Below are positions 1-57,172 of a stretch of 57,172 nt of DNA, one piece after another (the first letter of the stretch is position 1; each line of letters opens with the position of its first letter). The DNA is from Actinomycetes bacterium (GTDB lineage Bacteria > Actinomycetota > Acidimicrobiia > Acidimicrobiales > JAKAOS01): positions 12,329 through 69,500 of the forward strand of contig JAJYWE010000009.1 in assembly GCA_021791675.1 (NCBI GenBank), in the 5' to 3' direction. Under the pieces are notes generated by a model. It did not search any database. It was not told the DNA's origin and saw only the letters and a list, made by a program, of their open reading frames with translations. Both the position numbers and the translations under genes were made by a program.

Positions 1-278
1 TCGACACCCCGCCGCCCCCCCGGCTGGGTCCCCTGGCGCCCTCCCTGGGTGCGCTCGGGCTCCCGGAGGGGATGCAGGCCCTGCTCGCGCCCCCCGAGCT
101 TCCCCCGCCGGATGCCGACCGCTCGCCGGCTCCTCCAGCACCGGACCAGCAGCCCCCGCCGGGTGCCGACCCCTCGCAGGCTCCTCCAGCACCGGACCAG
201 CATCCCCCGCCGGGTGCCGACCCCTCGCAGGCTCCTCCAGCACCGGACCAGCATCCCCCCGAGACCCCTGTGACCTGA
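1..278 (+). CDS. 3' end of a proline-rich repeat protein (partial, N-terminus upstream of window)
   Basis: Frame is open from the window edge to TGA at 276-278. Translation is Pro/Ala/Asp-rich (...PPGADPSQAPPAPDQHP...). No recognisable domain. Confidence 0.4.
   Translation, partial: DTPPPPRLGPLAPSLGALGLPEGMQALLAPPELPPPDADRSPAPPAPDQQPPPGADPSQAPPAPDQHPPPGADPSQAPPAPDQHPPETPVT
110..262. repeat. 51-bp tandem repeat x3 (17-codon unit) inside the Pro-rich CDS
   Basis: Units at about 110-160, 161-211 and 212-262. Units 2 and 3 are nearly identical (gggtgccgacccctcgcaggctcctccagcaccggaccagcatcccccgcc); unit 1 has diverged. Confidence 0.85.
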
Positions 279-560
279 GTCGCCTGGCATGCCCACCCGA
301 TCCGATCTCGTGGTTCGGGCGCGCAGGGGCCGGAAATGTCCTCCCCATCGGCGAGCGCAGGGGTAGGGTGTTCTCACCAGAGAAAGGAGGTGGTCCAACT
401 GCATAGTCAACGTCGCGGGACCCTGGAGGTGGCTGGCCGCTAGCGCGGCTCGCTGGACCCCTGGCGAATCCCATCCAGGCACCGCCCGTCTCGGTGATCG
501 GGAGCTGGTCCCACCCGACGCCTCTCATCGAACGGGTCCTTTCCAGTGCATTCGCAGAAA

Positions 561-589
561 CGGTGGGGGGCGCGTCGCGCCCCCCACCG
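561..589. terminator. Strong GC palindrome/hairpin in the 279-657 intergenic leader
   Basis: CGGTGGGGGGCGCG-T-CGCGCCCCCCACCG is a near-perfect 29-nt palindrome giving a stem of about 12 bp. No clear U-tract on the + strand. Role unresolved: terminator, attenuator or protein-binding site. Confidence 0.4.
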
Positions 590-657
590 GCGCGTGGGGC
601 CCCGGCGTGCGTGCGCCGCGTCGGCTACCGTCGCAACACAACCGGGGAGGTGGTGCG

Positions 658-1407
658 GTGAGCTCGGTGCGAGAGTGTGTGCAGGCCAACGGCGTCCAGC
701 TCTCCTCCTACGTGGCCCGACCGAACGGGGCGACACCGGGGCGTCCGGCGCTGGTCCTCTGCCACGGCTTCCCGAGCGCGAGTGCGGTCAGGAGCGCGCC
801 GGGGCAGACCTTTCCCGAGCTCGCCGAGCGCCTGGCGGCAGAGACCGGGTGGACCGTGGCGGCCTTCGACGCGCGCGGCACCGGCGACTCGACCGGGGAC
901 TTCTCCGCCTCCGGCTGGATGGCCGACATCGCCGCAGTGGTGGCGCATCTGGACGCGGAGGTCGGCTCGGGGGTGTGGCTTGCCGGCTTCGGCGCGGGTG
1001 GCGCGTTGGCCCTCGTCGTGGCCGCGGGCGACACGCGCGTGCGTGGCGTGGCAACCCTCGGCGCACCGCTCGTGTTGGGCGCGAAGGGCCCCGAGCTGCT
1101 CGCCGCTGCGAGGAACCTCGGGATGTTCCGCACGCCCGGCTACCCCCCGGACCCGGCCCGCTGGCTCGCCGAGCTGGCGGCGCTCGACCCCCTCGAGGCG
1201 GCCCGGGACCTCGGCGGCCGGGCGCTGCTCGTGGTGCACGGGACGGACGACACCGAGGTCCCGGTGTTCGAGGCTCGCGCCCTGGCCGATGCCGCCGAGC
1301 ACGTCGAGCTCCGGATGCTGCACGGGGCCGGGTCGCAGCTGCGCCACGACCCGCGTGCGATCGCCGTGCTCGTGGGTTGGCTGGAGCGCCAAGCCGTCGC
1401 CGCCTGA
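658..1407 (+). CDS. alpha/beta-hydrolase fold protein (nucleophile elbow reads GFGAG)
   Basis: Track ORF 607-1407. In-frame GTG at 658 is preceded by GGGGAGGTGG. Blocks LVLCHGFPS, WLAGFGAGGALAL, VVHGTDDTEVP and HGAGSQLRHD resemble alpha/beta hydrolases. Confidence 0.7.
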   Translation: MSSVRECVQANGVQLSSYVARPNGATPGRPALVLCHGFPSASAVRSAPGQTFPELAERLAAETGWTVAAFDARGTGDSTGDFSASGWMADIAAVVAHLDAEVGSGVWLAGFGAGGALALVVAAGDTRVRGVATLGAPLVLGAKGPELLAAARNLGMFRTPGYPPDPARWLAELAALDPLEAARDLGGRALLVVHGTDDTEVPVFEARALADAAEHVELRMLHGAGSQLRHDPRAIAVLVGWLERQAVAA

Positions 1408-1528
1408 GGCGCGCCGACCCGGCTCGTCGCCGGCGCCGCCCAGTGTGCCCGCCCGAGCCGCTCCTGCGGGCCGCGGGGCTGCGGCCGCTCGGCGCGGCGT
1501 CGGGTGTCGACCGGTTACTGGGCTCGGC

Positions 1529-4291
1529 TCAACGCGTCCAGGGGTCGGGGCTGTCGGCGTCGATGCCGTAGCGGGCGATGGCGTCCGCAACCTCCTCCGG
1601 CTTCGCCTCGCCTCGGGCTGCGAGCGCCGAGAGCGTTGCGACGACCACGTGTGCGGCGTCGGTCTCGAAGAAGCGCCGGAGCGCCGCCCGGGTGTCGGAG
1701 CGCCCGAAGCCGTCCGTCCCGAGCGAGACCAGCCCGTTCGGGACGAAGCGCGCGATCTGGTCGGGCACCGCGCGCAGGTAGTCGGTGACCGCCACGACGG
1801 GTCCCTCCACCGAGCCGAGTGCTCGGGTCACGAAGGGTGTCCGCCCGGGCTCTCCGGGGTGGAGTCGGTTCCAGCGCTCGACCGAGAGGGCCTCCTCGCG
1901 CAGCGCCTTGTAGGACGTCACGGACCACGCGTCGGCGGAGACGTCCCACTCGTTCGCGAGCAGCTCGCGGGCCTCCATCACCGCGGACCACGCGGTGCCG
2001 GAGAAGAGCAGGGTGGCGTGGCGACCGGCCGGTGCGGCCGCCTGCTTCGCCCGAGTGCCCCGAGCGGGGCGTCGTGCCGTCGCCGACCCCGTGACCTCGG
2101 CCGGCGGGGCGAAGCGGTAGAGGCCGGCGAGCACCCCGGCACGGATCCCCTCGCGATCCTCCCCGGCGGGGGGCTGGACGTAGTTCTCGTTGTAGAGGGT
2201 GAGGTAGTAGAAGCAGTGCTCGCCGTCCGGCCCGAACATCCGCCGGATGCCGTCCTCCACGACGATTGCGACCTCGTACGCGAAGGCTGGGTCGAACGCG
2301 CGAAGCGTCGGATGGACGGACGCGAGGAGGTGCGAGTGCCCGTCGTCGTGCTGGAGCCCCTCCCCGGTGAGCGTCGTCCGCCCTGCGGTGCAGCCGAGGA
2401 GGAAGCCCTTCGCGCCGATGTCACCCGCGAGCCACGCGAGATCGCCGCTGCGCTGGAACCCGAACATGGAGTAGAAGAGGTAGAAGGGAATGGTCGCCTG
2501 GCCCCAGGTCGCGTAGCTGCTCCCCGCCGCGATGAAGCTGGCCATCGACCCGTCCTCGGTGATGCCCTCCTCCAGGATCTGGCCGTCGGTGCGCTCTGCG
2601 TAGCTGAGCAGCAGGTCTGCGTCGACGGGGGTGTAGCGCTGGCCGTCGGGCGCGTAGATGCCGATCTCCTTGAAGAGCGCGTCCAGCCCGAAGGTGCGCG
2701 CCTCGTCCGGCACGATCGGGACGACGCGTGCACCGAAGCCGGGGTCGCGGACGAGGTTGCGGAGCATCCGCGCGAAGGCCATGGTCGTCGAGACCGCCTG
2801 GCGCCCCGAGCCCTCGAGGAACTCGGCGAAGGTCTCGGGCGCCGGCGCAGGGAGCGGCGCCGCCCGCGCGACCCGGCGGGGGAGCGAGCCGGAGAGTGCC
2901 TTGCGCCGGGTGAGCAGGTACTCGTGGGCCGGCGAGCCCTCCGGCGGCCGGTAGTAGGGCGGGAGCTCGGCCTCGAGCGCCTCGTCCGGGATCTCCTCCT
3001 GGAGGTAGAGCCGATCGCGCAGCGTCATGAGCTGTGCCTTGGTCATCTTCTTGATCTGGTGGGTGGCGTTGCGGGCCTCGATCTCTGGCCCGAGCGTCCA
3101 GCCCTTCACCGTCTTCGCGAGGATGACCGTCGGCCCGCCGGTGTGCTCCGTAGCCGCGCGATAGGCGGCGTAGAGCTTGCGGTAGTCGTGGCCGCCGCGG
3201 GGGAGCGTGCGGAGCTCGTCGTCGCTCAGGTGCTCGACGAGGCGCCGGAGCCGCGGGTCGGGGCCGAAGAAGTGCTCGCGGATGTACGCGCCGGACTCGA
3301 CCGCGTACTTCTGGAACTCGCCGTCGACCGTGGTGTTCATCTTGTTGAGCAGGACGCCGTCGACGTCGCGAGCGAGCAGCTCGTCCCAGCGCGAGCCCCA
3401 GATGACCTTGATCACGTTCCAGCCGGCGCCCCGGAAGACCGCCTCGAGCTCCTGGATGATCTTGCCGTTGCCGCGTACCGGGCCGTCGAGGCGCTGGAGG
3501 TTGCAGTTGACGACGAAGATCAAGTTGTCGAGGCCGTCGCGTGCCGCGAGCGAGAGCGCGCCGAGCGTCTCCGGCTCGTCGACCTCTCCGTCGCCGACGA
3601 AGGCCCAGACCCGCGACCCCGAGGTGTCGGCGAGGTGGCGGGCGCGGAGGTACCGGTTGAAGCGAGCCTGGTATATGGCGGTGAGGGGGCCGAGTCCCAT
3701 CGAGACCGTCGGGAACTCCCAGAAGTCGGGCATCAGGTGCGGGTGGGGGTAGGAGGACAGCCCCTCGCCACCCACCTCCTGGCGGAAGTGGTCGAGCTGG
3801 TTCTCGTCGAACCGGCCCTCGAGGAAGGCTCGGGCGTAGATCCCCGGCGACGCGTGGCCCTGGAAGAAGACCTGGTCGCCCGCCCCGCCGTCGTCCTTGC
3901 CCCGGAAGAAGTGGTTGAAGCCGACCTCGTAGAGGCTCGCCGAGCTGGCGTAGGTCGCGAGGTGGCCGCCGATGCCGTCGGCTCGGTGGTTGGCCCGGGT
4001 CACCATGACGGCCGCGTTCCAGCGGATGTACGCGCGGATGCGCCGCTCCATGTGCTCATCCCCGGGGAACCACGGCTCCTGGCCCGGCGGGATCGTGTTG
4101 ACGTAGGGGGTCGAGACCGTTGCCGGGAAGCCGACCTGCTCCTCCCGGGCTCGCTCCAAGAGGCGCATGAGGAGGTAGCGCGCGCGGGTGCGCCCGTGGG
4201 CCTCGACGAGCTCGTCGAAGGAGTCGAGCCACTCCGCGGTCTCGTCCGGGTCGGTGTCGGGAAGCTGGTGCGAGAAGCCGTCGAAGATCAC
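1529..4291 (-). CDS. aceE: pyruvate dehydrogenase E1 component, homodimeric type
   Basis: Track ORF 1529-4591. About 920 aa from GTG 4291 (VIFDGFSHQLPDTDPDETAEW...). AceE-type blocks include PDFWEFPTVSMGLGP and FVGDGEVDEPE. Confidence 0.93.
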   Translation of the reverse strand: MIFDGFSHQLPDTDPDETAEWLDSFDELVEAHGRTRARYLLMRLLERAREEQVGFPATVSTPYVNTIPPGQEPWFPGDEHMERRIRAYIRWNAAVMVTRANHRADGIGGHLATYASSASLYEVGFNHFFRGKDDGGAGDQVFFQGHASPGIYARAFLEGRFDENQLDHFRQEVGGEGLSSYPHPHLMPDFWEFPTVSMGLGPLTAIYQARFNRYLRARHLADTSGSRVWAFVGDGEVDEPETLGALSLAARDGLDNLIFVVNCNLQRLDGPVRGNGKIIQELEAVFRGAGWNVIKVIWGSRWDELLARDVDGVLLNKMNTTVDGEFQKYAVESGAYIREHFFGPDPRLRRLVEHLSDDELRTLPRGGHDYRKLYAAYRAATEHTGGPTVILAKTVKGWTLGPEIEARNATHQIKKMTKAQLMTLRDRLYLQEEIPDEALEAELPPYYRPPEGSPAHEYLLTRRKALSGSLPRRVARAAPLPAPAPETFAEFLEGSGRQAVSTTMAFARMLRNLVRDPGFGARVVPIVPDEARTFGLDALFKEIGIYAPDGQRYTPVDADLLLSYAERTDGQILEEGITEDGSMASFIAAGSSYATWGQATIPFYLFYSMFGFQRSGDLAWLAGDIGAKGFLLGCTAGRTTLTGEGLQHDDGHSHLLASVHPTLRAFDPAFAYEVAIVVEDGIRRMFGPDGEHCFYYLTLYNENYVQPPAGEDREGIRAGVLAGLYRFAPPAEVTGSATARRPARGTRAKQAAAPAGRHATLLFSGTAWSAVMEARELLANEWDVSADAWSVTSYKALREEALSVERWNRLHPGEPGRTPFVTRALGSVEGPVVAVTDYLRAVPDQIARFVPNGLVSLGTDGFGRSDTRAALRRFFETDAAHVVVATLSALAARGEAKPEEVADAIARYGIDADSPDPWTR

Positions 4292-4362
4292 ATCCCTATG
4301 CTCGCGCCGCTGCGGCCGGAGCGCAGGCCGAGGTCGCTCGCAGGCCGGGAAGGGGAGAGCGG

Positions 4363-4878
4363 ATGCCGACAGGACCAGCACGCGAGCGCGAAGGGCGGCC
4401 GGGCGGTCTCGGGCGCGCCAGCGGCCGAGGGGCCGAGCCGCCCGCGTCGTCGGTCTGGACGGACGGCGCCTGTCTCGGGAACCCGGGTCCGGGCGGGTGG
4501 GCGTGGGCGCTCCCGGGAGGGGCGTGGGCATCCGGTGCAGAGCCAGCCACCACCAACCAGCGCATGGAGCTCCGTGCGGCGCTCGAGGCACTGCTCGCGC
4601 TCCCGGACGTGGCCGAGGTCGTGAGCGACTCGACCTACGTCGTCAACTGCTTCCGACAGCGCTGGTGGGCTGGTTGGGAGCGACGAGGGTGGCGGAACAC
4701 CAAGAACGAGCCCGTCGCGAACCAGGACCTGTGGCGACCGCTCCTCGAGACCGCGTTACCGCGAGGGATCGAGTGGCGATGGGTGAAGGGTCACGCGGGC
4801 AACGCGATGAACGAGCTGGTGGATCGCCTGGCAAACGAGGCCGCCCGGACGGGACGGGGAGGCACCGGCACCTGCTGA
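4363..4878 (+). CDS. rnhA: ribonuclease HI
   Basis: WTDGACLGNPGPGGWAWAL, NQRMELRAALEAL, SDSTYVVN and WVKGHAGNAMNELVDRLA match RNase H type 1. Start is uncertain because the N-terminal ~30 aa are low complexity. Confidence 0.85.
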   Translation: MPTGPAREREGRPGGLGRASGRGAEPPASSVWTDGACLGNPGPGGWAWALPGGAWASGAEPATTNQRMELRAALEALLALPDVAEVVSDSTYVVNCFRQRWWAGWERRGWRNTKNEPVANQDLWRPLLETALPRGIEWRWVKGHAGNAMNELVDRLANEAARTGRGGTGTC

Positions 4879-4985
4879 GCCCGCCGAACGGTGCCTCGGC
4901 GACCAGCTGAGCCCGCCCGACGGTGCCTCGGCACCTGCTGAGCCCGCCGAACGGCACCGCGGCGACCAGCTCAGTCGGCTCCCTC
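4861..4985. repeat. 31-32-bp tandem repeat (about 3.3 units) at the rnhA / thioesterase convergent junction
   Basis: ctgagcccgcc(g/c)(a)acggtgcctcggc recurs, with ctgagc at 4875, 4907 and 4938, plus a degenerate 4th unit cagctcagtcgg. Contains dyads such as GGTGCC-TC-GGCACC (4922-4935). Confidence 0.8.
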
Positions 4986-5954
4986 CGCAGGCGCAGCGGT
5001 GGTTCCCCGCGCGGCGTCGGCGCACGGTGCAGCGTCGATCCCCCGCGTGGCGTCGACAGCTCGTGCGGCGTCGGAAGCAACTGCAGCCTCGGCCACCGGT
5101 GGGATGCCATTCCCGCCGGTGGGCTCGACGAGCAGTCCCTGCACGGCACGGCCGATCGGCCCGTCCAGGTCGTAGAGCACGCTCTCGGCGATGCCTCGGC
5201 CGTTGCCGGTGACCAGGGTGGCGGCGTCGAGGCCGACCCACTCGCCGGCCGGGAGACGTGCCAGGTGGACCGACAGGTCGGGGTTGACGTAGCTCCAGGC
5301 GTCGACGCCGAGCTCGGGGCTGACGCCGTTGCCGAAGTCCGCAGCCGCCACGGCCCGGGCGAACGGTGTCGTCGGCTCGCCGGCCACCACTGCGCTGCGC
5401 AGCCGGATCCAGACGAAGGCCGGGCCGAGGGTGCGGAAGCTGCCGGTCGCGAACCGGAGGTCCGCCCCGATGGTGTGGAAGCCAGGCGTGTTCCAGCGTG
5501 GTGCCACCTCGCGGATCTCCTCCGGCCGGCGCTGCGCGGTGACGGCATCCCACGGGCCGCGAAGGGGTGGCGGTTCCGCCGGCCCCCCGCCCTTGCGGAC
5601 CCACTGCACCAGGCCGCGCGCGAGTACCCGGCCGGCCGGGTCACCCGCTCGGCGGAGCCGCACCTCGCTCACGGCGACGCGACGCCCCGGACGGACCTGC
5701 TCGACGGAGACGGCGAGTGGCAGGAGCGGCACTGCGGACCACAGCTCGAGCGTGAGGCGTGCGGGCTCCATCCCTTCCGGCGCAGCGGCCTCTGCGACGT
5801 GTGCGGCGAGTGCGGCGACGGGTCCGCCGTGCAGCGCGGTCGGGTCCCACGGCCCCCGTGCGGCATCGGTCGGGACGAAGTTCCCGGCGTCGCGCACGAA
5901 CAGCCCCGCGGGCGGCGCGCCGGCGGCCAGCTCGGGCTCGAGCGAGGGATGCAC
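4971..5954 (-). CDS. acyl-CoA thioesterase-like (double hot-dog) family protein
   Basis: 327-aa ORF with GTG start at 5954. The N-terminal [19 protein letters not shown] block resembles thioesterase-like superfamily proteins. Family call is from memory, not from a search. Confidence 0.6.
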
Positions 5955-6031
5955 GTGGCGAGGCTACCGAGCCGTGCCCCGAGCCCGACGGACGCTGGCA
6001 CAACCGGCTACTGGTCGGTAGCGTCGGGTGC

Positions 6032-6799
6032 ATGGAGATCAACGGTTGTGCAGCACTCGTCACCGGCGGCGCCTCGGGGCTCGGGGAGGCGACCGTCCGC
6101 CTGCTCCACGCTCGGGGGGCAGTCTGCACGATCCTCGACCGCAACGGCGAGGCCGGGGCGAAGTTGGCGGCCGAGCTCGGCGGGAAGGCACGTTTCGTCG
6201 AGGCAGACGTGACCGACCCGGGGCAGGTGGAGGCGGCGGTCCGGGACGCAGCCGCCAGCGGGCCGCTGCGGATCTGCGTCAACTGCGCTGGCGTCGGGAT
6301 TGCGAGCCGGGTGCTCGCTCGGGACGGCGCCCCGCACGACTTCGACGCATTCCGCTGGGTCGTCGGCGTCAACCTCTTCGGCACCTTCAACGTGCTCCGG
6401 CTCGCTGCGGCGGCCATCGCTTCGACCGACCCGCTCGACCACGGCGAGCGCGGCGTCATCGTGAACACCGCCTCGATCGCCGCCTACGACGGCCAGATCG
6501 GCCAGGTCGCCTACTCGTCCTCCAAGGGTGGGATCGTCGGGATGACGCTGCCTGCGGCCCGTGATCTCTCGCCGGTCGGCATCAGGGTCGTCACCATCGC
6601 CCCGGGCATCATGGACACGCCGTTGCTCGGCCAGCTCCCCGAGGAGGCGCGGGCCGCGCTCTCGGCGGGGGTGCCGTTCCCGAAGCGTCTCGGCACGCCG
6701 GCGGACTACGCCGCGCTCGTCTCCCACATCTGCGAGAACGGCTACCTGAACGGGGAGGTCATCCGGCTCGACGGGGCGCTTCGGATGCCTCCCAAGTAA
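6032..6799 (+). CDS. SDR oxidoreductase, 3-hydroxyacyl-CoA dehydrogenase type II-like
   Basis: ATG 6032 is in frame in track ORF 5759-6799. [12 protein letters not shown] (TGxxxGxG), [12 protein letters not shown] (YxxxK) and a C-terminal [16 protein letters not shown]. Confidence 0.85.
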
Positions 6800-7586
6800 C
6801 GACTTCCGCGACTGCCTGGACCGGCTCGGCGCCGTCGGTTGGGCGCACGAGGTCGGGAGCGCCCGTCTGCCCTGTCACCGGCATGGGGTGCCCGGGCGGT
6901 ACCCACGTGATGGCCACGGGAACGGCCGGCGCCTGCGGGTTCCCGTCGAGCGCCGCTCCGAGGGCCCGGAGGCGGGAGGTGGCGCCGAGGCCCAGCTCGA
7001 CCAGCGCGCTGTACGCGCGGGCCACCTGGCAGAAGCCGTCGGCGCCGGCGTCGGCGTCGGGTTCCCGGCCGAGCTGGCGCCGGACACGCACCCAGGCGGC
7101 CTCGAGTCCGTCCGAGATCGCCCGCTCGACGTCGGGGTCGCCGGCGGCGCGTCCTCGCTCCGCATAGGCGTCGGGAAGGAGTTGCCAGGCCGTTCCTGCC
7201 AGCTCCGCCAGCCGCTGGACGAGCCCCCGCTCGCGAGGGGTGAGCTCCGGGCCGAGCCCGGCCGAGGCAGCTCTCGCGATCGCGGCGACCTGGCGGTTGG
7301 CGGCGGCTGCGTCGGTGAGCAAGGCAACCGCCATCCCCGACCATCGGGCTTCGGTTGCCGGTTCCGGCAGGGCTCCTTCCCGGGCTCCCGATGCACAGCC
7401 GAGTGCCGACTCCCAAGCGAGTGCGGCGGCACGATTCTCGCCTGCGACCAGGGAGGCGGCGATCGCCTGGTCGTTCGCGAGCAAGGCGTCGACGGAGGCG
7501 GCGATGCCCTCGCTGGTCGAGACCAGCACCCGGATCACGTCCCTGTCGATCGCAACCCCCGAGGCGGCCGGCCTGCTGTGGTCCAC
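6759..7586 (-). CDS. hypothetical protein (Ala-rich, no recognised domain)
   Basis: 275-aa ORF with normal-looking composition, while the other frames here are Arg/Pro junk. Lies 36 nt downstream of the MFS gene on the same strand. Its 3' end overlaps the convergent SDR by 41 bp. Confidence 0.5.
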
Positions 7587-7622
7587 TGGTCCCTCGCCCC
7601 TTCTCCCCCGACGCTCGGGATG

Positions 7623-9080
7623 CTACCGGGCGGGATGGTCGGAGCGGGGGACTCTCGCCGGCCCGAGGGCACCCGTCCCCGGGCGGCGTGTGCCGACGAG
7701 CACCACGGCGCTCGCCACGAGGAAGGTGGCGGCCATCGTGAAGAAGGCGGCTGCGAAGGAGACCTCGGTGACCACGACCCCGATGATCGCGACCCAGGCC
7801 GCCCCGACGGCTTGTGAGACGGTGAAGAAGATCCCGAAGCCGGCTCGAGCGAGTCCGCCCGGGAGGAAGTCCGCGAAGAGGGTCTGGCGGAGCGAGAGCT
7901 CGGAGTAGGAGAAGATCCCGACGGCGAGGCCGGCAAGGGCAAGGCCGACGACGGCGTGGCCCGCCCCGAGGAACGCGAGGAGGGCGCCAGCCCCGAGGGC
8001 GTAGTTCGCGAGCAGCACCCCGCGATGGCCGAGCAGGTCGGAGAGCTTGCCCATCAGGACCGGTCCGATCACGGCACCGACGTAGACCACGGTGAGGAGC
8101 GTCCCGAGGAGGAGCGGCCGGAAGTGCAGCGAGGAGTGGAGGTAGGCCGGCGCGTACACGCCGAGGATGCCGATGCCCTGACCGCCGGCCGCAATGGTCC
8201 CCGCCAGGAGGAGCGCGAACACCGGGCGCTGCCGGACGAGATCCACGAGCTGGCGGCGGAAGGACGGCTCCGCATCGCCGGTCGGAGGGTCGCCTGGGGC
8301 GGCGTCCCGAGCGGCGCCCGCCGATCCAGGTTCCCCGGTGCCGGCCAGGCGATGCCAGGGTGCAGGGAGCCACAGCGCGACGCCGAGGGCAGTGGTGGCG
8401 AGGAGCGCGCCGAGCAGCCAGAACCCCCCTCGCCAACCCCCCTCGGCGATCACCGCCGTCACGGCGAGCGGGGCGACGAGGGTCCCGACGTTGCCGGCGG
8501 TGACGTGCCAGCTGAGCATGGTGCCCCGGCGCTCGGGATAGCGGTTCGAGAGGTACGAGCTCCCGACGGGGTGCTGGGGCCAGCCCGCCACCGCCTGGAC
8601 CAGGCGACCGGCCATCAGCACGGCTATCCCCGGTGCGAGCGCGCACACCACGGCGCCCAGCGTCGAGCCGACGTTCTGCGCGACCAGCAGGACCCGGGCC
8701 GAGGTTCTCCGGACCACGAGGGCCAGGCCCTGGAGGGCGCTGCCGGCGATCGCCGAGACCGAGAGGAGGGCACCGACCACCGCGTAGTTCGTGTGGAAGG
8801 CGACGACGACGAAGGGGATCGCGACGCCGAGCCCTGCGACGAAGGCGTGCTGGCCGGCGTGGGACCACCCCACGACGGCGAGGTCACGCACGCGCCGGGA
8901 ACGAGTCGCAGCGGGATTCGCGTGGGCCGGCGGTGCCCCTGTTCCTCCCTCGGACCCGTTGCCCGCCGGAGCGTCGCCGGGGGCACCCGGAGGGGTCGGG
9001 CGGCTCGGTGTGATCCTCGGCGGGTCCGGTTCGGGGCCGGGGTCGGCCGGTGGTGCAGGCTCCCCGTCGGGCGTTGACAC
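7623..9080 (-). CDS. MFS transporter
   Basis: Multiple hydrophobic helices, MFS-like loop SNRYPERRGTMLS, and a Pro-rich cytoplasmic N-terminal tail. Start uncertain. Confidence 0.8.
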   Translation of the reverse strand: MSTPDGEPAPPADPGPEPDPPRITPSRPTPPGAPGDAPAGNGSEGGTGAPPAHANPAATRSRRVRDLAVVGWSHAGQHAFVAGLGVAIPFVVVAFHTNYAVVGALLSVSAIAGSALQGLALVVRRTSARVLLVAQNVGSTLGAVVCALAPGIAVLMAGRLVQAVAGWPQHPVGSSYLSNRYPERRGTMLSWHVTAGNVGTLVAPLAVTAVIAEGGWRGGFWLLGALLATTALGVALWLPAPWHRLAGTGEPGSAGAARDAAPGDPPTGDAEPSFRRQLVDLVRQRPVFALLLAGTIAAGGQGIGILGVYAPAYLHSSLHFRPLLLGTLLTVVYVGAVIGPVLMGKLSDLLGHRGVLLANYALGAGALLAFLGAGHAVVGLALAGLAVGIFSYSELSLRQTLFADFLPGGLARAGFGIFFTVSQAVGAAWVAIIGVVVTEVSFAAAFFTMAATFLVASAVVLVGTRRPGTGALGPARVPRSDHPAR

Positions 9081-9132
9081 GACGACGCGAAACTAGCGTT
9101 ACCGCCGGCCCCCCTCTCGCTCCGCCGGCCCA

Positions 9133-10167
9133 GTGGCGCCCCCGGCCTACCGTGATCGGGTGCGTTACGTAGAGGCCGGAGGGGTGCGTCTGTCGGTGAT
9201 CGGGCTGGGGACCTGGCAGTTCGGTTCCCGGGCCTGGGGGTACGGGGCGGACTACGCGCTCGGCGAGGCACGGGCGATCACCCGCCGAGCGCTCGAGCTC
9301 GGCATCAACGTCGTCGACACCGCCGAGGCGTACGCGCGCGGGCGCTCGGAGAAGATCGTCGGGCGGGCCGTGGCACCCGATCGAGAGCACGCCTTCCTCG
9401 CGACGAAGTTCACGCCGCTGGTGCCGACCCCGAACGTCGTCGAGCGCCACGCCGCTGCGTCGGCCTTCCGCCTCGGGGTCTCGACGATCGACCTCTACCA
9501 GCTCCACTGGCCGAACCCGCTCTACCCGCTCGCTCGCACGATGGACGGCTTCCGCCGGGTGCTCGACTCGGGGTTGGCCGCACACGTGGGCCTGAGCAAC
9601 TGCTCGCTCGAGACGTGGTGGGAGGCGGAGGCGCAGCTCGGGCGCCCGCTCCTCTCGAACCAGGTGCGTTACAACCTGCTCGACCGCCGCCCCGAGGAGG
9701 CGATGCTCTCCTGGGCGGCGGCGAAGGGTCGCGTCGTCATCGCCTACAGTCCGCTCGCGCAGGGCGTGCTCTCCGGGCGCTACCGACCGGGCCGCCGTCC
9801 GGGGGGGCTCCGGGCGCTCAGCCCGGCAGGCTCGGACGAGGGACTGCGTCGCGTCCAACCGGTGGTCGCTGCACTGGAGGCGGTCGGCCACCGCTACGGG
9901 GCGACCCCCTCGCAGGTCGCGCTCGCGTGGACGGTCCGCGCTGGCGGTGTCGTCGCCATCCCGGGGGCGTCCAGTGTTGCCCAGCTCGAGCAGAACGCCG
10001 CCGCGGCGGACCTGGTGCTCGACGAGGAGGACGACGCGCGCCTGGATGCGGCCTCCCGGGCGTTCGTGCCCCTTCGCGCGGGCCCCGCCGCGCTTGCCGG
10101 GAGCGTCTCGGGCCTGGCGCGCAACGCGCTCGCCGACCGGCTCGGTCGCGGCCCGACCGCCGGCTGA
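9133..10167 (+). CDS. aldo/keto reductase
   Basis: GLGTWQFG, INVVDTAEAY, LYQLHWPN and VIAYSPLAQGVLSG. An alternative GTG start lies at 9160. Confidence 0.88.
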   Translation: MAPPAYRDRVRYVEAGGVRLSVIGLGTWQFGSRAWGYGADYALGEARAITRRALELGINVVDTAEAYARGRSEKIVGRAVAPDREHAFLATKFTPLVPTPNVVERHAAASAFRLGVSTIDLYQLHWPNPLYPLARTMDGFRRVLDSGLAAHVGLSNCSLETWWEAEAQLGRPLLSNQVRYNLLDRRPEEAMLSWAAAKGRVVIAYSPLAQGVLSGRYRPGRRPGGLRALSPAGSDEGLRRVQPVVAALEAVGHRYGATPSQVALAWTVRAGGVVAIPGASSVAQLEQNAAAADLVLDEEDDARLDAASRAFVPLRAGPAALAGSVSGLARNALADRLGRGPTAG

Positions 10168-10178
10168 ACCGGGCGCCT

Positions 10179-10235
10179 CCGTCGCGCCCGGTCCCGATCC
10201 GGGCCCTGCCGTCGCGACCGGTTCCGACCCGGACC
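10179..10235. repeat. two 27-bp direct repeats (period 30), each an internal CCGG-type dyad, between convergent genes
   Basis: ccgtcgcgcccggtcccgatccgggcc (10179-10205) and ccgtcgcgaccggttccgacccggacc (10209-10235). Plausible bidirectional terminator hairpins. Confidence 0.5.
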
Positions 10236-10274
10236 CCGTGTCGGAGCGGGCGAGGCTCCGGCCCTGTCGGGGAG

Positions 10275-10772
10275 CTATCTCGAGGTGTCCCCACGCCGGC
10301 GGGCGAGCAGTCGCAGCTGGACGATGCGCGCGACACCGAGCAGCAACACGGCGAGCGCGCCCGCAAGGGCGGAGAAGAGGAGGGCCACGCCGACCGGGAG
10401 GCGCACGCTCGCCCCGAGGAAGTGCACCGACGCATCCTCGAGGTTCTCGAGGATGAACACGAGCACCGCGACCAGGAGCACGATCCCGACACCGGCCGCC
10501 ACCCATGCGGCACCGGCCCTGGTTCGGGGGATGTCGCTCCGCCCAGGCACCGCAGCGGCTCGACCAGGGCCGAGGCTTCGCTCGCTCGCGCCGGGCACCT
10601 GCTCGCCCCCGGCGCTCGCCTCGCCGCTTCCGAGCCGCTCCGTCACCTCCGGACCCTCGCTGCCACTGGCTGCCTCGCTCACTGCTGCACTCCGTTCGTT
10701 CCCTGGAGGCCACCACCTCCGGGCCGGATCGGGCAGACCGGGTAGGGCGCGGCCAACGAGTCCAATCCTCAT
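10275..10772 (-). CDS. LapA/DUF1049-type small membrane protein
   Basis: The C-terminal half AAWVAAGVGIVLLVAVLVFILENLEDASVHFLG...LLFSALAGALAVLLLGVARIVQLRLLARRR is typical of this family. N-terminus is disordered and the start is uncertain. Confidence 0.6.
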   Translation of the reverse strand: MRIGLVGRALPGLPDPARRWWPPGNERSAAVSEAASGSEGPEVTERLGSGEASAGGEQVPGASERSLGPGRAAAVPGRSDIPRTRAGAAWVAAGVGIVLLVAVLVFILENLEDASVHFLGASVRLPVGVALLFSALAGALAVLLLGVARIVQLRLLARRRGDTSR

Positions 10773-10814
10773 CCTACCAACTCGTCGTGGGCGTCTCGCC
10801 CGAGGGAACGCTGC

Positions 10815-12269
10815 TTGACCTCGATCCTTCCCACGTCGCCCGGGTTAGGCTGGCCATGCACAGAGGAGGTGGTTCCGACGGCAGACGCGTACGACGTGGT
10901 GGTGATCGGGGGTGGACCTGGCGGTTACGCCGCGGCGCTCTACGGCGCGTCCGCGGGGCTCTCGGTCGCAGTGGTCGAGAAGGAGAAGGTCGGCGGCACC
11001 TGCCTCCATCGAGGCTGCATCCCGGCGAAGGAGTTCCTGGAGACGGCCTCGGTCTGGCGGACCGTCGCGCACGCCAGTGAGTTCGGCGTCAACGCCGGGG
11101 CAGCGGCGCTCGACTTCTCGGTCAGCCAGACCCGCAAGCAGAAGGTCGTGGACCAGCTCTGGAAGGGTCTGAGCGGGCTCATGAAGGGCCGCAAGATCAC
11201 GATCGTGCAGGGGACGGGGCAGCTCCACCCGGACCGCCGAGTCGTCGTCGACGACGGCACGGTCCTCCAAGGCCGTCACGTCATCCTCGCCGCGGGTTCG
11301 GTGCCGCGGACCCTGCCGGGCTTCGAGGTCGACGGTCGTGTCGTGCTCACCTCGGACGAAGTGCTCGACCTGAAGGAGCTGCCCGCGACGGCAATCGTGA
11401 TCGGTGGCGGGGCGATCGGGTGCGAGTTCGCCTCGATGATGGCCGATCTCGGCACGAAGGTCACGCTGCTCGAGGCGCTGCCACGACTGCTCCCCGGCTG
11501 CGACGCCGACGTCGTCGATGTCCTCGCGCGCTCCTTCCGCCGCAAGGGGATCGAAGTGCGTACCGGGGTGACCGTCGAGGGGCACACGCCCGGCCCGACC
11601 GGGACGACGGTGCGGCTCGGCGACGGGAGCGAGCTCGCGGCCGAGGCGGTCGTCGTGTCCGTGGGCCGCCGCCCCCTCTCGGACGGGCTCCTCGCCGAGG
11701 GAACGGACGTCGCCGTGGACGCGCGGGGCTTCGTCGAGGTCGACGCCTGGATGCGCACGACGGCCCCCTCCATCTTCGCGATCGGCGATCTCGTGAACAC
11801 GCCGCAGCTCGCCCACGTCGGTTTCGCGGAAGCGATCGTCGCCATCAAGGGCATCCTCGGCGAGGAGGCGGTCCCCGTGGACTACTCCGCCGTCCCGTGG
11901 GGCATCTACTGCGACCCGGAGGTCGCCTTCGCCGGTCTCTCGGAGGACCAGGCGCGCGCTGCCGGGCACGAGGTCGTCGTGAAGAAGGACCCCTACGGCG
12001 GCAACAGCCGAGCCCGCATCCTCGGCGAGACCGACGGCGTCGTGAAGGTGATCGCCGAGCGCCGTGCCGACGGCAGCGCCGGGCGCCTCCTCGGCGTGCA
12101 CATGGTGGGGCCCTGGGTCACCGAACAGCTCGGCCAGGCCTACCTCTCCGTGAACTGGGAGGCGACGCCGGACGAGATCGCCCAGTTCATCCAGCCGCAC
12201 CCGACGCTCTCCGAGTCCTTCGGCGAGACGGTGCTGGCGCTGACCGGAAGGGGACTGCACGTTGGCTGA
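10815..12269 (+). CDS. lpd: dihydrolipoyl dehydrogenase (E3)
   Basis: YDVVVIGGGPGGY, redox-active GGTCLHRGCIPAK, and a C-terminal interface domain HPTLSE. Start is uncertain (TTG 10815 or GTG 10869). Confidence 0.93.
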   Translation: MTSILPTSPGLGWPCTEEVVPTADAYDVVVIGGGPGGYAAALYGASAGLSVAVVEKEKVGGTCLHRGCIPAKEFLETASVWRTVAHASEFGVNAGAAALDFSVSQTRKQKVVDQLWKGLSGLMKGRKITIVQGTGQLHPDRRVVVDDGTVLQGRHVILAAGSVPRTLPGFEVDGRVVLTSDEVLDLKELPATAIVIGGGAIGCEFASMMADLGTKVTLLEALPRLLPGCDADVVDVLARSFRRKGIEVRTGVTVEGHTPGPTGTTVRLGDGSELAAEAVVVSVGRRPLSDGLLAEGTDVAVDARGFVEVDAWMRTTAPSIFAIGDLVNTPQLAHVGFAEAIVAIKGILGEEAVPVDYSAVPWGIYCDPEVAFAGLSEDQARAAGHEVVVKKDPYGGNSRARILGETDGVVKVIAERRADGSAGRLLGVHMVGPWVTEQLGQAYLSVNWEATPDEIAQFIQPHPTLSESFGETVLALTGRGLHVG

Positions 12270-13869
12270 CATCACCATGCCCCAGCTCGGCGAGACGGTG
12301 ACCGAGGGGACGGTCACCCGCTGGCTCAAGGCGGTGGGCGACCCGGTCGCCCAGGACGAGGTGCTCTTCGAGGTCTCCACCGACAAGGTGGACTCGGAGG
12401 TGCCCTCGTCGGCCGCCGGGTACCTCGCCGAGATCCTCGTGCCCGAGGGCGACACCGTGGACGTCGGGACCCGACTCGCGGTGATCACCCCCGAGCCTCC
12501 GGGGGCGGCGGGCGGGGCCTCGGCCCCCGGAGTCGCCGAGGCGACCGAGGCCGTGCCATCCGCGCCGGCCCCCCCGCCAACGGTGCCGTCTCCCGCGCCA
12601 GCTCCGCCGGCGGCACCTCCCCCGCCCGCGCCCCCTGCGTCGATCGAGGCCCCGCCCGTTGCACCGCCGCCCGCCCCGGCGCCGCCCCCCCCGGCGCCGC
12701 AGCCAGCTGCCCCGGCCCCGATGCTGGAGCCCGTCGGTGCTGTGGCCGCCGGGGCCGGCGCCGGTACCGCGAACGGGGTGAACGCAGGCCCGGCACCGTC
12801 CGGCGGCGAGATCTCGGGTCGGGTCCTCTCGCCGGTGGTTCGCCGGCTGCTCGCCGACCACCGCATCGACCCGTCGGAGATCGCGGGCAGCGGTCTCGGT
12901 GGGCGCATCACCCGAGCCGACGTGCTCGCCTATGTCGACGCCCGCACGAGGGCCGGCGCTGCAGCTCCTGCGGCACCCCTCGGCGGGGCCGCGGGAGCCG
13001 CGCTTGCCCAGCCCCCCGCCGTACCGTCCTCGACCTCCGCGGGCCCTGGCGCCGGCGCCCCGGCCGTCACACCGACCGGCCTCGTCTCCCAGGGTGCGCC
13101 GCCCGCAGTTGCGTCCCCGCCCCCGCCCCCGGCCTTCGCCGTGAGTGGGGCTGGGCCGCACGACGAGGTCGTCCCCTTCTCCAACATCCGGCGACGCACC
13201 GCAGAGCACATGGTTCGCTCGAAGGCGACCTCCGCGCACACGCTCGTCTCGATCGAGGTGGACTTCGACGCCGTCGACCGGCTCCGGCGTGCGGTCAAGG
13301 AGCAGTTCCGTGCCAGCGAGGGCGTGAACCTCACCTACCTCCCCTTCGTCGCGCGTGCGTTGGTCGACGCCGTCCGTGCGTTCCCCCACGTGAACGCTTC
13401 GGTGGCCGACGACGCGCTCGTCGTGCACCACGACATCCACCTCGGGATCGCGGTCGACCTCGACGTGGAGGGGCTCATCGTGCCCGTGATCCACGACGCT
13501 GCGGCCAAGCGACTGCCTGCCCTGGCCCGGGAGATCGCCGACCTGGCGAGCCGGGCGCGCTCACGGCGCCTCTCGGCCGACGACATCGCCGGGGGGACCA
13601 TCACCATCACCAATCCCGGCCCGTACGGCACGCTGCTCACGGCTCCGATCATCAACCAGCCGCAGGTGGCGATCCTCTCCACCGACGGGGTCAAGCGCCG
13701 TCCGGTCGTCGTGGGCCTGCCCGACGGGACGGAGGGGATCGCGATCCACTCGGTCGGGAACCTCGCCCTCTCCTTCGACCATCGCGCGGTCGACGGCGGC
13801 TACGCCTCCCGGTTCCTCGGCCGGATGAAGGAGAGTCTCGAGGGTTGGGACTGGGCGCAGGAGCTGTGA
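12262..13869 (+). CDS. 2-oxoacid dehydrogenase E2 dihydrolipoamide acyltransferase
   Basis: One lipoyl domain (EVSTDKVDSEVPS), long Ala/Pro linkers, a peripheral subunit-binding domain (SPVVRRLLADHRIDPSEIAGSG) and a catalytic DHRAVDG. Overlaps the lpd stop. Confidence 0.92.
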   Translation: MADITMPQLGETVTEGTVTRWLKAVGDPVAQDEVLFEVSTDKVDSEVPSSAAGYLAEILVPEGDTVDVGTRLAVITPEPPGAAGGASAPGVAEATEAVPSAPAPPPTVPSPAPAPPAAPPPPAPPASIEAPPVAPPPAPAPPPPAPQPAAPAPMLEPVGAVAAGAGAGTANGVNAGPAPSGGEISGRVLSPVVRRLLADHRIDPSEIAGSGLGGRITRADVLAYVDARTRAGAAAPAAPLGGAAGAALAQPPAVPSSTSAGPGAGAPAVTPTGLVSQGAPPAVASPPPPPAFAVSGAGPHDEVVPFSNIRRRTAEHMVRSKATSAHTLVSIEVDFDAVDRLRRAVKEQFRASEGVNLTYLPFVARALVDAVRAFPHVNASVADDALVVHHDIHLGIAVDLDVEGLIVPVIHDAAAKRLPALAREIADLASRARSRRLSADDIAGGTITITNPGPYGTLLTAPIINQPQVAILSTDGVKRRPVVVGLPDGTEGIAIHSVGNLALSFDHRAVDGGYASRFLGRMKESLEGWDWAQEL

Positions 13870-15620
13870 TGCTGCGGGTCCGCTGGCTCGGCCGCGTCCC
13901 TTACCGCGAAGCGCACGCCCTGCAGGCGGCGCTGCACGAGCGCTCGCGCGAGGACTACCTGCTGCTGCTCGAGCACGACCACGTCTACACGCTCGGGGTG
14001 CGCGCCGACCCGGCGCACGTCCTCGTGCCGCCCGCCTCGGTCGGTGCCGACCTGGTCCGGACCGACCGCGGCGGCGACGTCACCTACCACGGGCCCGGCC
14101 AGCTCGTCGGTTACCCGATCCGTTCGGTGTCGATGGGCCCGAACGCCACCCCCGAGTACGTCCACGGCGTGGAGGAAGTGCTCGTCGTGGCGCTCCAGAC
14201 GCTCGGTCTGGCCGGGGTGGGCAGGCTGGCCGGCTACCCGGGCGTCTGGGTCGACCCGGAGGGCTCGCCGAGGAAGATCGCAGCCATCGGCGTGCGCATC
14301 ACGCGGGGCCGGTCCATGCACGGGTTCGCGCTGAACGTCGCGCCGGACCTCGGCTACTTCTCGCACATCGTGCCCTGCGGGATCTCCGAGTACCCCGTCA
14401 CCTCGCTGGCCGCGGAGGGAATCGACGCGCCTCTCGCCACCGTTGCGGACGCCGTGGTCGATGCCGCAGCACGCGTCTGGGGCGTCACGGGGATCGATCG
14501 TCAGGACGTCTCGTGGCGCGACCGGAGTGCCGGCCGAACACCCCTCGGCGCAGACGGCGCTGCCGCCGACCGGGCCGCAGGCGACGGGCCCGCGGACCGC
14601 ACGACCGCCGCCGTCGCAGTGTCGAGCCCGGTCCGGCGCAACCTCGCTCGACGCCTCGCGCAGGCGGGCGTGGCGCCGGAGGGGGGCGTCTCCCTCTCCG
14701 AGCGCAAGCCGCCCTGGGTGCGGGTGCACGCGGAGATGGGGCCCGACTACCGGGCGCTCCGCCGGACGCTCCGCCGGCTCGAGCTGGTCACGGTCTGTGA
14801 GGAGGCGGGCTGCCCGAACATCTACGAGTGCTTCGCCGAGGGGACCGCCACCTTCATGATCAACGGTGAGCGCTGTACCCGGGCGTGTGGCTTCTGCCTG
14901 GTGGACACGAGCCACCCCCGTCCGCTGGATCCCGCCGAGCCCGCCCGGGTCGGCGAGGCGGTCGCCGGGATGGGCCTCGCGCATGCCGTGGTGACCGCGG
15001 TCGCCCGTGACGACCTCGCAGACGGGGGTGCGTCCGCCTTCGTCGCCACGATCGACGCCATCCGGGCTCGCTGTCCCGACACGGTCGTCGAAGTGCTGAT
15101 CCCGGACTGCAAGGGCGACGACGCGGCACTCGGCGCGATCTTCGGGGCGCGTCCCGACGTCCTCAACCACAACCTCGAGACCGTGGCGCGCCTGCAGCGG
15201 GCGGTCCGCCCCTCTGCGGGCTACGCGAGGAGCCTCGCCGTGCTCGCCCGGGCGAAGGCCGCGGGCCTCACGACCAAGTCCGGCATCATCCTCGGGATGG
15301 GCGAGCGCCGCGACGAGGTCGTCGCTGCGATGACGGACCTCGCCGGTGTCGGCGTCGACATCCTCACCCTCGGGCAGTACCTGCGCCCGAGCGCCGCGCA
15401 CCTCCCCGTCGCGCGGTGGTGGCGGCCGGAGGAGTTCGACGAGCTCGCAGCGGTCGGCCGCGACCTCGGCTTCGCCCACGTCGAGGCCTCGCCACTCACG
15501 CGCTCGAGCTACCACGCACGTGGCGCTGCTACAGCCGCCCACCGGGTCGCGCTCGCCTCCGCGGATCGGGCCCCGCTCGCCGTGGGTGCCGGTGCCGGAT
15601 CCCCGGCGGGCGGGCAGTGA
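13869..15620 (+). CDS. lipB/lipA: fused octanoyltransferase LipB / lipoyl synthase LipA (single ORF)
   Basis: ATG 13869 overlaps the E2 stop (TGATG). LipB part: TDRGGDVTYHGPGQLVGYP, KIAAIGV, HIVPCGI. After a ~55-aa Ala/Gly/Arg linker comes the LipA part: ERKPPWVRV, CEEAGCPNIYEC, CTRACGFC. No stop codon lies between them. Confidence 0.85.
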   Translation: MLRVRWLGRVPYREAHALQAALHERSREDYLLLLEHDHVYTLGVRADPAHVLVPPASVGADLVRTDRGGDVTYHGPGQLVGYPIRSVSMGPNATPEYVHGVEEVLVVALQTLGLAGVGRLAGYPGVWVDPEGSPRKIAAIGVRITRGRSMHGFALNVAPDLGYFSHIVPCGISEYPVTSLAAEGIDAPLATVADAVVDAAARVWGVTGIDRQDVSWRDRSAGRTPLGADGAAADRAAGDGPADRTTAAVAVSSPVRRNLARRLAQAGVAPEGGVSLSERKPPWVRVHAEMGPDYRALRRTLRRLELVTVCEEAGCPNIYECFAEGTATFMINGERCTRACGFCLVDTSHPRPLDPAEPARVGEAVAGMGLAHAVVTAVARDDLADGGASAFVATIDAIRARCPDTVVEVLIPDCKGDDAALGAIFGARPDVLNHNLETVARLQRAVRPSAGYARSLAVLARAKAAGLTTKSGIILGMGERRDEVVAAMTDLAGVGVDILTLGQYLRPSAAHLPVARWWRPEEFDELAAVGRDLGFAHVEASPLTRSSYHARGAATAAHRVALASADRAPLAVGAGAGSPAGGQ

Positions 15621-16756
15621 GCGAGCGACCGGCAGCCGCCGCGGGGGCGGCCCGTCGGGCTCGGGTGGAGGCGGTCCGGACGGCGATGGGGGACGCGGGC
15701 ATCGACGCGCTGCTCTGTTCTGTCGGGGCCGACCTCCCGTGGCTGACCGGTTACGAGGCGATGCCGCTCGAGCGCCTCACGATGCTGGTGCTCCCGGTGG
15801 ACGCCGATGCGACGCTGGTGGTGCCGCGCCTCGAGGCGCCGAGGGTCCCCGTCGACGAGGAGCTCTTCTCGCTGCGGCCCTGGGACGAGACCGAGGACCC
15901 GGTGAGCCTCGTCGCCGAGCTGGTCGGGGCGCGCCGTCGGCTCGCGATCTCGGACCGGACCTGGGCGGCTCCGCTGCTCGCGCTCCAGGCGGCCCTGCCC
16001 GCAGCGGGCTTCGTCAAGGCGTCGGGGATCACCGGTCCGCTTCGCGCGGTCAAGGACGAGGCCGAGCTGGCGGCGCTCGCGGCCGCGGGGGCGGCCGCCG
16101 ACCGGGTGGCGGCGGCGCTGCTCGGCGGGGAGATCCCCCTCGTCGGTCGGAGCGAGGCGGAGGTCTCCCAGGACCTCACGCGCCGCCTCCTCGCCGCGGG
16201 GCACCACCGGGTGGACTTCGCCATCGTCGGTTCCGGTCCGAACGCTGCGAGCCCCCACCACGAGCCCGGAGCGCGGGTGATCGGCCGCAACGAGGTGGTG
16301 GTCTGCGACTTCGGCGGGACGTTCTCGCCCGACGGCGGACCGGGCTACTGCTCCGACACGACGCGCACCCTGGTGACCGGCGAGCCCGACCCGGCCTTCG
16401 CCGAGCTCTACGCCGTCTTGCTCGCAGCGCAGGAGGTGGGTGTGGCGGCGGCCCGTGTCGGGGTGGCCTGCGATCAGGTCGACGCGGCGGCGCGGGCGGT
16501 GATCGCCGACGCGGGGTACGGCCCGGCGTTCCTCCACCGTCTCGGGCACGGCATCGGCCTCGAGGGCCACGAGGATCCCTACCTCGTCGAGGGGAACGGC
16601 ACGCCGCTCGTCCCGGGCCACGCCTTCTCGATCGAGCCGGGGATCTACCTCAGCGGACGCTATGGCGCCCGCATCGAGGACATCGTCGTCGCGACCGGCG
16701 ACGGGCCGGTCCGGCTGAACAACTCCTCGAGGGAGCTCCATGTCGTCGAGGCCTGA
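15617..16756 (+). CDS. M24 family Xaa-Pro peptidase
   Basis: GTG 15617 overlaps the lipA stop (GTGA). VVCDFGG, HRLGHGIGLEGHE and SIEPGIY are metal-ligand blocks. Confidence 0.88.
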   Translation: MSERPAAAAGAARRARVEAVRTAMGDAGIDALLCSVGADLPWLTGYEAMPLERLTMLVLPVDADATLVVPRLEAPRVPVDEELFSLRPWDETEDPVSLVAELVGARRRLAISDRTWAAPLLALQAALPAAGFVKASGITGPLRAVKDEAELAALAAAGAAADRVAAALLGGEIPLVGRSEAEVSQDLTRRLLAAGHHRVDFAIVGSGPNAASPHHEPGARVIGRNEVVVCDFGGTFSPDGGPGYCSDTTRTLVTGEPDPAFAELYAVLLAAQEVGVAAARVGVACDQVDAAARAVIADAGYGPAFLHRLGHGIGLEGHEDPYLVEGNGTPLVPGHAFSIEPGIYLSGRYGARIEDIVVATGDGPVRLNNSSRELHVVEA

Positions 16757-17630
16757 GGCTGGCGACTCGGCGGGCAGGAAGGGCGCCGAGGGCGTCGTTC
16801 CCGATCCGGCGCCTGGCGCCGCGGCTGCGCCGTCCTCGGGCGCGCCGGGTTCCTCCTCGGCCGGCGGCGGCAGTGCGGTGCTGGCCGACCCCTTCGTCCC
16901 GCGGCGGGGCAAGGTGTCGATCCCCCTCCCCGGCGAGCGCGCCGGGCTCTCGGCGCTGCCCGCCTACCTCGCCCGCCCCCCGGCAGGTGTCGGGCCGTGG
17001 TCCGGGGTCGTGGTGCTCCACGAGGCCTTCGGGCTGAACGGGGACATCCGCCGTCATGCGGACCGCCTCGCCGGCGCCGGCTACCTGGCCGTTGCGCCCG
17101 ACCTCCTCGCGGGTGGGCCGAAGGCGGTCTGCCTCGTGCGCACCTTCCGGGATCTCCGCGCCGGACGGGGGCGGAGCTTCGAGCGCCTCGCAGCCACCAT
17201 CGACTGGCTCCGGGCCCAGCCGGGCTGTGCGTCGCGGGTCGGTGCGATCGGCTTCTGTCTGGGCGGCGGCTTCGCGCTGCTCGCCGGGGTGCGCCACGAC
17301 CTCTCGGCGACCGCCGTGAACTACGGCGAGGTGCCCGAGGGCCCAGACAGCGCACTCGCGGGGGTCTGTCCGGTGGTCGCGAGCTACGGCGCGGAGGACC
17401 GGGCGATGCGCGGCCGCGCCGAACGCCTCGAACAGGCGCTCGCCGCGCTCGACGTGCCCCACGACGTGAAGGTCTATCCCGGTGCTGGTCACGGTTTCCT
17501 GAACCGCCACGACCTGTCGCCCCGGCTCCGGCCGCTCGAGCACGTCGCCGGGCTCGGCTACGACGAGGCGGCGGCCGAGGACGCGTGGGCGAGGATCCTG
17601 GCCTTCTTCGAGGTGCATCTCCGCTCCTGA
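16740..17630 (+). CDS. dienelactone hydrolase family protein
   Basis: VVVLHEAFGLNGDIRRHADRLAGAGYLAVAPDL, GFCLGGGFAL (Cys nucleophile) and YPGAGHGF. The low-complexity N-terminal ~50 aa leaves the start uncertain. Confidence 0.82.
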   Translation: MSSRPEAGDSAGRKGAEGVVPDPAPGAAAAPSSGAPGSSSAGGGSAVLADPFVPRRGKVSIPLPGERAGLSALPAYLARPPAGVGPWSGVVVLHEAFGLNGDIRRHADRLAGAGYLAVAPDLLAGGPKAVCLVRTFRDLRAGRGRSFERLAATIDWLRAQPGCASRVGAIGFCLGGGFALLAGVRHDLSATAVNYGEVPEGPDSALAGVCPVVASYGAEDRAMRGRAERLEQALAALDVPHDVKVYPGAGHGFLNRHDLSPRLRPLEHVAGLGYDEAAAEDAWARILAFFEVHLRS

Positions 17631-17682
17631 GCAGCGCCGCCCACGGGGCGTCGGCGGCATGTCGGGACGGGCGAGCGTCGGC

Positions 17683-18594
17683 TCAGGGCTTCGGGAGCCA
17701 GGAGACCTTGCCGACGAGGTACACGTAGCCCACGAACGCGACGGCGTCGATCAGGAAGTGCGCGACCGCGAGGGGCGCCGCGCGCTTGGTCCGCTGGAAG
17801 ATCCGCCCGAAGAGCAGCCCCATCAGGAAGTTCCCGACGAAGCCGCCGAGGCCCTGGTAGAGGTGGTAGCTGCCCCGGATCAGGGAGGACGTGAGGAGGG
17901 ACCGGTTCTCCCCCCAGCCCAGCTGCGAGAGGCGGTGGAGGAGGTAGCCGCAGACGACCGTCTCCTCGAGCAGCCCGTTCTGCGCCGCGTCGAGGAGGAG
18001 CACGGGGACCCGCCACCAGATCGCCGGGAGCGTGGTCGGGACGACGTTGAGGGCGACCCCGACGTGGCGGGCGCCGAGGTAGAGGGCGAGGCCGATCCCG
18101 CCAACCCCCGCGGCGAGCGCGGCGCCGAGGCCGAGGTCGAACCGGGGCCGGCTGCCGTCCATGCCGATGGTCCGCAGCGACTCCCCCGAGCGCCAGAGCA
18201 GGTAGCCGACGAGGGCAACCGGTGCGACCGTGGTCGCGATGCCGGCGAGCTGGAAGGCGAGGTCGAGCCAGGGCCTCCCGGGCGTGACTGCGCCGTTCAG
18301 CACCGCGACCTGTGACGAGAGCGGGGCAGAGGTCGCGGTCAGGTCCTGGAGGAGCTCCAGGATGGCGTAGACCGCAGAGGCACCGAGCGAGAGGGCGAAG
18401 ACCACCCAGATCTCGACGACCATTCCCCGGCGGCTGGGCAGGGCGCTCGGGGGACCACCTGGCGGCGCGCTGGCGAGCGATTCGCCTGGGCTCGCAGGTC
18501 CGGCCGACCCGATACCCCCCGACCCGAGAGGAGCTGGCTCGAGGGGCGCCACCTCCGCGTTGCTCCCGCGTGGAGGGGTCGGTCGCTTCACCAC
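17683..18594 (-). CDS. CPBP family intramembrane glutamic endopeptidase
   Basis: EETVVCGYLLHRL (EExxxR-type), SYHLYQG and AHFLID motifs in a polytopic membrane protein. Confidence 0.8.
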   Translation of the reverse strand: MVKRPTPPRGSNAEVAPLEPAPLGSGGIGSAGPASPGESLASAPPGGPPSALPSRRGMVVEIWVVFALSLGASAVYAILELLQDLTATSAPLSSQVAVLNGAVTPGRPWLDLAFQLAGIATTVAPVALVGYLLWRSGESLRTIGMDGSRPRFDLGLGAALAAGVGGIGLALYLGARHVGVALNVVPTTLPAIWWRVPVLLLDAAQNGLLEETVVCGYLLHRLSQLGWGENRSLLTSSLIRGSYHLYQGLGGFVGNFLMGLLFGRIFQRTKRAAPLAVAHFLIDAVAFVGYVYLVGKVSWLPKP

Positions 18595-18778
18595 CTGCGA
18601 CCGTAGCGGTGTCGCCGAGGCTCGGGGGAGCGGCGAAAGACCTCCACCACCGGCGTTCGTCCACGCGCTACATTCAGTTCACCCTCAGGACGCGGGCCGG
18701 CCGGGGAGAGCGTTCAGCCGGGGATACGCGCTGGGGTGGGGGATCGAGTGCCGCGTGCGCGGCAGGGGAGGCACGGCG

Positions 18779-20707
18779 ATGGCCACGCGGAGCCAGGGGA
18801 CGGACTTCGAGTTCACGGACCGCATGCTCAAGCGGAACCTCGGCCTGAGCCAGCTCTTGCTGCTCTCGCTCGGAGCGATCGTCGGCTCGGGGTGGCTGTT
18901 CGCGGTGCTCTCCGCGAACACCGGTGCCGGCGGCGGCGCCTTCATCTCCTGGATCGTCGGCGGGATCCTGGTGCTGCTCATCGCGCTCACCTACGCCGAG
19001 GTCTCGACGATGCTGCCCCGCTCGGGGGCGGTGGTGCGCTACCCCCACCTGACGCACGGGGGCTTCACCGGATTCGTGCTGGGCTGGGCCTACCTGCTGG
19101 CATCGTGCTCGGTGCCGGCCATCGAGGCCATCGCAACCGTGCAGTACCTCGCGCCCCACGTGCCCGCGAGCTGGCACATCCTCCAGAACCACGCCAGCTC
19201 CACCTCCCTCATCACCTTCCCGCAGGGCTTCGCCTTCGTCGTGGTCCTGCTGATCGCGTTCTTCTTCGTCAACTACTTCGGGGCACGCTTCCTCGGTCGG
19301 TTCAACAACACGGTCATGGTCTGGAAGCTCGCGCTCCCCACGCTCACCTTCCTCTTCCTCTTCTTCCTCGACTTCCATCCCGGCAACTACACCGCAGGCG
19401 GGGGACTCGCTCCCTTCGGGACCTCCGCGATCTTCACGATCATCCCCGGGGCGGGCATCGTCTTCTCCTACCTCGGGTTCCGCCAGGGACTGGAGTTCGG
19501 GGGCGAGGCGCGCAACCCCCAGCGAGACATCCCGATCGCCACGATCCTCTCCGTCCTGATCGGGACGCTGCTCTACACACTGTTGCAGCTCGCCTTCACC
19601 GGCGGCATCAACTGGGGGATCCTGCACATCAAGGTGGGGGACTGGACTGCGCTCGGCGCGCTCCCCGTCGCTGCGAGTAGCCCGTTCTACGCGATCCTGA
19701 AGGCGAGTGGGGTCGGCTTCCTCGGGGGCTTCGCCGCACTGCTCCTCGCGGACGCGGTGGTCTCGCCGTTCGGCACGGGCTACATCTACCTCGGCACTGG
19801 CGGTCGGACGATCTACGGGCTCGGGATCGACGGCTACTTCCCGAAGGCTTCCAAGGCGATCCATCCGAGGACCCGCGTGCCCTGGGTTGCGTTGCTCGCG
19901 TCGTTCATCGTGGCAGTGGCCTTCTCCTTCCCGTCCAAGAGCTGGTACGGCCTCGTCGGCTTCATCACGTCTGCCACGGTGTTCACCTACATCATGGGCG
20001 GCGTCGGGCTCTCGGTCCTGCGCCGGACCGCCCCGGACCTCCCCCGGCCGTACCGTCTCGGGGCGCACCAGTTCTTCGCCCCGGTGGGGTTCCTCGCTGC
20101 GATCCTGATCATCTTCTGGTCCGGCTTCGTCACCGACGTCCAGCTGGTCGCTGCGCTGTTCGTGGCGCTCCCCCTCTTCGCGTGGATCTACATGGTGCAG
20201 AAGGGATACACGAAGCCTGCCGTGGCCTACCCCCTCGGCGTCGTGTTCCTCGCGGCGTGGCTGGTGCTCCAGTGGTGGGGTCACTGGATCCTCTCGCCCC
20301 GCGCGGCGACGGTGATCAAGCTGCACGCACCCTTCGCCGAGTGGCTGATCCTCTGCATGGTTGCGGTCTTCGGGTTCACCTTCCTCCTCTGGCTCGGCTC
20401 GACGAGAGAGGGTCGCCACGAGATCAACCGGACCTGGTGGCTCCTCGTCATGACCTACGGGCTCTTGACGCTCACGTGGTACTCGGGCGGCCTGGGCGTC
20501 CTCGCGAGCGTCCCGCGCTTCCTCACCTTCGGGTGGGCAACCCTCTGGGCGGCGGCCTTCGGGCTCGTGATCTACTTCTGGGCAGTGGCCTCCGGCTACC
20601 GGACGTCCGAGATCGAGGCGATCAACGCGACGGGTAGCGGCATGGTCCCGGACGAGTCCGAGACGGCCATGCTGGCCGGTACCAGCGCAGGGGTGCCAGG
20701 GCAGTAG
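18779..20707 (+). CDS. APC superfamily amino acid/polyamine permease with extended C-terminal membrane region
   Basis: ATG 18779 is in frame in track ORF 18560-20707. LLLLSLGAIVGSGWLF and many TM segments, about 640 aa. Confidence 0.85.
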   Translation: MATRSQGTDFEFTDRMLKRNLGLSQLLLLSLGAIVGSGWLFAVLSANTGAGGGAFISWIVGGILVLLIALTYAEVSTMLPRSGAVVRYPHLTHGGFTGFVLGWAYLLASCSVPAIEAIATVQYLAPHVPASWHILQNHASSTSLITFPQGFAFVVVLLIAFFFVNYFGARFLGRFNNTVMVWKLALPTLTFLFLFFLDFHPGNYTAGGGLAPFGTSAIFTIIPGAGIVFSYLGFRQGLEFGGEARNPQRDIPIATILSVLIGTLLYTLLQLAFTGGINWGILHIKVGDWTALGALPVAASSPFYAILKASGVGFLGGFAALLLADAVVSPFGTGYIYLGTGGRTIYGLGIDGYFPKASKAIHPRTRVPWVALLASFIVAVAFSFPSKSWYGLVGFITSATVFTYIMGGVGLSVLRRTAPDLPRPYRLGAHQFFAPVGFLAAILIIFWSGFVTDVQLVAALFVALPLFAWIYMVQKGYTKPAVAYPLGVVFLAAWLVLQWWGHWILSPRAATVIKLHAPFAEWLILCMVAVFGFTFLLWLGSTREGRHEINRTWWLLVMTYGLLTLTWYSGGLGVLASVPRFLTFGWATLWAAAFGLVIYFWAVASGYRTSEIEAINATGSGMVPDESETAMLAGTSAGVPGQ

Positions 20708-20768
20708 CCGGCACAGGCAGGGTCTGCTGCTGCCGCTGCGCCCCTCGGCTCGTGACACGCAGCGGCGC

Positions 20769-20809
20769 GAGGCCCGTCCCTCGGAGGGAGAGTCCGTGGG
20801 ACGGGCCTC
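20769..20809. terminator. 12-bp GC stem hairpin downstream of the permease
   Basis: GAGGCCCGTCCC-(17 nt)-GGGACGGGCCTC. Confidence 0.45.
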
Positions 20810-20865
20810 CGACGCGCCCAGCGGCGCCGAGTCTTCCGGACGACACGCTCCCCGAGGCCGCCCGA

Positions 20866-20896
20866 GGGCCCGCCGGCTGGTCGACGCGGCGGGCCC
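20866..20896 (-). terminator. 10-bp GC stem hairpin 7 nt after the metH stop
   Basis: GGGCCCGCCG-(11 nt)-CGGCGGGCCC. Confidence 0.5.
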
Positions 20897-20902
20897 GGCG
20901 GT

Positions 20903-23900
20903 TCAGTTCGCGACGAAGTACTTCGCCTGGGGGTGGTGGCAGATGATCGCCGAGGTCGTCTGCTCCGGGTGGAGCTGGAAGCCCTCGGAGACGCTGACGC
21001 CGATGCGTCCCACCTCCAGCAGGTCCGCGACCTTCGCGTTGTCCTCGAGGTCGGGGCAGGCGGGATAGCCCCATGAGTAACGCCCCCCGCGGTACTGCTG
21101 GCGGAACAGGCCGCCGAGGCTCGGCCCGTCCTCGTCCGCGAAGCCCCACTCCTCCCGGATCCGCCGGTGCCAGAGCTCGGCGAGCGCCTCGGCCATCTCG
21201 ACGCCGAGGCCGTGGAGGAGGAGGTACTCCGTGTAGCGATTTTCGGCGAAGAGCCGCGCGGTTGCCTGCGAGACCTCCGGGCCCATCGTCACGACGTGGA
21301 AGGCCGCCCAGTCCGGCTCCCCGGACTCCACCGACCGGAAGAAGTCCGCGATGCAGAGGTGGGGGGCGCGTCGCTGGCGTGGGAAGTGGAAGCGCACTCG
21401 CTCGGCTCGTCGGTCCTCGTCGGTGTAGAGGACCAGGTCGTCGCCCTCGGCATTGGCTGGGAAGTAGCCCCAGGCGACCTGGGGGACGAGGAGCCCGGCG
21501 GCCGTCGCCTCGTCGAGCTCGGCGTGGAGGCGCGAGCGCACCCGGGCCTTGAACGCGGCGTCGTCCTCGCCGGCTTCGGGGCGGAAGCCCCACTGGTTGC
21601 GGTAGAGCGCCGTCTCGTTCAGGTAGCGCGCCACGTCCTCGATGGGGATGCCTTTGGCCACGCGCGATCCGACGAAGGGGGCTTTCGGCACCTCGTTGTC
21701 GGACGCGACCTCCGGCGACCGGGCGGGGAGGGGGCCGTCCTCCGGGCCCCCGGCGCTGACGCCGGCACGTGCGAAGCGCCGTGGAGGCAGGTTGCGCCCG
21801 CCGGGCGCCCGCCCGAAGTCCGGCTCGTCGGGGATGCGGCCGCGACGGATGTCCATCAGGCGCTCCATCACCCGCAGCCCCTCGAAGGCGTCCTTCCCGT
21901 AGAAGAGCCGTCCCTGGTAGACGGCGCGGAGATCTCGCTCGACGTAGGTGCGGGTGAGTGCGGCGCCGCCGAGCAGCACCGGGAGCTCCGCCCGGCCGAG
22001 CGCGTTCAGCTCCTCCAGGTTCTCGCGCATCACGAGCGTGGACTTGACGAGCAGCCCGCTCATGCCGAGGGCGTCGGCGCGAACCTCGTCGGCCTTCGCG
22101 AGCATCTCGGCGAGGCCGACCTTGATGCCGAGGTTGTGGACCTCGTAGCCGTTGTTGGTGAGGATGATGTCGACGAGGTTCTTCCCGATGTCGTGCACGT
22201 CGCCCTTCACGGTGGCGAGCACCACGCGCCCCTTGCCCCCCTCCGCGCTCTTCGGCATCCGGGGTTCGAGGTGGGAGACGGCTGCCTTCATCGTCTCGGC
22301 CGAGGCGAGCACGAACGGCAGCTGCATCTCGCCGGAGGCGAAGAGCTCGCCGACCGTCTTCATGCCGGCGAGCAGGACGTCGTTGACGAGGGAGAGGGGT
22401 GCGAAGCCCGCCTCGAGCGCCTCGTCGAGCTCGGCCTCGATGCCGATGCGCTCACCCTCCACGATGCGGCGCTCGAGGCGCCGCTCGACCGGCCAGCCGC
22501 TCCGGTCCTCGACGACGCGTGCCGCCGTCGTCGCGCCCTCGAAGGCCGCCAGGAGCGCGGCGAGGGGGTCGTAGCCGTCGCGGCGGCGGTCGTGGACGAG
22601 GTCGAGGCAGACCTCGCGGACGTGGTCGTCGAGGCGGCTCAGCGGCACGATGCGGCCGGCGTGCAGGATCGCCGCGTCGAGGCCGGCCTGCTGGCACTCG
22701 TGCAGGAAGACGCTGTTCAGTGCCTCTCGTGCGGCCGGATTCAGGCCGAACGAGACGTTCGAGAGCCCGACGACCGTGTGGACGCCGGGGAGGGCCGCCT
22801 TGATGCGACGGATGCCCTCCAGCGTCTCGATGCCGTCCCGGCGGCTCTCCTCCATGCCCGTCGAGAGCGGGAGCGCGAGCGGGTCGAAGAAGAGGTCCGA
22901 GGGCTCGAGGCCGTAGCGGGTGGTGGCGAGGTCGTAGATCGCCTGCGCCGCCTCGAGCTTCCACTCGGCGGTTCGCGCCTGGCCGCGCTGGTCGATGCAG
23001 GTGCAGATGACGGCGGCTCCGTAGGTGCGGGCGAGGTCGAGGAAGCGGTCGAGGCGCGTCCCAGGTGCGTCGCCGTCCTCGAGGTTCACGGAGTTGAGGA
23101 CCGCCCGGCCCCCGAGGAGCCGGAGCGCCGCCTCGGCGACGGCCGCCTCGGTCGTGTCGACCACGAGCGGGAGGGTCGAGGCCGTCGCGAGGCGCCCGGC
23201 CAGCTCGGTCATGTCCGCGACCCCGTCCGACCCCGTGTAGTCCACGCAGACGTCCACCAGGTGCGCGCCCTCGCGGACCTGGTCCCTCGCGATCGTCACG
23301 CAGGTCTCCCAGTCCTTCGCGAGCATCGCCTCCCGGAAGCGCTTCGAGCCGTTGGCGTTCGCCCGCTCGCCGATCGTGAGCAGTGCGGTGTCCTGGTCGA
23401 AGGCCACGTGGGTGTAGAGGGAGGCCGCACCCGGCTCGGGGTGGATCTCCCGCCGGGCGGGCGTCAGGTCCCTGCAGCGGCGCACGACCTCCGCGAGATG
23501 GGCGGGGGTGGTCCCGCAGCAGCCGCCGATCACCGACACCCCGAGCTCGGTGACGAAGCGGGTGTGGTGGTCCGCGAGGCCCTCGGGGGTCAGGTCGTAG
23601 TGCATGGCGCCGTCGACCACCGACGGGAGCCCGGCGTTCGGCAGGCACGAGAGCGCCGTGCGGGCGTGGTGCGAGAGGTGACGGAGGTGCTCGCCCATCT
23701 CCGTGGGGCCCGTCGCGCAGTTGAGGCCGAGCACGTCGGGTCGGAGCGCCTCGAGCGCCGTGAGTGCCGCCCCGATCTCGGTGCCGACCAGCATCCGCCC
23801 CGTCAGCTCCATCGTGACCTGCACCTGGAGGGGGACTTCGCGACCCACTCGGCGCATCGCCGCGCGGGCAGCCACCACCGCCGCCTTGGCCTGGAGGAGG

Positions 23901-24388
23901 TCGTAGCAGGTCTCGATCACGAGGAGGTCCACCCCTCCCTCGAGGAGCGCCGCCGCCTGGACCTCGTAGGCGTCACGGAGCGTCGCGAAGCCGATCTGGC
24001 CGAGGCTCGGGAGCTTCGTACCGGGCCCCATGCTCCCGGCGACGAAGCGCGGGTGGTCCGGCGTCGTGAAGTCCGAGGCGACCTCGCGGGCGAGGCGCGC
24101 CGCCGTGAGGTTCAGCTCAGCCGCTCGCTCGGCGAGTCCGTACTCGGCGAGCACGGTGGCGAAGGCCCCGAACGTGTCGGTCTCGACGACGTCCACGCCG
24201 ACCTCGAGGAACGAGGCGTGCAGCCGGCGCACGACGTCCGGGCGGGAGACCACGAGCACCTCGTTGCAGCCCTCGAGCGCCGGGCCGCCGAAGTCGTCTG
24301 CGCTGAGCCCGGCGAGCTGGAGGTTCGTACCGGTCGCGCCGTCGAAGACGACGACCCGTTCGGCCAGCGCCTCGAGGTAGGTGGCCAT
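20903..24388 (-). CDS. metH: cobalamin-dependent methionine synthase
   Basis: 1161 aa. Has an Hcy-binding N-terminus, a pterin-binding domain, a B12-binding GDVHDIGKN block and an AdoMet reactivation domain. Confidence 0.97.
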   Translation of the reverse strand: MATYLEALAERVVVFDGATGTNLQLAGLSADDFGGPALEGCNEVLVVSRPDVVRRLHASFLEVGVDVVETDTFGAFATVLAEYGLAERAAELNLTAARLAREVASDFTTPDHPRFVAGSMGPGTKLPSLGQIGFATLRDAYEVQAAALLEGGVDLLVIETCYDLLQAKAAVVAARAAMRRVGREVPLQVQVTMELTGRMLVGTEIGAALTALEALRPDVLGLNCATGPTEMGEHLRHLSHHARTALSCLPNAGLPSVVDGAMHYDLTPEGLADHHTRFVTELGVSVIGGCCGTTPAHLAEVVRRCRDLTPARREIHPEPGAASLYTHVAFDQDTALLTIGERANANGSKRFREAMLAKDWETCVTIARDQVREGAHLVDVCVDYTGSDGVADMTELAGRLATASTLPLVVDTTEAAVAEAALRLLGGRAVLNSVNLEDGDAPGTRLDRFLDLARTYGAAVICTCIDQRGQARTAEWKLEAAQAIYDLATTRYGLEPSDLFFDPLALPLSTGMEESRRDGIETLEGIRRIKAALPGVHTVVGLSNVSFGLNPAAREALNSVFLHECQQAGLDAAILHAGRIVPLSRLDDHVREVCLDLVHDRRRDGYDPLAALLAAFEGATTAARVVEDRSGWPVERRLERRIVEGERIGIEAELDEALEAGFAPLSLVNDVLLAGMKTVGELFASGEMQLPFVLASAETMKAAVSHLEPRMPKSAEGGKGRVVLATVKGDVHDIGKNLVDIILTNNGYEVHNLGIKVGLAEMLAKADEVRADALGMSGLLVKSTLVMRENLEELNALGRAELPVLLGGAALTRTYVERDLRAVYQGRLFYGKDAFEGLRVMERLMDIRRGRIPDEPDFGRAPGGRNLPPRRFARAGVSAGGPEDGPLPARSPEVASDNEVPKAPFVGSRVAKGIPIEDVARYLNETALYRNQWGFRPEAGEDDAAFKARVRSRLHAELDEATAAGLLVPQVAWGYFPANAEGDDLVLYTDEDRRAERVRFHFPRQRRAPHLCIADFFRSVESGEPDWAAFHVVTMGPEVSQATARLFAENRYTEYLLLHGLGVEMAEALAELWHRRIREEWGFADEDGPSLGGLFRQQYRGGRYSWGYPACPDLEDNAKVADLLEVGRIGVSVSEGFQLHPEQTTSAIICHHPQAKYFVAN

Positions 24389-24495
24389 GGTGCTCCCAGG
24401 ATAGGAGGAGGCTCCAGGCCGGTCGGAGCCACGAGCAACCGCTCGGCGTCACGGCTCTGCACCTCGAGGCCAGTCGCCGGGCATACCCTGGAGCC

Positions 24496-24867
24496 GTGTC
24501 GGAACCTGCGTGGTCCCTGGCCGAGGACCCAGTGGGGCGGGAGCTGCTCGCCCGCCTGTGTCGCGCCCTCGGCGATCCGAGCCGTCTCGCCCTGCTCGCG
24601 TTCTGCGCGTCCGCTGAGCGCACGGGGACGGACTGCGTGCGCCACGTCGGGCTGTCGCAAGGACGGGTTTCCGCGCACCTGAGCTGCCTCGTGACCTGTG
24701 GCCTGCTTCACCTGCGCCGCGAGGGCCGCTACGCCTACTACCGCGTGGTCGACCCGAGAGTCGCGGATCTCGTCGCAACGGCGTCCGGGGTTGCCGGGGA
24801 CCACGCCGCGGCGATCGCCTCCTGCGTGCGGGTCCGCGAGCCCCTCCGCCCACCCGCCCCGGTCTGA
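24496..24867 (+). CDS. ArsR/SmtB family transcriptional regulator
   Basis: LARLCRALGDPSRLALL...VGLSQGRVSAHLSCLVTCGLLHLRREGRYAYYRV is a winged-HTH of the ArsR type. Confidence 0.85.
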   Translation: MSEPAWSLAEDPVGRELLARLCRALGDPSRLALLAFCASAERTGTDCVRHVGLSQGRVSAHLSCLVTCGLLHLRREGRYAYYRVVDPRVADLVATASGVAGDHAAAIASCVRVREPLRPPAPV

Positions 24868-24962
24868 CTGCCAGCCTTCCTGCCCGCCTTCCCGCCCGCC
24901 GCCCCAACTGCGCCTGCCCAGCGCAGGGACGTTGCCGGGCGTGGCACTAGGGTCGGACCGGC

Positions 24963-25565
24963 GTGAAGATCTACACCAAGCGCGGCGACGACGGTACGAC
25001 CGGTCTCCTCTACGGGGGCCGCGTCCGCAAGGACGACCCCGTCATCGAGGCGAACGGCGCCGTCGACGAGGCGCAGGCGGCTCTCGGCCTCGCCAGGGCC
25101 GAGGCCGAGCCGGGCTCGGCCCTCGACGCCCAGCTCCTCGGCTTGGAGCGTGACCTCTGGGTGCTGATGGCGGAGCTCGCCACGGCGCCGGCGAACCGGC
25201 ACAAGCTGGTGCCGGGCGCGAGCCTCGTCACCCCGGCGATGGTGGCGGCGCTCGAGGAGGCGATCGACGAGCTGGATGCGACGGTCGAGATGCCCACCGA
25301 GTTCGTGCTGCCGGGGGAGGGCCGCCTCGCGGCCTGCCTGGACCTCGCCCGCACCGTGGTGCGCCGCGCCGAGCGGCTCGCGCTTCGCGTCGCGCCCGAG
25401 GGCTCCTCGGTCGGGCCCTACCTGAACCGGCTGTCCGACCTCTGCTGGATGCTCGCGCGAGCTGCGGAGGGCGCGCATCGCCGCGCCCGGGATGGCACGC
25501 CCCGAGCGTCCGCGCGGTCCGTTGACGAGGCGCGAGCGGTTGGGGACGGAGAACCGGGCGTGTAG
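24963..25565 (+). CDS. PduO-type ATP:cob(I)alamin adenosyltransferase
   Basis: The N-terminal MKIYTKRGDDGTTGL signature plus a helical bundle (ANGAVDEAQAALG). Confidence 0.9.
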   Translation: MKIYTKRGDDGTTGLLYGGRVRKDDPVIEANGAVDEAQAALGLARAEAEPGSALDAQLLGLERDLWVLMAELATAPANRHKLVPGASLVTPAMVAALEEAIDELDATVEMPTEFVLPGEGRLAACLDLARTVVRRAERLALRVAPEGSSVGPYLNRLSDLCWMLARAAEGAHRRARDGTPRASARSVDEARAVGDGEPGV

Positions 25566-25653
25566 CGCCGCCGGGCGGGGTGGCGTCGAGTCGAGGACGG
25601 TCCGGCGGAGCGGAGCCGGATCGAGTGAGGAACCGAGAGAGGAGAGGACAACC

Positions 25654-27129
25654 ATGGGACTCGAGGTGGTAGCGGTCGGCACCGAGGACGCGCCGGCGGG
25701 AGCGGTAGCGGGCGTCCCGGTCTACGCAGACGGGACGACGCCCGCGGGTGTGCCGGCGATCGACCAGGGCTTCGTCTCGCGCACGGAGTACAAGGCATCC
25801 CCGGGGACCTCGCTGTTGCTCGAGCGCAGCGCCGGGCGTGAGGTGGTTGCACTCGGGATCGGCAAGCCCGCTGCGTTGACGCTCGACGCGCTCCGCAGGG
25901 CTGGCGGCGCGCTCGTGCGGGCAGCGGCACACGGCCCGCACGCAACCTTCGTGCTCGGCGAGCTCGGCGGCCTCGTCCCCGACGCAAGCGTCTCGGACGT
26001 GGCCCAGGCCGTGACGGAGGGTGCTCTCCTCGGCGCCTACAGCTTCGACGCCTACAAGTCCGACCACCGCCCCCCGACGCTCACGCGGGTTGCGATCCTC
26101 GTCGGCGACGCAGCCCGGGACGAGGCGGCCGAGGGGGTCCGCCGCGGTCGCATCGTCGCAGAGGCCACCTCTCTTGCTCGGGACCTGGTGAACGAGCCGG
26201 CCGGCTCGCTCCCACCGAGCCGTTTCGCGGAGCGCGCCTCGGTCGCGGCGCGCGCCGCAGGGCTCGGCGTCGAGGTATGGGACGAGGCGCGCATCGTCGC
26301 CGAGCGTCTCGGTGGGTTGCTCGCCGTCGCGGCCGGCTCCACCCAGCCCCCGAGGCTGGTGCGCCTGCGTTACGAGCCCGAGGGCGCGACCGCAGAGACA
26401 CCCCTCGTCGCGCTCGTCGGGAAGGGGATCACGTTCGACTCGGGCGGCCTCTCGTTGAAGCCCCCCACCGGCATGATGACCATGAAGTGCGACATGAGCG
26501 GTGCCGCTGCCGTGGTGGCGTCGATGGTGGCGATCGCGCAGGTCGGTGCGCCGGTGCGGGTGGTGGGCTATGCGCCGCTCACGGAGAACCTCCCCTCGGG
26601 GAGTGCCACGAAGCCGGGCGACGTCTTCACGGCCCGCAACGGCAAGACGGTCGAGGTGCTGAACACCGACGCCGAAGGGCGGCTCATCCTCTCCGACGCG
26701 CTCAGCCTCGCAGCCGAGGAGGCTCCGGCGGCGATCGTCGACCTCGCCACGCTCACGGGTGCGTGCGTCGTCGCGCTCGGGGACTCGATCGCCGGGCTCA
26801 TGGGCAACGACGAACAGCTCGCAGCGCAGATCCGCGCAGCCGGGGCGCGAGCGGGGGAGGTCTTCTGGCCGCTCCCGTTGCCGGAGGAGTACGAGGAGCA
26901 CATCGAGTCGAGCATCGCCGACATGAAGAACATCGGCGCCACCGGGCAGGCCGGAGCGCTCTCGGCCGGCCTGTTGCTCCAGAAGTTCGTGGCCGGCCGG
27001 CCGTGGGCGCACCTCGACATCGCAGGGCCGGCCTTCACGGACAAGGACCGCCACTACCTTCGCAAGGGCGGGACCGGTTTCGCGGTGCGGACCCTGGTGG
27101 AGCTGGTGAGCTCCTTCCCGACCGCCTGA
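25654..27129 (+). CDS. pepA: leucyl aminopeptidase (M17)
   Basis: ATG 25654 follows GAGAGGAGAGGA. VGKGITFDSGG and NTDAEGRLILSDAL. Confidence 0.93.
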   Translation: MGLEVVAVGTEDAPAGAVAGVPVYADGTTPAGVPAIDQGFVSRTEYKASPGTSLLLERSAGREVVALGIGKPAALTLDALRRAGGALVRAAAHGPHATFVLGELGGLVPDASVSDVAQAVTEGALLGAYSFDAYKSDHRPPTLTRVAILVGDAARDEAAEGVRRGRIVAEATSLARDLVNEPAGSLPPSRFAERASVAARAAGLGVEVWDEARIVAERLGGLLAVAAGSTQPPRLVRLRYEPEGATAETPLVALVGKGITFDSGGLSLKPPTGMMTMKCDMSGAAAVVASMVAIAQVGAPVRVVGYAPLTENLPSGSATKPGDVFTARNGKTVEVLNTDAEGRLILSDALSLAAEEAPAAIVDLATLTGACVVALGDSIAGLMGNDEQLAAQIRAAGARAGEVFWPLPLPEEYEEHIESSIADMKNIGATGQAGALSAGLLLQKFVAGRPWAHLDIAGPAFTDKDRHYLRKGGTGFAVRTLVELVSSFPTA

Positions 27130-27216
27130 GGCGGGGCAGACGGTCCAGCCGACCCGAACGCCCACTCGGGCGCAGCGGACCCGCACGAAGCGGTCTAGAC
27201 GCAAGGGAGTGACGCC

Positions 27217-28182
27217 ATGACGATGCAGTACCGCAGGCTTGGTCGCGCCGGGCTCAAGGTCAGTGTCTTGAGCCTGGGATCCTGGGTGACCTTCGGGGCG
27301 CAGCTCGACACGGGCCTCGCTGGGGCGTGTATGGACGTCGCCTACGAGGCCGGGGTCAACTTCTTCGACAACGCCGAGGCGTACGCGGGAGGTGACTCCG
27401 AGCGCATCATGGGCAAGGTCCTCGCCGAACGCGGCTGGCCCCGCCAGCGCTACGTCGTGTCGACCAAGCTCTTCTGGGGACTCGACGACTCGGTCAACAT
27501 GCGCAACACGCTCAACCGCAAGTACCTCTCCCAGGCGATCGACGGCTCGCTCGACCGCCTCGGCCTCGACTTCGTGGACCTCGTGTTCTGCCACCGGGCG
27601 GACCCCGAGACCCCGATCGAGGAGACCGTCTGGGCGATGTCGGACATGGTGAGCGCGGGCAAGGCCCTCTACTGGGGGACCTCGGAGTGGTCGGCGGACG
27701 AGATCCGCGCCGCCTACGAGATCGCCGAGCGTCACCACCTCCACAAGCCCGTCATGGAACAGCCGCAGTACAGCCTCTTCGCCCGCGAGCGCGTCGAGCA
27801 GGAGTACGCCCGGCTCTACGAGGACATCGGCCTCGGGCTCACGACCTGGAGCCCCCTCGCGAGCGGGCTGTTGTCGGGCAAGTACGTGGATGGCATCCCC
27901 GAGGGGAGCCGGGCGACGCTCCCGGGCTACGAGTGGCTCCGCGACCGGCTGACCGATCCGGACGCCAACGCGAAGGTCCGTGCGCTCGGCGGCCTCGCCG
28001 AGGAGCTCTCCTGCAGCCTCGCCCAGCTCGCGCTGGCCTGGTGCGTGAAGAACCCCCACGTCTCGACGGTCATCACCGGTGCGAGCCGTCCCGAGCAGGT
28101 GCACGAGAACCTCGGCGCGCTCGACGTCCTCGGCCGCCTCGACGACGTGACGATGTCCCGCATCGAGGAGATCATGCGCTGA
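27217..28182 (+). CDS. aldo/keto reductase, Kv-beta-subunit-like
   Basis: [37 protein letters not shown] and YWGTSEWS. Confidence 0.9.
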
Positions 28183-29504
28183 GCACCGACACCGGACGCC
28201 CCGCCGAGCCGGTCCTGGCGGGCTTGCTCGCCTACCTCGAGGCCTCGCCGTCGCCCTACCACGCGGTGGCGGCCTCTGCGGAGCTGCTCGCCTCGGTGGG
28301 GGCGCTCGAGCTCTCCGAGGCCGACGCCTGGCCCGCGGGACCAGGGGCGTTCTTCCTCCGCCGTGGCGGCGCGCTGGTCGCCTGGCTGGTGCCGGAGGGA
28401 GTGCGCGCTGTAGACGGGTTCCGGGTCGTCGCGGCACACACCGACAGCCCGAACCTGCGGCTGCGCCCGCGGCCCGAGCTCGGCCGCGAGGGGCTGCGAC
28501 AGCTCGCGGTCGAACCCTACGGCGGCGTGCTGCGCAACAGCTGGCTCGGGCGGGACCTCGGTGTCTCGGGGCGCCTCGCCCTCCGGCGCGGCGGTCCCGA
28601 GGTTCTGGTCCGTCTCGACGAGCCGGTCTGTCATCTCGCCCAGCTCGCCATCCATCTCGATCGCGAGGTCAACGAGCGGGGCCTGGTGCTGAACCCGCAG
28701 GGCCAGCTCGACCCCATCACGGGGCTCGACGAGGCGGGTCCCGGCGAGGTCGTGTCCGGCGAGGTCGTGGCGCTGCTCGCCGCGCGTGCGGGTGTCGATG
28801 CCGCGGAGGTGGTCGCCTTCGACCTCATGCTCCACGACCTGAACCCCCCGAGGCTCGTCGGGCCGGCAGGCCAGCTCTTCGCGTCGGGGCGGCTCGACAA
28901 CCTCTGCTCGGCCTACCTCGCCACCGCTGCGCTCGCCAGCCTTGCGGGCGGCACGACCAGGGCCTCCGATGCCCCGATGGTCGCCGTCGCGGTGCTCTTC
29001 GACCACGAGGAGGTGGGGAGCACCTCGGCGGAGGGTGCCCAGGGAACGCTGCTCTCCTCGGTGCTCGAGCGGGTCGTCCTCGGTCTCGGCGGCGGGCGAG
29101 AGGAGCTCTTCCGCGCGCTCGCCCGCACGGTCGTGGCATCGCTCGACATGACGCACGCGACACACCCGAACTACCCCGAGCGCCACGACCCGGCACACCC
29201 GGTCCGACTGGGCGGTGGCCCGGTCGTGAAGGTCAACGCCGACCGTCGCTACGCGACCGACCCGGCGGGCACCGCCGCGTTCGCCGCTGCCTGCGCAGCC
29301 GCCGGGGTGCCCCTCCAGACCTTCGTGAACCGTGCGGACCTGCCCTGTGGCTCGACGGTCGGGCCCTTCCTCGCCGCGCGCCTCGGGGTGACGACCGTCG
29401 ACGTCGGCCTCGGACAGCTCGCGATGCACGCCGCTCGTGAGCTGGCCGGTGCTGCCGACCCCCCGATGATGGCCGCTGCGCTCGGCGCGTTCCTCGCCCC
29501 CTAG
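28179..29504 (+). CDS. M18 family aminopeptidase (aspartyl aminopeptidase-like)
   Basis: [11 protein letters not shown] and [13 protein letters not shown]. There is no in-frame ATG or GTG near the expected N-terminus. Candidates are CTG 28179 (8 nt after GAGGAG) or TTG 28224. Confidence 0.8.
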
Positions 29505-30130
29505 CGGCTGGCCTCGGCGTCGAGCTGGCTTCGCGCCCAGGCGAGGGCGCCCCGGGCGAGCTCGGGTGGGAAGCGCCAGGCGAGGAGCTGGGCCTCTGCA
29601 GCAGCTTCGGCCTCCCCGAGGCGCAACAGGCTCAGCGCGAGTCGCCGGGCGCGCACGGTGACACCCTCCGCGCTCCCTCCCTGGCCGAGGGCCCGCGCGT
29701 GGGCAGCCTGCAGGCTCGCCGGGAGGCGGGCGACCTGGCGGGTCGAGAGGGAGGGCATCCGCCGCCGGACGGCGAGGTGTCCCGGCTCGGGCTCGCTCGC
29801 CATGGCGAAGTCGACGGCACGCCGGAGTGCCCGGGCAAGTGGGGCGTGTGGACCCTCGCGCACGCCGAGCCCGAGCGCCCGGGCCGTCTCCTCGAGGTCG
29901 AGGAGTAATCCCCCGGGCGCGGCGTCGAGCGCCGTGGCGAGGTACCGGAGGAGGAGGACGGTGGACGGCCCGAGGATCGGGAGCCAGAAGCGCTCGACAT
30001 AGGCCGATCGCGGGTCGTGCCCGGCGGCGTCGAGGCCGACGGCGCTCCAGGCCGTGACGCGGAGCACTGGCCGCGCGGCGAGCGGGGAGGGGGTGGCGAG
30101 TGGGGAGGGGGTGGCGGCGTCGGAGGACAT
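29501..30130 (-). CDS. hypothetical protein, possible winged-helix DNA-binding fold
   Basis: 209-aa ORF with normal composition. The block ERFWLPILGPSTVLLLRYLA...LLLDLEETARALGLG looks HTH-like by eye. No family recognised. Confidence 0.5.
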   Translation of the reverse strand: MSSDAATPSPLATPSPLAARPVLRVTAWSAVGLDAAGHDPRSAYVERFWLPILGPSTVLLLRYLATALDAAPGGLLLDLEETARALGLGVREGPHAPLARALRRAVDFAMASEPEPGHLAVRRRMPSLSTRQVARLPASLQAAHARALGQGGSAEGVTVRARRLALSLLRLGEAEAAAEAQLLAWRFPPELARGALAWARSQLDAEASR

Positions 30131-30222
30131 GTCTCGATGCTCGCCCCGCCCGCGGTCCGGTGGAAGGCTCAGCGGGCGCGGGGCCGGTTTCGCTCTCCCT
30201 CGGGTGGGTGGCGCCGAGGGAC

Positions 30223-30293
30223 GCCGGGTGGGTGGGCGTGGCTGCCCCCGCCGCGGAGGGGGCAGCGGGGGCCGGGTGGGCTTGGCTGCCCCC
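30223..30293. promoter_or_regulatory. direct repeats plus hairpin in the divergent promoter region
   Basis: gccgggtgggtgggcgtggctgccccc (30223-30249) and gccgggtgggcttggctgccccc (30271-30293). GCTGCCCCC-(8 nt)-GGGGGCAGC forms a hairpin at 30241-30266. Confidence 0.4.
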
Positions 30294-30312
30294 GGCGTGG
30301 CAGGCTCGGGCC

Positions 30313-31161
30313 GTGGAGCGCGACGTCGCCGAGGTGTCGACCTGGCTCAGCGAGGCGCACCAGGTGGTCGCGCTGACCGGCGCCGGCATCTCCACCGGCT
30401 CGGGCATACCGGACTACCGAGGGCCGAACGGGCTCTGGACGAAGGACCCGAGAGCCGCGCGCACCTCCTCGCTCTCGCACTACCTCGCCGACGGGGAGGT
30501 TCGCCGCCTCGCCTGGCGGAACCGGCTCTCCTCTCCGGTCTGGGGCGCAGTGCCGAACCCCGGCCACGCCGCCCTCGTGGCGCTCGAGCGTGCGGGGCAT
30601 CTCTCGGCCGTCGTGACGCAGAACGTCGACGAGCTCCACCAGCGGGCCGGTCACGATCCCGCCCGCGTGCTCGAGCTGCACGGGACGATGTTCTGGAGCC
30701 GTTGCTGGTCCTGCGGGGACCGACGGCCGATGGCCGAGGCGCTCGCCCGGGTGCGTGATGGTGAGGAGGACCCGCGCTGCGCGGCCGAGCCTGCTGGGTT
30801 CAGGGCCGAGGCGCCGCTCGGCCCGGATCGAGCGGGCGGGGGGCCGTACTGCGGTGGGGTTCTCCGCTCCGACACGATCAGCTTCGGCCAGGCGCTCGAC
30901 CCCGCGGTGCTCGGTGCCGCCCAGGAGGTCGTCCGCGAGGCGGATCTCGTGGTGGCGATCGGCTCGAGCCTCACCGTGCAGCCAGCGGCCGGCCTGGTGC
31001 CCCTCGCCCGGCGCTCCGGGGCTCGGGTCGTGATCGTGAACGCGGCGCCGACGCGCCTCGACGCCGTCGCCGACGCGGTCGTGTCCGGCGAGATCTCGGT
31101 GGTGCTGCCGGCGCTCGTGGCCGGCGCCGGTCTCACGTTGCCCGCTCCAGCGGCCGGCTGA
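30313..31161 (+). CDS. cobB: NAD-dependent protein deacylase, Sir2 family
   Basis: GAGISTGSGIPDYRG, QNVDELHQRAG, ELHGT, and a Cys4 zinc module. GTG 30313 is in frame in track ORF 30100-31161; start uncertain. Confidence 0.85.
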   Translation: MERDVAEVSTWLSEAHQVVALTGAGISTGSGIPDYRGPNGLWTKDPRAARTSSLSHYLADGEVRRLAWRNRLSSPVWGAVPNPGHAALVALERAGHLSAVVTQNVDELHQRAGHDPARVLELHGTMFWSRCWSCGDRRPMAEALARVRDGEEDPRCAAEPAGFRAEAPLGPDRAGGGPYCGGVLRSDTISFGQALDPAVLGAAQEVVREADLVVAIGSSLTVQPAAGLVPLARRSGARVVIVNAAPTRLDAVADAVVSGEISVVLPALVAGAGLTLPAPAAG

Positions 31162-31246
31162 GGCGCCACCTCTTGTGCATCGCTCGTTGCCCCCCTGTCT
31201 TGCTTGGTCAGCGACAGTTCGTCGTCGGGTCGAAGGGGCTGCTAGC

Positions 31247-31963
31247 ATGCGCGCGTCGGAGGGAGGCCGGGACGTGAAGACGCCGATGGATCGTGACGTG
31301 AGCGACGCTGGTGTGAGCGAAGAGGGCGGCCGCCGGGGGATCACCCGTCGTGACGTGCTCATCAAGGGGGCGATCGTCTCAGGGGCAGTCTGGGTTGCCC
31401 CCGTCGTGGAGAGCTTCACCTCTCCCGCCGCAGCACAGTCCGTCCCGCTCGGCTGCCAGTTCGCCTTCGTCTTCTACTACCACAGCGAGGCGAACAGTAC
31501 GTCGAAGACTTATCTGATCTACTTCTACAACAGCGCCGGCACGACCCAGTGCAGCTTCGCCGGGGGATCGACGGGGACTTGCAACCCGGCGAGCTACTAC
31601 CCGAGCCCCGACACCTACTGGCCCTGTACGAACGTGCCGGCACCAGCCACGGCCAACGACTTCACCCTGGCCCAGGGTGGCGTGATCGGCGCGTCGTTCC
31701 CGGCTGCGACCGCATCGCTCACCTATCCGACGAACACGGGCGGGTTCGTCACGGTCGGCGGGTTCCCCGGCGGGGGGAACTGCTCGGGGCAGTTCGTCAT
31801 CAGCGGGAACATCATCACCGCAGGCAAGCCCTCCAACAAGATCCTCGCCGCCTTCTCCGGCAACGCAGCGGGGACAGGCTGCGGCTGGACGTGCCCGACC
31901 GGCTACGGCACGAACAACCAAGTCGACCTGACCTCGGCCTGCACACCCCCGCAGGCCGCGTAG
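31247..31963 (+). CDS. Tat-signal secreted Cys-rich protein of unknown function
   Basis: TRRDVLIKGAIVSGAVWVAPVVESFTSPAAAQ is twin-arginine-signal-like. The mature part has 8 Cys, is rich in G/T/S/N/Y/F and has few charged residues. Local GC dips (31501-31530 has 11/30 G+C). Confidence 0.65.
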   Translation: MRASEGGRDVKTPMDRDVSDAGVSEEGGRRGITRRDVLIKGAIVSGAVWVAPVVESFTSPAAAQSVPLGCQFAFVFYYHSEANSTSKTYLIYFYNSAGTTQCSFAGGSTGTCNPASYYPSPDTYWPCTNVPAPATANDFTLAQGGVIGASFPAATASLTYPTNTGGFVTVGGFPGGGNCSGQFVISGNIITAGKPSNKILAAFSGNAAGTGCGWTCPTGYGTNNQVDLTSACTPPQAA

Positions 31964-32182
31964 CTCGTCCCGACTCGGCGGCCCTCGGCAGGGGACTGCC
32001 GGTGCCTTGGTGGCCCGGGCTGTGGAGGTCGGGCACGAGCCGCCGACCCCGACGTCGTGCCCGCTACGGAGAGCCGAGCGGAGGGGTGGCGCGGCCGGTA
32101 CCCCTGACCGAGCGGGAATGTCGACCGACTGGGTAGGGTTTGACCTGTCGTTGCCGCCGAGGGCGTGAGAGAGGCAGGTGCG

Positions 32183-33358
32183 ATGCCCGTCTTCCGGGAG
32201 TTGTTCAACCAGGCGAGGGCCCAGATCCGCGAGATCGATGCTGCGGGCGCCGAAGAGGTGCTCGGGAGCGCGCTCTTCCTCGACGTCCGGGAGCCGGACG
32301 AGTACGAGCAGGGCGCCATCCCTGGCTCGGTCCACATCCCTCGAGGTAACCTCGAGCTTCAGGTCGAGGGTCGCGTTCCGGACCGTTCCGTACCGATCGT
32401 CGTCTACTGCGCCGGTGGGGTCCGTTCGGCCTTCGCTGCGAAGACCCTCGCCGAGCTCGGCTACGAGGACGTGACCTCGCTCGCCGGGGGGTTCAACGGC
32501 TGGAAGGACGCTGGTCGCCCCTGGGCGGTGCCGCGTGCGCTCTCCGCCGACCAGCGCAACCGCTACCAGCGCCATCTCCTGCTCCCGGAGGTCGGGGAGG
32601 CGGGCCAGCAGAAGCTCTTGGACGCGAAGGTCCTCCTCCTCGGGGCCGGTGGTCTCGGTTCTCCCGCCGCGCTCTACCTCGCCGCTGCGGGCGTCGGGAC
32701 GCTCGGGGTCGTGGACATGGACGTGGTCGACGCCTCGAACCTCCAGCGCCAGGTCCTGCACAACATGGACCGCATCGGCCTGCGAAAGGTCGACTCTGCC
32801 CGCCAGACCCTCGAAGCGCTGAACCCGGACGTGCGGGTCGTGACCTACGACACCCGCCTCGGGGCGGACAACGTGCTCGACGTCATCTCCGGCTACGACG
32901 TCGTGGTGGACGGGACGGACAACTTCCCGACGCGCTACCTGCTGAACGACGCGGCGCTGCTCGCCCGGGTGCCGGTGGTCCACGGCTCGATCTTCCGCTT
33001 CGAGGGCCAGGTCACCGTCTTCGCCCCCTACGACGGCCCCTGCTATCGCTGCTTCGTGCCAGAGCCGCCGCCGCCGGAGCTGGCGCCGTCCTGCTCGGAG
33101 GCCGGCGTGCTCGGGGTGCTCCCCGGCATCATCGGCTCGCTCCAGGCGATGGAGGCGATCAAGATCCTCCTCGGCCTCGGCGACACCCTCGCCGGCCGGC
33201 TGCTCGCGTACGACGCTCTCGAGGCGACGTTCCGGACCTTCCGGATGCAGCGAGACCCCGCGTGCCCTGCCTGCGGGCCCGACGCCGGCGAGCTCGTGAT
33301 CGCCGAGTACGACCAGTTCTGCATGCCGCACCCGAAGGAAGCCCCCGCGCTCGCCTGA
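32183..33358 (+). CDS. rhodanese (N-terminal) fused to MoeB/ThiF-type E1-like adenylyltransferase
   Basis: Rhodanese: LFLDVREPDEYEQGAIPGS and active-site loop VVYCAGGVRS. E1-like: RYQRHLLLPEVG, LLLGAGGLGSPAALYLAAAGVG, SNLQRQVLH, CYRC...CPAC and SCSEAGVLG. Confidence 0.85.
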   Translation: MPVFRELFNQARAQIREIDAAGAEEVLGSALFLDVREPDEYEQGAIPGSVHIPRGNLELQVEGRVPDRSVPIVVYCAGGVRSAFAAKTLAELGYEDVTSLAGGFNGWKDAGRPWAVPRALSADQRNRYQRHLLLPEVGEAGQQKLLDAKVLLLGAGGLGSPAALYLAAAGVGTLGVVDMDVVDASNLQRQVLHNMDRIGLRKVDSARQTLEALNPDVRVVTYDTRLGADNVLDVISGYDVVVDGTDNFPTRYLLNDAALLARVPVVHGSIFRFEGQVTVFAPYDGPCYRCFVPEPPPPELAPSCSEAGVLGVLPGIIGSLQAMEAIKILLGLGDTLAGRLLAYDALEATFRTFRMQRDPACPACGPDAGELVIAEYDQFCMPHPKEAPALA

Positions 33359-33514
33359 GACGGCCGTCGCCCCGGCACAGGCCCCTACCAACCTCGGGAC
33401 CGGTCGGCGAGCTCGTCCAGTGGGCGACTCGAACGGTTCGACCTCGCCGAGGGGCCTCTCTTCGGGGGCCTCACCCGGTCGAGGGGCTGGCTTCATTCAG
33501 GGCTCGGGGCGCTC

Positions 33515-34357
33515 CTAGAGCGCCGCGAGCAGCCGGCGGAGGGCCGCGAGGTCGACCACCGCCGTGCCGGCAGTCGCTACGTCGCCGGCCCGGGCGAAGA
33601 CGCCGTGGGGATCCGCGCGGACGGACGCGGGGCGGTCCGGCTCGCCGAGGCCGTCCAGCACCAGCGGCGCCGACGTCACCTCCTCGAAGCGGGTCTCGTC
33701 GTTGCCGGTGACGACGCAGGCGATGCCCGCCGCCGTCGCCGCGGCGAGCCCGGGGCCCGAGTCCTCGATGGCGACCACGGCCGCCGGGTCCGCCTCGAGC
33801 CTGTCCAGCGCGAGCAGGTAGGCGCTCGGGTCGGGCTTGAGGATCGAGACCTCCCGGTTGGTGACGACGACGGCGAAGCGGCCCGGGCCGAAGTGACCTG
33901 CGAGGAGGGGCTCGACCCACTCCGGGCTCCCGGTCGTGACCACCCCGAGGCGGATCCCCGCCGAGGTGAGCTCGTCGACGAGGCGACGGACACCGGCCCG
34001 CAGCGGGATCCGACCGGCCAGCACCATCGCCTGGAAACGCTCGGTCTTCACCCGGTGGAGCCGCTTCGCGAGCGCAGGCCAGTCCGCCTCGGCGACCGGT
34101 GCGGACCCGGCCGCGCTCCGGGCGGTGGCGAAGTAGTGGAGCAGCCGGGCCTCCCCACCGGTGACGGCGAGGAGCTCCCGGTAGTGGGGGACGTCCCAGC
34201 GATCGGGGAGCCCTGCCTCCGCGAAGGCCTCGTTGAAGGCGACGCGATGGCCGTCGCGCTCGCTGTCGACCAGCGTGCCGTCCACGTCGAACAGCACCGC
34301 CGACATCTTCCCCCGGGCTCGGGCGGGGCCCGTCGCTCCTCCCACCTCGACCGTCAT
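33515..34357 (-). CDS. HAD-superfamily hydrolase (CbbY-like)
   Basis: LFDVDGTLVDSE (motif I) and VAIEDSGPGLAAATAAG (motif III/IV). ATG 34357 is in frame in track ORF 33515-34714; ATG 34306 is an alternative. Confidence 0.82.
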   Translation of the reverse strand: MTVEVGGATGPARARGKMSAVLFDVDGTLVDSERDGHRVAFNEAFAEAGLPDRWDVPHYRELLAVTGGEARLLHYFATARSAAGSAPVAEADWPALAKRLHRVKTERFQAMVLAGRIPLRAGVRRLVDELTSAGIRLGVVTTGSPEWVEPLLAGHFGPGRFAVVVTNREVSILKPDPSAYLLALDRLEADPAAVVAIEDSGPGLAAATAAGIACVVTGNDETRFEEVTSAPLVLDGLGEPDRPASVRADPHGVFARAGDVATAGTAVVDLAALRRLLAAL

Positions 34358-34475
34358 GGTGCCGCCCCCGCGGTCTTCGCGCGCCGCTCCTCCGCCGGCC
34401 GCGGCGTGAGTCGCTCGGGTCGAGGCGTGGGTCGCTCGGCCGACGGGGTGCGTCGCCACAGTGCGAGGCGACTGC

Positions 34476-35213
34476 TCACGGCGCCGCACCCGGTGGGGGC
34501 AGGTCTCGCAGGTCGAGCACGCTCCCCGACGCAAAGCCAGCGTCCACGACCCCCCAGATCCGTGCTGCCACCTCGTCTGGATCCGCGAGCCGTCCCTGCT
34601 CGTGGAGCCGGACGAAGCGCTCCCGGGCGGGGAACGACGCTTCGGGCGTCGCGCGGAGGCGCTCCTGCATGGCCGTCGCGACGACCCCGGGCGCCACCGC
34701 GAGCACGACCGCACCGTCGCGAGCGGCTTCCTCGGCGCCCGCGGTCCGGCACCACTGGTCGACCGCCGCCTTGCCAGCGCCGTAAGAGGACCAGCCCGGG
34801 TACACCGTGTGCGCGGCCCCCGACGTGAGGAGGACGAGGTCCCGGCGAAGCGGGAGGCCGGCCGTCGCCGCGAGGAATGCCTGGCCGATCACCTGCGGCG
34901 CCGCTGCGTTGAGGAGGACGTTCCGGGTGTACGCGGCGGGATCCACCTCGCGGGCGAAGCCCACCGGGTCGAGGCTCCCCGCCGCGTGGACGAGGACCAC
35001 CCGGCTCTGGCTCCCACCTGCCACGCGCCGAGCGACATCCCGGGCGAGAACGGCCCACCCCTCTTCGGTCGCGAGGTCCGCAGGAAGGTGCGCACAGCCG
35101 CTCGGCGCCCGGCGGGCGACGCCGATGACCTCGGCGTCCGACCACGGCAGCGTCCGCACGAGCGCCGCGCCGATGCCGCTCGACGCGCCGGTGATCCAGA
35201 CGAGAGCCCCCAT
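34476..35213 (-). CDS. SDR family oxidoreductase
   Basis: ITGASSGIGAAL and SSYGAGKAAVDQW (YxxxK). Confidence 0.85.
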   Translation of the reverse strand: MGALVWITGASSGIGAALVRTLPWSDAEVIGVARRAPSGCAHLPADLATEEGWAVLARDVARRVAGGSQSRVVLVHAAGSLDPVGFAREVDPAAYTRNVLLNAAAPQVIGQAFLAATAGLPLRRDLVLLTSGAAHTVYPGWSSYGAGKAAVDQWCRTAGAEEAARDGAVVLAVAPGVVATAMQERLRATPEASFPARERFVRLHEQGRLADPDEVAARIWGVVDAGFASGSVLDLRDLPPPGAAP

Positions 35214-35232
35214 GAGCCGGCGAGCCTAACGC

Positions 35233-35465
35233 CGCCTCTTCGCGGCGCTACCGCCCGTGAACGCCGAGCGTCCTCGCCGGCCAGCGAGCCGGCAGCGCTT
35301 CGTCGACTGTCGGGTTGGCGGGGACGTCTGGTTGCCGCCGAGTCCGGCAGGTGGCTCGCTCGCGGTCACGCGCCGTCGAGTTCGCGAGCCGGAGTGACTC
35401 GGGGCGCGGACCCAACTACCGCTCGATGGCTCCGGCCGGCGCGCGCAGCGTGTGACCGGCCGTTG
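35233..35465. repeat. left copy of a ~230-bp direct repeat flanking the sugar cassette
   Basis: Core 35290-35426 aligns without gaps to 42813-42949, with about 108/137 identities by hand count. Similarity continues on both sides with small indels. Confidence 0.85.
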
Positions 35466-35470
35466 CTTGC

Positions 35471-35482
35471 CCTACAACGTTA
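35471..35482. promoter_or_regulatory. copy of a 12-nt AACGTT-centred motif (candidate LacI-type operator)
   Basis: ctacaacgttag is the reverse complement (11/12) of ctaacgttgtac at 36799-36810. Confidence 0.35.
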
Positions 35483-35574
35483 GATGCGGCTTCGGGGTGC
35501 TCGTACCAGGTGTCGCACTGGTCCAGCGCCGTCCTGGCCGGCCCCCCAAGCGTCAAGGTCGCCCGCCATCGCGT

Positions 35575-36660
35575 TCAGCGCTTGCCGCGACCGGCGGTGC
35601 TCTCTCGGACGATGAGCCGATGGGGTGCCAGGACGTCCCTGGGACCTGCACTCCCGAGCCCACCCGAACCGCCTCCGGCCGGCGTGCCCTCCAGAGCGCC
35701 AGACCCCTTGGCCGTCCGCTCCTCGAGTCGAGTGCCGAGCAGGTCCATGGCCAGTCGCGCGATGTGCTCCTTGTCCGGGGAGACGGTGGTGAGCGAAGGG
35801 GCGGAGTAGCGCCCATCCTCGATGTCGTCGAAGCCGACCACGGCGATGTCCTCCGGAACCCGCAGGTCCCGGTCGTAGCAAGCTCGGAGGGCACCGAGAG
35901 CAAGGAGGTCGCTGAAGGCGAAGACGGCGTCAGGCGGAGGCTCGAGGGCCATCAACCGCGCCATCCCGGCGGCCCCGTCATGGCGATGGAAGTCGCGAAC
36001 CTCTGCCACGAGCTCGCTGCGAAACGGCAGCCCGGCCGCCTCCAGCCCCTCTCGGTAGCCAGCCAGGCGCAGCCGAGCGTTCTCACCCTTCGCGGAGCGA
36101 ATGGCGCCGAGGGCAGCGATCCGGGTCCGGCCGAGGGCTGCGAGGTGCAGGACCGCCTCCCGAGCAGCTGCCACGTTGTCGATGGCCACGTGGTCCATGG
36201 AGCCCGCTTCCACCCGCTCCCCGAGAAGAACCATCGGTGTCCGGTCCTGGCGCCGAGCCAACTCATCCTGGCCCAACGCGAGCGGCGAGAAGATCACTCC
36301 GTCGATCAGGTGGGGGCGGATACCCTCGAGCACCAGGCGCTCCCGATCGGGGAGCCCCTCGGTCTGGTCGACGAGGACGGTGAACCCTCGCAGGCCCGCC
36401 GCCCGCACCACGGATTGGGAGAGCTCGGCGAAGTAGGGGACCGCCAGCTCGGGGACGGCGAGGGCGATGATCCCCGAGCGGCCGCCCCGCAGGCTGCGGG
36501 CGGAGAGGTTCGGTCGGTAGTCGAGCGCGGCGACCGCCTCTTCCACCCGCGCGCGGGTGGCCGGGGAGACATGGGCGTAGCCATTGACGACGTTGGAGAC
36601 GGTCTTGATGGACACGCCGGCGCGAATGGCGACTTCTTGGAGCCTGGCGGGCACGCTCAC
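35575..36660 (-). CDS. LacI family transcriptional regulator
   Basis: N-terminal HTH LQEVAIRAGVSIKTVSNVVNG plus a periplasmic-binding-protein-like sugar-binding core. GTG start at 36660. Confidence 0.9.
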   Translation of the reverse strand: MSVPARLQEVAIRAGVSIKTVSNVVNGYAHVSPATRARVEEAVAALDYRPNLSARSLRGGRSGIIALAVPELAVPYFAELSQSVVRAAGLRGFTVLVDQTEGLPDRERLVLEGIRPHLIDGVIFSPLALGQDELARRQDRTPMVLLGERVEAGSMDHVAIDNVAAAREAVLHLAALGRTRIAALGAIRSAKGENARLRLAGYREGLEAAGLPFRSELVAEVRDFHRHDGAAGMARLMALEPPPDAVFAFSDLLALGALRACYDRDLRVPEDIAVVGFDDIEDGRYSAPSLTTVSPDKEHIARLAMDLLGTRLEERTAKGSGALEGTPAGGGSGGLGSAGPRDVLAPHRLIVRESTAGRGKR

Positions 36661-36776
36661 CGTCCTTTCCGGTCCTCCCTCGGCGCCAAGGGTACCCTGC
36701 TCGTGGGGGAGAGTGTGTGTCTCGGGAGTGGATCACCGGCATGGTGACGCCGTCCGGCCCGGTGCGAAGAAGGGGC

Positions 36777-36810
36777 TTGACAACCAGCGTGGAACTTTCT
36801 AACGTTGTAC
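36777..36810 (+). promoter_or_regulatory. candidate sigma-70-type promoter with an overlapping operator-like motif
   Basis: TTGACA (36777-36782), a 17-nt spacer, then TAACGT (36800-36805). ctaacgttgtac (36799-36810) overlaps the -10. It lies 165-170 nt upstream of the SBP start. Confidence 0.45.
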
Positions 36811-36974
36811 AACTCGGACGAACCGGGCGAGAGGGCCTGGAACGGCGCTCGTCCAGATCGGAGTTCGGCGGAGCTTCGGGTCAGGCCGCCGTTCGGACAA
36901 CGGGCCGTCGATCGTCGCCCCATGCAACGTGGGCTGGCGATCACGCTCCGGACCCGCGAAACGAAAGGGGAACC

Positions 36975-38327
36975 ATGGGCAAGCAGAGTCGCCGAGGGGT
37001 GGCCGCGGTGTTGGCCCTGGGCATGCTCACGGCAGCGTGTGCATCGACCAAGTCCGCGACCACGCCAGAGACCTCCTCGAGCTCGGCCAGCTCCACCACG
37101 ACCTCGACCATTGCCGCCGGGGCGTATCACGGCGGCATCAAGATCAGCTACGAGGGGTTCGGCTCCTTCGCCGGCGTGCAGCAGGTGGTGGCCGCATTCA
37201 ACAAGAAGTACAGCGGGAAGTACTACGTGTCGGCGACGGCGGTCCCGTACACCCAGTATGCCGCTCTTCTCTCCTCCGCCCTCTCGTCCCACACTGCGCC
37301 GGACATCTTCTCGGGGTCGTTCACCCCCTCCGTCTACTACACCAGGCTCGGCCTCACCGAGCCGATCACACCCATCCTGGAGGATGGAGGCATCAACCCC
37401 TCGGCGGACTTCCCGGCGAGCGAGTGGAACGCCAAGCTCACGGTGAATGGCGTCCACTACGCAGCCCCTCAGGCAGCGTTCGGTACGGCGCTCTTCTGGA
37501 ACAAGCAGCTGTTCGCCAAGGCAGGCTTGAATCCGAACTCCCCGCCCAAGACCGGGGCGCAGGTCATCGCCGACGCAGAGGCGTTGAAGAAGGCCGGGGT
37601 GAAGTATCCGATCATCCTCGGTGTCGGCAAGGGAACACAGGACTTCTTGTACCCCAGCTTGGTCTATCAGTTCGGTGGGAAGATGGGCAACCCGAGCACC
37701 TGTGCCGCGCTCTTCAACTCGACCGCAGGCGCCAAGGCACTTGCCTGGGAGAAGAGCCTCATCTACACCTACCACGTGGCTCCCGTGGGTCCGTCCACGA
37801 ACGAGGACCTGGCGCAGTTCACTGCGGGGACCGAGGGGATGACGATCCTTCCAGCGATCGACCAGGGAACGTTCCTCAAGTCGATGAGCGAGAAGAAGTT
37901 CGGCACCGATCCATTGCCGGAGATCGGGAACAACCGGGCGGACTTCCTGGGCCAGAACTACATCTGGGTCTTCAAGAACGCTTCCGACAGTGCCAGCAAG
38001 CTGAAGGGCATCGGACTCTTCCTCGGCATGCTCTACCGGGACAGCTCGGTCGCCTTGGCTGTTCAAGGCGGTGTCGTGCCCTCCTACAAGCCAGTCCTCA
38101 CCGACTCGCAGGTCACGAGCGGGCCCTACTTCCAGGAGCAGGACGCGATGGTCCACACGGGGGTGCTGAATCCTGCCATCCCGAACTGGGGGACGGTGAC
38201 GGCAGTCCCGTTGTATGACTACGTGGAGAACGCGCTGCTGAACCGCCAGTCCATCAGTGCTGCCCTGGCCGAGGCAGAGGTCAAGACGAACGAGCTCACG
38301 TCAACCCTGCCCGGCTGCACGAAGTGA
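36975..38327 (+). CDS. sugar ABC transporter substrate-binding lipoprotein
   Basis: ATG 36975 follows GAAAGGGGAA. Signal plus lipobox GMLTAAC, and extracellular solute-binding family 1-like sequence. Confidence 0.85.
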   Translation: MGKQSRRGVAAVLALGMLTAACASTKSATTPETSSSSASSTTTSTIAAGAYHGGIKISYEGFGSFAGVQQVVAAFNKKYSGKYYVSATAVPYTQYAALLSSALSSHTAPDIFSGSFTPSVYYTRLGLTEPITPILEDGGINPSADFPASEWNAKLTVNGVHYAAPQAAFGTALFWNKQLFAKAGLNPNSPPKTGAQVIADAEALKKAGVKYPIILGVGKGTQDFLYPSLVYQFGGKMGNPSTCAALFNSTAGAKALAWEKSLIYTYHVAPVGPSTNEDLAQFTAGTEGMTILPAIDQGTFLKSMSEKKFGTDPLPEIGNNRADFLGQNYIWVFKNASDSASKLKGIGLFLGMLYRDSSVALAVQGGVVPSYKPVLTDSQVTSGPYFQEQDAMVHTGVLNPAIPNWGTVTAVPLYDYVENALLNRQSISAALAEAEVKTNELTSTLPGCTK

Positions 38328-38635
38328 GCGCCACTCGGTGAGCTCCGAGATGGCTCGGCATCGAGCGCCGTGTCTTCTCGAGCGTGGCCGCGGGCCATCG
38401 CGAGTCCGGTGTCCCCGGGAGTCGGGCCGTGCGGCTCTCACCCCGGCCGCCAGCAGTCCGCCGGCTGGGCCAGTCGAGGGAGAGTTGACCGCCAGGGCGG
38501 GGTTTCCGGGCCAGTCGGGCGACCGGAGCTCGGGCCCGGGGAGGGTGAGCGGTGTGGTCTGGCGACCGGCACCGGGGACGACAGGAGAGACGGGGTGCCG
38601 AGGGGGAGAGGGGTGGTCGATGTGAGGACGAAGCC

Positions 38636-39589
38636 GTGAGCCTGCTCGAGCAAGTGGGGCCGGGCGCAGCTCCCGGATCTGGCGGGCCCGCTGTCGTGGC
38701 GAGGGTGGCACGGGCCAGCTCCAGGAGGAGGCTCCGACAGGACCTTGCGTCCTACCTCTTCCTGTCCCCCTACCTCCTCGCCTTCCTGGTCTTCACCGTG
38801 GTACCGGTGGGCTTCGGTATCTACGTGTCGCTCCACAAGTGGAGTGAGGTGTCCGGCGACCAGGGCTTCGTCGGGCTCGGGAACTACGCGGCACTGCTGT
38901 CCGGGAAGGGCTACTACGGCAGCGAGTTCTTCGAGAGCATGGCGAACACGCTCATCTTCGTCGTGATCTCGGTGCCCTTCCTCTGGGCTATTCCCACGAT
39001 ATTGGCTTACCTGGTGTCTCGCGCTCCAGCGAAGCCACTGTGGCGAATGCTGTTCTTCTATCCGGCCGTGTTCTCAGCGACCGCGTTCTCTACCGTCTGG
39101 AGCTATCTGCTCGCCACGAACGGTGGCTCGGTGAACACCCTGTTCCATGTGAACGTCCAGTGGCTGACGAGCCTTCCTGAGGCTTGGATCTCCCTCGACG
39201 TCGCGACGATCTGGGCCACCATGGGGTTCAACTTCATCATCATGTACGCAGGGGTGACCCAGGTACCGAAGTCGACGATGGAGGCGGCCGAGCTCGACGG
39301 CGCGGGGGCGTGGGCTCGACTCCGACGGGTTGTCTTACCCCAGCTCCGGCCGGTCTCGGTCGTCGTCGTCGTGATCAGCACCATCGCCTCGTTCAATCTC
39401 TTCGCCCAATCGTTGATCATGACCGGAGGAGGGCCGGGCACGTCGACAACGACCATTTCGATGGCGATCTACCAGGAGGCGTTCAACAGCTTCAACGCCG
39501 GCACGGCGACGGCGATGGCCTTCCTCTTGGCGATCGTGCTCGCGGTCATCGCCCTGGCTCAGTACCGGTTCGCCTTGAGGAGGAGTTGA
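38636..39589 (+). CDS. sugar ABC transporter permease (MalF-like)
   Basis: YLFLSPYLLAFLVF and the EAA-loop region EAAELDGAGAWARLRRVVLPQL. Start uncertain; GTG 38636 is in frame in track ORF 38552-39589. Confidence 0.85.
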   Translation: MSLLEQVGPGAAPGSGGPAVVARVARASSRRRLRQDLASYLFLSPYLLAFLVFTVVPVGFGIYVSLHKWSEVSGDQGFVGLGNYAALLSGKGYYGSEFFESMANTLIFVVISVPFLWAIPTILAYLVSRAPAKPLWRMLFFYPAVFSATAFSTVWSYLLATNGGSVNTLFHVNVQWLTSLPEAWISLDVATIWATMGFNFIIMYAGVTQVPKSTMEAAELDGAGAWARLRRVVLPQLRPVSVVVVVISTIASFNLFAQSLIMTGGGPGTSTTTISMAIYQEAFNSFNAGTATAMAFLLAIVLAVIALAQYRFALRRS

Positions 39590-39590
39590 G

Positions 39591-40499
39591 ATGGCCACCG
39601 ATCTCTCGACTGCGCCCGCCCGTGACGAAGGATCGCCCGCTCGGGTCGCGTCACCGACTATCCACCGTCGGCGCCTTCGACCGAGCAAGGTCGCGCTCGT
39701 CGGGAGCCTGGCCGTGGTCGGGCTCGTCATGCTCTTCCCCGCGCTCTGGGTCCTCACGACCGCCTTTGCACCGCGAACCGAGCAAGCGAGCGGGGCCATC
39801 ATCCCGGCGGCGCTGTCGCTCTACAACTTCCACTTCCTGTTCTCACTCCCGGCCAACGAATACCCGGTCTTGCGTTGGCTGGAGAACTCGATCGGCGTGT
39901 CGGCGGTTGCCGCCGTTGCCGTGGCGACGATAGACTCACTGGCTGCCTTTGCCCTGGCTCGCCTGAACTTCCGAGGGCAGAAGGTGATGTTCTACATCGT
40001 CATCAGCTCACTCATGGTGCCGTTCATCGCGATCCTTCTCCCGCTCTACCTCGAGTTCTCGAAGCTTGGGCTCCTGAATACGTATGGAGCATTGATTCTC
40101 CCATATACCTCCAACGCCTTCGGTATCTTTCTTCTCTATCAATTCTTCCGGGCGGTCCCCCAGGAGCTCCAGGATGCAGCCGTCGCCGACGGCGCCACGC
40201 GCTTCGACCTCTGGAGGAAGATCTTCTTGCCCTTGAGCCTCTCCATAACGGTGACACTGGCTCTGCTCACGTTCATGAACGTCTACAATGACTTCTTCTG
40301 GCCGCTCGTCTCTACCTCTTCGGCCTCTATGCGGACCATAACGGTGGGTATAGAACTGACGACGGTGGGACAGTACACGACCAACTACACCGCCCTCATG
40401 GCCCTGACGGTGTTCTCGGTGATTCCGATGCTCTTGGCCTTCGTATTCGCCCAGAGGCGTCTGGTGGAGGGTATCAGCTTTGCTGGTATCACTGGCTGA
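39591..40499 (+). CDS. sugar ABC transporter permease (MalG-like)
   Basis: ATG lies 1 nt after the upstream stop. EAA-loop region DAAVADGATRFDLWRKIFLPL. The 3' half is markedly AT-richer (40081-40140 has 27/60 G+C). Confidence 0.88.
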   Translation: MATDLSTAPARDEGSPARVASPTIHRRRLRPSKVALVGSLAVVGLVMLFPALWVLTTAFAPRTEQASGAIIPAALSLYNFHFLFSLPANEYPVLRWLENSIGVSAVAAVAVATIDSLAAFALARLNFRGQKVMFYIVISSLMVPFIAILLPLYLEFSKLGLLNTYGALILPYTSNAFGIFLLYQFFRAVPQELQDAAVADGATRFDLWRKIFLPLSLSITVTLALLTFMNVYNDFFWPLVSTSSASMRTITVGIELTTVGQYTTNYTALMALTVFSVIPMLLAFVFAQRRLVEGISFAGITG

Positions 40500-40546
40500 G
40501 CCGGCGTAGCCGACAGTCAAGGGCAAGCGGCGAGGAAGGGAGCAAC

Positions 40547-42559
40547 GTGTCGCCAGAAGACCTCGATCGCGTCGTCGAAGCCGGCTATCCACGGCCGCAA
40601 ATGGTGCGCAACGAGTGGGTTCCGCTCGACGGGGAGTGGGGGTTCGCCTTCGATGATCGAGGGGTCGGTCGCGAGGAACGGTGGTGGGATGGCCGATCGG
40701 ACCCCTTCGACCGCAGGATCGTGGTCCCGTATCCGCCGGAGTCGGAGCTGTCCGGCGTCGGGGAGCGGGGGTTCCACCCGGTCGTGTGGTACCGGCGAGC
40801 CGCCCCCGTCCCGGTCCGGGAAGTGGGCGAGCGCCTCCTGCTCCACTTCGGGGCGGTGGACTACCGAGCGACCGTTTGGGTGAACGGCGTCCTCGTCGGC
40901 AGTCACGAGGGAGGCCACACTTCCTTCGAGCTCGACGCGAGCGACGCGGTGCCTCCGGCCGCCGCGCCCCGGCCCGCTGCGACGACGGTCTCGGGGGGGG
41001 CGACCCCTCCGGATCGCAGCACCGCCATCATCGTCGTCCGGGCCGAGGACGATCCCGAGGACGTCCACCAGCCGAGGGGGAAGCAGGACTGGCGAGCCAC
41101 CCCCCACCGGATCTGGTATCACCGGACGACGGGTATCTGGCAGCCCGTCTGGTGGGAAGTCGTCCCCCGTTGCCACATCCAGGAGCTCACGTGGGAGGTC
41201 AGCACGGACACGGCCACCGTGCTCGCGACGGTGGCGCTCTCCATCCCCCCTCCCCGTGGGTCGCGACTCCGCCTGCGGCTGTGGCACGGATCCGAACTGC
41301 TGGCCGATCACTCCCAGGTCGCGCGCGGGCGTCACCACTCCTTGCGCGTGAGCGTGCCCGCGGCCGAGAACGCCTGGGATGTCGAGCGCCTCGAGTGGTC
41401 GCCCGCCTCACCGACGCTGCTCGGCGCGCAGGTCGAGCTGGCCCACGCGGGCAACGAACGTGGCGACGGCGCCGAGGCGAGCACTGCCCTCCTCGACAGC
41501 GTCGACTCCTATCTCGGCTGGCGTCGTGTCGCCGCCACGGAAGGGCGCTTCTTGTTGAACGGCCGGCCGCAGTTCCTCCGCATGGCCCTGGCGCAGGGAT
41601 ACTGGCGCGAGTCGCACCTCGCGGCTCCGAGCGGGGCTGATCTCCGTCGGGAAGTGGAGCTCGCCATCCGGTTGGGCTTCAACGGGGTGCGGGTACACCA
41701 GAAGGTGGAGGATCCGAGGTTTCTGTACTGGGCGGACCGGCTCGGGCTGATGGTGTGGGAGGAGATGCCGAGCGCCGGGGCATTCTCCGAGCGTGCCGCC
41801 CGGCGTCTCCTTGCGGAGTGGCAGGAGGTGGTGCGCCGGGACCGTAGCCACCCCTGTATCACCGCCTGGGTGCCGCTCAACGAGAGTTGGGGCGTGCCCG
41901 CCCTCGCCGACCAGCCGGCCCAGCGCCACCTCGCGGCGTCGCTCTACCACCTGACGCACGCGCTCGACCCCACTCGGCCCGTGATCTCGAACGACGGATG
42001 GGAGCACGTCGACAGCGACATCTGGACCGTCCACGACTACACCCCGAGTGGCGCCAGCATCCGCGAGCGCTACGGCGACCGCCGGGCGGTCACGACCACC
42101 CTGGCGGAGCGCTGGCCAGGACCCAGGCGTCTGGTGCTTGCCGGGGCGCCCGAGCGTGGCCAGCCCGTCATGCTCACGGAGTTCGGTGGGTTCACCTACT
42201 CCCCGGCCGGCGATCACGCGTGGCTGGCGTACGGGACCGTCCAGTCCGCCGACGAGTTCGCGAACAGGCTCGCCGAACTGTTCGGCGCAGTGGCCGACTC
42301 GGAGGCGCTGGCCGGCTTCTGCTACACCCAGCTCACCGATACCGAGCAGGAGCAGAACGGCCTCCTCTTCGCAGATCGGCGCCCAAAGCTCCCCTTTGAA
42401 CAGGTCAAGGCTCTCGTGAATCGGCCCTCTCGGGCGATCCCGGCCGAGGAGGTGGCTGCCGCCCGTCGGCCCCCGTCCCACCCCTGGGACGGCGCCAGCC
42501 CTCGGCCGGATGCCGACTCGCCGAGCGCTGGCTCGAGCTCAGGTCGCCTGCCGGGCTGA
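40547..42559 (+). CDS. glycoside hydrolase family 2 protein
   Basis: GH2 sugar-binding block LHFGAVDYRATVWVNGVLVGSHEGGHTSFELD. TIM-barrel acid/base WVPLNESWG and nucleophile region VMLTEFGG. Confidence 0.85.
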   Translation: MSPEDLDRVVEAGYPRPQMVRNEWVPLDGEWGFAFDDRGVGREERWWDGRSDPFDRRIVVPYPPESELSGVGERGFHPVVWYRRAAPVPVREVGERLLLHFGAVDYRATVWVNGVLVGSHEGGHTSFELDASDAVPPAAAPRPAATTVSGGATPPDRSTAIIVVRAEDDPEDVHQPRGKQDWRATPHRIWYHRTTGIWQPVWWEVVPRCHIQELTWEVSTDTATVLATVALSIPPPRGSRLRLRLWHGSELLADHSQVARGRHHSLRVSVPAAENAWDVERLEWSPASPTLLGAQVELAHAGNERGDGAEASTALLDSVDSYLGWRRVAATEGRFLLNGRPQFLRMALAQGYWRESHLAAPSGADLRREVELAIRLGFNGVRVHQKVEDPRFLYWADRLGLMVWEEMPSAGAFSERAARRLLAEWQEVVRRDRSHPCITAWVPLNESWGVPALADQPAQRHLAASLYHLTHALDPTRPVISNDGWEHVDSDIWTVHDYTPSGASIRERYGDRRAVTTTLAERWPGPRRLVLAGAPERGQPVMLTEFGGFTYSPAGDHAWLAYGTVQSADEFANRLAELFGAVADSEALAGFCYTQLTDTEQEQNGLLFADRRPKLPFEQVKALVNRPSRAIPAEEVAAARRPPSHPWDGASPRPDADSPSAGSSSGRLPG

Positions 42560-42735
42560 GGTGGGTGCGGCTCTCCTCCCGCGGCCGAGAGTGGGCGAGG
42601 CATGGCAGCCGGAGTGCTCGATGCCGGGCCACGCCGACTTGCGGGAAGAGCGAACCGGCCCAGCCCAACGCAGCGGAGCGCTCCGAAGGACCGCTGGAGG
42701 GCGCTGACCTCTCCGGAGTGGACTGGGCCCGATCA

Positions 42736-42990
42736 CCTCTTGCCGAGGCGCTCCCCGGGGCCCACCTGCGCATCGGACTGCACATCCGAGCGCCCCCGCC
42801 GGCCCGCGAACGGGCAGCGCTTCGTCGACTCTCGGGTCCGCTGGCACGTCCGGTCGCTGCAGACTCTGCCGGCTGGCGCGCTCGCGGTCAGGCGCCGTTC
42901 GCTCCTCGAGCAGGCGTGACCCGAGGAGCGGACCCACCCACCGCTCGATCCCTCGTGCCGGTGCTCGTGGCGGAGCGTGACCTGGCTCGG
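42736..42990. repeat. right copy of the ~230-bp direct repeat flanking the sugar cassette
   Basis: See 35233-35465. Same orientation, with cores 7523 bp apart. Confidence 0.85.
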
Positions 42991-43111
42991 TGAGTGGGGG
43001 GCTCGTAGCGTGGCCTCTTCCGCAGTCCGAGAGGCTCGCCGTTCGCCTCCCGTCGCCGGCTCGAGCCGCGACGGGAGACTGACGGCCTCGCCCGAGTGAG
43101 AGGAGGATGGG

Positions 43112-43570
43112 ATGTCGTCAGACGAGGGAGGAGTTCGTCCCGAGGAGGGGACGGCCGGAGGGAGTGCGAGCGCAGGGTCGGACCCGACGGGCTCGCTCGT
43201 CGACCTGGCGCTTCCGCAGAGCCGCCTCGACAAGGCGCTCCAGCGCGTGCCGCAGGTGCTCGCGAGCAAGCCACACGTGATCCTGCTCATGGTGCTCGGG
43301 ATCTACCTGGTCGTGCTGCCGTTGTTCGGGGTCAAGGTGAGCGCGGGGGCGGAGCTGATCGGCGGGAACTACACCAACGTCACGAGTGACATCGGTGCCT
43401 GCATCGCGGCCGGCGGCACGCTCCACCTGGTGCGCCAGTCCAAGCAGCGTCACCGGATGGAGGCCGAGCGGCTCCGCCTCGCCCGCGAGACGCACCGGCT
43501 CCTGCACCGTGCCCATCCGGAGCTCGCACGGGAGCTCGGTCAGGAGCCGGACCCCGGTGCGGGCGACTGA
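43112..43570 (+). CDS. small membrane protein, unknown function
   Basis: ATG 43112 follows GAGAGGAGGA. Two predicted TM segments (HVILLMVLGIYLVVLPLFGV, DIGACIAAGGTLHLV) and an Arg-rich helical tail. Confidence 0.55.
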   Translation: MSSDEGGVRPEEGTAGGSASAGSDPTGSLVDLALPQSRLDKALQRVPQVLASKPHVILLMVLGIYLVVLPLFGVKVSAGAELIGGNYTNVTSDIGACIAAGGTLHLVRQSKQRHRMEAERLRLARETHRLLHRAHPELARELGQEPDPGAGD

Positions 43571-43609
43571 CACCCGGCGGTGGGCCCGGGTGTTCCGTAT
43601 GCTGGGCCC

Positions 43610-45190
43610 ATGGTGGGCGACCGGCGGGTAACGGACTCCGGCATCGAGATCCGGCCGTGCTACGGCCCGGCGGACCTGGCCGGTTTCGATGCGGAGGCGA
43701 GGCTCGGCGCTCCGGGCGAGCCGCCCTTCACCCGGGGCGTCTACCCCGAGATGTACCGGCGCCGGCCCTGGACGATGCGACAGTACGCGGGCTTCGGGAC
43801 GGCCGAGGCAACGAACGAGCGCTTCCGGTTCCTGCTCGAGGCCGGCCAGACCGGCCTGAGCTGTGCGTTCGACCTGCCCACCCAGATGGGCTACGACTCC
43901 GACCACCCCCGCGCCGAGGGCGAGGTCGGCAAGGTCGGTGTCGCGATCGACTCGCTCGCGGACATGCGGCTCCTGCTCGCCGGCCTCCCCCTCGATCGCG
44001 TCACGACCTCGATGACCATCAACGCGACGGCTTCGATCCTCCTGCTGCTCTACCAACTCGTCGCCGAGGAGCAGGGTGTTGCGCCCGAGCGCCTCGGCGG
44101 GACCGTCCAGAACGACATCCTGAAGGAGTACATCGCCCGGGGCACCTACATCTACCCGCCCCGGCCCTCGATGCGACTGGTGACCGACACGTTCGCCTAC
44201 TGCGCGCGCGTGCTGCCCCGGTGGAACTCGATCTCGATCTCCGGCTACCACATCCGTGAGGCGGGCTCCACCGCGGTCCAGGAGGTGGCCTTCACCCTCG
44301 CCAACGGGATCGCCTACGTCGAAGCGGCGCTCGCCGCGGGCCTCGCCGTGGACGAGTTCGCGCCGCGGCTCAGCTTCTTCTGGAACGCGCACAACCATCT
44401 CTTCGAGGAGGTGGCCAAGTTCCGAGCCGCTCGGCGCATGTGGCACGCGATCATGACCGACCGGTTCGGCGCGAAGGACCCCCGCTCGGCGATGCTCCGC
44501 TTCCACACCCAGACCGGTGGATCGACCCTCACTGCACAGCAGCCGGAGCTGAACCTGGTGCGCGTGGCGATCCAGGGCCTCTCCGCGGTCCTCGGCGGCA
44601 CGCAGAGCCTGCACACGAACGGCTTCGACGAGGCACTCGGGCTCCCGACCGAGCGGGCGGCGCGCCTGGCGCTGCGGACCCAGCAGGTGCTGGCCTTCGA
44701 GTCCGGCGTCACCGACACCGTGGACCCGCTCGCCGGGTCGTACTTCGTCGAGTCGCTCACCGACGCCGTCGAGGAGGGGGCCTGGACCTACCTCGCCCGG
44801 ATCGACGAGCTGGGCGGTGCCGTCGCGGCGATCGAGGCGGGCTACCAGGCCGGAGAGATCGACCAGGCCGCCTACGACTTCGCCAAGGCGGTCGAGTCCG
44901 GGGAGAAGGTGGTCGTCGGGGTGAACCGTTTCGCCGAGCAGGAGCCGACGGCGACCGAGGTCTTCCCCGTCGACGCCGCGCTCCAGCGTGCCCAGGTCGC
45001 CCGGGTGCGATCGGTGCGGGCGGAGCGCGACCAGGTGGGGGTCGACGCCGCGCTCGCGGATCTCGCCGCAGCGGCCCGGGGGACGCAGAACCTGCTCGAT
45101 CCGATGAAGGTCGCCCTGGCGCGTCTCGCGACGCTCGGGGAGGTCTCGGACGTGCTCCGTGCCGCCTTCGGAGTCCACCAGGGCGGCTGA
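43610..45190 (+). CDS. methylmalonyl-CoA mutase family, catalytic (substrate-binding) subunit without a B12-binding domain
   Basis: [61 protein letters not shown]. About 526 aa, ending before any DxHxxG B12 domain. Confidence 0.9.
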
Positions 45191-45269
45191 GGGCACGCCC
45201 GCCCGCCGGGGGGCTGCGGCTCGGCGGGTGTGTCGCGTGTCGCGGGTGGTCGCCTCCGGCTCCTGCCGG

Positions 45270-46097
45270 TCAGCGGCCCTCGGCGACCCGGGTGATGTAG
45301 GTGAGCGCCACGAAGGAGCGGTAGAGCGCCCGGAGGTCGTCGCCCTCGATCGCCACGCTGCGGAGCCCCGAACGCTCGACGCCCTTCACCCAGGTCGCAA
45401 CCTCGGCCATGTCGGCCGTCTGGAGGTGGACCTCGAGGTGAGCCGGCGTCGGCACGGCGGGCGGGGCGAGGGACGGGGCCGCAGCGACCGCCCGGCTGGC
45501 TGCCTCCCGGATGCGCCGGCGCGCGACGGCGGGGTGGAGGTTCGACGCAGCAAGACGGGTGATCGACTCCTTGACCTGGACGAGCTCGGCGCCCGGGAAG
45601 AGCCCCTCCGCCTCCGCGAGGGTCACGGCGTCCCCGCTCACGAGTGCGACCGGCACGCCCGCTGCCGCTGCAGCGAGGGCGTTGATCCCGCTCTCGCCGA
45701 CGTGACGGCCCTCCAGGGTCACGCCGCTCACGACGGCCGGGTTGTAGGTGTGCGAGAGGGTGGACGCTTCCCCGGAGATGGAACCGTGGTAGCCGACGAA
45801 GAAGATCGACTCGAAGCTGTCGTCGAGGCCCTCCATCATGTAGCCCGGCTTGTGTCGCCCCGTGATCGAGGTCGCCTCGCCGTGCAGCGCCTCGGGGTCG
45901 AGGTTCGCCATCGCGCCGTGGGAGTCGTTGCAGACGATCTCGGTCGCACCGGCGTCGATCGCCCCGTCGATGGCCGCGTTGACCTCGCCGAGCAGCAGCC
46001 GCCGGCCGAGGTCGTAGCCGGCCGCCCCGGGCCGGCACTGGTCCCAGTCGACGATCCCCGCCACGCCCTCCATGTCGAACGACACGAACACCTTCAC
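45270..46097 (-). CDS. M55 family D-aminopeptidase (DppA-like)
   Basis: GTG 46097 follows GAGGAGAG. The N-terminal VKVFVSFDMEGVAGI block plus CNDSHG are typical of the family. The upstream part of track ORF 45270-47114 is the shadow of another gene. Confidence 0.82.
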   Translation of the reverse strand: MKVFVSFDMEGVAGIVDWDQCRPGAAGYDLGRRLLLGEVNAAIDGAIDAGATEIVCNDSHGAMANLDPEALHGEATSITGRHKPGYMMEGLDDSFESIFFVGYHGSISGEASTLSHTYNPAVVSGVTLEGRHVGESGINALAAAAAGVPVALVSGDAVTLAEAEGLFPGAELVQVKESITRLAASNLHPAVARRRIREAASRAVAAAPSLAPPAVPTPAHLEVHLQTADMAEVATWVKGVERSGLRSVAIEGDDLRALYRSFVALTYITRVAEGR

Positions 46098-47401
46098 GAA
46101 CGCTCTCCTCTCGTTGCGTCGACCGGACTCGTTGCCTCGACCGGACTCGTTGCCTCGACCGGACTCGGGGCGTCGACCGGACTCGGGGCGTCGCGCGGGT
46201 CGCGGGTGCCGGTTCCTGCGGTGGGAGCTGCCCCGACGGCCGGGGTTGCCCCAGCGGCGGGGGCTGTTCTCGCCGTCGGAGTTGCTCCGGCCGAGCGGGT
46301 GAGCAGGGGGTTCGGGCCGGCTCCCGGCGTGGTGACCGTAGTCGAGCGGGCGGCCGCCCCGCGCGGGGAGCGTTGCACCCGTCGGATGATGGCGAGTCCT
46401 ACCGTGACGAGCCAGAGCGAGGCCGTCGTGAGCTCGAGACCGTTCGCGAGCGACGCGACGACTCCGAGCCCGAGGATGCGGCCCGCTTCCGCGGTCCCGA
46501 GGGCGAGCACCCCGGTCGAGAAGGTCGGGGCCCAGGGCGGCGGCAGCGGGGGACGCCGGAGGGGGTTCCCCCGAGGAGCGAGCGTGGCGAGGGAGATCGC
46601 GAGTGCGACGAGCCCCGCGAGCGCGCCGATCCCCCACAGCCCCACCGTCACCGGCTGGAGCACGGCGTCGGGGTGGGGGGCCCCGACGACGCCGAAGTCC
46701 AACGCGACCTGGAGGCGTCCTGTTGCCGCCGCGGCCAGGCCGGCACATCCTGCGACGACCCACCACGACGCCCACGAGCGTCCCCCGAGCCCCCGCCGGG
46801 TGAGGGCCACCACCGCTGCGCCGAGCAGGACCAGGTACGCCACGACCCCGACTGCCCAGGCGAGCGCGGCGACCGCCGCGGCGAGCTGGGACGGGTTGAC
46901 CCAGCCCGGAATGCCGGCTCGCGCCTCCAGCAGGGTCGCGAGCGCGACCGAGAGGGCGAGCGGGGCAGCCGGCGCGAGGAACCACGTGCCGTCGAGGTCC
47001 TCGAGACCGACGTGGTCCCCGTCGTGCCGGTGCGTCCCGACCAGGATGCCTGCAAGCCCAGCCGTCGCCACGAGCGCGAGCACCGCGAGACCGGCACCGG
47101 CCCCACTCGCCCACGCCTCGAGCCCTGCCGCCGTCTGTGCCTCCGGCAAGAGCACGGTCGCAGTGGCGAGTGCACCGAGCGCCACCGGCACGCTGAACAG
47201 CCCGACGGAGTCCGCCGCACGACCTACCCGGAGCCCGCCGGCTGCTCCGAGGGCGAGTGCCGTCACGACAGCAACGCCGACGAGGAGCAGCCCGACCGGG
47301 CCGAGCCCGGCTGCCGTCGCCGTTCCCGCTGCGAGGGCCGTTGCCATCACCGGTCCGAAGGGGATCGGCCGGTCCTCGGGCGCGAGCGGAGGGTCCGGCA
47401 C
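46094..47401 (-). CDS. polytopic membrane protein, possibly TDT/TehA-like transporter
   Basis: About 10 hydrophobic segments. GTWFLAPAAPLALS resembles the TDT-family motif (weak call from memory). Repetitive SPV(D/E)A C-terminal tail. The stop overlaps the dppA-like start (GTGA). Confidence 0.55.
   Translation of the reverse strand: MPDPPLAPEDRPIPFGPVMATALAAGTATAAGLGPVGLLLVGVAVVTALALGAAGGLRVGRAADSVGLFSVPVALGALATATVLLPEAQTAAGLEAWASGAGAGLAVLALVATAGLAGILVGTHRHDGDHVGLEDLDGTWFLAPAAPLALSVALATLLEARAGIPGWVNPSQLAAAVAALAWAVGVVAYLVLLGAAVVALTRRGLGGRSWASWWVVAGCAGLAAAATGRLQVALDFGVVGAPHPDAVLQPVTVGLWGIGALAGLVALAISLATLAPRGNPLRRPPLPPPWAPTFSTGVLALGTAEAGRILGLGVVASLANGLELTTASLWLVTVGLAIIRRVQRSPRGAAARSTTVTTPGAGPNPLLTRSAGATPTARTAPAAGATPAVGAAPTAGTGTRDPRDAPSPVDAPSPVEATSPVEATSPVDATRGERS
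46119..46190. repeat. 18-bp tandem repeat x4 in the 3' end of the membrane-protein gene
   Basis: tcgaccggactcgttgcc x2, then tcgaccggactcggggcg x2. Confidence 0.85.
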
Positions 47402-47591
47402 GGAACGACCCTACCGACGCCGCTGACGCTGCAACGGTCGGCGCGTCCGACCTGGACGGTGAGGACTCGTGACAGGGAGCACTGACTCAGCTAGGCTTCC
47501 TTCGCCAAGGGCGGGCCGGCAGTGCCGCGCGCGCCGGCCGGGCCAGAACGCGCTGTCCCCGCCGAGGTCGGGCGGGACCGACTGCGAGGAG

Positions 47592-49040
47592 ATGCCTGTG
47601 CAGCTTCGCCACCTAGCGGCGGTGGCTTCCGTGGTTGCGATCGGGCTCGTCGTCGCCGAGGCGGCGGTGCCGTCTGCGAGCGGTTCGAGCCGAGGCCCGA
47701 GCCTCGCGACCGAGAAGGCCGAGGCGACCCGGCTCGCGAGCGAGCTCCAGCTCACGAGCAGTCGGATCGCGTCGCTGAACCGGACCTACGTGGGAGCCGA
47801 GATTGCCGCACGCCACGACAGCGAAGCGGCTGCGGCGAGCGGCCGCCTGGTCGCCGCAGACCGTCGCGCGGTGGCCGCGGCTGCGGTCGGGGTGCGCGCG
47901 CTCGCGACCGCGGCCTGGGAGTCCGGAGGCTCCTCGCTCGGCCTGATCGAGCAGCTCCTCGAGGTCACCGCACCGGGCTACGAGCTCCGCCTCGGGCTCC
48001 TCGAGTCCGCAGGGGCCTCCGAGCAGGCGGTGCTCGCGCACTGGGAGACCGCAGAGCGCCACCTCGCCACGGCGCACGCGCGCCTCGTCTCCGAGGAGCG
48101 CTCCGCCGACGCCGAGCTTCTCCGGGCTGAGCACGCGCTCAGCGGCGCCGAGGTCCAGGCGCAGGACCTCCAGCGCACGCTGGCCCAGGTCCACGGCACG
48201 ATGGCGAGGCTCGTGGCCGCCCAGCTCGCGGCGCAGGAAGCGCGGGCCGCACGCGCCGCGCGTGCTCGACACGCCGCCCTCGACCACGCGCCGGGCGCGC
48301 GCCGAACCGTCCTCCCGCGGGGCGCGACGCGGCCCACGACGAAGCGAACGACGAGGCGGACGACTGTGACGACGGCCCCGCCGGGGCCGCCCTCCGCCCC
48401 GGTCCCGACCACGGCGCCGCCGACGACCACCCCGCCGACGACGACCCCGCCGACCACGGCGCCGCCGACGACCACCCCGCCGACGACCACTCCGCCGACC
48501 ACGGCGCCCCCGACGACATCTCCCCCGACGACGCTGCCGGCGCCCCCACCCCCGAGTGGCTACGCCAACCCGCTGCGCTCGCTCGCAGCGCTGTACCCCG
48601 AGCGGATCGACCAGGGCGTGGACTACTCGGCCCTCGGCGACATCTATCCGATCGGCAACGGGGTCGTCCTCAACACCGTGAACGGCGGGTGGCCGAACGG
48701 GACCTTCATCACCTACCAGCTCCAAGACGGCCCGGCCGCCGGCCTCATCGTCTACGCGGCCGAGGACATCCAGCCGCTCGTGCAGGTCGGGCAGGAAGTC
48801 ACGCCCTCGACGCCGCTCGGGGTGGTCTTCGAGGGCGGGAGCGGCATCGAGACGGGTTGGGCCGCACCTCCGGGGAACGGCTACACCATGGCCGCGGAGG
48901 CGGGCCAGTTCGACGGGTCGAACTCCACGGCCTTCGGCGCCAACTTCTCCCAGCTCCTCGTCTCGCTCGGCGCACCGGGCGGGATCCTCCAGAACAACCC
49001 GCCGACGGGAAGCCTGCCGGCGGGCTGGCCGACCTGGTAA
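47592..49040 (+). CDS. secreted coiled-coil protein with C-terminal LytM/M23-like domain lacking the catalytic His residues
   Basis: ATG 47592 follows GAGGAG. Signal-like LAAVASVVAIGLVVAEAAVPSASG, ~230 aa of heptad-like Ala/Glu/Arg/Leu sequence and a PTT-rich linker. The C-terminal block is DQGVDYSALGDIYPIGNGVV...VQVGQEVTPSTPLGVV. Confidence 0.6.
   Translation: MPVQLRHLAAVASVVAIGLVVAEAAVPSASGSSRGPSLATEKAEATRLASELQLTSSRIASLNRTYVGAEIAARHDSEAAAASGRLVAADRRAVAAAAVGVRALATAAWESGGSSLGLIEQLLEVTAPGYELRLGLLESAGASEQAVLAHWETAERHLATAHARLVSEERSADAELLRAEHALSGAEVQAQDLQRTLAQVHGTMARLVAAQLAAQEARAARAARARHAALDHAPGARRTVLPRGATRPTTKRTTRRTTVTTAPPGPPSAPVPTTAPPTTTPPTTTPPTTAPPTTTPPTTTPPTTAPPTTSPPTTLPAPPPPSGYANPLRSLAALYPERIDQGVDYSALGDIYPIGNGVVLNTVNGGWPNGTFITYQLQDGPAAGLIVYAAEDIQPLVQVGQEVTPSTPLGVVFEGGSGIETGWAAPPGNGYTMAAEAGQFDGSNSTAFGANFSQLLVSLGAPGGILQNNPPTGSLPAGWPTW
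48417..48535. repeat. 45-bp tandem repeat x2 plus a partial unit, encoding the PPTTTPPTTTPPTTA linker
   Basis: Units at 48417-48461 and 48462-48506, nearly identical. Confidence 0.8.
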
Positions 49041-49043
49041 GAG

Positions 49044-49097
49044 GGCTCCGGCCGGTCAGGCGGCTCCGGCCGGTCAGGCGGCTCCGGCCGGTCAGGC
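49044..49097. repeat. 18-bp perfect tandem repeat x3 at the convergent junction
   Basis: ggctccggccggtcaggc x3. The third unit contains the M20 gene stop codon (tca at 49092-49094 on the + strand). Confidence 0.9.
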
Positions 49098-50294
49098 GGC
49101 CCGGAGGGCTTCCGCCCGGGCGCGCAGCCCCGAGCGCCGCGCCGGGTCCGTCGCGAGGTCGATCGCCGTCCAGGCCATGGCGAGCGCGCCCTCGAGCACG
49201 GCCTGGTCTGCGCTCGGACTTGCGCAGGCCGCGGTGAAGGCAGCTTGGTGGTTGACGGCGCCCCGGGCATCGATCCCGAGCATGGGATGGATCGCCGGGA
49301 TCGCGAGCGACACGTTCGCCATGTCGGTCGACCCACCCGGGCGCAGGTCCGTCCGTTCCGGGAACTGCCGCCCGAGCGCGACCGCGTTGCGGACGTAGAG
49401 CTCCGACATCGCAGCGTCGGCGAGGAACTCCGAGTAGCGGGGGGAGAGCTCGACCACCTCCAGGCTCGCCCCGGTTGCAAGGGAGCCTGCCTCGAAGCAG
49501 TTCCGGAGGCGTGGCACCAGGGCCGAGAGTCGAGCAAGGGTGGGTGAGCGCGCGAGGAAGATGCCCTCGGTCTCGCCGGGGATGACGTTCGGGGCGTCGC
49601 CGCCATGGGTGACGATCCCGTGCACCTGGTCGCCGGCCGGCAGGTGCTGGCGGAGCAGGCCGAGCGCGACCTGCGAGATCGTGAGCGCGTCACCGGCGTT
49701 CACCGCTTCCTCGGGGAACATCGACGCGTGGGACTCCCGTCCGTGGAAGCGCATCGCGAGGTGTGCGACCGCGAGCGTCTGCATCTGGACGACCTCCACG
49801 GGGGCCGGGTGGACCATCATCGCCCCGTCGAGACCGTCGAAGACCCCTCGCTCGAGCATGAGGACCTTGCCTCCGCCACCCTCTTCGGCGGGGGTCCCGA
49901 GCACGGAGAGCGAGAGGTCGAGCTCCTCGGCGAGGGGGGCCAGCGCAAGGCCGGCCCCGACGGCCGCAGCGGCGATGACGTTGTGGCCGCAGGCGTGGCC
50001 GATCTCCGGGAGCGCGTCGTACTCGGCGCAGATCGCGAGCGCGAGCGGCCGCTCCGGACCGCTGCCCGGCGGGCTGCCGGCGGTGGCGGTGAGTGCCGTC
50101 GGGAGATCGGCTACCCCGGCGTGGACGGCGAAACCGGCTCGTTCGAGCGCCTCGCCGACCCGTGCCGCCGACTCGTGCTCCTCGAAGGCGAGCTCCGGGT
50201 GCGCGTGGATGGCGTGCGAGAGCGCGAGCAGCTGCTCGGACGCGCCGAGCACGGCGGCTCGGGCTCGCTCCTTGAGAGGGGTGGCGTCGGCCAT
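49092..50294 (-). CDS. M20 family amidohydrolase/peptidase (M20D, AbgB-like)
   Basis: HAHPELAFEEHESA, HACGHNVIAAAAVG and GTPAEEGGGGK. Confidence 0.85.
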   Translation of the reverse strand: MADATPLKERARAAVLGASEQLLALSHAIHAHPELAFEEHESAARVGEALERAGFAVHAGVADLPTALTATAGSPPGSGPERPLALAICAEYDALPEIGHACGHNVIAAAAVGAGLALAPLAEELDLSLSVLGTPAEEGGGGKVLMLERGVFDGLDGAMMVHPAPVEVVQMQTLAVAHLAMRFHGRESHASMFPEEAVNAGDALTISQVALGLLRQHLPAGDQVHGIVTHGGDAPNVIPGETEGIFLARSPTLARLSALVPRLRNCFEAGSLATGASLEVVELSPRYSEFLADAAMSELYVRNAVALGRQFPERTDLRPGGSTDMANVSLAIPAIHPMLGIDARGAVNHQAAFTAACASPSADQAVLEGALAMAWTAIDLATDPARRSGLRARAEALRAA

Positions 50295-50339
50295 GCGGTC
50301 ATTCTGGTTGCTGCGGCGTTCGCTGCCGTCCGAGCCTGT

Positions 50340-51464
50340 TCAGCGCAGCACCAGGGCCGCGACGAACAGCGCGTAGCCCGCCACGACGATCCCGCCACTG
50401 AGCCGGGTGAGGCGCCGGCGCGGGAAGGCGAGCGCGACCACGACGAGCGTGAGCACGAGCCCGGCCGCCGCTGCGACGACACCGCCCCCCCCGCCCGAGC
50501 CGAGCCCGAGGATGGCGGCCGGGAGGAGGAAGCCGAAGAGCGCGTTGAGGGCGTTCGAGTTGAAGGCCTCGCTCGCGAGGGCAGGACCACGACCCTGGCG
50601 CGCAAGGTGCAGCGCAGCGACCACGTTGGGCAGGCTCGTGATCGCGGCCAGCCCGACGTTCCCGACGAGGACCGTCGGGATCCCGAGGTGGTGCCCGAGC
50701 GAGCTCGCGGCCTGGACCATTGCCGCACTCGCGAGCACGACCGTGGCCAGCAGCGGGAGCAGGAGCCAGGCGCCGCGCCGGCCGCCGGCCGGGTAGCCGT
50801 GCGGGGGCCAGCCCGGCGCAGGCTGGTCGGGAGAAGGTTGGCCGAGCGCGGGGTGGTCGATCGCAGGGTCGCCGGGCGCGGGCTGGTCCGGAGGCGGTTG
50901 CCCGGGCACCTCCCGCTCGCTCTGTGCTCGTCTGGCGTGTTCTTCGTCGAGCTCCTCGACCGCGCCCGCCAGGGGCTCGTCGAGCCGGCGGGCGAGCCGC
51001 CAGCGGCGAATGCGCTCCGGGGCCTGTGCCGCGAGAAGCACGTAGGCGGCGAGGACGGTAGCGCCGCCGGCCAGTGCGAGGCCGGGCGCGATGGCCCTCG
51101 CGACGACCGCCTGCGCAAGCCCTCCGGTCAGGAGGGCGATCCCGCCCGAGAGGGCGAGTGCTCGGCGCCCGAGCCCGATCGTGCCCGCCACGAGACAGGA
51201 CAGCCCGATGAGGGCTGCGAGGTTGAAGACGTTCGAGCCGAGGATGACCCCGACGCCGAGGTCGGGGTTGTGCTCCACGAGCGCGACGACCGCCGAGGAG
51301 ATCTCCGGCGCATCCGCCGCCAGCGCGGTGAGGAGCCCGATGAGCGCCTCGCTGAGGCCGAGATGGGCACCCAAGCGATCCAGCCGGCGCACGAGCGATT
51401 GGCTCGCGCGAATGGAGACCGCCGCGCCGACCGCGAGCACGAGGGCACCGACGAGGGCGCTCAC
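50340..51464 (-). CDS. Ca2+/cation antiporter (CaCA, YrbG-like) family membrane protein
   Basis: Two alpha-repeat-like regions (LAADAPEISS...GSNVFNLAALIGL and ITSLPNVVAAL...NSNALNALFG), separated by a Pro-rich cytoplasmic loop. Confidence 0.75.
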   Translation of the reverse strand: MSALVGALVLAVGAAVSIRASQSLVRRLDRLGAHLGLSEALIGLLTALAADAPEISSAVVALVEHNPDLGVGVILGSNVFNLAALIGLSCLVAGTIGLGRRALALSGGIALLTGGLAQAVVARAIAPGLALAGGATVLAAYVLLAAQAPERIRRWRLARRLDEPLAGAVEELDEEHARRAQSEREVPGQPPPDQPAPGDPAIDHPALGQPSPDQPAPGWPPHGYPAGGRRGAWLLLPLLATVVLASAAMVQAASSLGHHLGIPTVLVGNVGLAAITSLPNVVAALHLARQGRGPALASEAFNSNALNALFGFLLPAAILGLGSGGGGGVVAAAAGLVLTLVVVALAFPRRRLTRLSGGIVVAGYALFVAALVLR

Positions 51465-51477
51465 CCGCCGGGGTCGC

Positions 51478-53298
51478 TCAGTCGATGACCGCCACGACGT
51501 CGCCCCCGCCGACGGTGTCGCCCGGAGCGACGCGCACCTCCTTCACGATCCCGGCCCGCTCCGCCGTGATCGCGTTCTCCATCTTCATCGCCTCGAGCAC
51601 GCAGACCGTCTGGCCGACTTCGACCTCGTCACCGGGGCTGACGAGGACCTTCACGATGGTTCCCTGCATGGGGACGGTGACGGCGGCATCGCCGGTCCCG
51701 CCTCCTCCGTCTGCGGCGCGCGGCGCGGGCCGGCCGCCAGCCGAGCGGGCGGTCGGCCGAGCGTCCGCCCCCCGGCTCCCCGTGGCACGGGGGACCGGGG
51801 GGTCGGGATCGGTCGCCGGGACCCAGAGGCGAACCTGGTAGCGCCGGCCGTCGACCTCGGCCTCCACCTCTCGGAGCTGGCGTCCCTCGCTCGTGCTGCC
51901 GGCGGGGGGCGCGCTGCCAGTCGCTTCGGCGGGGGTCCGGGGAGAGCTGACCTCCGAGAGGTCGAGGTTCTCCTCCACCCAGCGGGTGGAGTGGCGTACC
52001 GCAGCGAAGTCGGGGTGGGACAGGATGGCGACCTGCGCGGGGATGGTGGTGGAGATGCCCTCGATGCGGGTCTCGCGCAGCGCACGTAGCATGCGCCGGC
52101 GGGCCGCCTCGCGGGTGGGACCCCACACCACCAGCTTCGCGACCAGGTTGTCGAAGAACTGGCTCACGGTGTCCCCGGCCTCGTAGCCGGCGTCGGTACG
52201 CACCCCCGGGCCGTCCGCGCGATCGAAGCGGGTGATGGTGCCGGGGCTCGGCAGGAACCGGCCCTTCGCGGGGTCTTCGGCGTTGAGCCGGCACTCGATC
52301 GCGTGGCCCCGTGGCGCGAGGTCCTCGGCGCGGACCGGGAGCGGCTCTCCCGCGGCGACGGCAAGCTGGAGCGCGACCAGGTCGAGTCCGAGGACCTCCT
52401 CCGTCACCGGGTGCTCCACCTGCAGACGGGTGTTCATCTCGAGGAAGTAGAACTCGCCATCCTGGTAGAGGAACTCGACGGTGCCTGCGCCTCGGTAGCC
52501 GCAGGCGAGCGCGACGTCGACGGCAGCCTGGCCCATCGCCCGGCGGACCTCGTCGGAGAGCCCCGGTGCGGGGCTCTCCTCGACCAGCTTCTGGTGGCGC
52601 CGTTGGCACGAGCAGTCGCGCTCACCGAGGGAGAGCGCGTTCCCGTGGGCATCTGCGAACACCTGCACCTCGACGTGGCGCGGCCAGACCAGGTACCGCT
52701 CGAGGTAGCACTCCGGGCGGCCGAAGGCGGCCTGGGACTCTCGTTGGGCAGACTCGAGCGCTGCCTCGGCGTCCGCCGGACGCTCGACGACCCGCATCCC
52801 GCGCCCGCCCCCACCGAAGGCCGCCTTGATCGCAACCGGCCAGCCGTGCTCGTCCCCGAAGGCGACGATCTCAGCCGGGTCCGTCGTCGGGGTGGTGGTG
52901 CCCGGGACGCCGGCGACGCCGGCCGCCTGGGCGGCGACCCGAGCGGAGATCTTGTCCCCCATGACCTCGATCGCACTCGCTGGGGGTCCGACGAAGACCT
53001 TCCCAGCTTCTTCGACGGCACGGGCGAACGAGGCGTTCTCGGAGAGGAACCCGTAGCCGGGATGGACAGCCGTCGCGCCGGAACGCTCGAGGATGGCGAG
53101 CAGCTTCGCCTGGTCGAGGTAGGTCTCCGCCGCGCTCGTGCCCGGGAGGGCGTAGGCCTCGTCGGCCTCCCGGACCCACACACCCGCACGGTCCCCGTCT
53201 GCGTAGACGGCGACGGTCGGTATCTCGAGCTCGCGCGCGGTCCTGATCACCCGCAGGGCGATCTCGCCCCGGTTGGCTACGAGCAGCTTGTCGAACAC
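51478..53298 (-). CDS. acetyl/propionyl-CoA carboxylase alpha subunit (biotin carboxylase + BCCP)
   Basis: N-terminal MFDKLLVANRGEIALRVIRTAREL, an ATP-grasp core and a C-terminal biotinyl motif VLEAMKMEN. Confidence 0.95.
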   Translation of the reverse strand: MFDKLLVANRGEIALRVIRTARELEIPTVAVYADGDRAGVWVREADEAYALPGTSAAETYLDQAKLLAILERSGATAVHPGYGFLSENASFARAVEEAGKVFVGPPASAIEVMGDKISARVAAQAAGVAGVPGTTTPTTDPAEIVAFGDEHGWPVAIKAAFGGGGRGMRVVERPADAEAALESAQRESQAAFGRPECYLERYLVWPRHVEVQVFADAHGNALSLGERDCSCQRRHQKLVEESPAPGLSDEVRRAMGQAAVDVALACGYRGAGTVEFLYQDGEFYFLEMNTRLQVEHPVTEEVLGLDLVALQLAVAAGEPLPVRAEDLAPRGHAIECRLNAEDPAKGRFLPSPGTITRFDRADGPGVRTDAGYEAGDTVSQFFDNLVAKLVVWGPTREAARRRMLRALRETRIEGISTTIPAQVAILSHPDFAAVRHSTRWVEENLDLSEVSSPRTPAEATGSAPPAGSTSEGRQLREVEAEVDGRRYQVRLWVPATDPDPPVPRATGSRGADARPTARSAGGRPAPRAADGGGGTGDAAVTVPMQGTIVKVLVSPGDEVEVGQTVCVLEAMKMENAITAERAGIVKEVRVAPGDTVGGGDVVAVID

Positions 53299-53462
53299 GA
53301 CTCCCCTTCCGTCCCTCGTATCGTTAGCGCGCCCGAGCGCACTGGCGCCACTGCGAGCGGCTCGCCGCTCGACTCCCGTCGTCTGTCCGTCCGCCTCGCT
53401 CCCGGTCCGACTCTCGCCGACCTCGGGTCGGCCTCGCGTCGCCCGGGGGTGCCCTCCCTACC

Positions 53463-54338
53463 ATGGGCCGGGTGACGGTACCGCCCGCTGGCTTCGCCGT
53501 GGTGCGCTTCGACGGTATCGACTCGACCAACCGAGAGGTGGCGGAGCGAGCTCGCACCGGCGCGCCGGCTGGGTTGGTGGTCGTCGCCGACCACCAGACG
53601 GCGGGGCGGGGTCGCCTTGGTCGCTCCTGGAGTGACGAGCCCGGCAGCTCGCTGCTCGTGTCGATCCTGCTGCGGCCCGAGCTCGAGGCGTCGGCGCTGT
53701 TCGTCGCGACCGCGGTGGTGGCGCTCGCGCTCTCGGACGCCTGCCACGCCTGCGCCGGGGTGCGCCCGGCGCTCAAGTGGCCGAACGACCTGCTCCTCGG
53801 GGACCGGAAGGTGGCCGGGGTGCTGAGCGAGGTGCTCTGGCCACCCGTCTCGGGCGGCCCCGGGCCGGCGGTTGTCGTCGGGACCGGCTGCAACGTCACC
53901 GGTGGACCGCCGCCGGGCACGGCGGGAACCGCGACGACCCTCGAGGCGGCCTCGGGACGTCGAGTCGAGCGCGACGAGCTGCTCGACGCGTTCCTCGCCG
54001 GTCTCGCCCCGCGCCTCGTCCAGCTCGGTTCCCGTGACGGACTTCCTGCGCAGCTCGGGGAGTACCGGCGTCGTTGCGCGACCCTCGGAAGGCGGGTTGC
54101 CGTCGAGTGGCCGGACGGACGGAAGGAGGTCGGCCTCGCCACCGGGCTGGCCGACGACGGGCGCCTCGTCGTCACGGCCGACGACGGCAGCTGCCGAGCC
54201 GTGGCCGCTGCGGACGTCACCCATCTGCACCTGCTGGCACCTCCGGATGGCCGTCCCGAGGAGCCGGCTCGCCCGCCGCGGCGGTCCGCGGGCTCGACGC
54301 CACCCGCCCGTCCCCCTCGGCGAACGGGCGGAGGCTGA
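53463..54338 (+). CDS. birA: biotin--[acetyl-CoA-carboxylase] ligase (group I, no N-terminal HTH)
   Basis: GRGRLGRSW motif, KWPNDLL and a C-terminal SH3-like end ...VAAADVTHLH. A ~35-aa Pro/Arg tail follows. Confidence 0.88.
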   Translation: MGRVTVPPAGFAVVRFDGIDSTNREVAERARTGAPAGLVVVADHQTAGRGRLGRSWSDEPGSSLLVSILLRPELEASALFVATAVVALALSDACHACAGVRPALKWPNDLLLGDRKVAGVLSEVLWPPVSGGPGPAVVVGTGCNVTGGPPPGTAGTATTLEAASGRRVERDELLDAFLAGLAPRLVQLGSRDGLPAQLGEYRRRCATLGRRVAVEWPDGRKEVGLATGLADDGRLVVTADDGSCRAVAAADVTHLHLLAPPDGRPEEPARPPRRSAGSTPPARPPRRTGGG

Positions 54339-55137
54339 AGCGGTAGCGCGCGAAGGCCTCCCCGCTCGCGCTCTCCACGGCACCGGCCGGCGCCCAGCCG
54401 AGGTGCTCGTAGAACTCGGCAGCGGACGAGCCGGCCTCGGTCACGAGCTCGACCGCGTCGCAGCCCGCCGCCGCGGCCTGCTCGAGGGCCGCCGCCACGA
54501 GCAGGCGTCCCGCCCCGCTGCCCCGGCGGTTCGCGTCCACGACGACGTGGGTGATCTCTCCCACCCGTTCCCCTGGCGCCGCGGCGACGCCATCCTGTCG
54601 GGTTGCGGTCGCTTCGCCGGGGGAGTGCCCGCCAGGTGCGACGAGGCGGACCACCCCTCGGGCGTACCGGAGGAGGCGGGTGCGGACCAGCTCCCGGCGG
54701 AACGTCCCCACGGTGAGGGCGGCGATCGCGAGGCCGCGTGCGAGTGCCGGTGCGCCCCGGCGGAGCATGGCACGGTGGTGGCTCCCGGGATCGGACGAGC
54801 CGAGGAGTGCGCCGACGACCAGGCCGTCGTCGTCCATGGCAACGAGCGCGATCGCTCCGGGTGCGGCCGCCCAGGCCCGGTAGTAGGGGACGAGGAGTGC
54901 CGGTCCACCTCGGGCGATGAACTGGAGCGTGGCCAGCTGCTCATGCAGCGCGGCGGCGGCGAGCACCTGGCCAGCTCCGAGTGTCCGGACCTCGACGGTG
55001 GACGACCGCGCTCCGCCCGACGACCCGCCTCCGCCCGACGACCCGCCTCCGCCCGACGACTCAGATCCCCCCGACGACTGCGCTCCGCCCGATCTGCCTT
55101 CGCCCGCCACGCTCGTCGCCCTCCTCCTCGCCGCCAC
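54217..55137 (-). CDS. GNAT family N-acetyltransferase with Gly/Ser-repeat N-terminus
   Basis: Motif A VVVDANRRGSGAGRLLV and EFYEHLGW. GTG start at 55137. The only in-frame Val codons before the domain are GTC, so the repeat appears to be translated. Confidence 0.7.
   Translation of the reverse strand: MAARRRATSVAGEGRSGGAQSSGGSESSGGGGSSGGGGSSGGARSSTVEVRTLGAGQVLAAAALHEQLATLQFIARGGPALLVPYYRAWAAAPGAIALVAMDDDGLVVGALLGSSDPGSHHRAMLRRGAPALARGLAIAALTVGTFRRELVRTRLLRYARGVVRLVAPGGHSPGEATATRQDGVAAAPGERVGEITHVVVDANRRGSGAGRLLVAAALEQAAAAGCDAVELVTEAGSSAAEFYEHLGWAPAGAVESASGEAFARYRFSLRPFAEGDGRVASSPRTAAAGEPAPRDGHPEVPAGADG
55013..55092. repeat. 18-bp tandem repeat (about 4.5 units) encoding SSGGGG-type repeats on the - strand
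   Basis: ccgcccgacgacccgcct x2, followed by progressively diverged units. Confidence 0.8.
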
Positions 55138-55241
55138 GACCCCTCGGGACCAGCACCTGGCGCGCCCTCGACGTTAGGCGAGCCCGGGGCTTCCCTGGGG
55201 GGTGCGCGCGACGGGGGACCTCGGGGGCGCAGAATGTCTCC

Positions 55242-57035
55242 GTGGTGCTGAGGCAACGGGGCAGCCGGATCAGCGCGCCCCGTTGGCGGGGCCTGCGCGT
55301 GCGCTGGGCACGCGCGCCCCGGTGGGGGCAACGCCGACCCGCTCGCCGCTCGGCGGGGCCGGTCGCACTCGCGCTGCTCGGCGTCGCCTCGCTGGCCCTC
55401 GCAGTCGTGGCTGCGCCCGCCGTGCCGGCGGGCGCCGAGGCGATGTCGGCGACCGCGTTGACGAGCCCGGCGTGGGTGCTCTCCTGGGGATCTGCGATGG
55501 CATGGCGTCAGGCGCCGGTCGCGGACCTCACGGTTCGCCAGGTGGTGCCCCTCTCCGTCGGCGGGGACCAGGTCCGGGTGCAGCTCTCGAACCTCTTCGG
55601 CGACGAGCCGCTGGTGGTCGGCGCAGCCACCGTTGCCGTCCAACAGCGCGGCGCCGCGGTCGTGCCCGGGTCGGTGCGGTCGCTCTCCTTCGGCGGTGGC
55701 GCCGCCGGCGTCACCGTGCCGGTCGGCGGGGTCGCCGAGAGCGGTCCGCTCGCCTACCCGGTGCATGCGGGCGAGTCCCTCGAGGTGAGTGTCTACGTCT
55801 CCGGCCCGGACCTCGTCACGGCACACTACGACGCCGGGCCGCTCTCGTACTCGAGTCTCAGCTATGCCGGGAACCTCACGGAGGACACCTCGGGGGTCGG
55901 TCTCGTCTACGGCACGACCTGGGCGCGCTGGGTGAGCGCCGTCGACGTCGCCGGGGGAGCCACGCCGCCGGAGGCCACCGTCGTGCTCGGGGACTCGATC
56001 AGCGACGGGTTCAACATCCACTGCCCCACCAGTCTCTGCGACCTCGTGACACCCTGGCCGGACGTGCTCGCCGAGCGAATGCGCTCGCTCCCCGCGGCGG
56101 AGCGGGTCGGGGTCGCCGACGAGTCGATCACCGCCAACACCCTGACCCTGGTGGACACGGCGAAGGCGGCCGACTTCCGCGCCGGCGGCGGGGGCCCTCC
56201 AGGGGTCGAGCGCGTCGACATGGACGCACTCGAACAGCCCGGGGTGAACCGGCTGGTCCTCTTGCTCGGGACGAACGATCTCTGGTTCGGGGCGACCGCT
56301 TCCCAGGTGATCGCCGGGATGCGGCAGATCCTCGCCGATGCCGCGGCGGCCCACGTCGGTGTGATCGGCGTCACGCTCCTGCCGCGCGAGGGGAGCCAGG
56401 GCTGGACGGCGAGCGACGAGGTGCAGCTCCAAGCCGTCAACCACTGGATCCTCACCTCCAAGGCCTTCCCGGTCGTGTTGGACCTGGCGGCTGTGGTCGG
56501 GGACGTCTACGACGGTGCCTGCAACCCCAACGCGCTCTACCCGCCGTACAACTCCGGGGACTTCCTCCATCCGGACCAGGCCGGCCAGATCGCCATGGCC
56601 GACGCGGTGCCGACCCGCCTGCTCGGGGCGGGCGCGGCGCCGCCGGTCCGGCCCCTGGTGGCGGTCACGCCGACCAAGGCCTGCGCCCACCCACCCGTGG
56701 TGCTGGTCAACCACGCATTCCCGGCCGACAGCCCCTCACCGACGACCGGGGCGCCGACCACCACGACTACCGCCCCCACGACGACGACCACGACCGCCCC
56801 GAGCACGACGACGACGCTGGCGCCTACCACCACGACCCCGCCCGCCACCGAGACGAGCTCGACGGGCCTGGTTGCGAGCCTGCTCGGGCGTGACGCGTGG
56901 GTGCTCGTCCTCGCGCTCGTCGTGATCGCTCTCGCCGTGGCGATTGCCATCGGTCGCGCCGCAGGGAGACGAGGACGCCATCGCCAGGGGGCGGGCAGCT
57001 CGCGCTCCCGTGGGGGCCCTGGGCCGCCGACGTAG
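55242..57035 (+). CDS. SGNH/GDSL hydrolase, secreted with a C-terminal Thr/Pro linker and TM anchor
   Basis: Signal-like VALALLGVASLALAVVAAPAVPAGAEA. Block I VVLGDSISDG, block III LLLGTNDL and block V DFLHPD. A TTTTAPTTTTT linker precedes the hydrophobic WVLVLALVVIALAVAIAIG. Start uncertain (GTG 55242). Confidence 0.8.
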   Translation: MVLRQRGSRISAPRWRGLRVRWARAPRWGQRRPARRSAGPVALALLGVASLALAVVAAPAVPAGAEAMSATALTSPAWVLSWGSAMAWRQAPVADLTVRQVVPLSVGGDQVRVQLSNLFGDEPLVVGAATVAVQQRGAAVVPGSVRSLSFGGGAAGVTVPVGGVAESGPLAYPVHAGESLEVSVYVSGPDLVTAHYDAGPLSYSSLSYAGNLTEDTSGVGLVYGTTWARWVSAVDVAGGATPPEATVVLGDSISDGFNIHCPTSLCDLVTPWPDVLAERMRSLPAAERVGVADESITANTLTLVDTAKAADFRAGGGGPPGVERVDMDALEQPGVNRLVLLLGTNDLWFGATASQVIAGMRQILADAAAAHVGVIGVTLLPREGSQGWTASDEVQLQAVNHWILTSKAFPVVLDLAAVVGDVYDGACNPNALYPPYNSGDFLHPDQAGQIAMADAVPTRLLGAGAAPPVRPLVAVTPTKACAHPPVVLVNHAFPADSPSPTTGAPTTTTTAPTTTTTTAPSTTTTLAPTTTTPPATETSSTGLVASLLGRDAWVLVLALVVIALAVAIAIGRAAGRRGRHRQGAGSSRSRGGPGPPT

Positions 57036-57045
57036 GCTCTCGGGC

Positions 57046-57172
57046 ATGGACTTCGAGCTCACCGAGGAGCAGCGGGCCTTCCGAGCGGTCGTGGCGGACT
57101 TCGCGCGCCGGGAGGTTGCGCCCCACGCCGCCGAGTGGGACGCGACGCACACCTTCCCCCTCGACTGCGTCC
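57046..57172 (+). CDS. acyl-CoA dehydrogenase (partial, 5' end only)
   Basis: ATG 57046. MDFELTEEQRAFRAVVADFARREVAPHAAEWDATHTFP is a typical ACAD N-terminus. Runs off the window. Confidence 0.8.
   Translation, partial: MDFELTEEQRAFRAVVADFARREVAPHAAEWDATHTFPLDCV

Follow-up and report, generated by a model that had tools for sequence, protein, structure and literature searches.

Composite transposons and mobilisation units carry directly repeated IS or MITE copies, as in IS26 units and MITE-flanked integron units, and concatemer-derived insertions and amplification junctions have a terminal redundancy that comes from more than one unit of circular or tandem DNA. Islets without mobile elements, whose exchange or removal occurs through recombination in the core genes beside them, have also been described (Oliveira et al. 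2017, PMC5635113). We analyzed a stretch of 57,172 nucleotides (the window) from a mine-drainage actinobacterium and found that, compared to empty-site relatives, positions 35232-42995 are inserted DNA of 7,764 bp, i.e., a strain-variable accessory islet that is absent or present depending on the strain (Table 1). It resembles the recombination-hotspot islets (PMC5635113) in its presence or absence between conserved neighbours, in lacking an integrase or transposase, in its mosaic, highly recombined flanks, in its deviant composition and in a strain-specific adaptive function (sugar use). It differs from them in having long imperfect terminal direct repeats, which are not a described feature there; as accessory islets go, it is thus fairly ordinary, apart from one oddity.

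The islet encodes a LacI-type repressor, a CUT1-type ABC sugar importer (a substrate-binding protein, SBP, and two permeases) and a GH2 glycosidase; Pfam and NCBIfam searches bear out an earlier note, made from the sequence alone, which had placed exactly these genes between the repeats. The closest outside relatives of the LacI protein are 66-69% identical and are labelled Trebonia or Streptosporangiaceae. The GH2 protein is predicted to be beta-glucuronidase/beta-D-galactofuranosidase-like, based on its PDB matches (7xyr, beta-glucuronidase, 1e-90; 9j6n, galactofuranosidase, 6e-55). The arrangement is that of LacI-regulated CUT1 operons of Actinomycetota, with a divergent lacI, an SBP, two permeases and a glycosidase, and a putative operator overlapping the -10 region. 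The locus lacks an ATPase gene; in Actinomycetota, the sharing of MsiK-type ATPases is usual. No recombinase, transposase or tRNA was found inside the cassette or within 10 kb on either side, in line with what had been noted before.

The lower GC content reported for the cassette (27/60 G+C in 40081-40140) is real: in 1-kb bins, GC is 0.63-0.67 over 37-41 kb, compared to about 0.72-0.76 elsewhere, and the cassette genes have a GC of 0.60-0.71 (mean 0.66) versus 0.72 ± 0.03 for native genes. GC3 is also lower in the cassette genes (0.79-0.87, mean 0.84) than in validated neighbouring genes (0.90 ± 0.03; Mann-Whitney, p = 0.012). This shift is modest because a large share of the drop in total GC is at codon positions 1 and 2 of the SBP and permease genes.

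Table 1. Coordinates of the islet, its repeats and its surroundings in the window.
Feature	Position	Strand	Basis or remark
Left recombination arm: HAD gene 3' end and SDR gene	34203-35231		Imported with the islet
SDR oxidoreductase gene, 245 aa	34476-35213	-	Pfam adh_short 3e-18; NCBIfam SDR family
Left junction CCTAAC G/C (slash, junction)	35225-35232		18 bp upstream of SDR start codon
DR-L, left terminal direct repeat	35232-35470	+	Ungapped core 35264-35450; begins at first base of insert
Second operator-like 12-mer TCTAACGTTGTA (has TAACGT)	35473-35484	-	Exact match to SBP-promoter motif
LacI-family repressor gene, 361 aa	35575-36660	-	Pfam LacI and Peripla_BP_3/1
Putative promoter/operator of transporter operon	36777-36809	+	TTGACA, 17 nt, TAACGT within TCTAACGTTGTA
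Sugar ABC transporter substrate-binding protein, 450 aa	36975-38327	+	Pfam SBP_bac_1; PDB sugar-binding proteins 1e-11
ABC permease 1, 317 aa	38636-39589	+	Pfam BPD_transp_1; UgpA/GlcT-like (NCBIfam)
ABC permease 2, 302 aa	39591-40499	+	Pfam BPD_transp_1; UgpE/MalG-like (NCBIfam)
GH2 glycoside hydrolase, 670 aa	40547-42559	+	Pfam Glyco_hydro_2_N and _C
Spacer inside islet, GH2 stop codon to DR-R	42560-42734		No counterpart at left end; DR-L homology from 42735
DR-R, right terminal direct repeat	42735-42995	+	Ungapped core 42786-42972; finishes at last base of insert
Right-junction G-run, part of ancestral target	42996-43001		Empty-site comparison
Rest of native SDR/152-aa intergenic region	43002-43111		Sequence comparison
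152-aa gene, first of mutase operon	43112-43570	+	99.8% nucleotide identity to empty-site strain
Methylmalonyl-CoA mutase, N-terminal/large domain protein, 526 aa	43610-45190	+	Pfam MM_CoA_mutase 5e-221; TIGR00641 1e-226

The earlier note had explained the cassette by insertion, and the empty site that this predicts, in which SDR is the immediate neighbour of the 152-aa and mutase genes, is present in related contigs of five flank haplotypes (including E1, contigs L046, L047 and L136; E2, L133; D, L138, L463 and L464; and D', L137); in metagenome run X9, a contig joins 35230 to 43001 with AGGCA between them. The starts of the flanking genes (35213, minus strand, and 43112, plus strand) are as previously described; the 152-aa gene, formerly called a small membrane protein, has no Pfam or NCBIfam match. 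The insertion point lies in the divergent SDR/152-aa intergenic region, in a G-run that an 8-bp tandem array adjoins. Homology to every empty-site allele stops at 35230/35231, and the intergenic region of the empty sites (158-216 bp) is cleanly split by the insert, with CCTAAC(G) to the left and the G-run plus CTCGTAGCGTGGCC to the right. At the right-junction position the empty alleles read CCTAAC-GGGGG... (E1), GGAGGGG (E2) and AGGCAG (D), and their tandem array is shrunk to about one unit in the window (43002-43111). No target-site duplication was found in the window compared to the empty alleles, and the number of repeat copies in these alleles, expected by the earlier note to be one, is zero in all five flank haplotypes. 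Since the empty alleles lack a repeat copy and the target is unduplicated, both repeats arrived within the inserted DNA; DR-L and DR-R are terminal parts of the insert and not a duplicated target. The earlier proposal, in which a formerly single intergenic region was duplicated in the Campbell manner, is thereby refuted. Direct repeats that bound the cassette exactly and an empty site at the same position in relatives could also result from a circular element carrying a segment homologous to a single resident repeat in the SDR/152-aa region, which a Campbell-type crossover then duplicated; this is very improbable, because even lineage D has no resident copy, the native sequence is divided rather than duplicated, and the solo-repeat joint (a skip of 7,522) is absent from contigs of the runs that cover the whole islet.

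The two terminal segments are homologous and in the same orientation, as had been claimed. The best ungapped block (35264-35450 versus 42786-42972) has 145/187 identical bases (78%) at an offset of 7,522, far above random pairs of 187-nt segments drawn from the window, which share 56 ± 8 bases with a maximum of 91 in 300,000 pairs; the runner-up direct match in the window, 109/187, is low-complexity DNA. When three indels are allowed, 174 of the 239 aligned bases are identical between 35232-35470 and 42735-42995, with 22 gap columns; the homology stops exactly at 35232 and 42995, and the longest identical block is 18 nt. The outer limits given previously (35233-35465 and 42736-42990) are near these values, and the similarity of the 137-bp core stands (107/137, 35290-35426 versus 42812-42948), but its right coordinates were one base high (42813-42949 yields 24/137) and the direct repeat has an offset of 7,522, not 7,523.

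The repeat occurs just twice in the window and, at a likeness of at least 80%, just twice in each of eight metagenome runs; for places far from this locus, the copy number is that given by the metagenome contigs. A profile search of about 4 Mb of fetched loci found no further copies, and no relatives were found in plasmids or phages. No terminal inverted repeats, consensus promoter or terminator were detected in the repeats, and they give no coding signal: the sole open frame has the lowest GC3, and synonymous changes are not in excess. The islet shares with IS/MITE composite units a cargo between direct copies of a short non-coding element and the lack of a transposase inside. The geometry would suit two MITE- or IS-derived copies making a composite transposon around the operon; conversely, the islet has neither inverted termini nor a target-site duplication, its repeats are far from identical (just 78%), and no further copies occur in the window, the metagenome contigs or any collection searched, which makes this explanation extremely improbable. 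Between near-identical strains there are 8 SNPs in about 260 nt of DR-R and 3 in 240 nt of DR-L. This density is similar to that of other non-coding DNA and far higher than the roughly 0.4% in coding DNA; thus, the repeats appear to drift neutrally.

The window is mostly 99-100% identical to the empty-site strain L046 across 29.4-53.6 kb, except for 34309-35231, where identity falls to 65-89%, and the 300 bp that follow the islet on its right side (93%). The HAD hydrolase gene lies downstream of the SDR gene on the same strand. The segment 34309-35008 is 97-100% identical to lineage D (L138), and the SDR gene of this lineage is 96.5% identical to that of the window (99-100% in parts). The segment 35009-35213 represents a further haplotype, 90% identical to D, D' and the locus of a sister islet, S (L220). 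Sequence comparison places the right crossover into the E1-like backbone at about 43060-43100. Because the backbone is 99-100% like the empty-site strain while the flank beside the islet is divergent, it was double homologous recombination in the flanks that brought the islet into the genome of the window, along with about 1 kb of divergent sequence on its left and about 80 bp on its right. Identity to the window is 99.6-100% in all 17 filled contigs, and the nearest relatives differ among SDR segments; filled and empty alleles have been reassorted among the flank haplotypes likewise, by homologous recombination. The acquisition, previously left unexplained, is thus accounted for in this genome, and the first entry at the site is what we infer below.

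As in integrase-type islands and prophages with att repeats, direct repeats bound the inserted block and relatives have a clean empty site; however, the islet has no recombinase, its repeats (~250 bp, 73-78% identity) are not a short exact core, its empty site has no copy, and the target is neither a tRNA nor a gene end. One may consider a non-autonomous mobile element, inserted and excised site-specifically, with the terminal direct repeats serving in cis as sites for a recombinase or transposase whose gene lies elsewhere. The coincidence of the repeats with both insert ends, the clean empty sites, the left junction common to S and the window's islet (W), two islets with a difference of about 15%, and the occurrence of filled and empty alleles on nearly identical junction-near flanks (S versus D and D', 99-100% over 35009-35213) would agree with it. 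We consider it improbable, since other copies, a circular junction, inverted ends and a target duplication are missing, the repeats accumulate SNPs as neutral DNA does, no identical block exceeds 18 nt, and flank mosaicism alone accounts for the shuffling of filled and empty alleles. Two positions distinguish S from D, namely 35208, which is about 23 nt away from the junction, and one in the 18-nt leader; these differences are consistent with a crossover near the junction.

The best explanation, with chances that we would put at about even, is that of a strain-variable islet whose repeats are a decayed terminal redundancy and which was spread by flank recombination. The captured DNA would have been a little longer than a single unit (7,522 bp, with about 250 bp in addition), taken from a tandemly duplicated or circular/concatemeric operon copy and probably inserted through illegitimate end-joining at a fragile site that is rich in repeats; the two copies would have diverged at about the neutral rate since capture, and the repeats would have no function of their own. 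If more than one unit was captured, the repeat homology necessarily ends at both insert ends. The divergence of the repeat pair (K 0.27-0.34) is near that of orthologous non-coding DNA between W and S (0.39-0.42), and so the age fits terminal redundancy. Concatemer-type insertions likewise have end homology that stops at the insert boundaries, with a unit of 7,522 bp and an overlap of about 250 bp in this case; they differ from the islet, in which the copies are 22-27% diverged and a circular or tandem form was not seen. It should be noted that only geometry and age point to an origin from a little over one unit, that no source locus of the islet was found, and that a junction of 42995 with 35471, as expected for a tandem or circular form, was not found in Logan contigs, which drop rare variants and are weak evidence in this respect.

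The homologous left junction suggests that S stems from the same insertion as W. The repeats are then expected to be at least as diverged as non-coding DNA between W and S, whereas they are slightly less diverged, which speaks against terminal redundancy. This deficit would be explained if the second repeat was formed later than the insertion, and in the W lineage alone, by tandem duplication followed by deletion or by a template switch, or if similarity was kept by gene conversion. The left end of S also has a different architecture, the distance from SDR to lacI being 970 nt compared to 339 nt in the window, so that this end may have been rearranged later, and the DR-R of a near-identical strain has the DR-L base at three sites where the DR-R of the window differs. 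Such a post-insertion origin is nonetheless rather unlikely: it requires two new junctions that match the islet ends; the three common bases are interspersed with retained differences, so that there is no conversion tract, and resemble recent point changes in the DR-R of the window; and the first 19 nt of the left end of S are similar to the beginning of DR-L (about 15/21 when aligned by hand), roughly at the neutral W-S level.

The putative promoter/operator block of the transporter operon is conserved in W and S, the rest of this intergenic region being 69% identical. Its motif has two matches in the window with up to two mismatches, versus 0.15 expected. Unlike LacI-regulated CUT1 operons, the islet has a second operator-like copy 1.3 kb away, downstream of lacI, which lies at the inner edge of DR-L and points outward to the host SDR gene. 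Together with the 187-nt core without indels, and with a possible leftward promoter region upstream of each copy on the minus strand, this could hint at functional repeats, i.e., a structured RNA, leader or regulatory module, such as a LacI-controlled leader for the flanking genes, with two copies under selection. We doubt this strongly: the repeats have no Rfam match and no folding signal (z-scores -1.6, -0.9, +0.9 and -0.4), the minimum-free-energy folds of DR-L and DR-R differ, the SNP density is neutral, and the orientation to the flanks is inconsistent, with DR-L read by SDR (minus) and DR-R facing the 152-aa gene (plus). The insert would separate the SDR and HAD genes from their native promoter region, and, judging from the second motif, their transcription may now start inside the islet and run through DR-L.

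Contigs related to the window were found by exact-protein look-up and came from mine-drainage, tailings and sediment metagenomes. The islet (W) was present in 17 filled contigs with 99.6-100% identity to the window, and two further contigs, L046 and L047, encoded an identical 152-aa protein with the SDR gene 216 bp away and without the cassette. Variants of the SDR and 152-aa proteins led to additional empty sites, in the lineages designated E1, E2, D and D' (see the table), and a contig of metagenome run X9 joined 35230 to 43001, skipping 7,770 bases, with AGGCA between. The cassette is an insertion, and the empty site predicted in the earlier note, with the SDR gene beside the 152-aa gene, exists in relatives. 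The empty intergenic region reads, in order, GAGCCTAAC, a G-rich run, (C)TAGCGTGGCC, an 8-bp tandem array of 5-11 units, and CGCCGTTCGCCTCCC. In the window, this sequence is interrupted and no part of it is doubled: the left portion, CCTAACG, runs up to 35231, and the right portion, GGGGGG-CTCGTAGCGTGGCC, resumes at 42996 (left junction CCTAACG/CCGCC, right junction GTGAGT/GGGGGG); thus, the inserted DNA is 35232-42995 (7,764 bp), and the target was an intergenic G-run 18 bp upstream of the SDR start codon. The left terminal repeat (DR-L) starts with the first inserted base, 35232, and the right one (DR-R) ends with the last, 42995, which indicates that the repeats are part of the cargo and arrived with the insert. 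Alignments and a profile search found zero copies of the repeat, and no part of it, in the empty alleles E1, E2, D and D'. The repeats had been explained as a once-single intergenic region duplicated by Campbell-type integration of a circular element, a model that requires one copy in the empty site; the absence of any copy removes it, since the target is not duplicated and the repeats lie inside the insert. The 8-bp array of the empty alleles, with CCGCAGTG or GCCGTCCG units in strain-variable number, lies about 25 nt from the insertion point (L462, 1347-1435; L046, 5868-5953); at window 43019-43035 it is collapsed to about one unit.

Features of the islet and loci with empty sites
Feature	Position or locus	Strand	Remarks
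lacI	35575-36660	minus	LacI HTH and sugar-binding domain
Sugar-binding protein (SBP)	36975-38327		
ABC permease 1	38636-39589		BPD_transp_1
ABC permease 2	39591-40499		BPD_transp_1
GH2 hydrolase	40547-42559		
TCTAACGTTGTA, copy 1	36798-36809	+	SBP/transporter promoter, overlaps -10
TCTAACGTTGTA, copy 2	35473-35484	minus	Inner edge of DR-L, downstream of lacI, facing SDR gene
Empty site, lineage E1	L136		From SDR/152-aa variants
Empty site, lineage E2	L133		158-bp intergenic region; from SDR/152-aa variants
Empty site, lineage D	L138, L463, L464		From SDR/152-aa variants
Empty site, lineage D'	L137		From SDR/152-aa variants

The best ungapped block shared by the two repeats, 35264-35450 versus 42786-42972, is non-coding, in direct orientation and identical at 145 of 187 positions, which confirms that two homologous non-coding segments lie in the same orientation. 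By chance, random pairs of 187-nt stretches from the window share 56 +/- 8 bases, and the runner-up direct match in an exhaustive ungapped scan of the window, 109/187, falls in low-complexity DNA. The offset of the repeats is 7,522, so that the right-hand coordinates first proposed for the core were one base too high: 35290-35426 is identical to 42812-42948 at 107 of 137 positions, and to 42813-42949 at 24 of 137. When three indels are allowed, the homology extends over 35232-35470 and 42735-42995 (174/239 identical, 22 gap columns), with a Jukes-Cantor K of 0.34 for the full repeat pair and 0.27 for the core. DR-L and DR-R share no identical run longer than 18 nt and should seldom recombine with each other; contig joints of the metagenome runs showed no solo-repeat allele.

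We compared the repeats with several kinds of known element. A coding relic or small ORF is rejected: no frame has an excess of synonymous changes, mismatches by phase (19/9/14) do not differ significantly, and the sole open frame has the lowest GC3, 0.63-0.68, compared to about 0.9 for genes here. A structured RNA or riboswitch is rejected as well, given no Rfam match for DR-L (at the gathering threshold or at E <= 10), chance-level matches only for DR-R (E 0.4-6), folding z-scores of single-sequence folds against shuffled sequence of -1.6, -0.9, +0.9 and -0.4, and predicted folds that differ between DR-L and DR-R. The ends of DR-L and DR-R have no terminal inverted repeats at matching positions, and no target-site duplication surrounds the islet (at most one G is common to both junctions), which rejects a MITE, an IS remnant or a composite transposon. 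A REP- or MITE-like multi-copy element was tested by searches for a third copy; none turned up in the 57-kb window (repeat search and exhaustive ungapped scan), among contigs from eight metagenome runs (likeness >=80%), or when an nhmmer profile was run over about 4 Mb of fetched loci, which included seed matches from genome and viral collections. A blastn comparison of the repeat to plasmids and phages gave nothing, and collection scans with GCGCTTCGTCGAC-N40-60-CTCGCGGTCA, an 18-mer and a 16-mer gave only chance matches in GC-rich genomes and viral contigs. Between near-identical strains, there are 8 SNPs in about 260 nt of DR-R and 3 in about 240 nt of DR-L, a density similar to that in the rest of the islet's non-coding DNA, which greatly exceeds the approximately 0.4% of its coding DNA; the sequences thus carry no apparent sign of selection on the repeats. 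At 42812, 42842 and 42912, in DR-R, near-identical strains (locus L222; runs X9, X10, X13 and X14) carry the DR-L base and the window differs. These are probably recent point changes in the window's DR-R and not a conversion tract.

The DNA between the repeats encodes LacI, an SBP, two permeases and a GH2 hydrolase, exactly as had been claimed; with the putative operator at the promoter, this is the content of a LacI-regulated ABC sugar operon. The best solved relative of the GH2 protein is a beta-glucuronidase (7xyr, 1e-90), followed by beta-D-galactofuranosidases. The lower GC content of the interior is borne out both in 1-kb bins (0.63-0.67 at 37-41 kb versus about 0.72-0.76 elsewhere) and per gene (0.60-0.71, mean 0.66, versus 0.72 +/- 0.03), and much of the drop falls on the first and second codon positions of the SBP and permease genes. 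GC3, on which the earlier note had let its proposal depend, is 0.79-0.87 in the islet genes (mean 0.84) compared to 0.90 +/- 0.03 in validated neighbours (p = 0.012), a real but modest shift; a cruder ORF set with spurious frames blurred this contrast. The islet is of foreign composition. As to a donor, the closest LacI homologues (66-69%) were unlinked to orthologous transporter or GH2 genes; the window's own lineage was absent from the set covered by the metagenome scan. In the genome collection, where the genus is not represented, the best match to the 152-aa protein was 71%, and no synteny was found around its distant homologues.

A sister islet, S (locus L220), is 83% identical to W overall, 61-74% at third codon positions and 68-69%, with many gaps, in intergenic DNA (K = 0.39-0.42). 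It occupies the same junction (CCTAAC/CCGGCCTCTCCGCGCCGTC in locus L139, CCTAAC/GCCGCCTCTTCGCGGCGCTAC in the window), with a spacing between the SDR gene and lacI of 970 nt versus 339 nt in the window. Searches for the ends of S by the LacI C-terminus returned distant fragments only, and those by 152-aa variants returned W-type or empty contigs only.

In the alignment, homology between the two ends breaks off precisely at the point where DR-L or DR-R reaches the boundary of the insert. The captured DNA may have been a 7,522-bp unit and about 250 bp beyond it, from a copy of the operon that was tandemly duplicated or circular/concatemeric; it would have entered by illegitimate joining at a repeat-rich, probably fragile spot with a G/C run and the 8-bp array. 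Such capture of more than unit length would be the simplest single-event origin of the repeats. The divergence of the repeat pair (K of 0.27-0.34 versus 0.39-0.42 for orthologous non-coding DNA of W and S) suggests an age that roughly fits terminal redundancy. A circle or tandem joint of 42995 to 35471 was absent from contigs of four runs, although contigs omit rare forms. The slightly lower divergence of the repeat pair, together with the different left end of S, leaves room for a later W-specific duplication, or early gene conversion, that made or kept the pair; the same two observations leave room for an element mobilised in trans, which is the less likely of the two. We consider it very improbable that the approximately 250-bp repeats are cis-acting ends of a new non-autonomous, site-specific mobile cassette, with a recombinase encoded elsewhere that would catalyse both its insertion at the G-run upstream of the SDR gene and its precise excision from there. 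Such a cassette would explain the common junction of two islets that are about 15% different and the clean empty sites on near-identical flanks, and, if the repeats were active recombination sites, they would define a new type of mobile element. The evidence points to the repeats as a decaying by-product, an unusual and probably functionless terminal redundancy.

The route by which the window obtained the islet can be read from its flanks. Identity between the window and L046, an empty strain, is 99-100% across most of 29.4-53.6 kb; it falls to 65-89% at 34309-35231, which covers SDR and the 3' end of HAD, and to 93% in the 300 bp that follow the islet on its right. The left patch up to 35008 is 97-100% identical to lineage D, and the final 220 bp before the left junction belong to yet another haplotype, with 90% identity to S, D and D'. 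On the left, identity to L046 falls at about 34300, and that to L138, which is 100% before about 35009, is 86-93% after it; on the right, the breakpoint lies at about 43060-43330, and the 152-aa gene is 99.8% identical to E1 and 92% to D. This mosaic consists of an E1-like backbone and the islet with a left arm of about 1 kb and a right arm of about 80 bp, and indicates that the window received the islet by double homologous recombination. In the interval 35009-35213, S has a flank with 99-100% identity to those of the empty D and D' alleles. Relative to D, it carries one difference at 35208, about 23 nt from the junction, and a single one within the 18-nt leader; this suggests that filled and empty alleles were exchanged by crossovers near the junction. 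Further short stretches with 86-94% identity or with indels relative to L046, at 31509-31808, 33303-33902, 44531-44830, 46031-46330 and 49031-49330, point to frequent recombination along the whole region. In L047, positions 1-552 (left of window ~30314), where homology stops, contain an ORF whose product has the maturase domain of group II introns (GIIM); this may be a group II intron specific to that strain, some 5 kb to the left of the islet.

A Pfam search of the cassette ORFs and neighbouring genes detected no integrase or transposase in the islet or within 10 kb, and the sole tRNA of the window, tRNA-Pro (CGG) at 56588-56668 (+), is 13.6 kb away and unrelated, so the lack of an integrase, transposase or tRNA attachment site noted before holds for the islet +/- 10 kb. 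Unlike an integrase- or Campbell-type island, the islet has no integrase and no attB-like copy, and its target is neither a tRNA/tmRNA gene nor a gene 3' end; unlike an IS- or MITE-flanked composite transposon, it lacks terminal inverted repeats and a target-site duplication. Hotspots without mobile elements show the same pattern, in which islands are also lost when they recombine with empty alleles (PMC5635113), and the islet shares with theirs its presence/absence polymorphism (here between conserved flanking genes), the breakpoints in the flanks and the deviant composition. It belongs to a known kind: accessory islets, here for sugar use, that lack mobility genes and lie in recombining hotspots.

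The insertion may also have affected its neighbours. The 12-mer TCTAACGTTGTA occurs exactly twice in the window, where 0.15 occurrences are expected at <=2 mismatches. The first copy belongs to a putative promoter/operator block (TTGACA, 17 nt, TAACGT, at 36777-36805) that is kept in S within a spacer of 69% identity. The two sites, at a distance of 1.3 kb, are probably either a pair of LacI operators or a captured control of the SDR-HAD genes. The native promoter region of SDR-HAD is now 7.8 kb away, split off by the insert, so the expression of these genes may have come under control of the islet's LacI; transcription would proceed by read-through from lacI or from a promoter at 35473-35484. 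The same study's metatranscriptomes showed zero coverage here.

Several other features of the window were recorded. The only Rfam match above gathering, the actinobacterial sRNA Ms_IGR-5 at 376-543 (+; 46.4 bits, E 2.5e-7), supports the view that the window is actinobacterial. At 74-259 there are 51-nt tandem repeats (three overlapping 84-nt copies, 80-82% identical), and repeats of about 31-32 nt, in three copies, at 4866-4979. Arrays of 15-nt period with CCGCCGACGACCACC-like units occur at 48373-48525, within an ORF called at 47469-49040, and at 56740-56868; the copy number of a 15-nt-period array varies by 18 nt between otherwise identical strains.

These results show that a cassette can be bounded by direct repeats that did not arise by duplication of an attachment site, as here they arrived with the cargo. 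In public metagenomes, one can read the filled allele, several of the empty ones and the breakpoints of recombination, and the islet offers a clean natural case in which an uncultured actinobacterium from mine drainage acquires and sheds an operon for sugar use with no mobile-element machinery.
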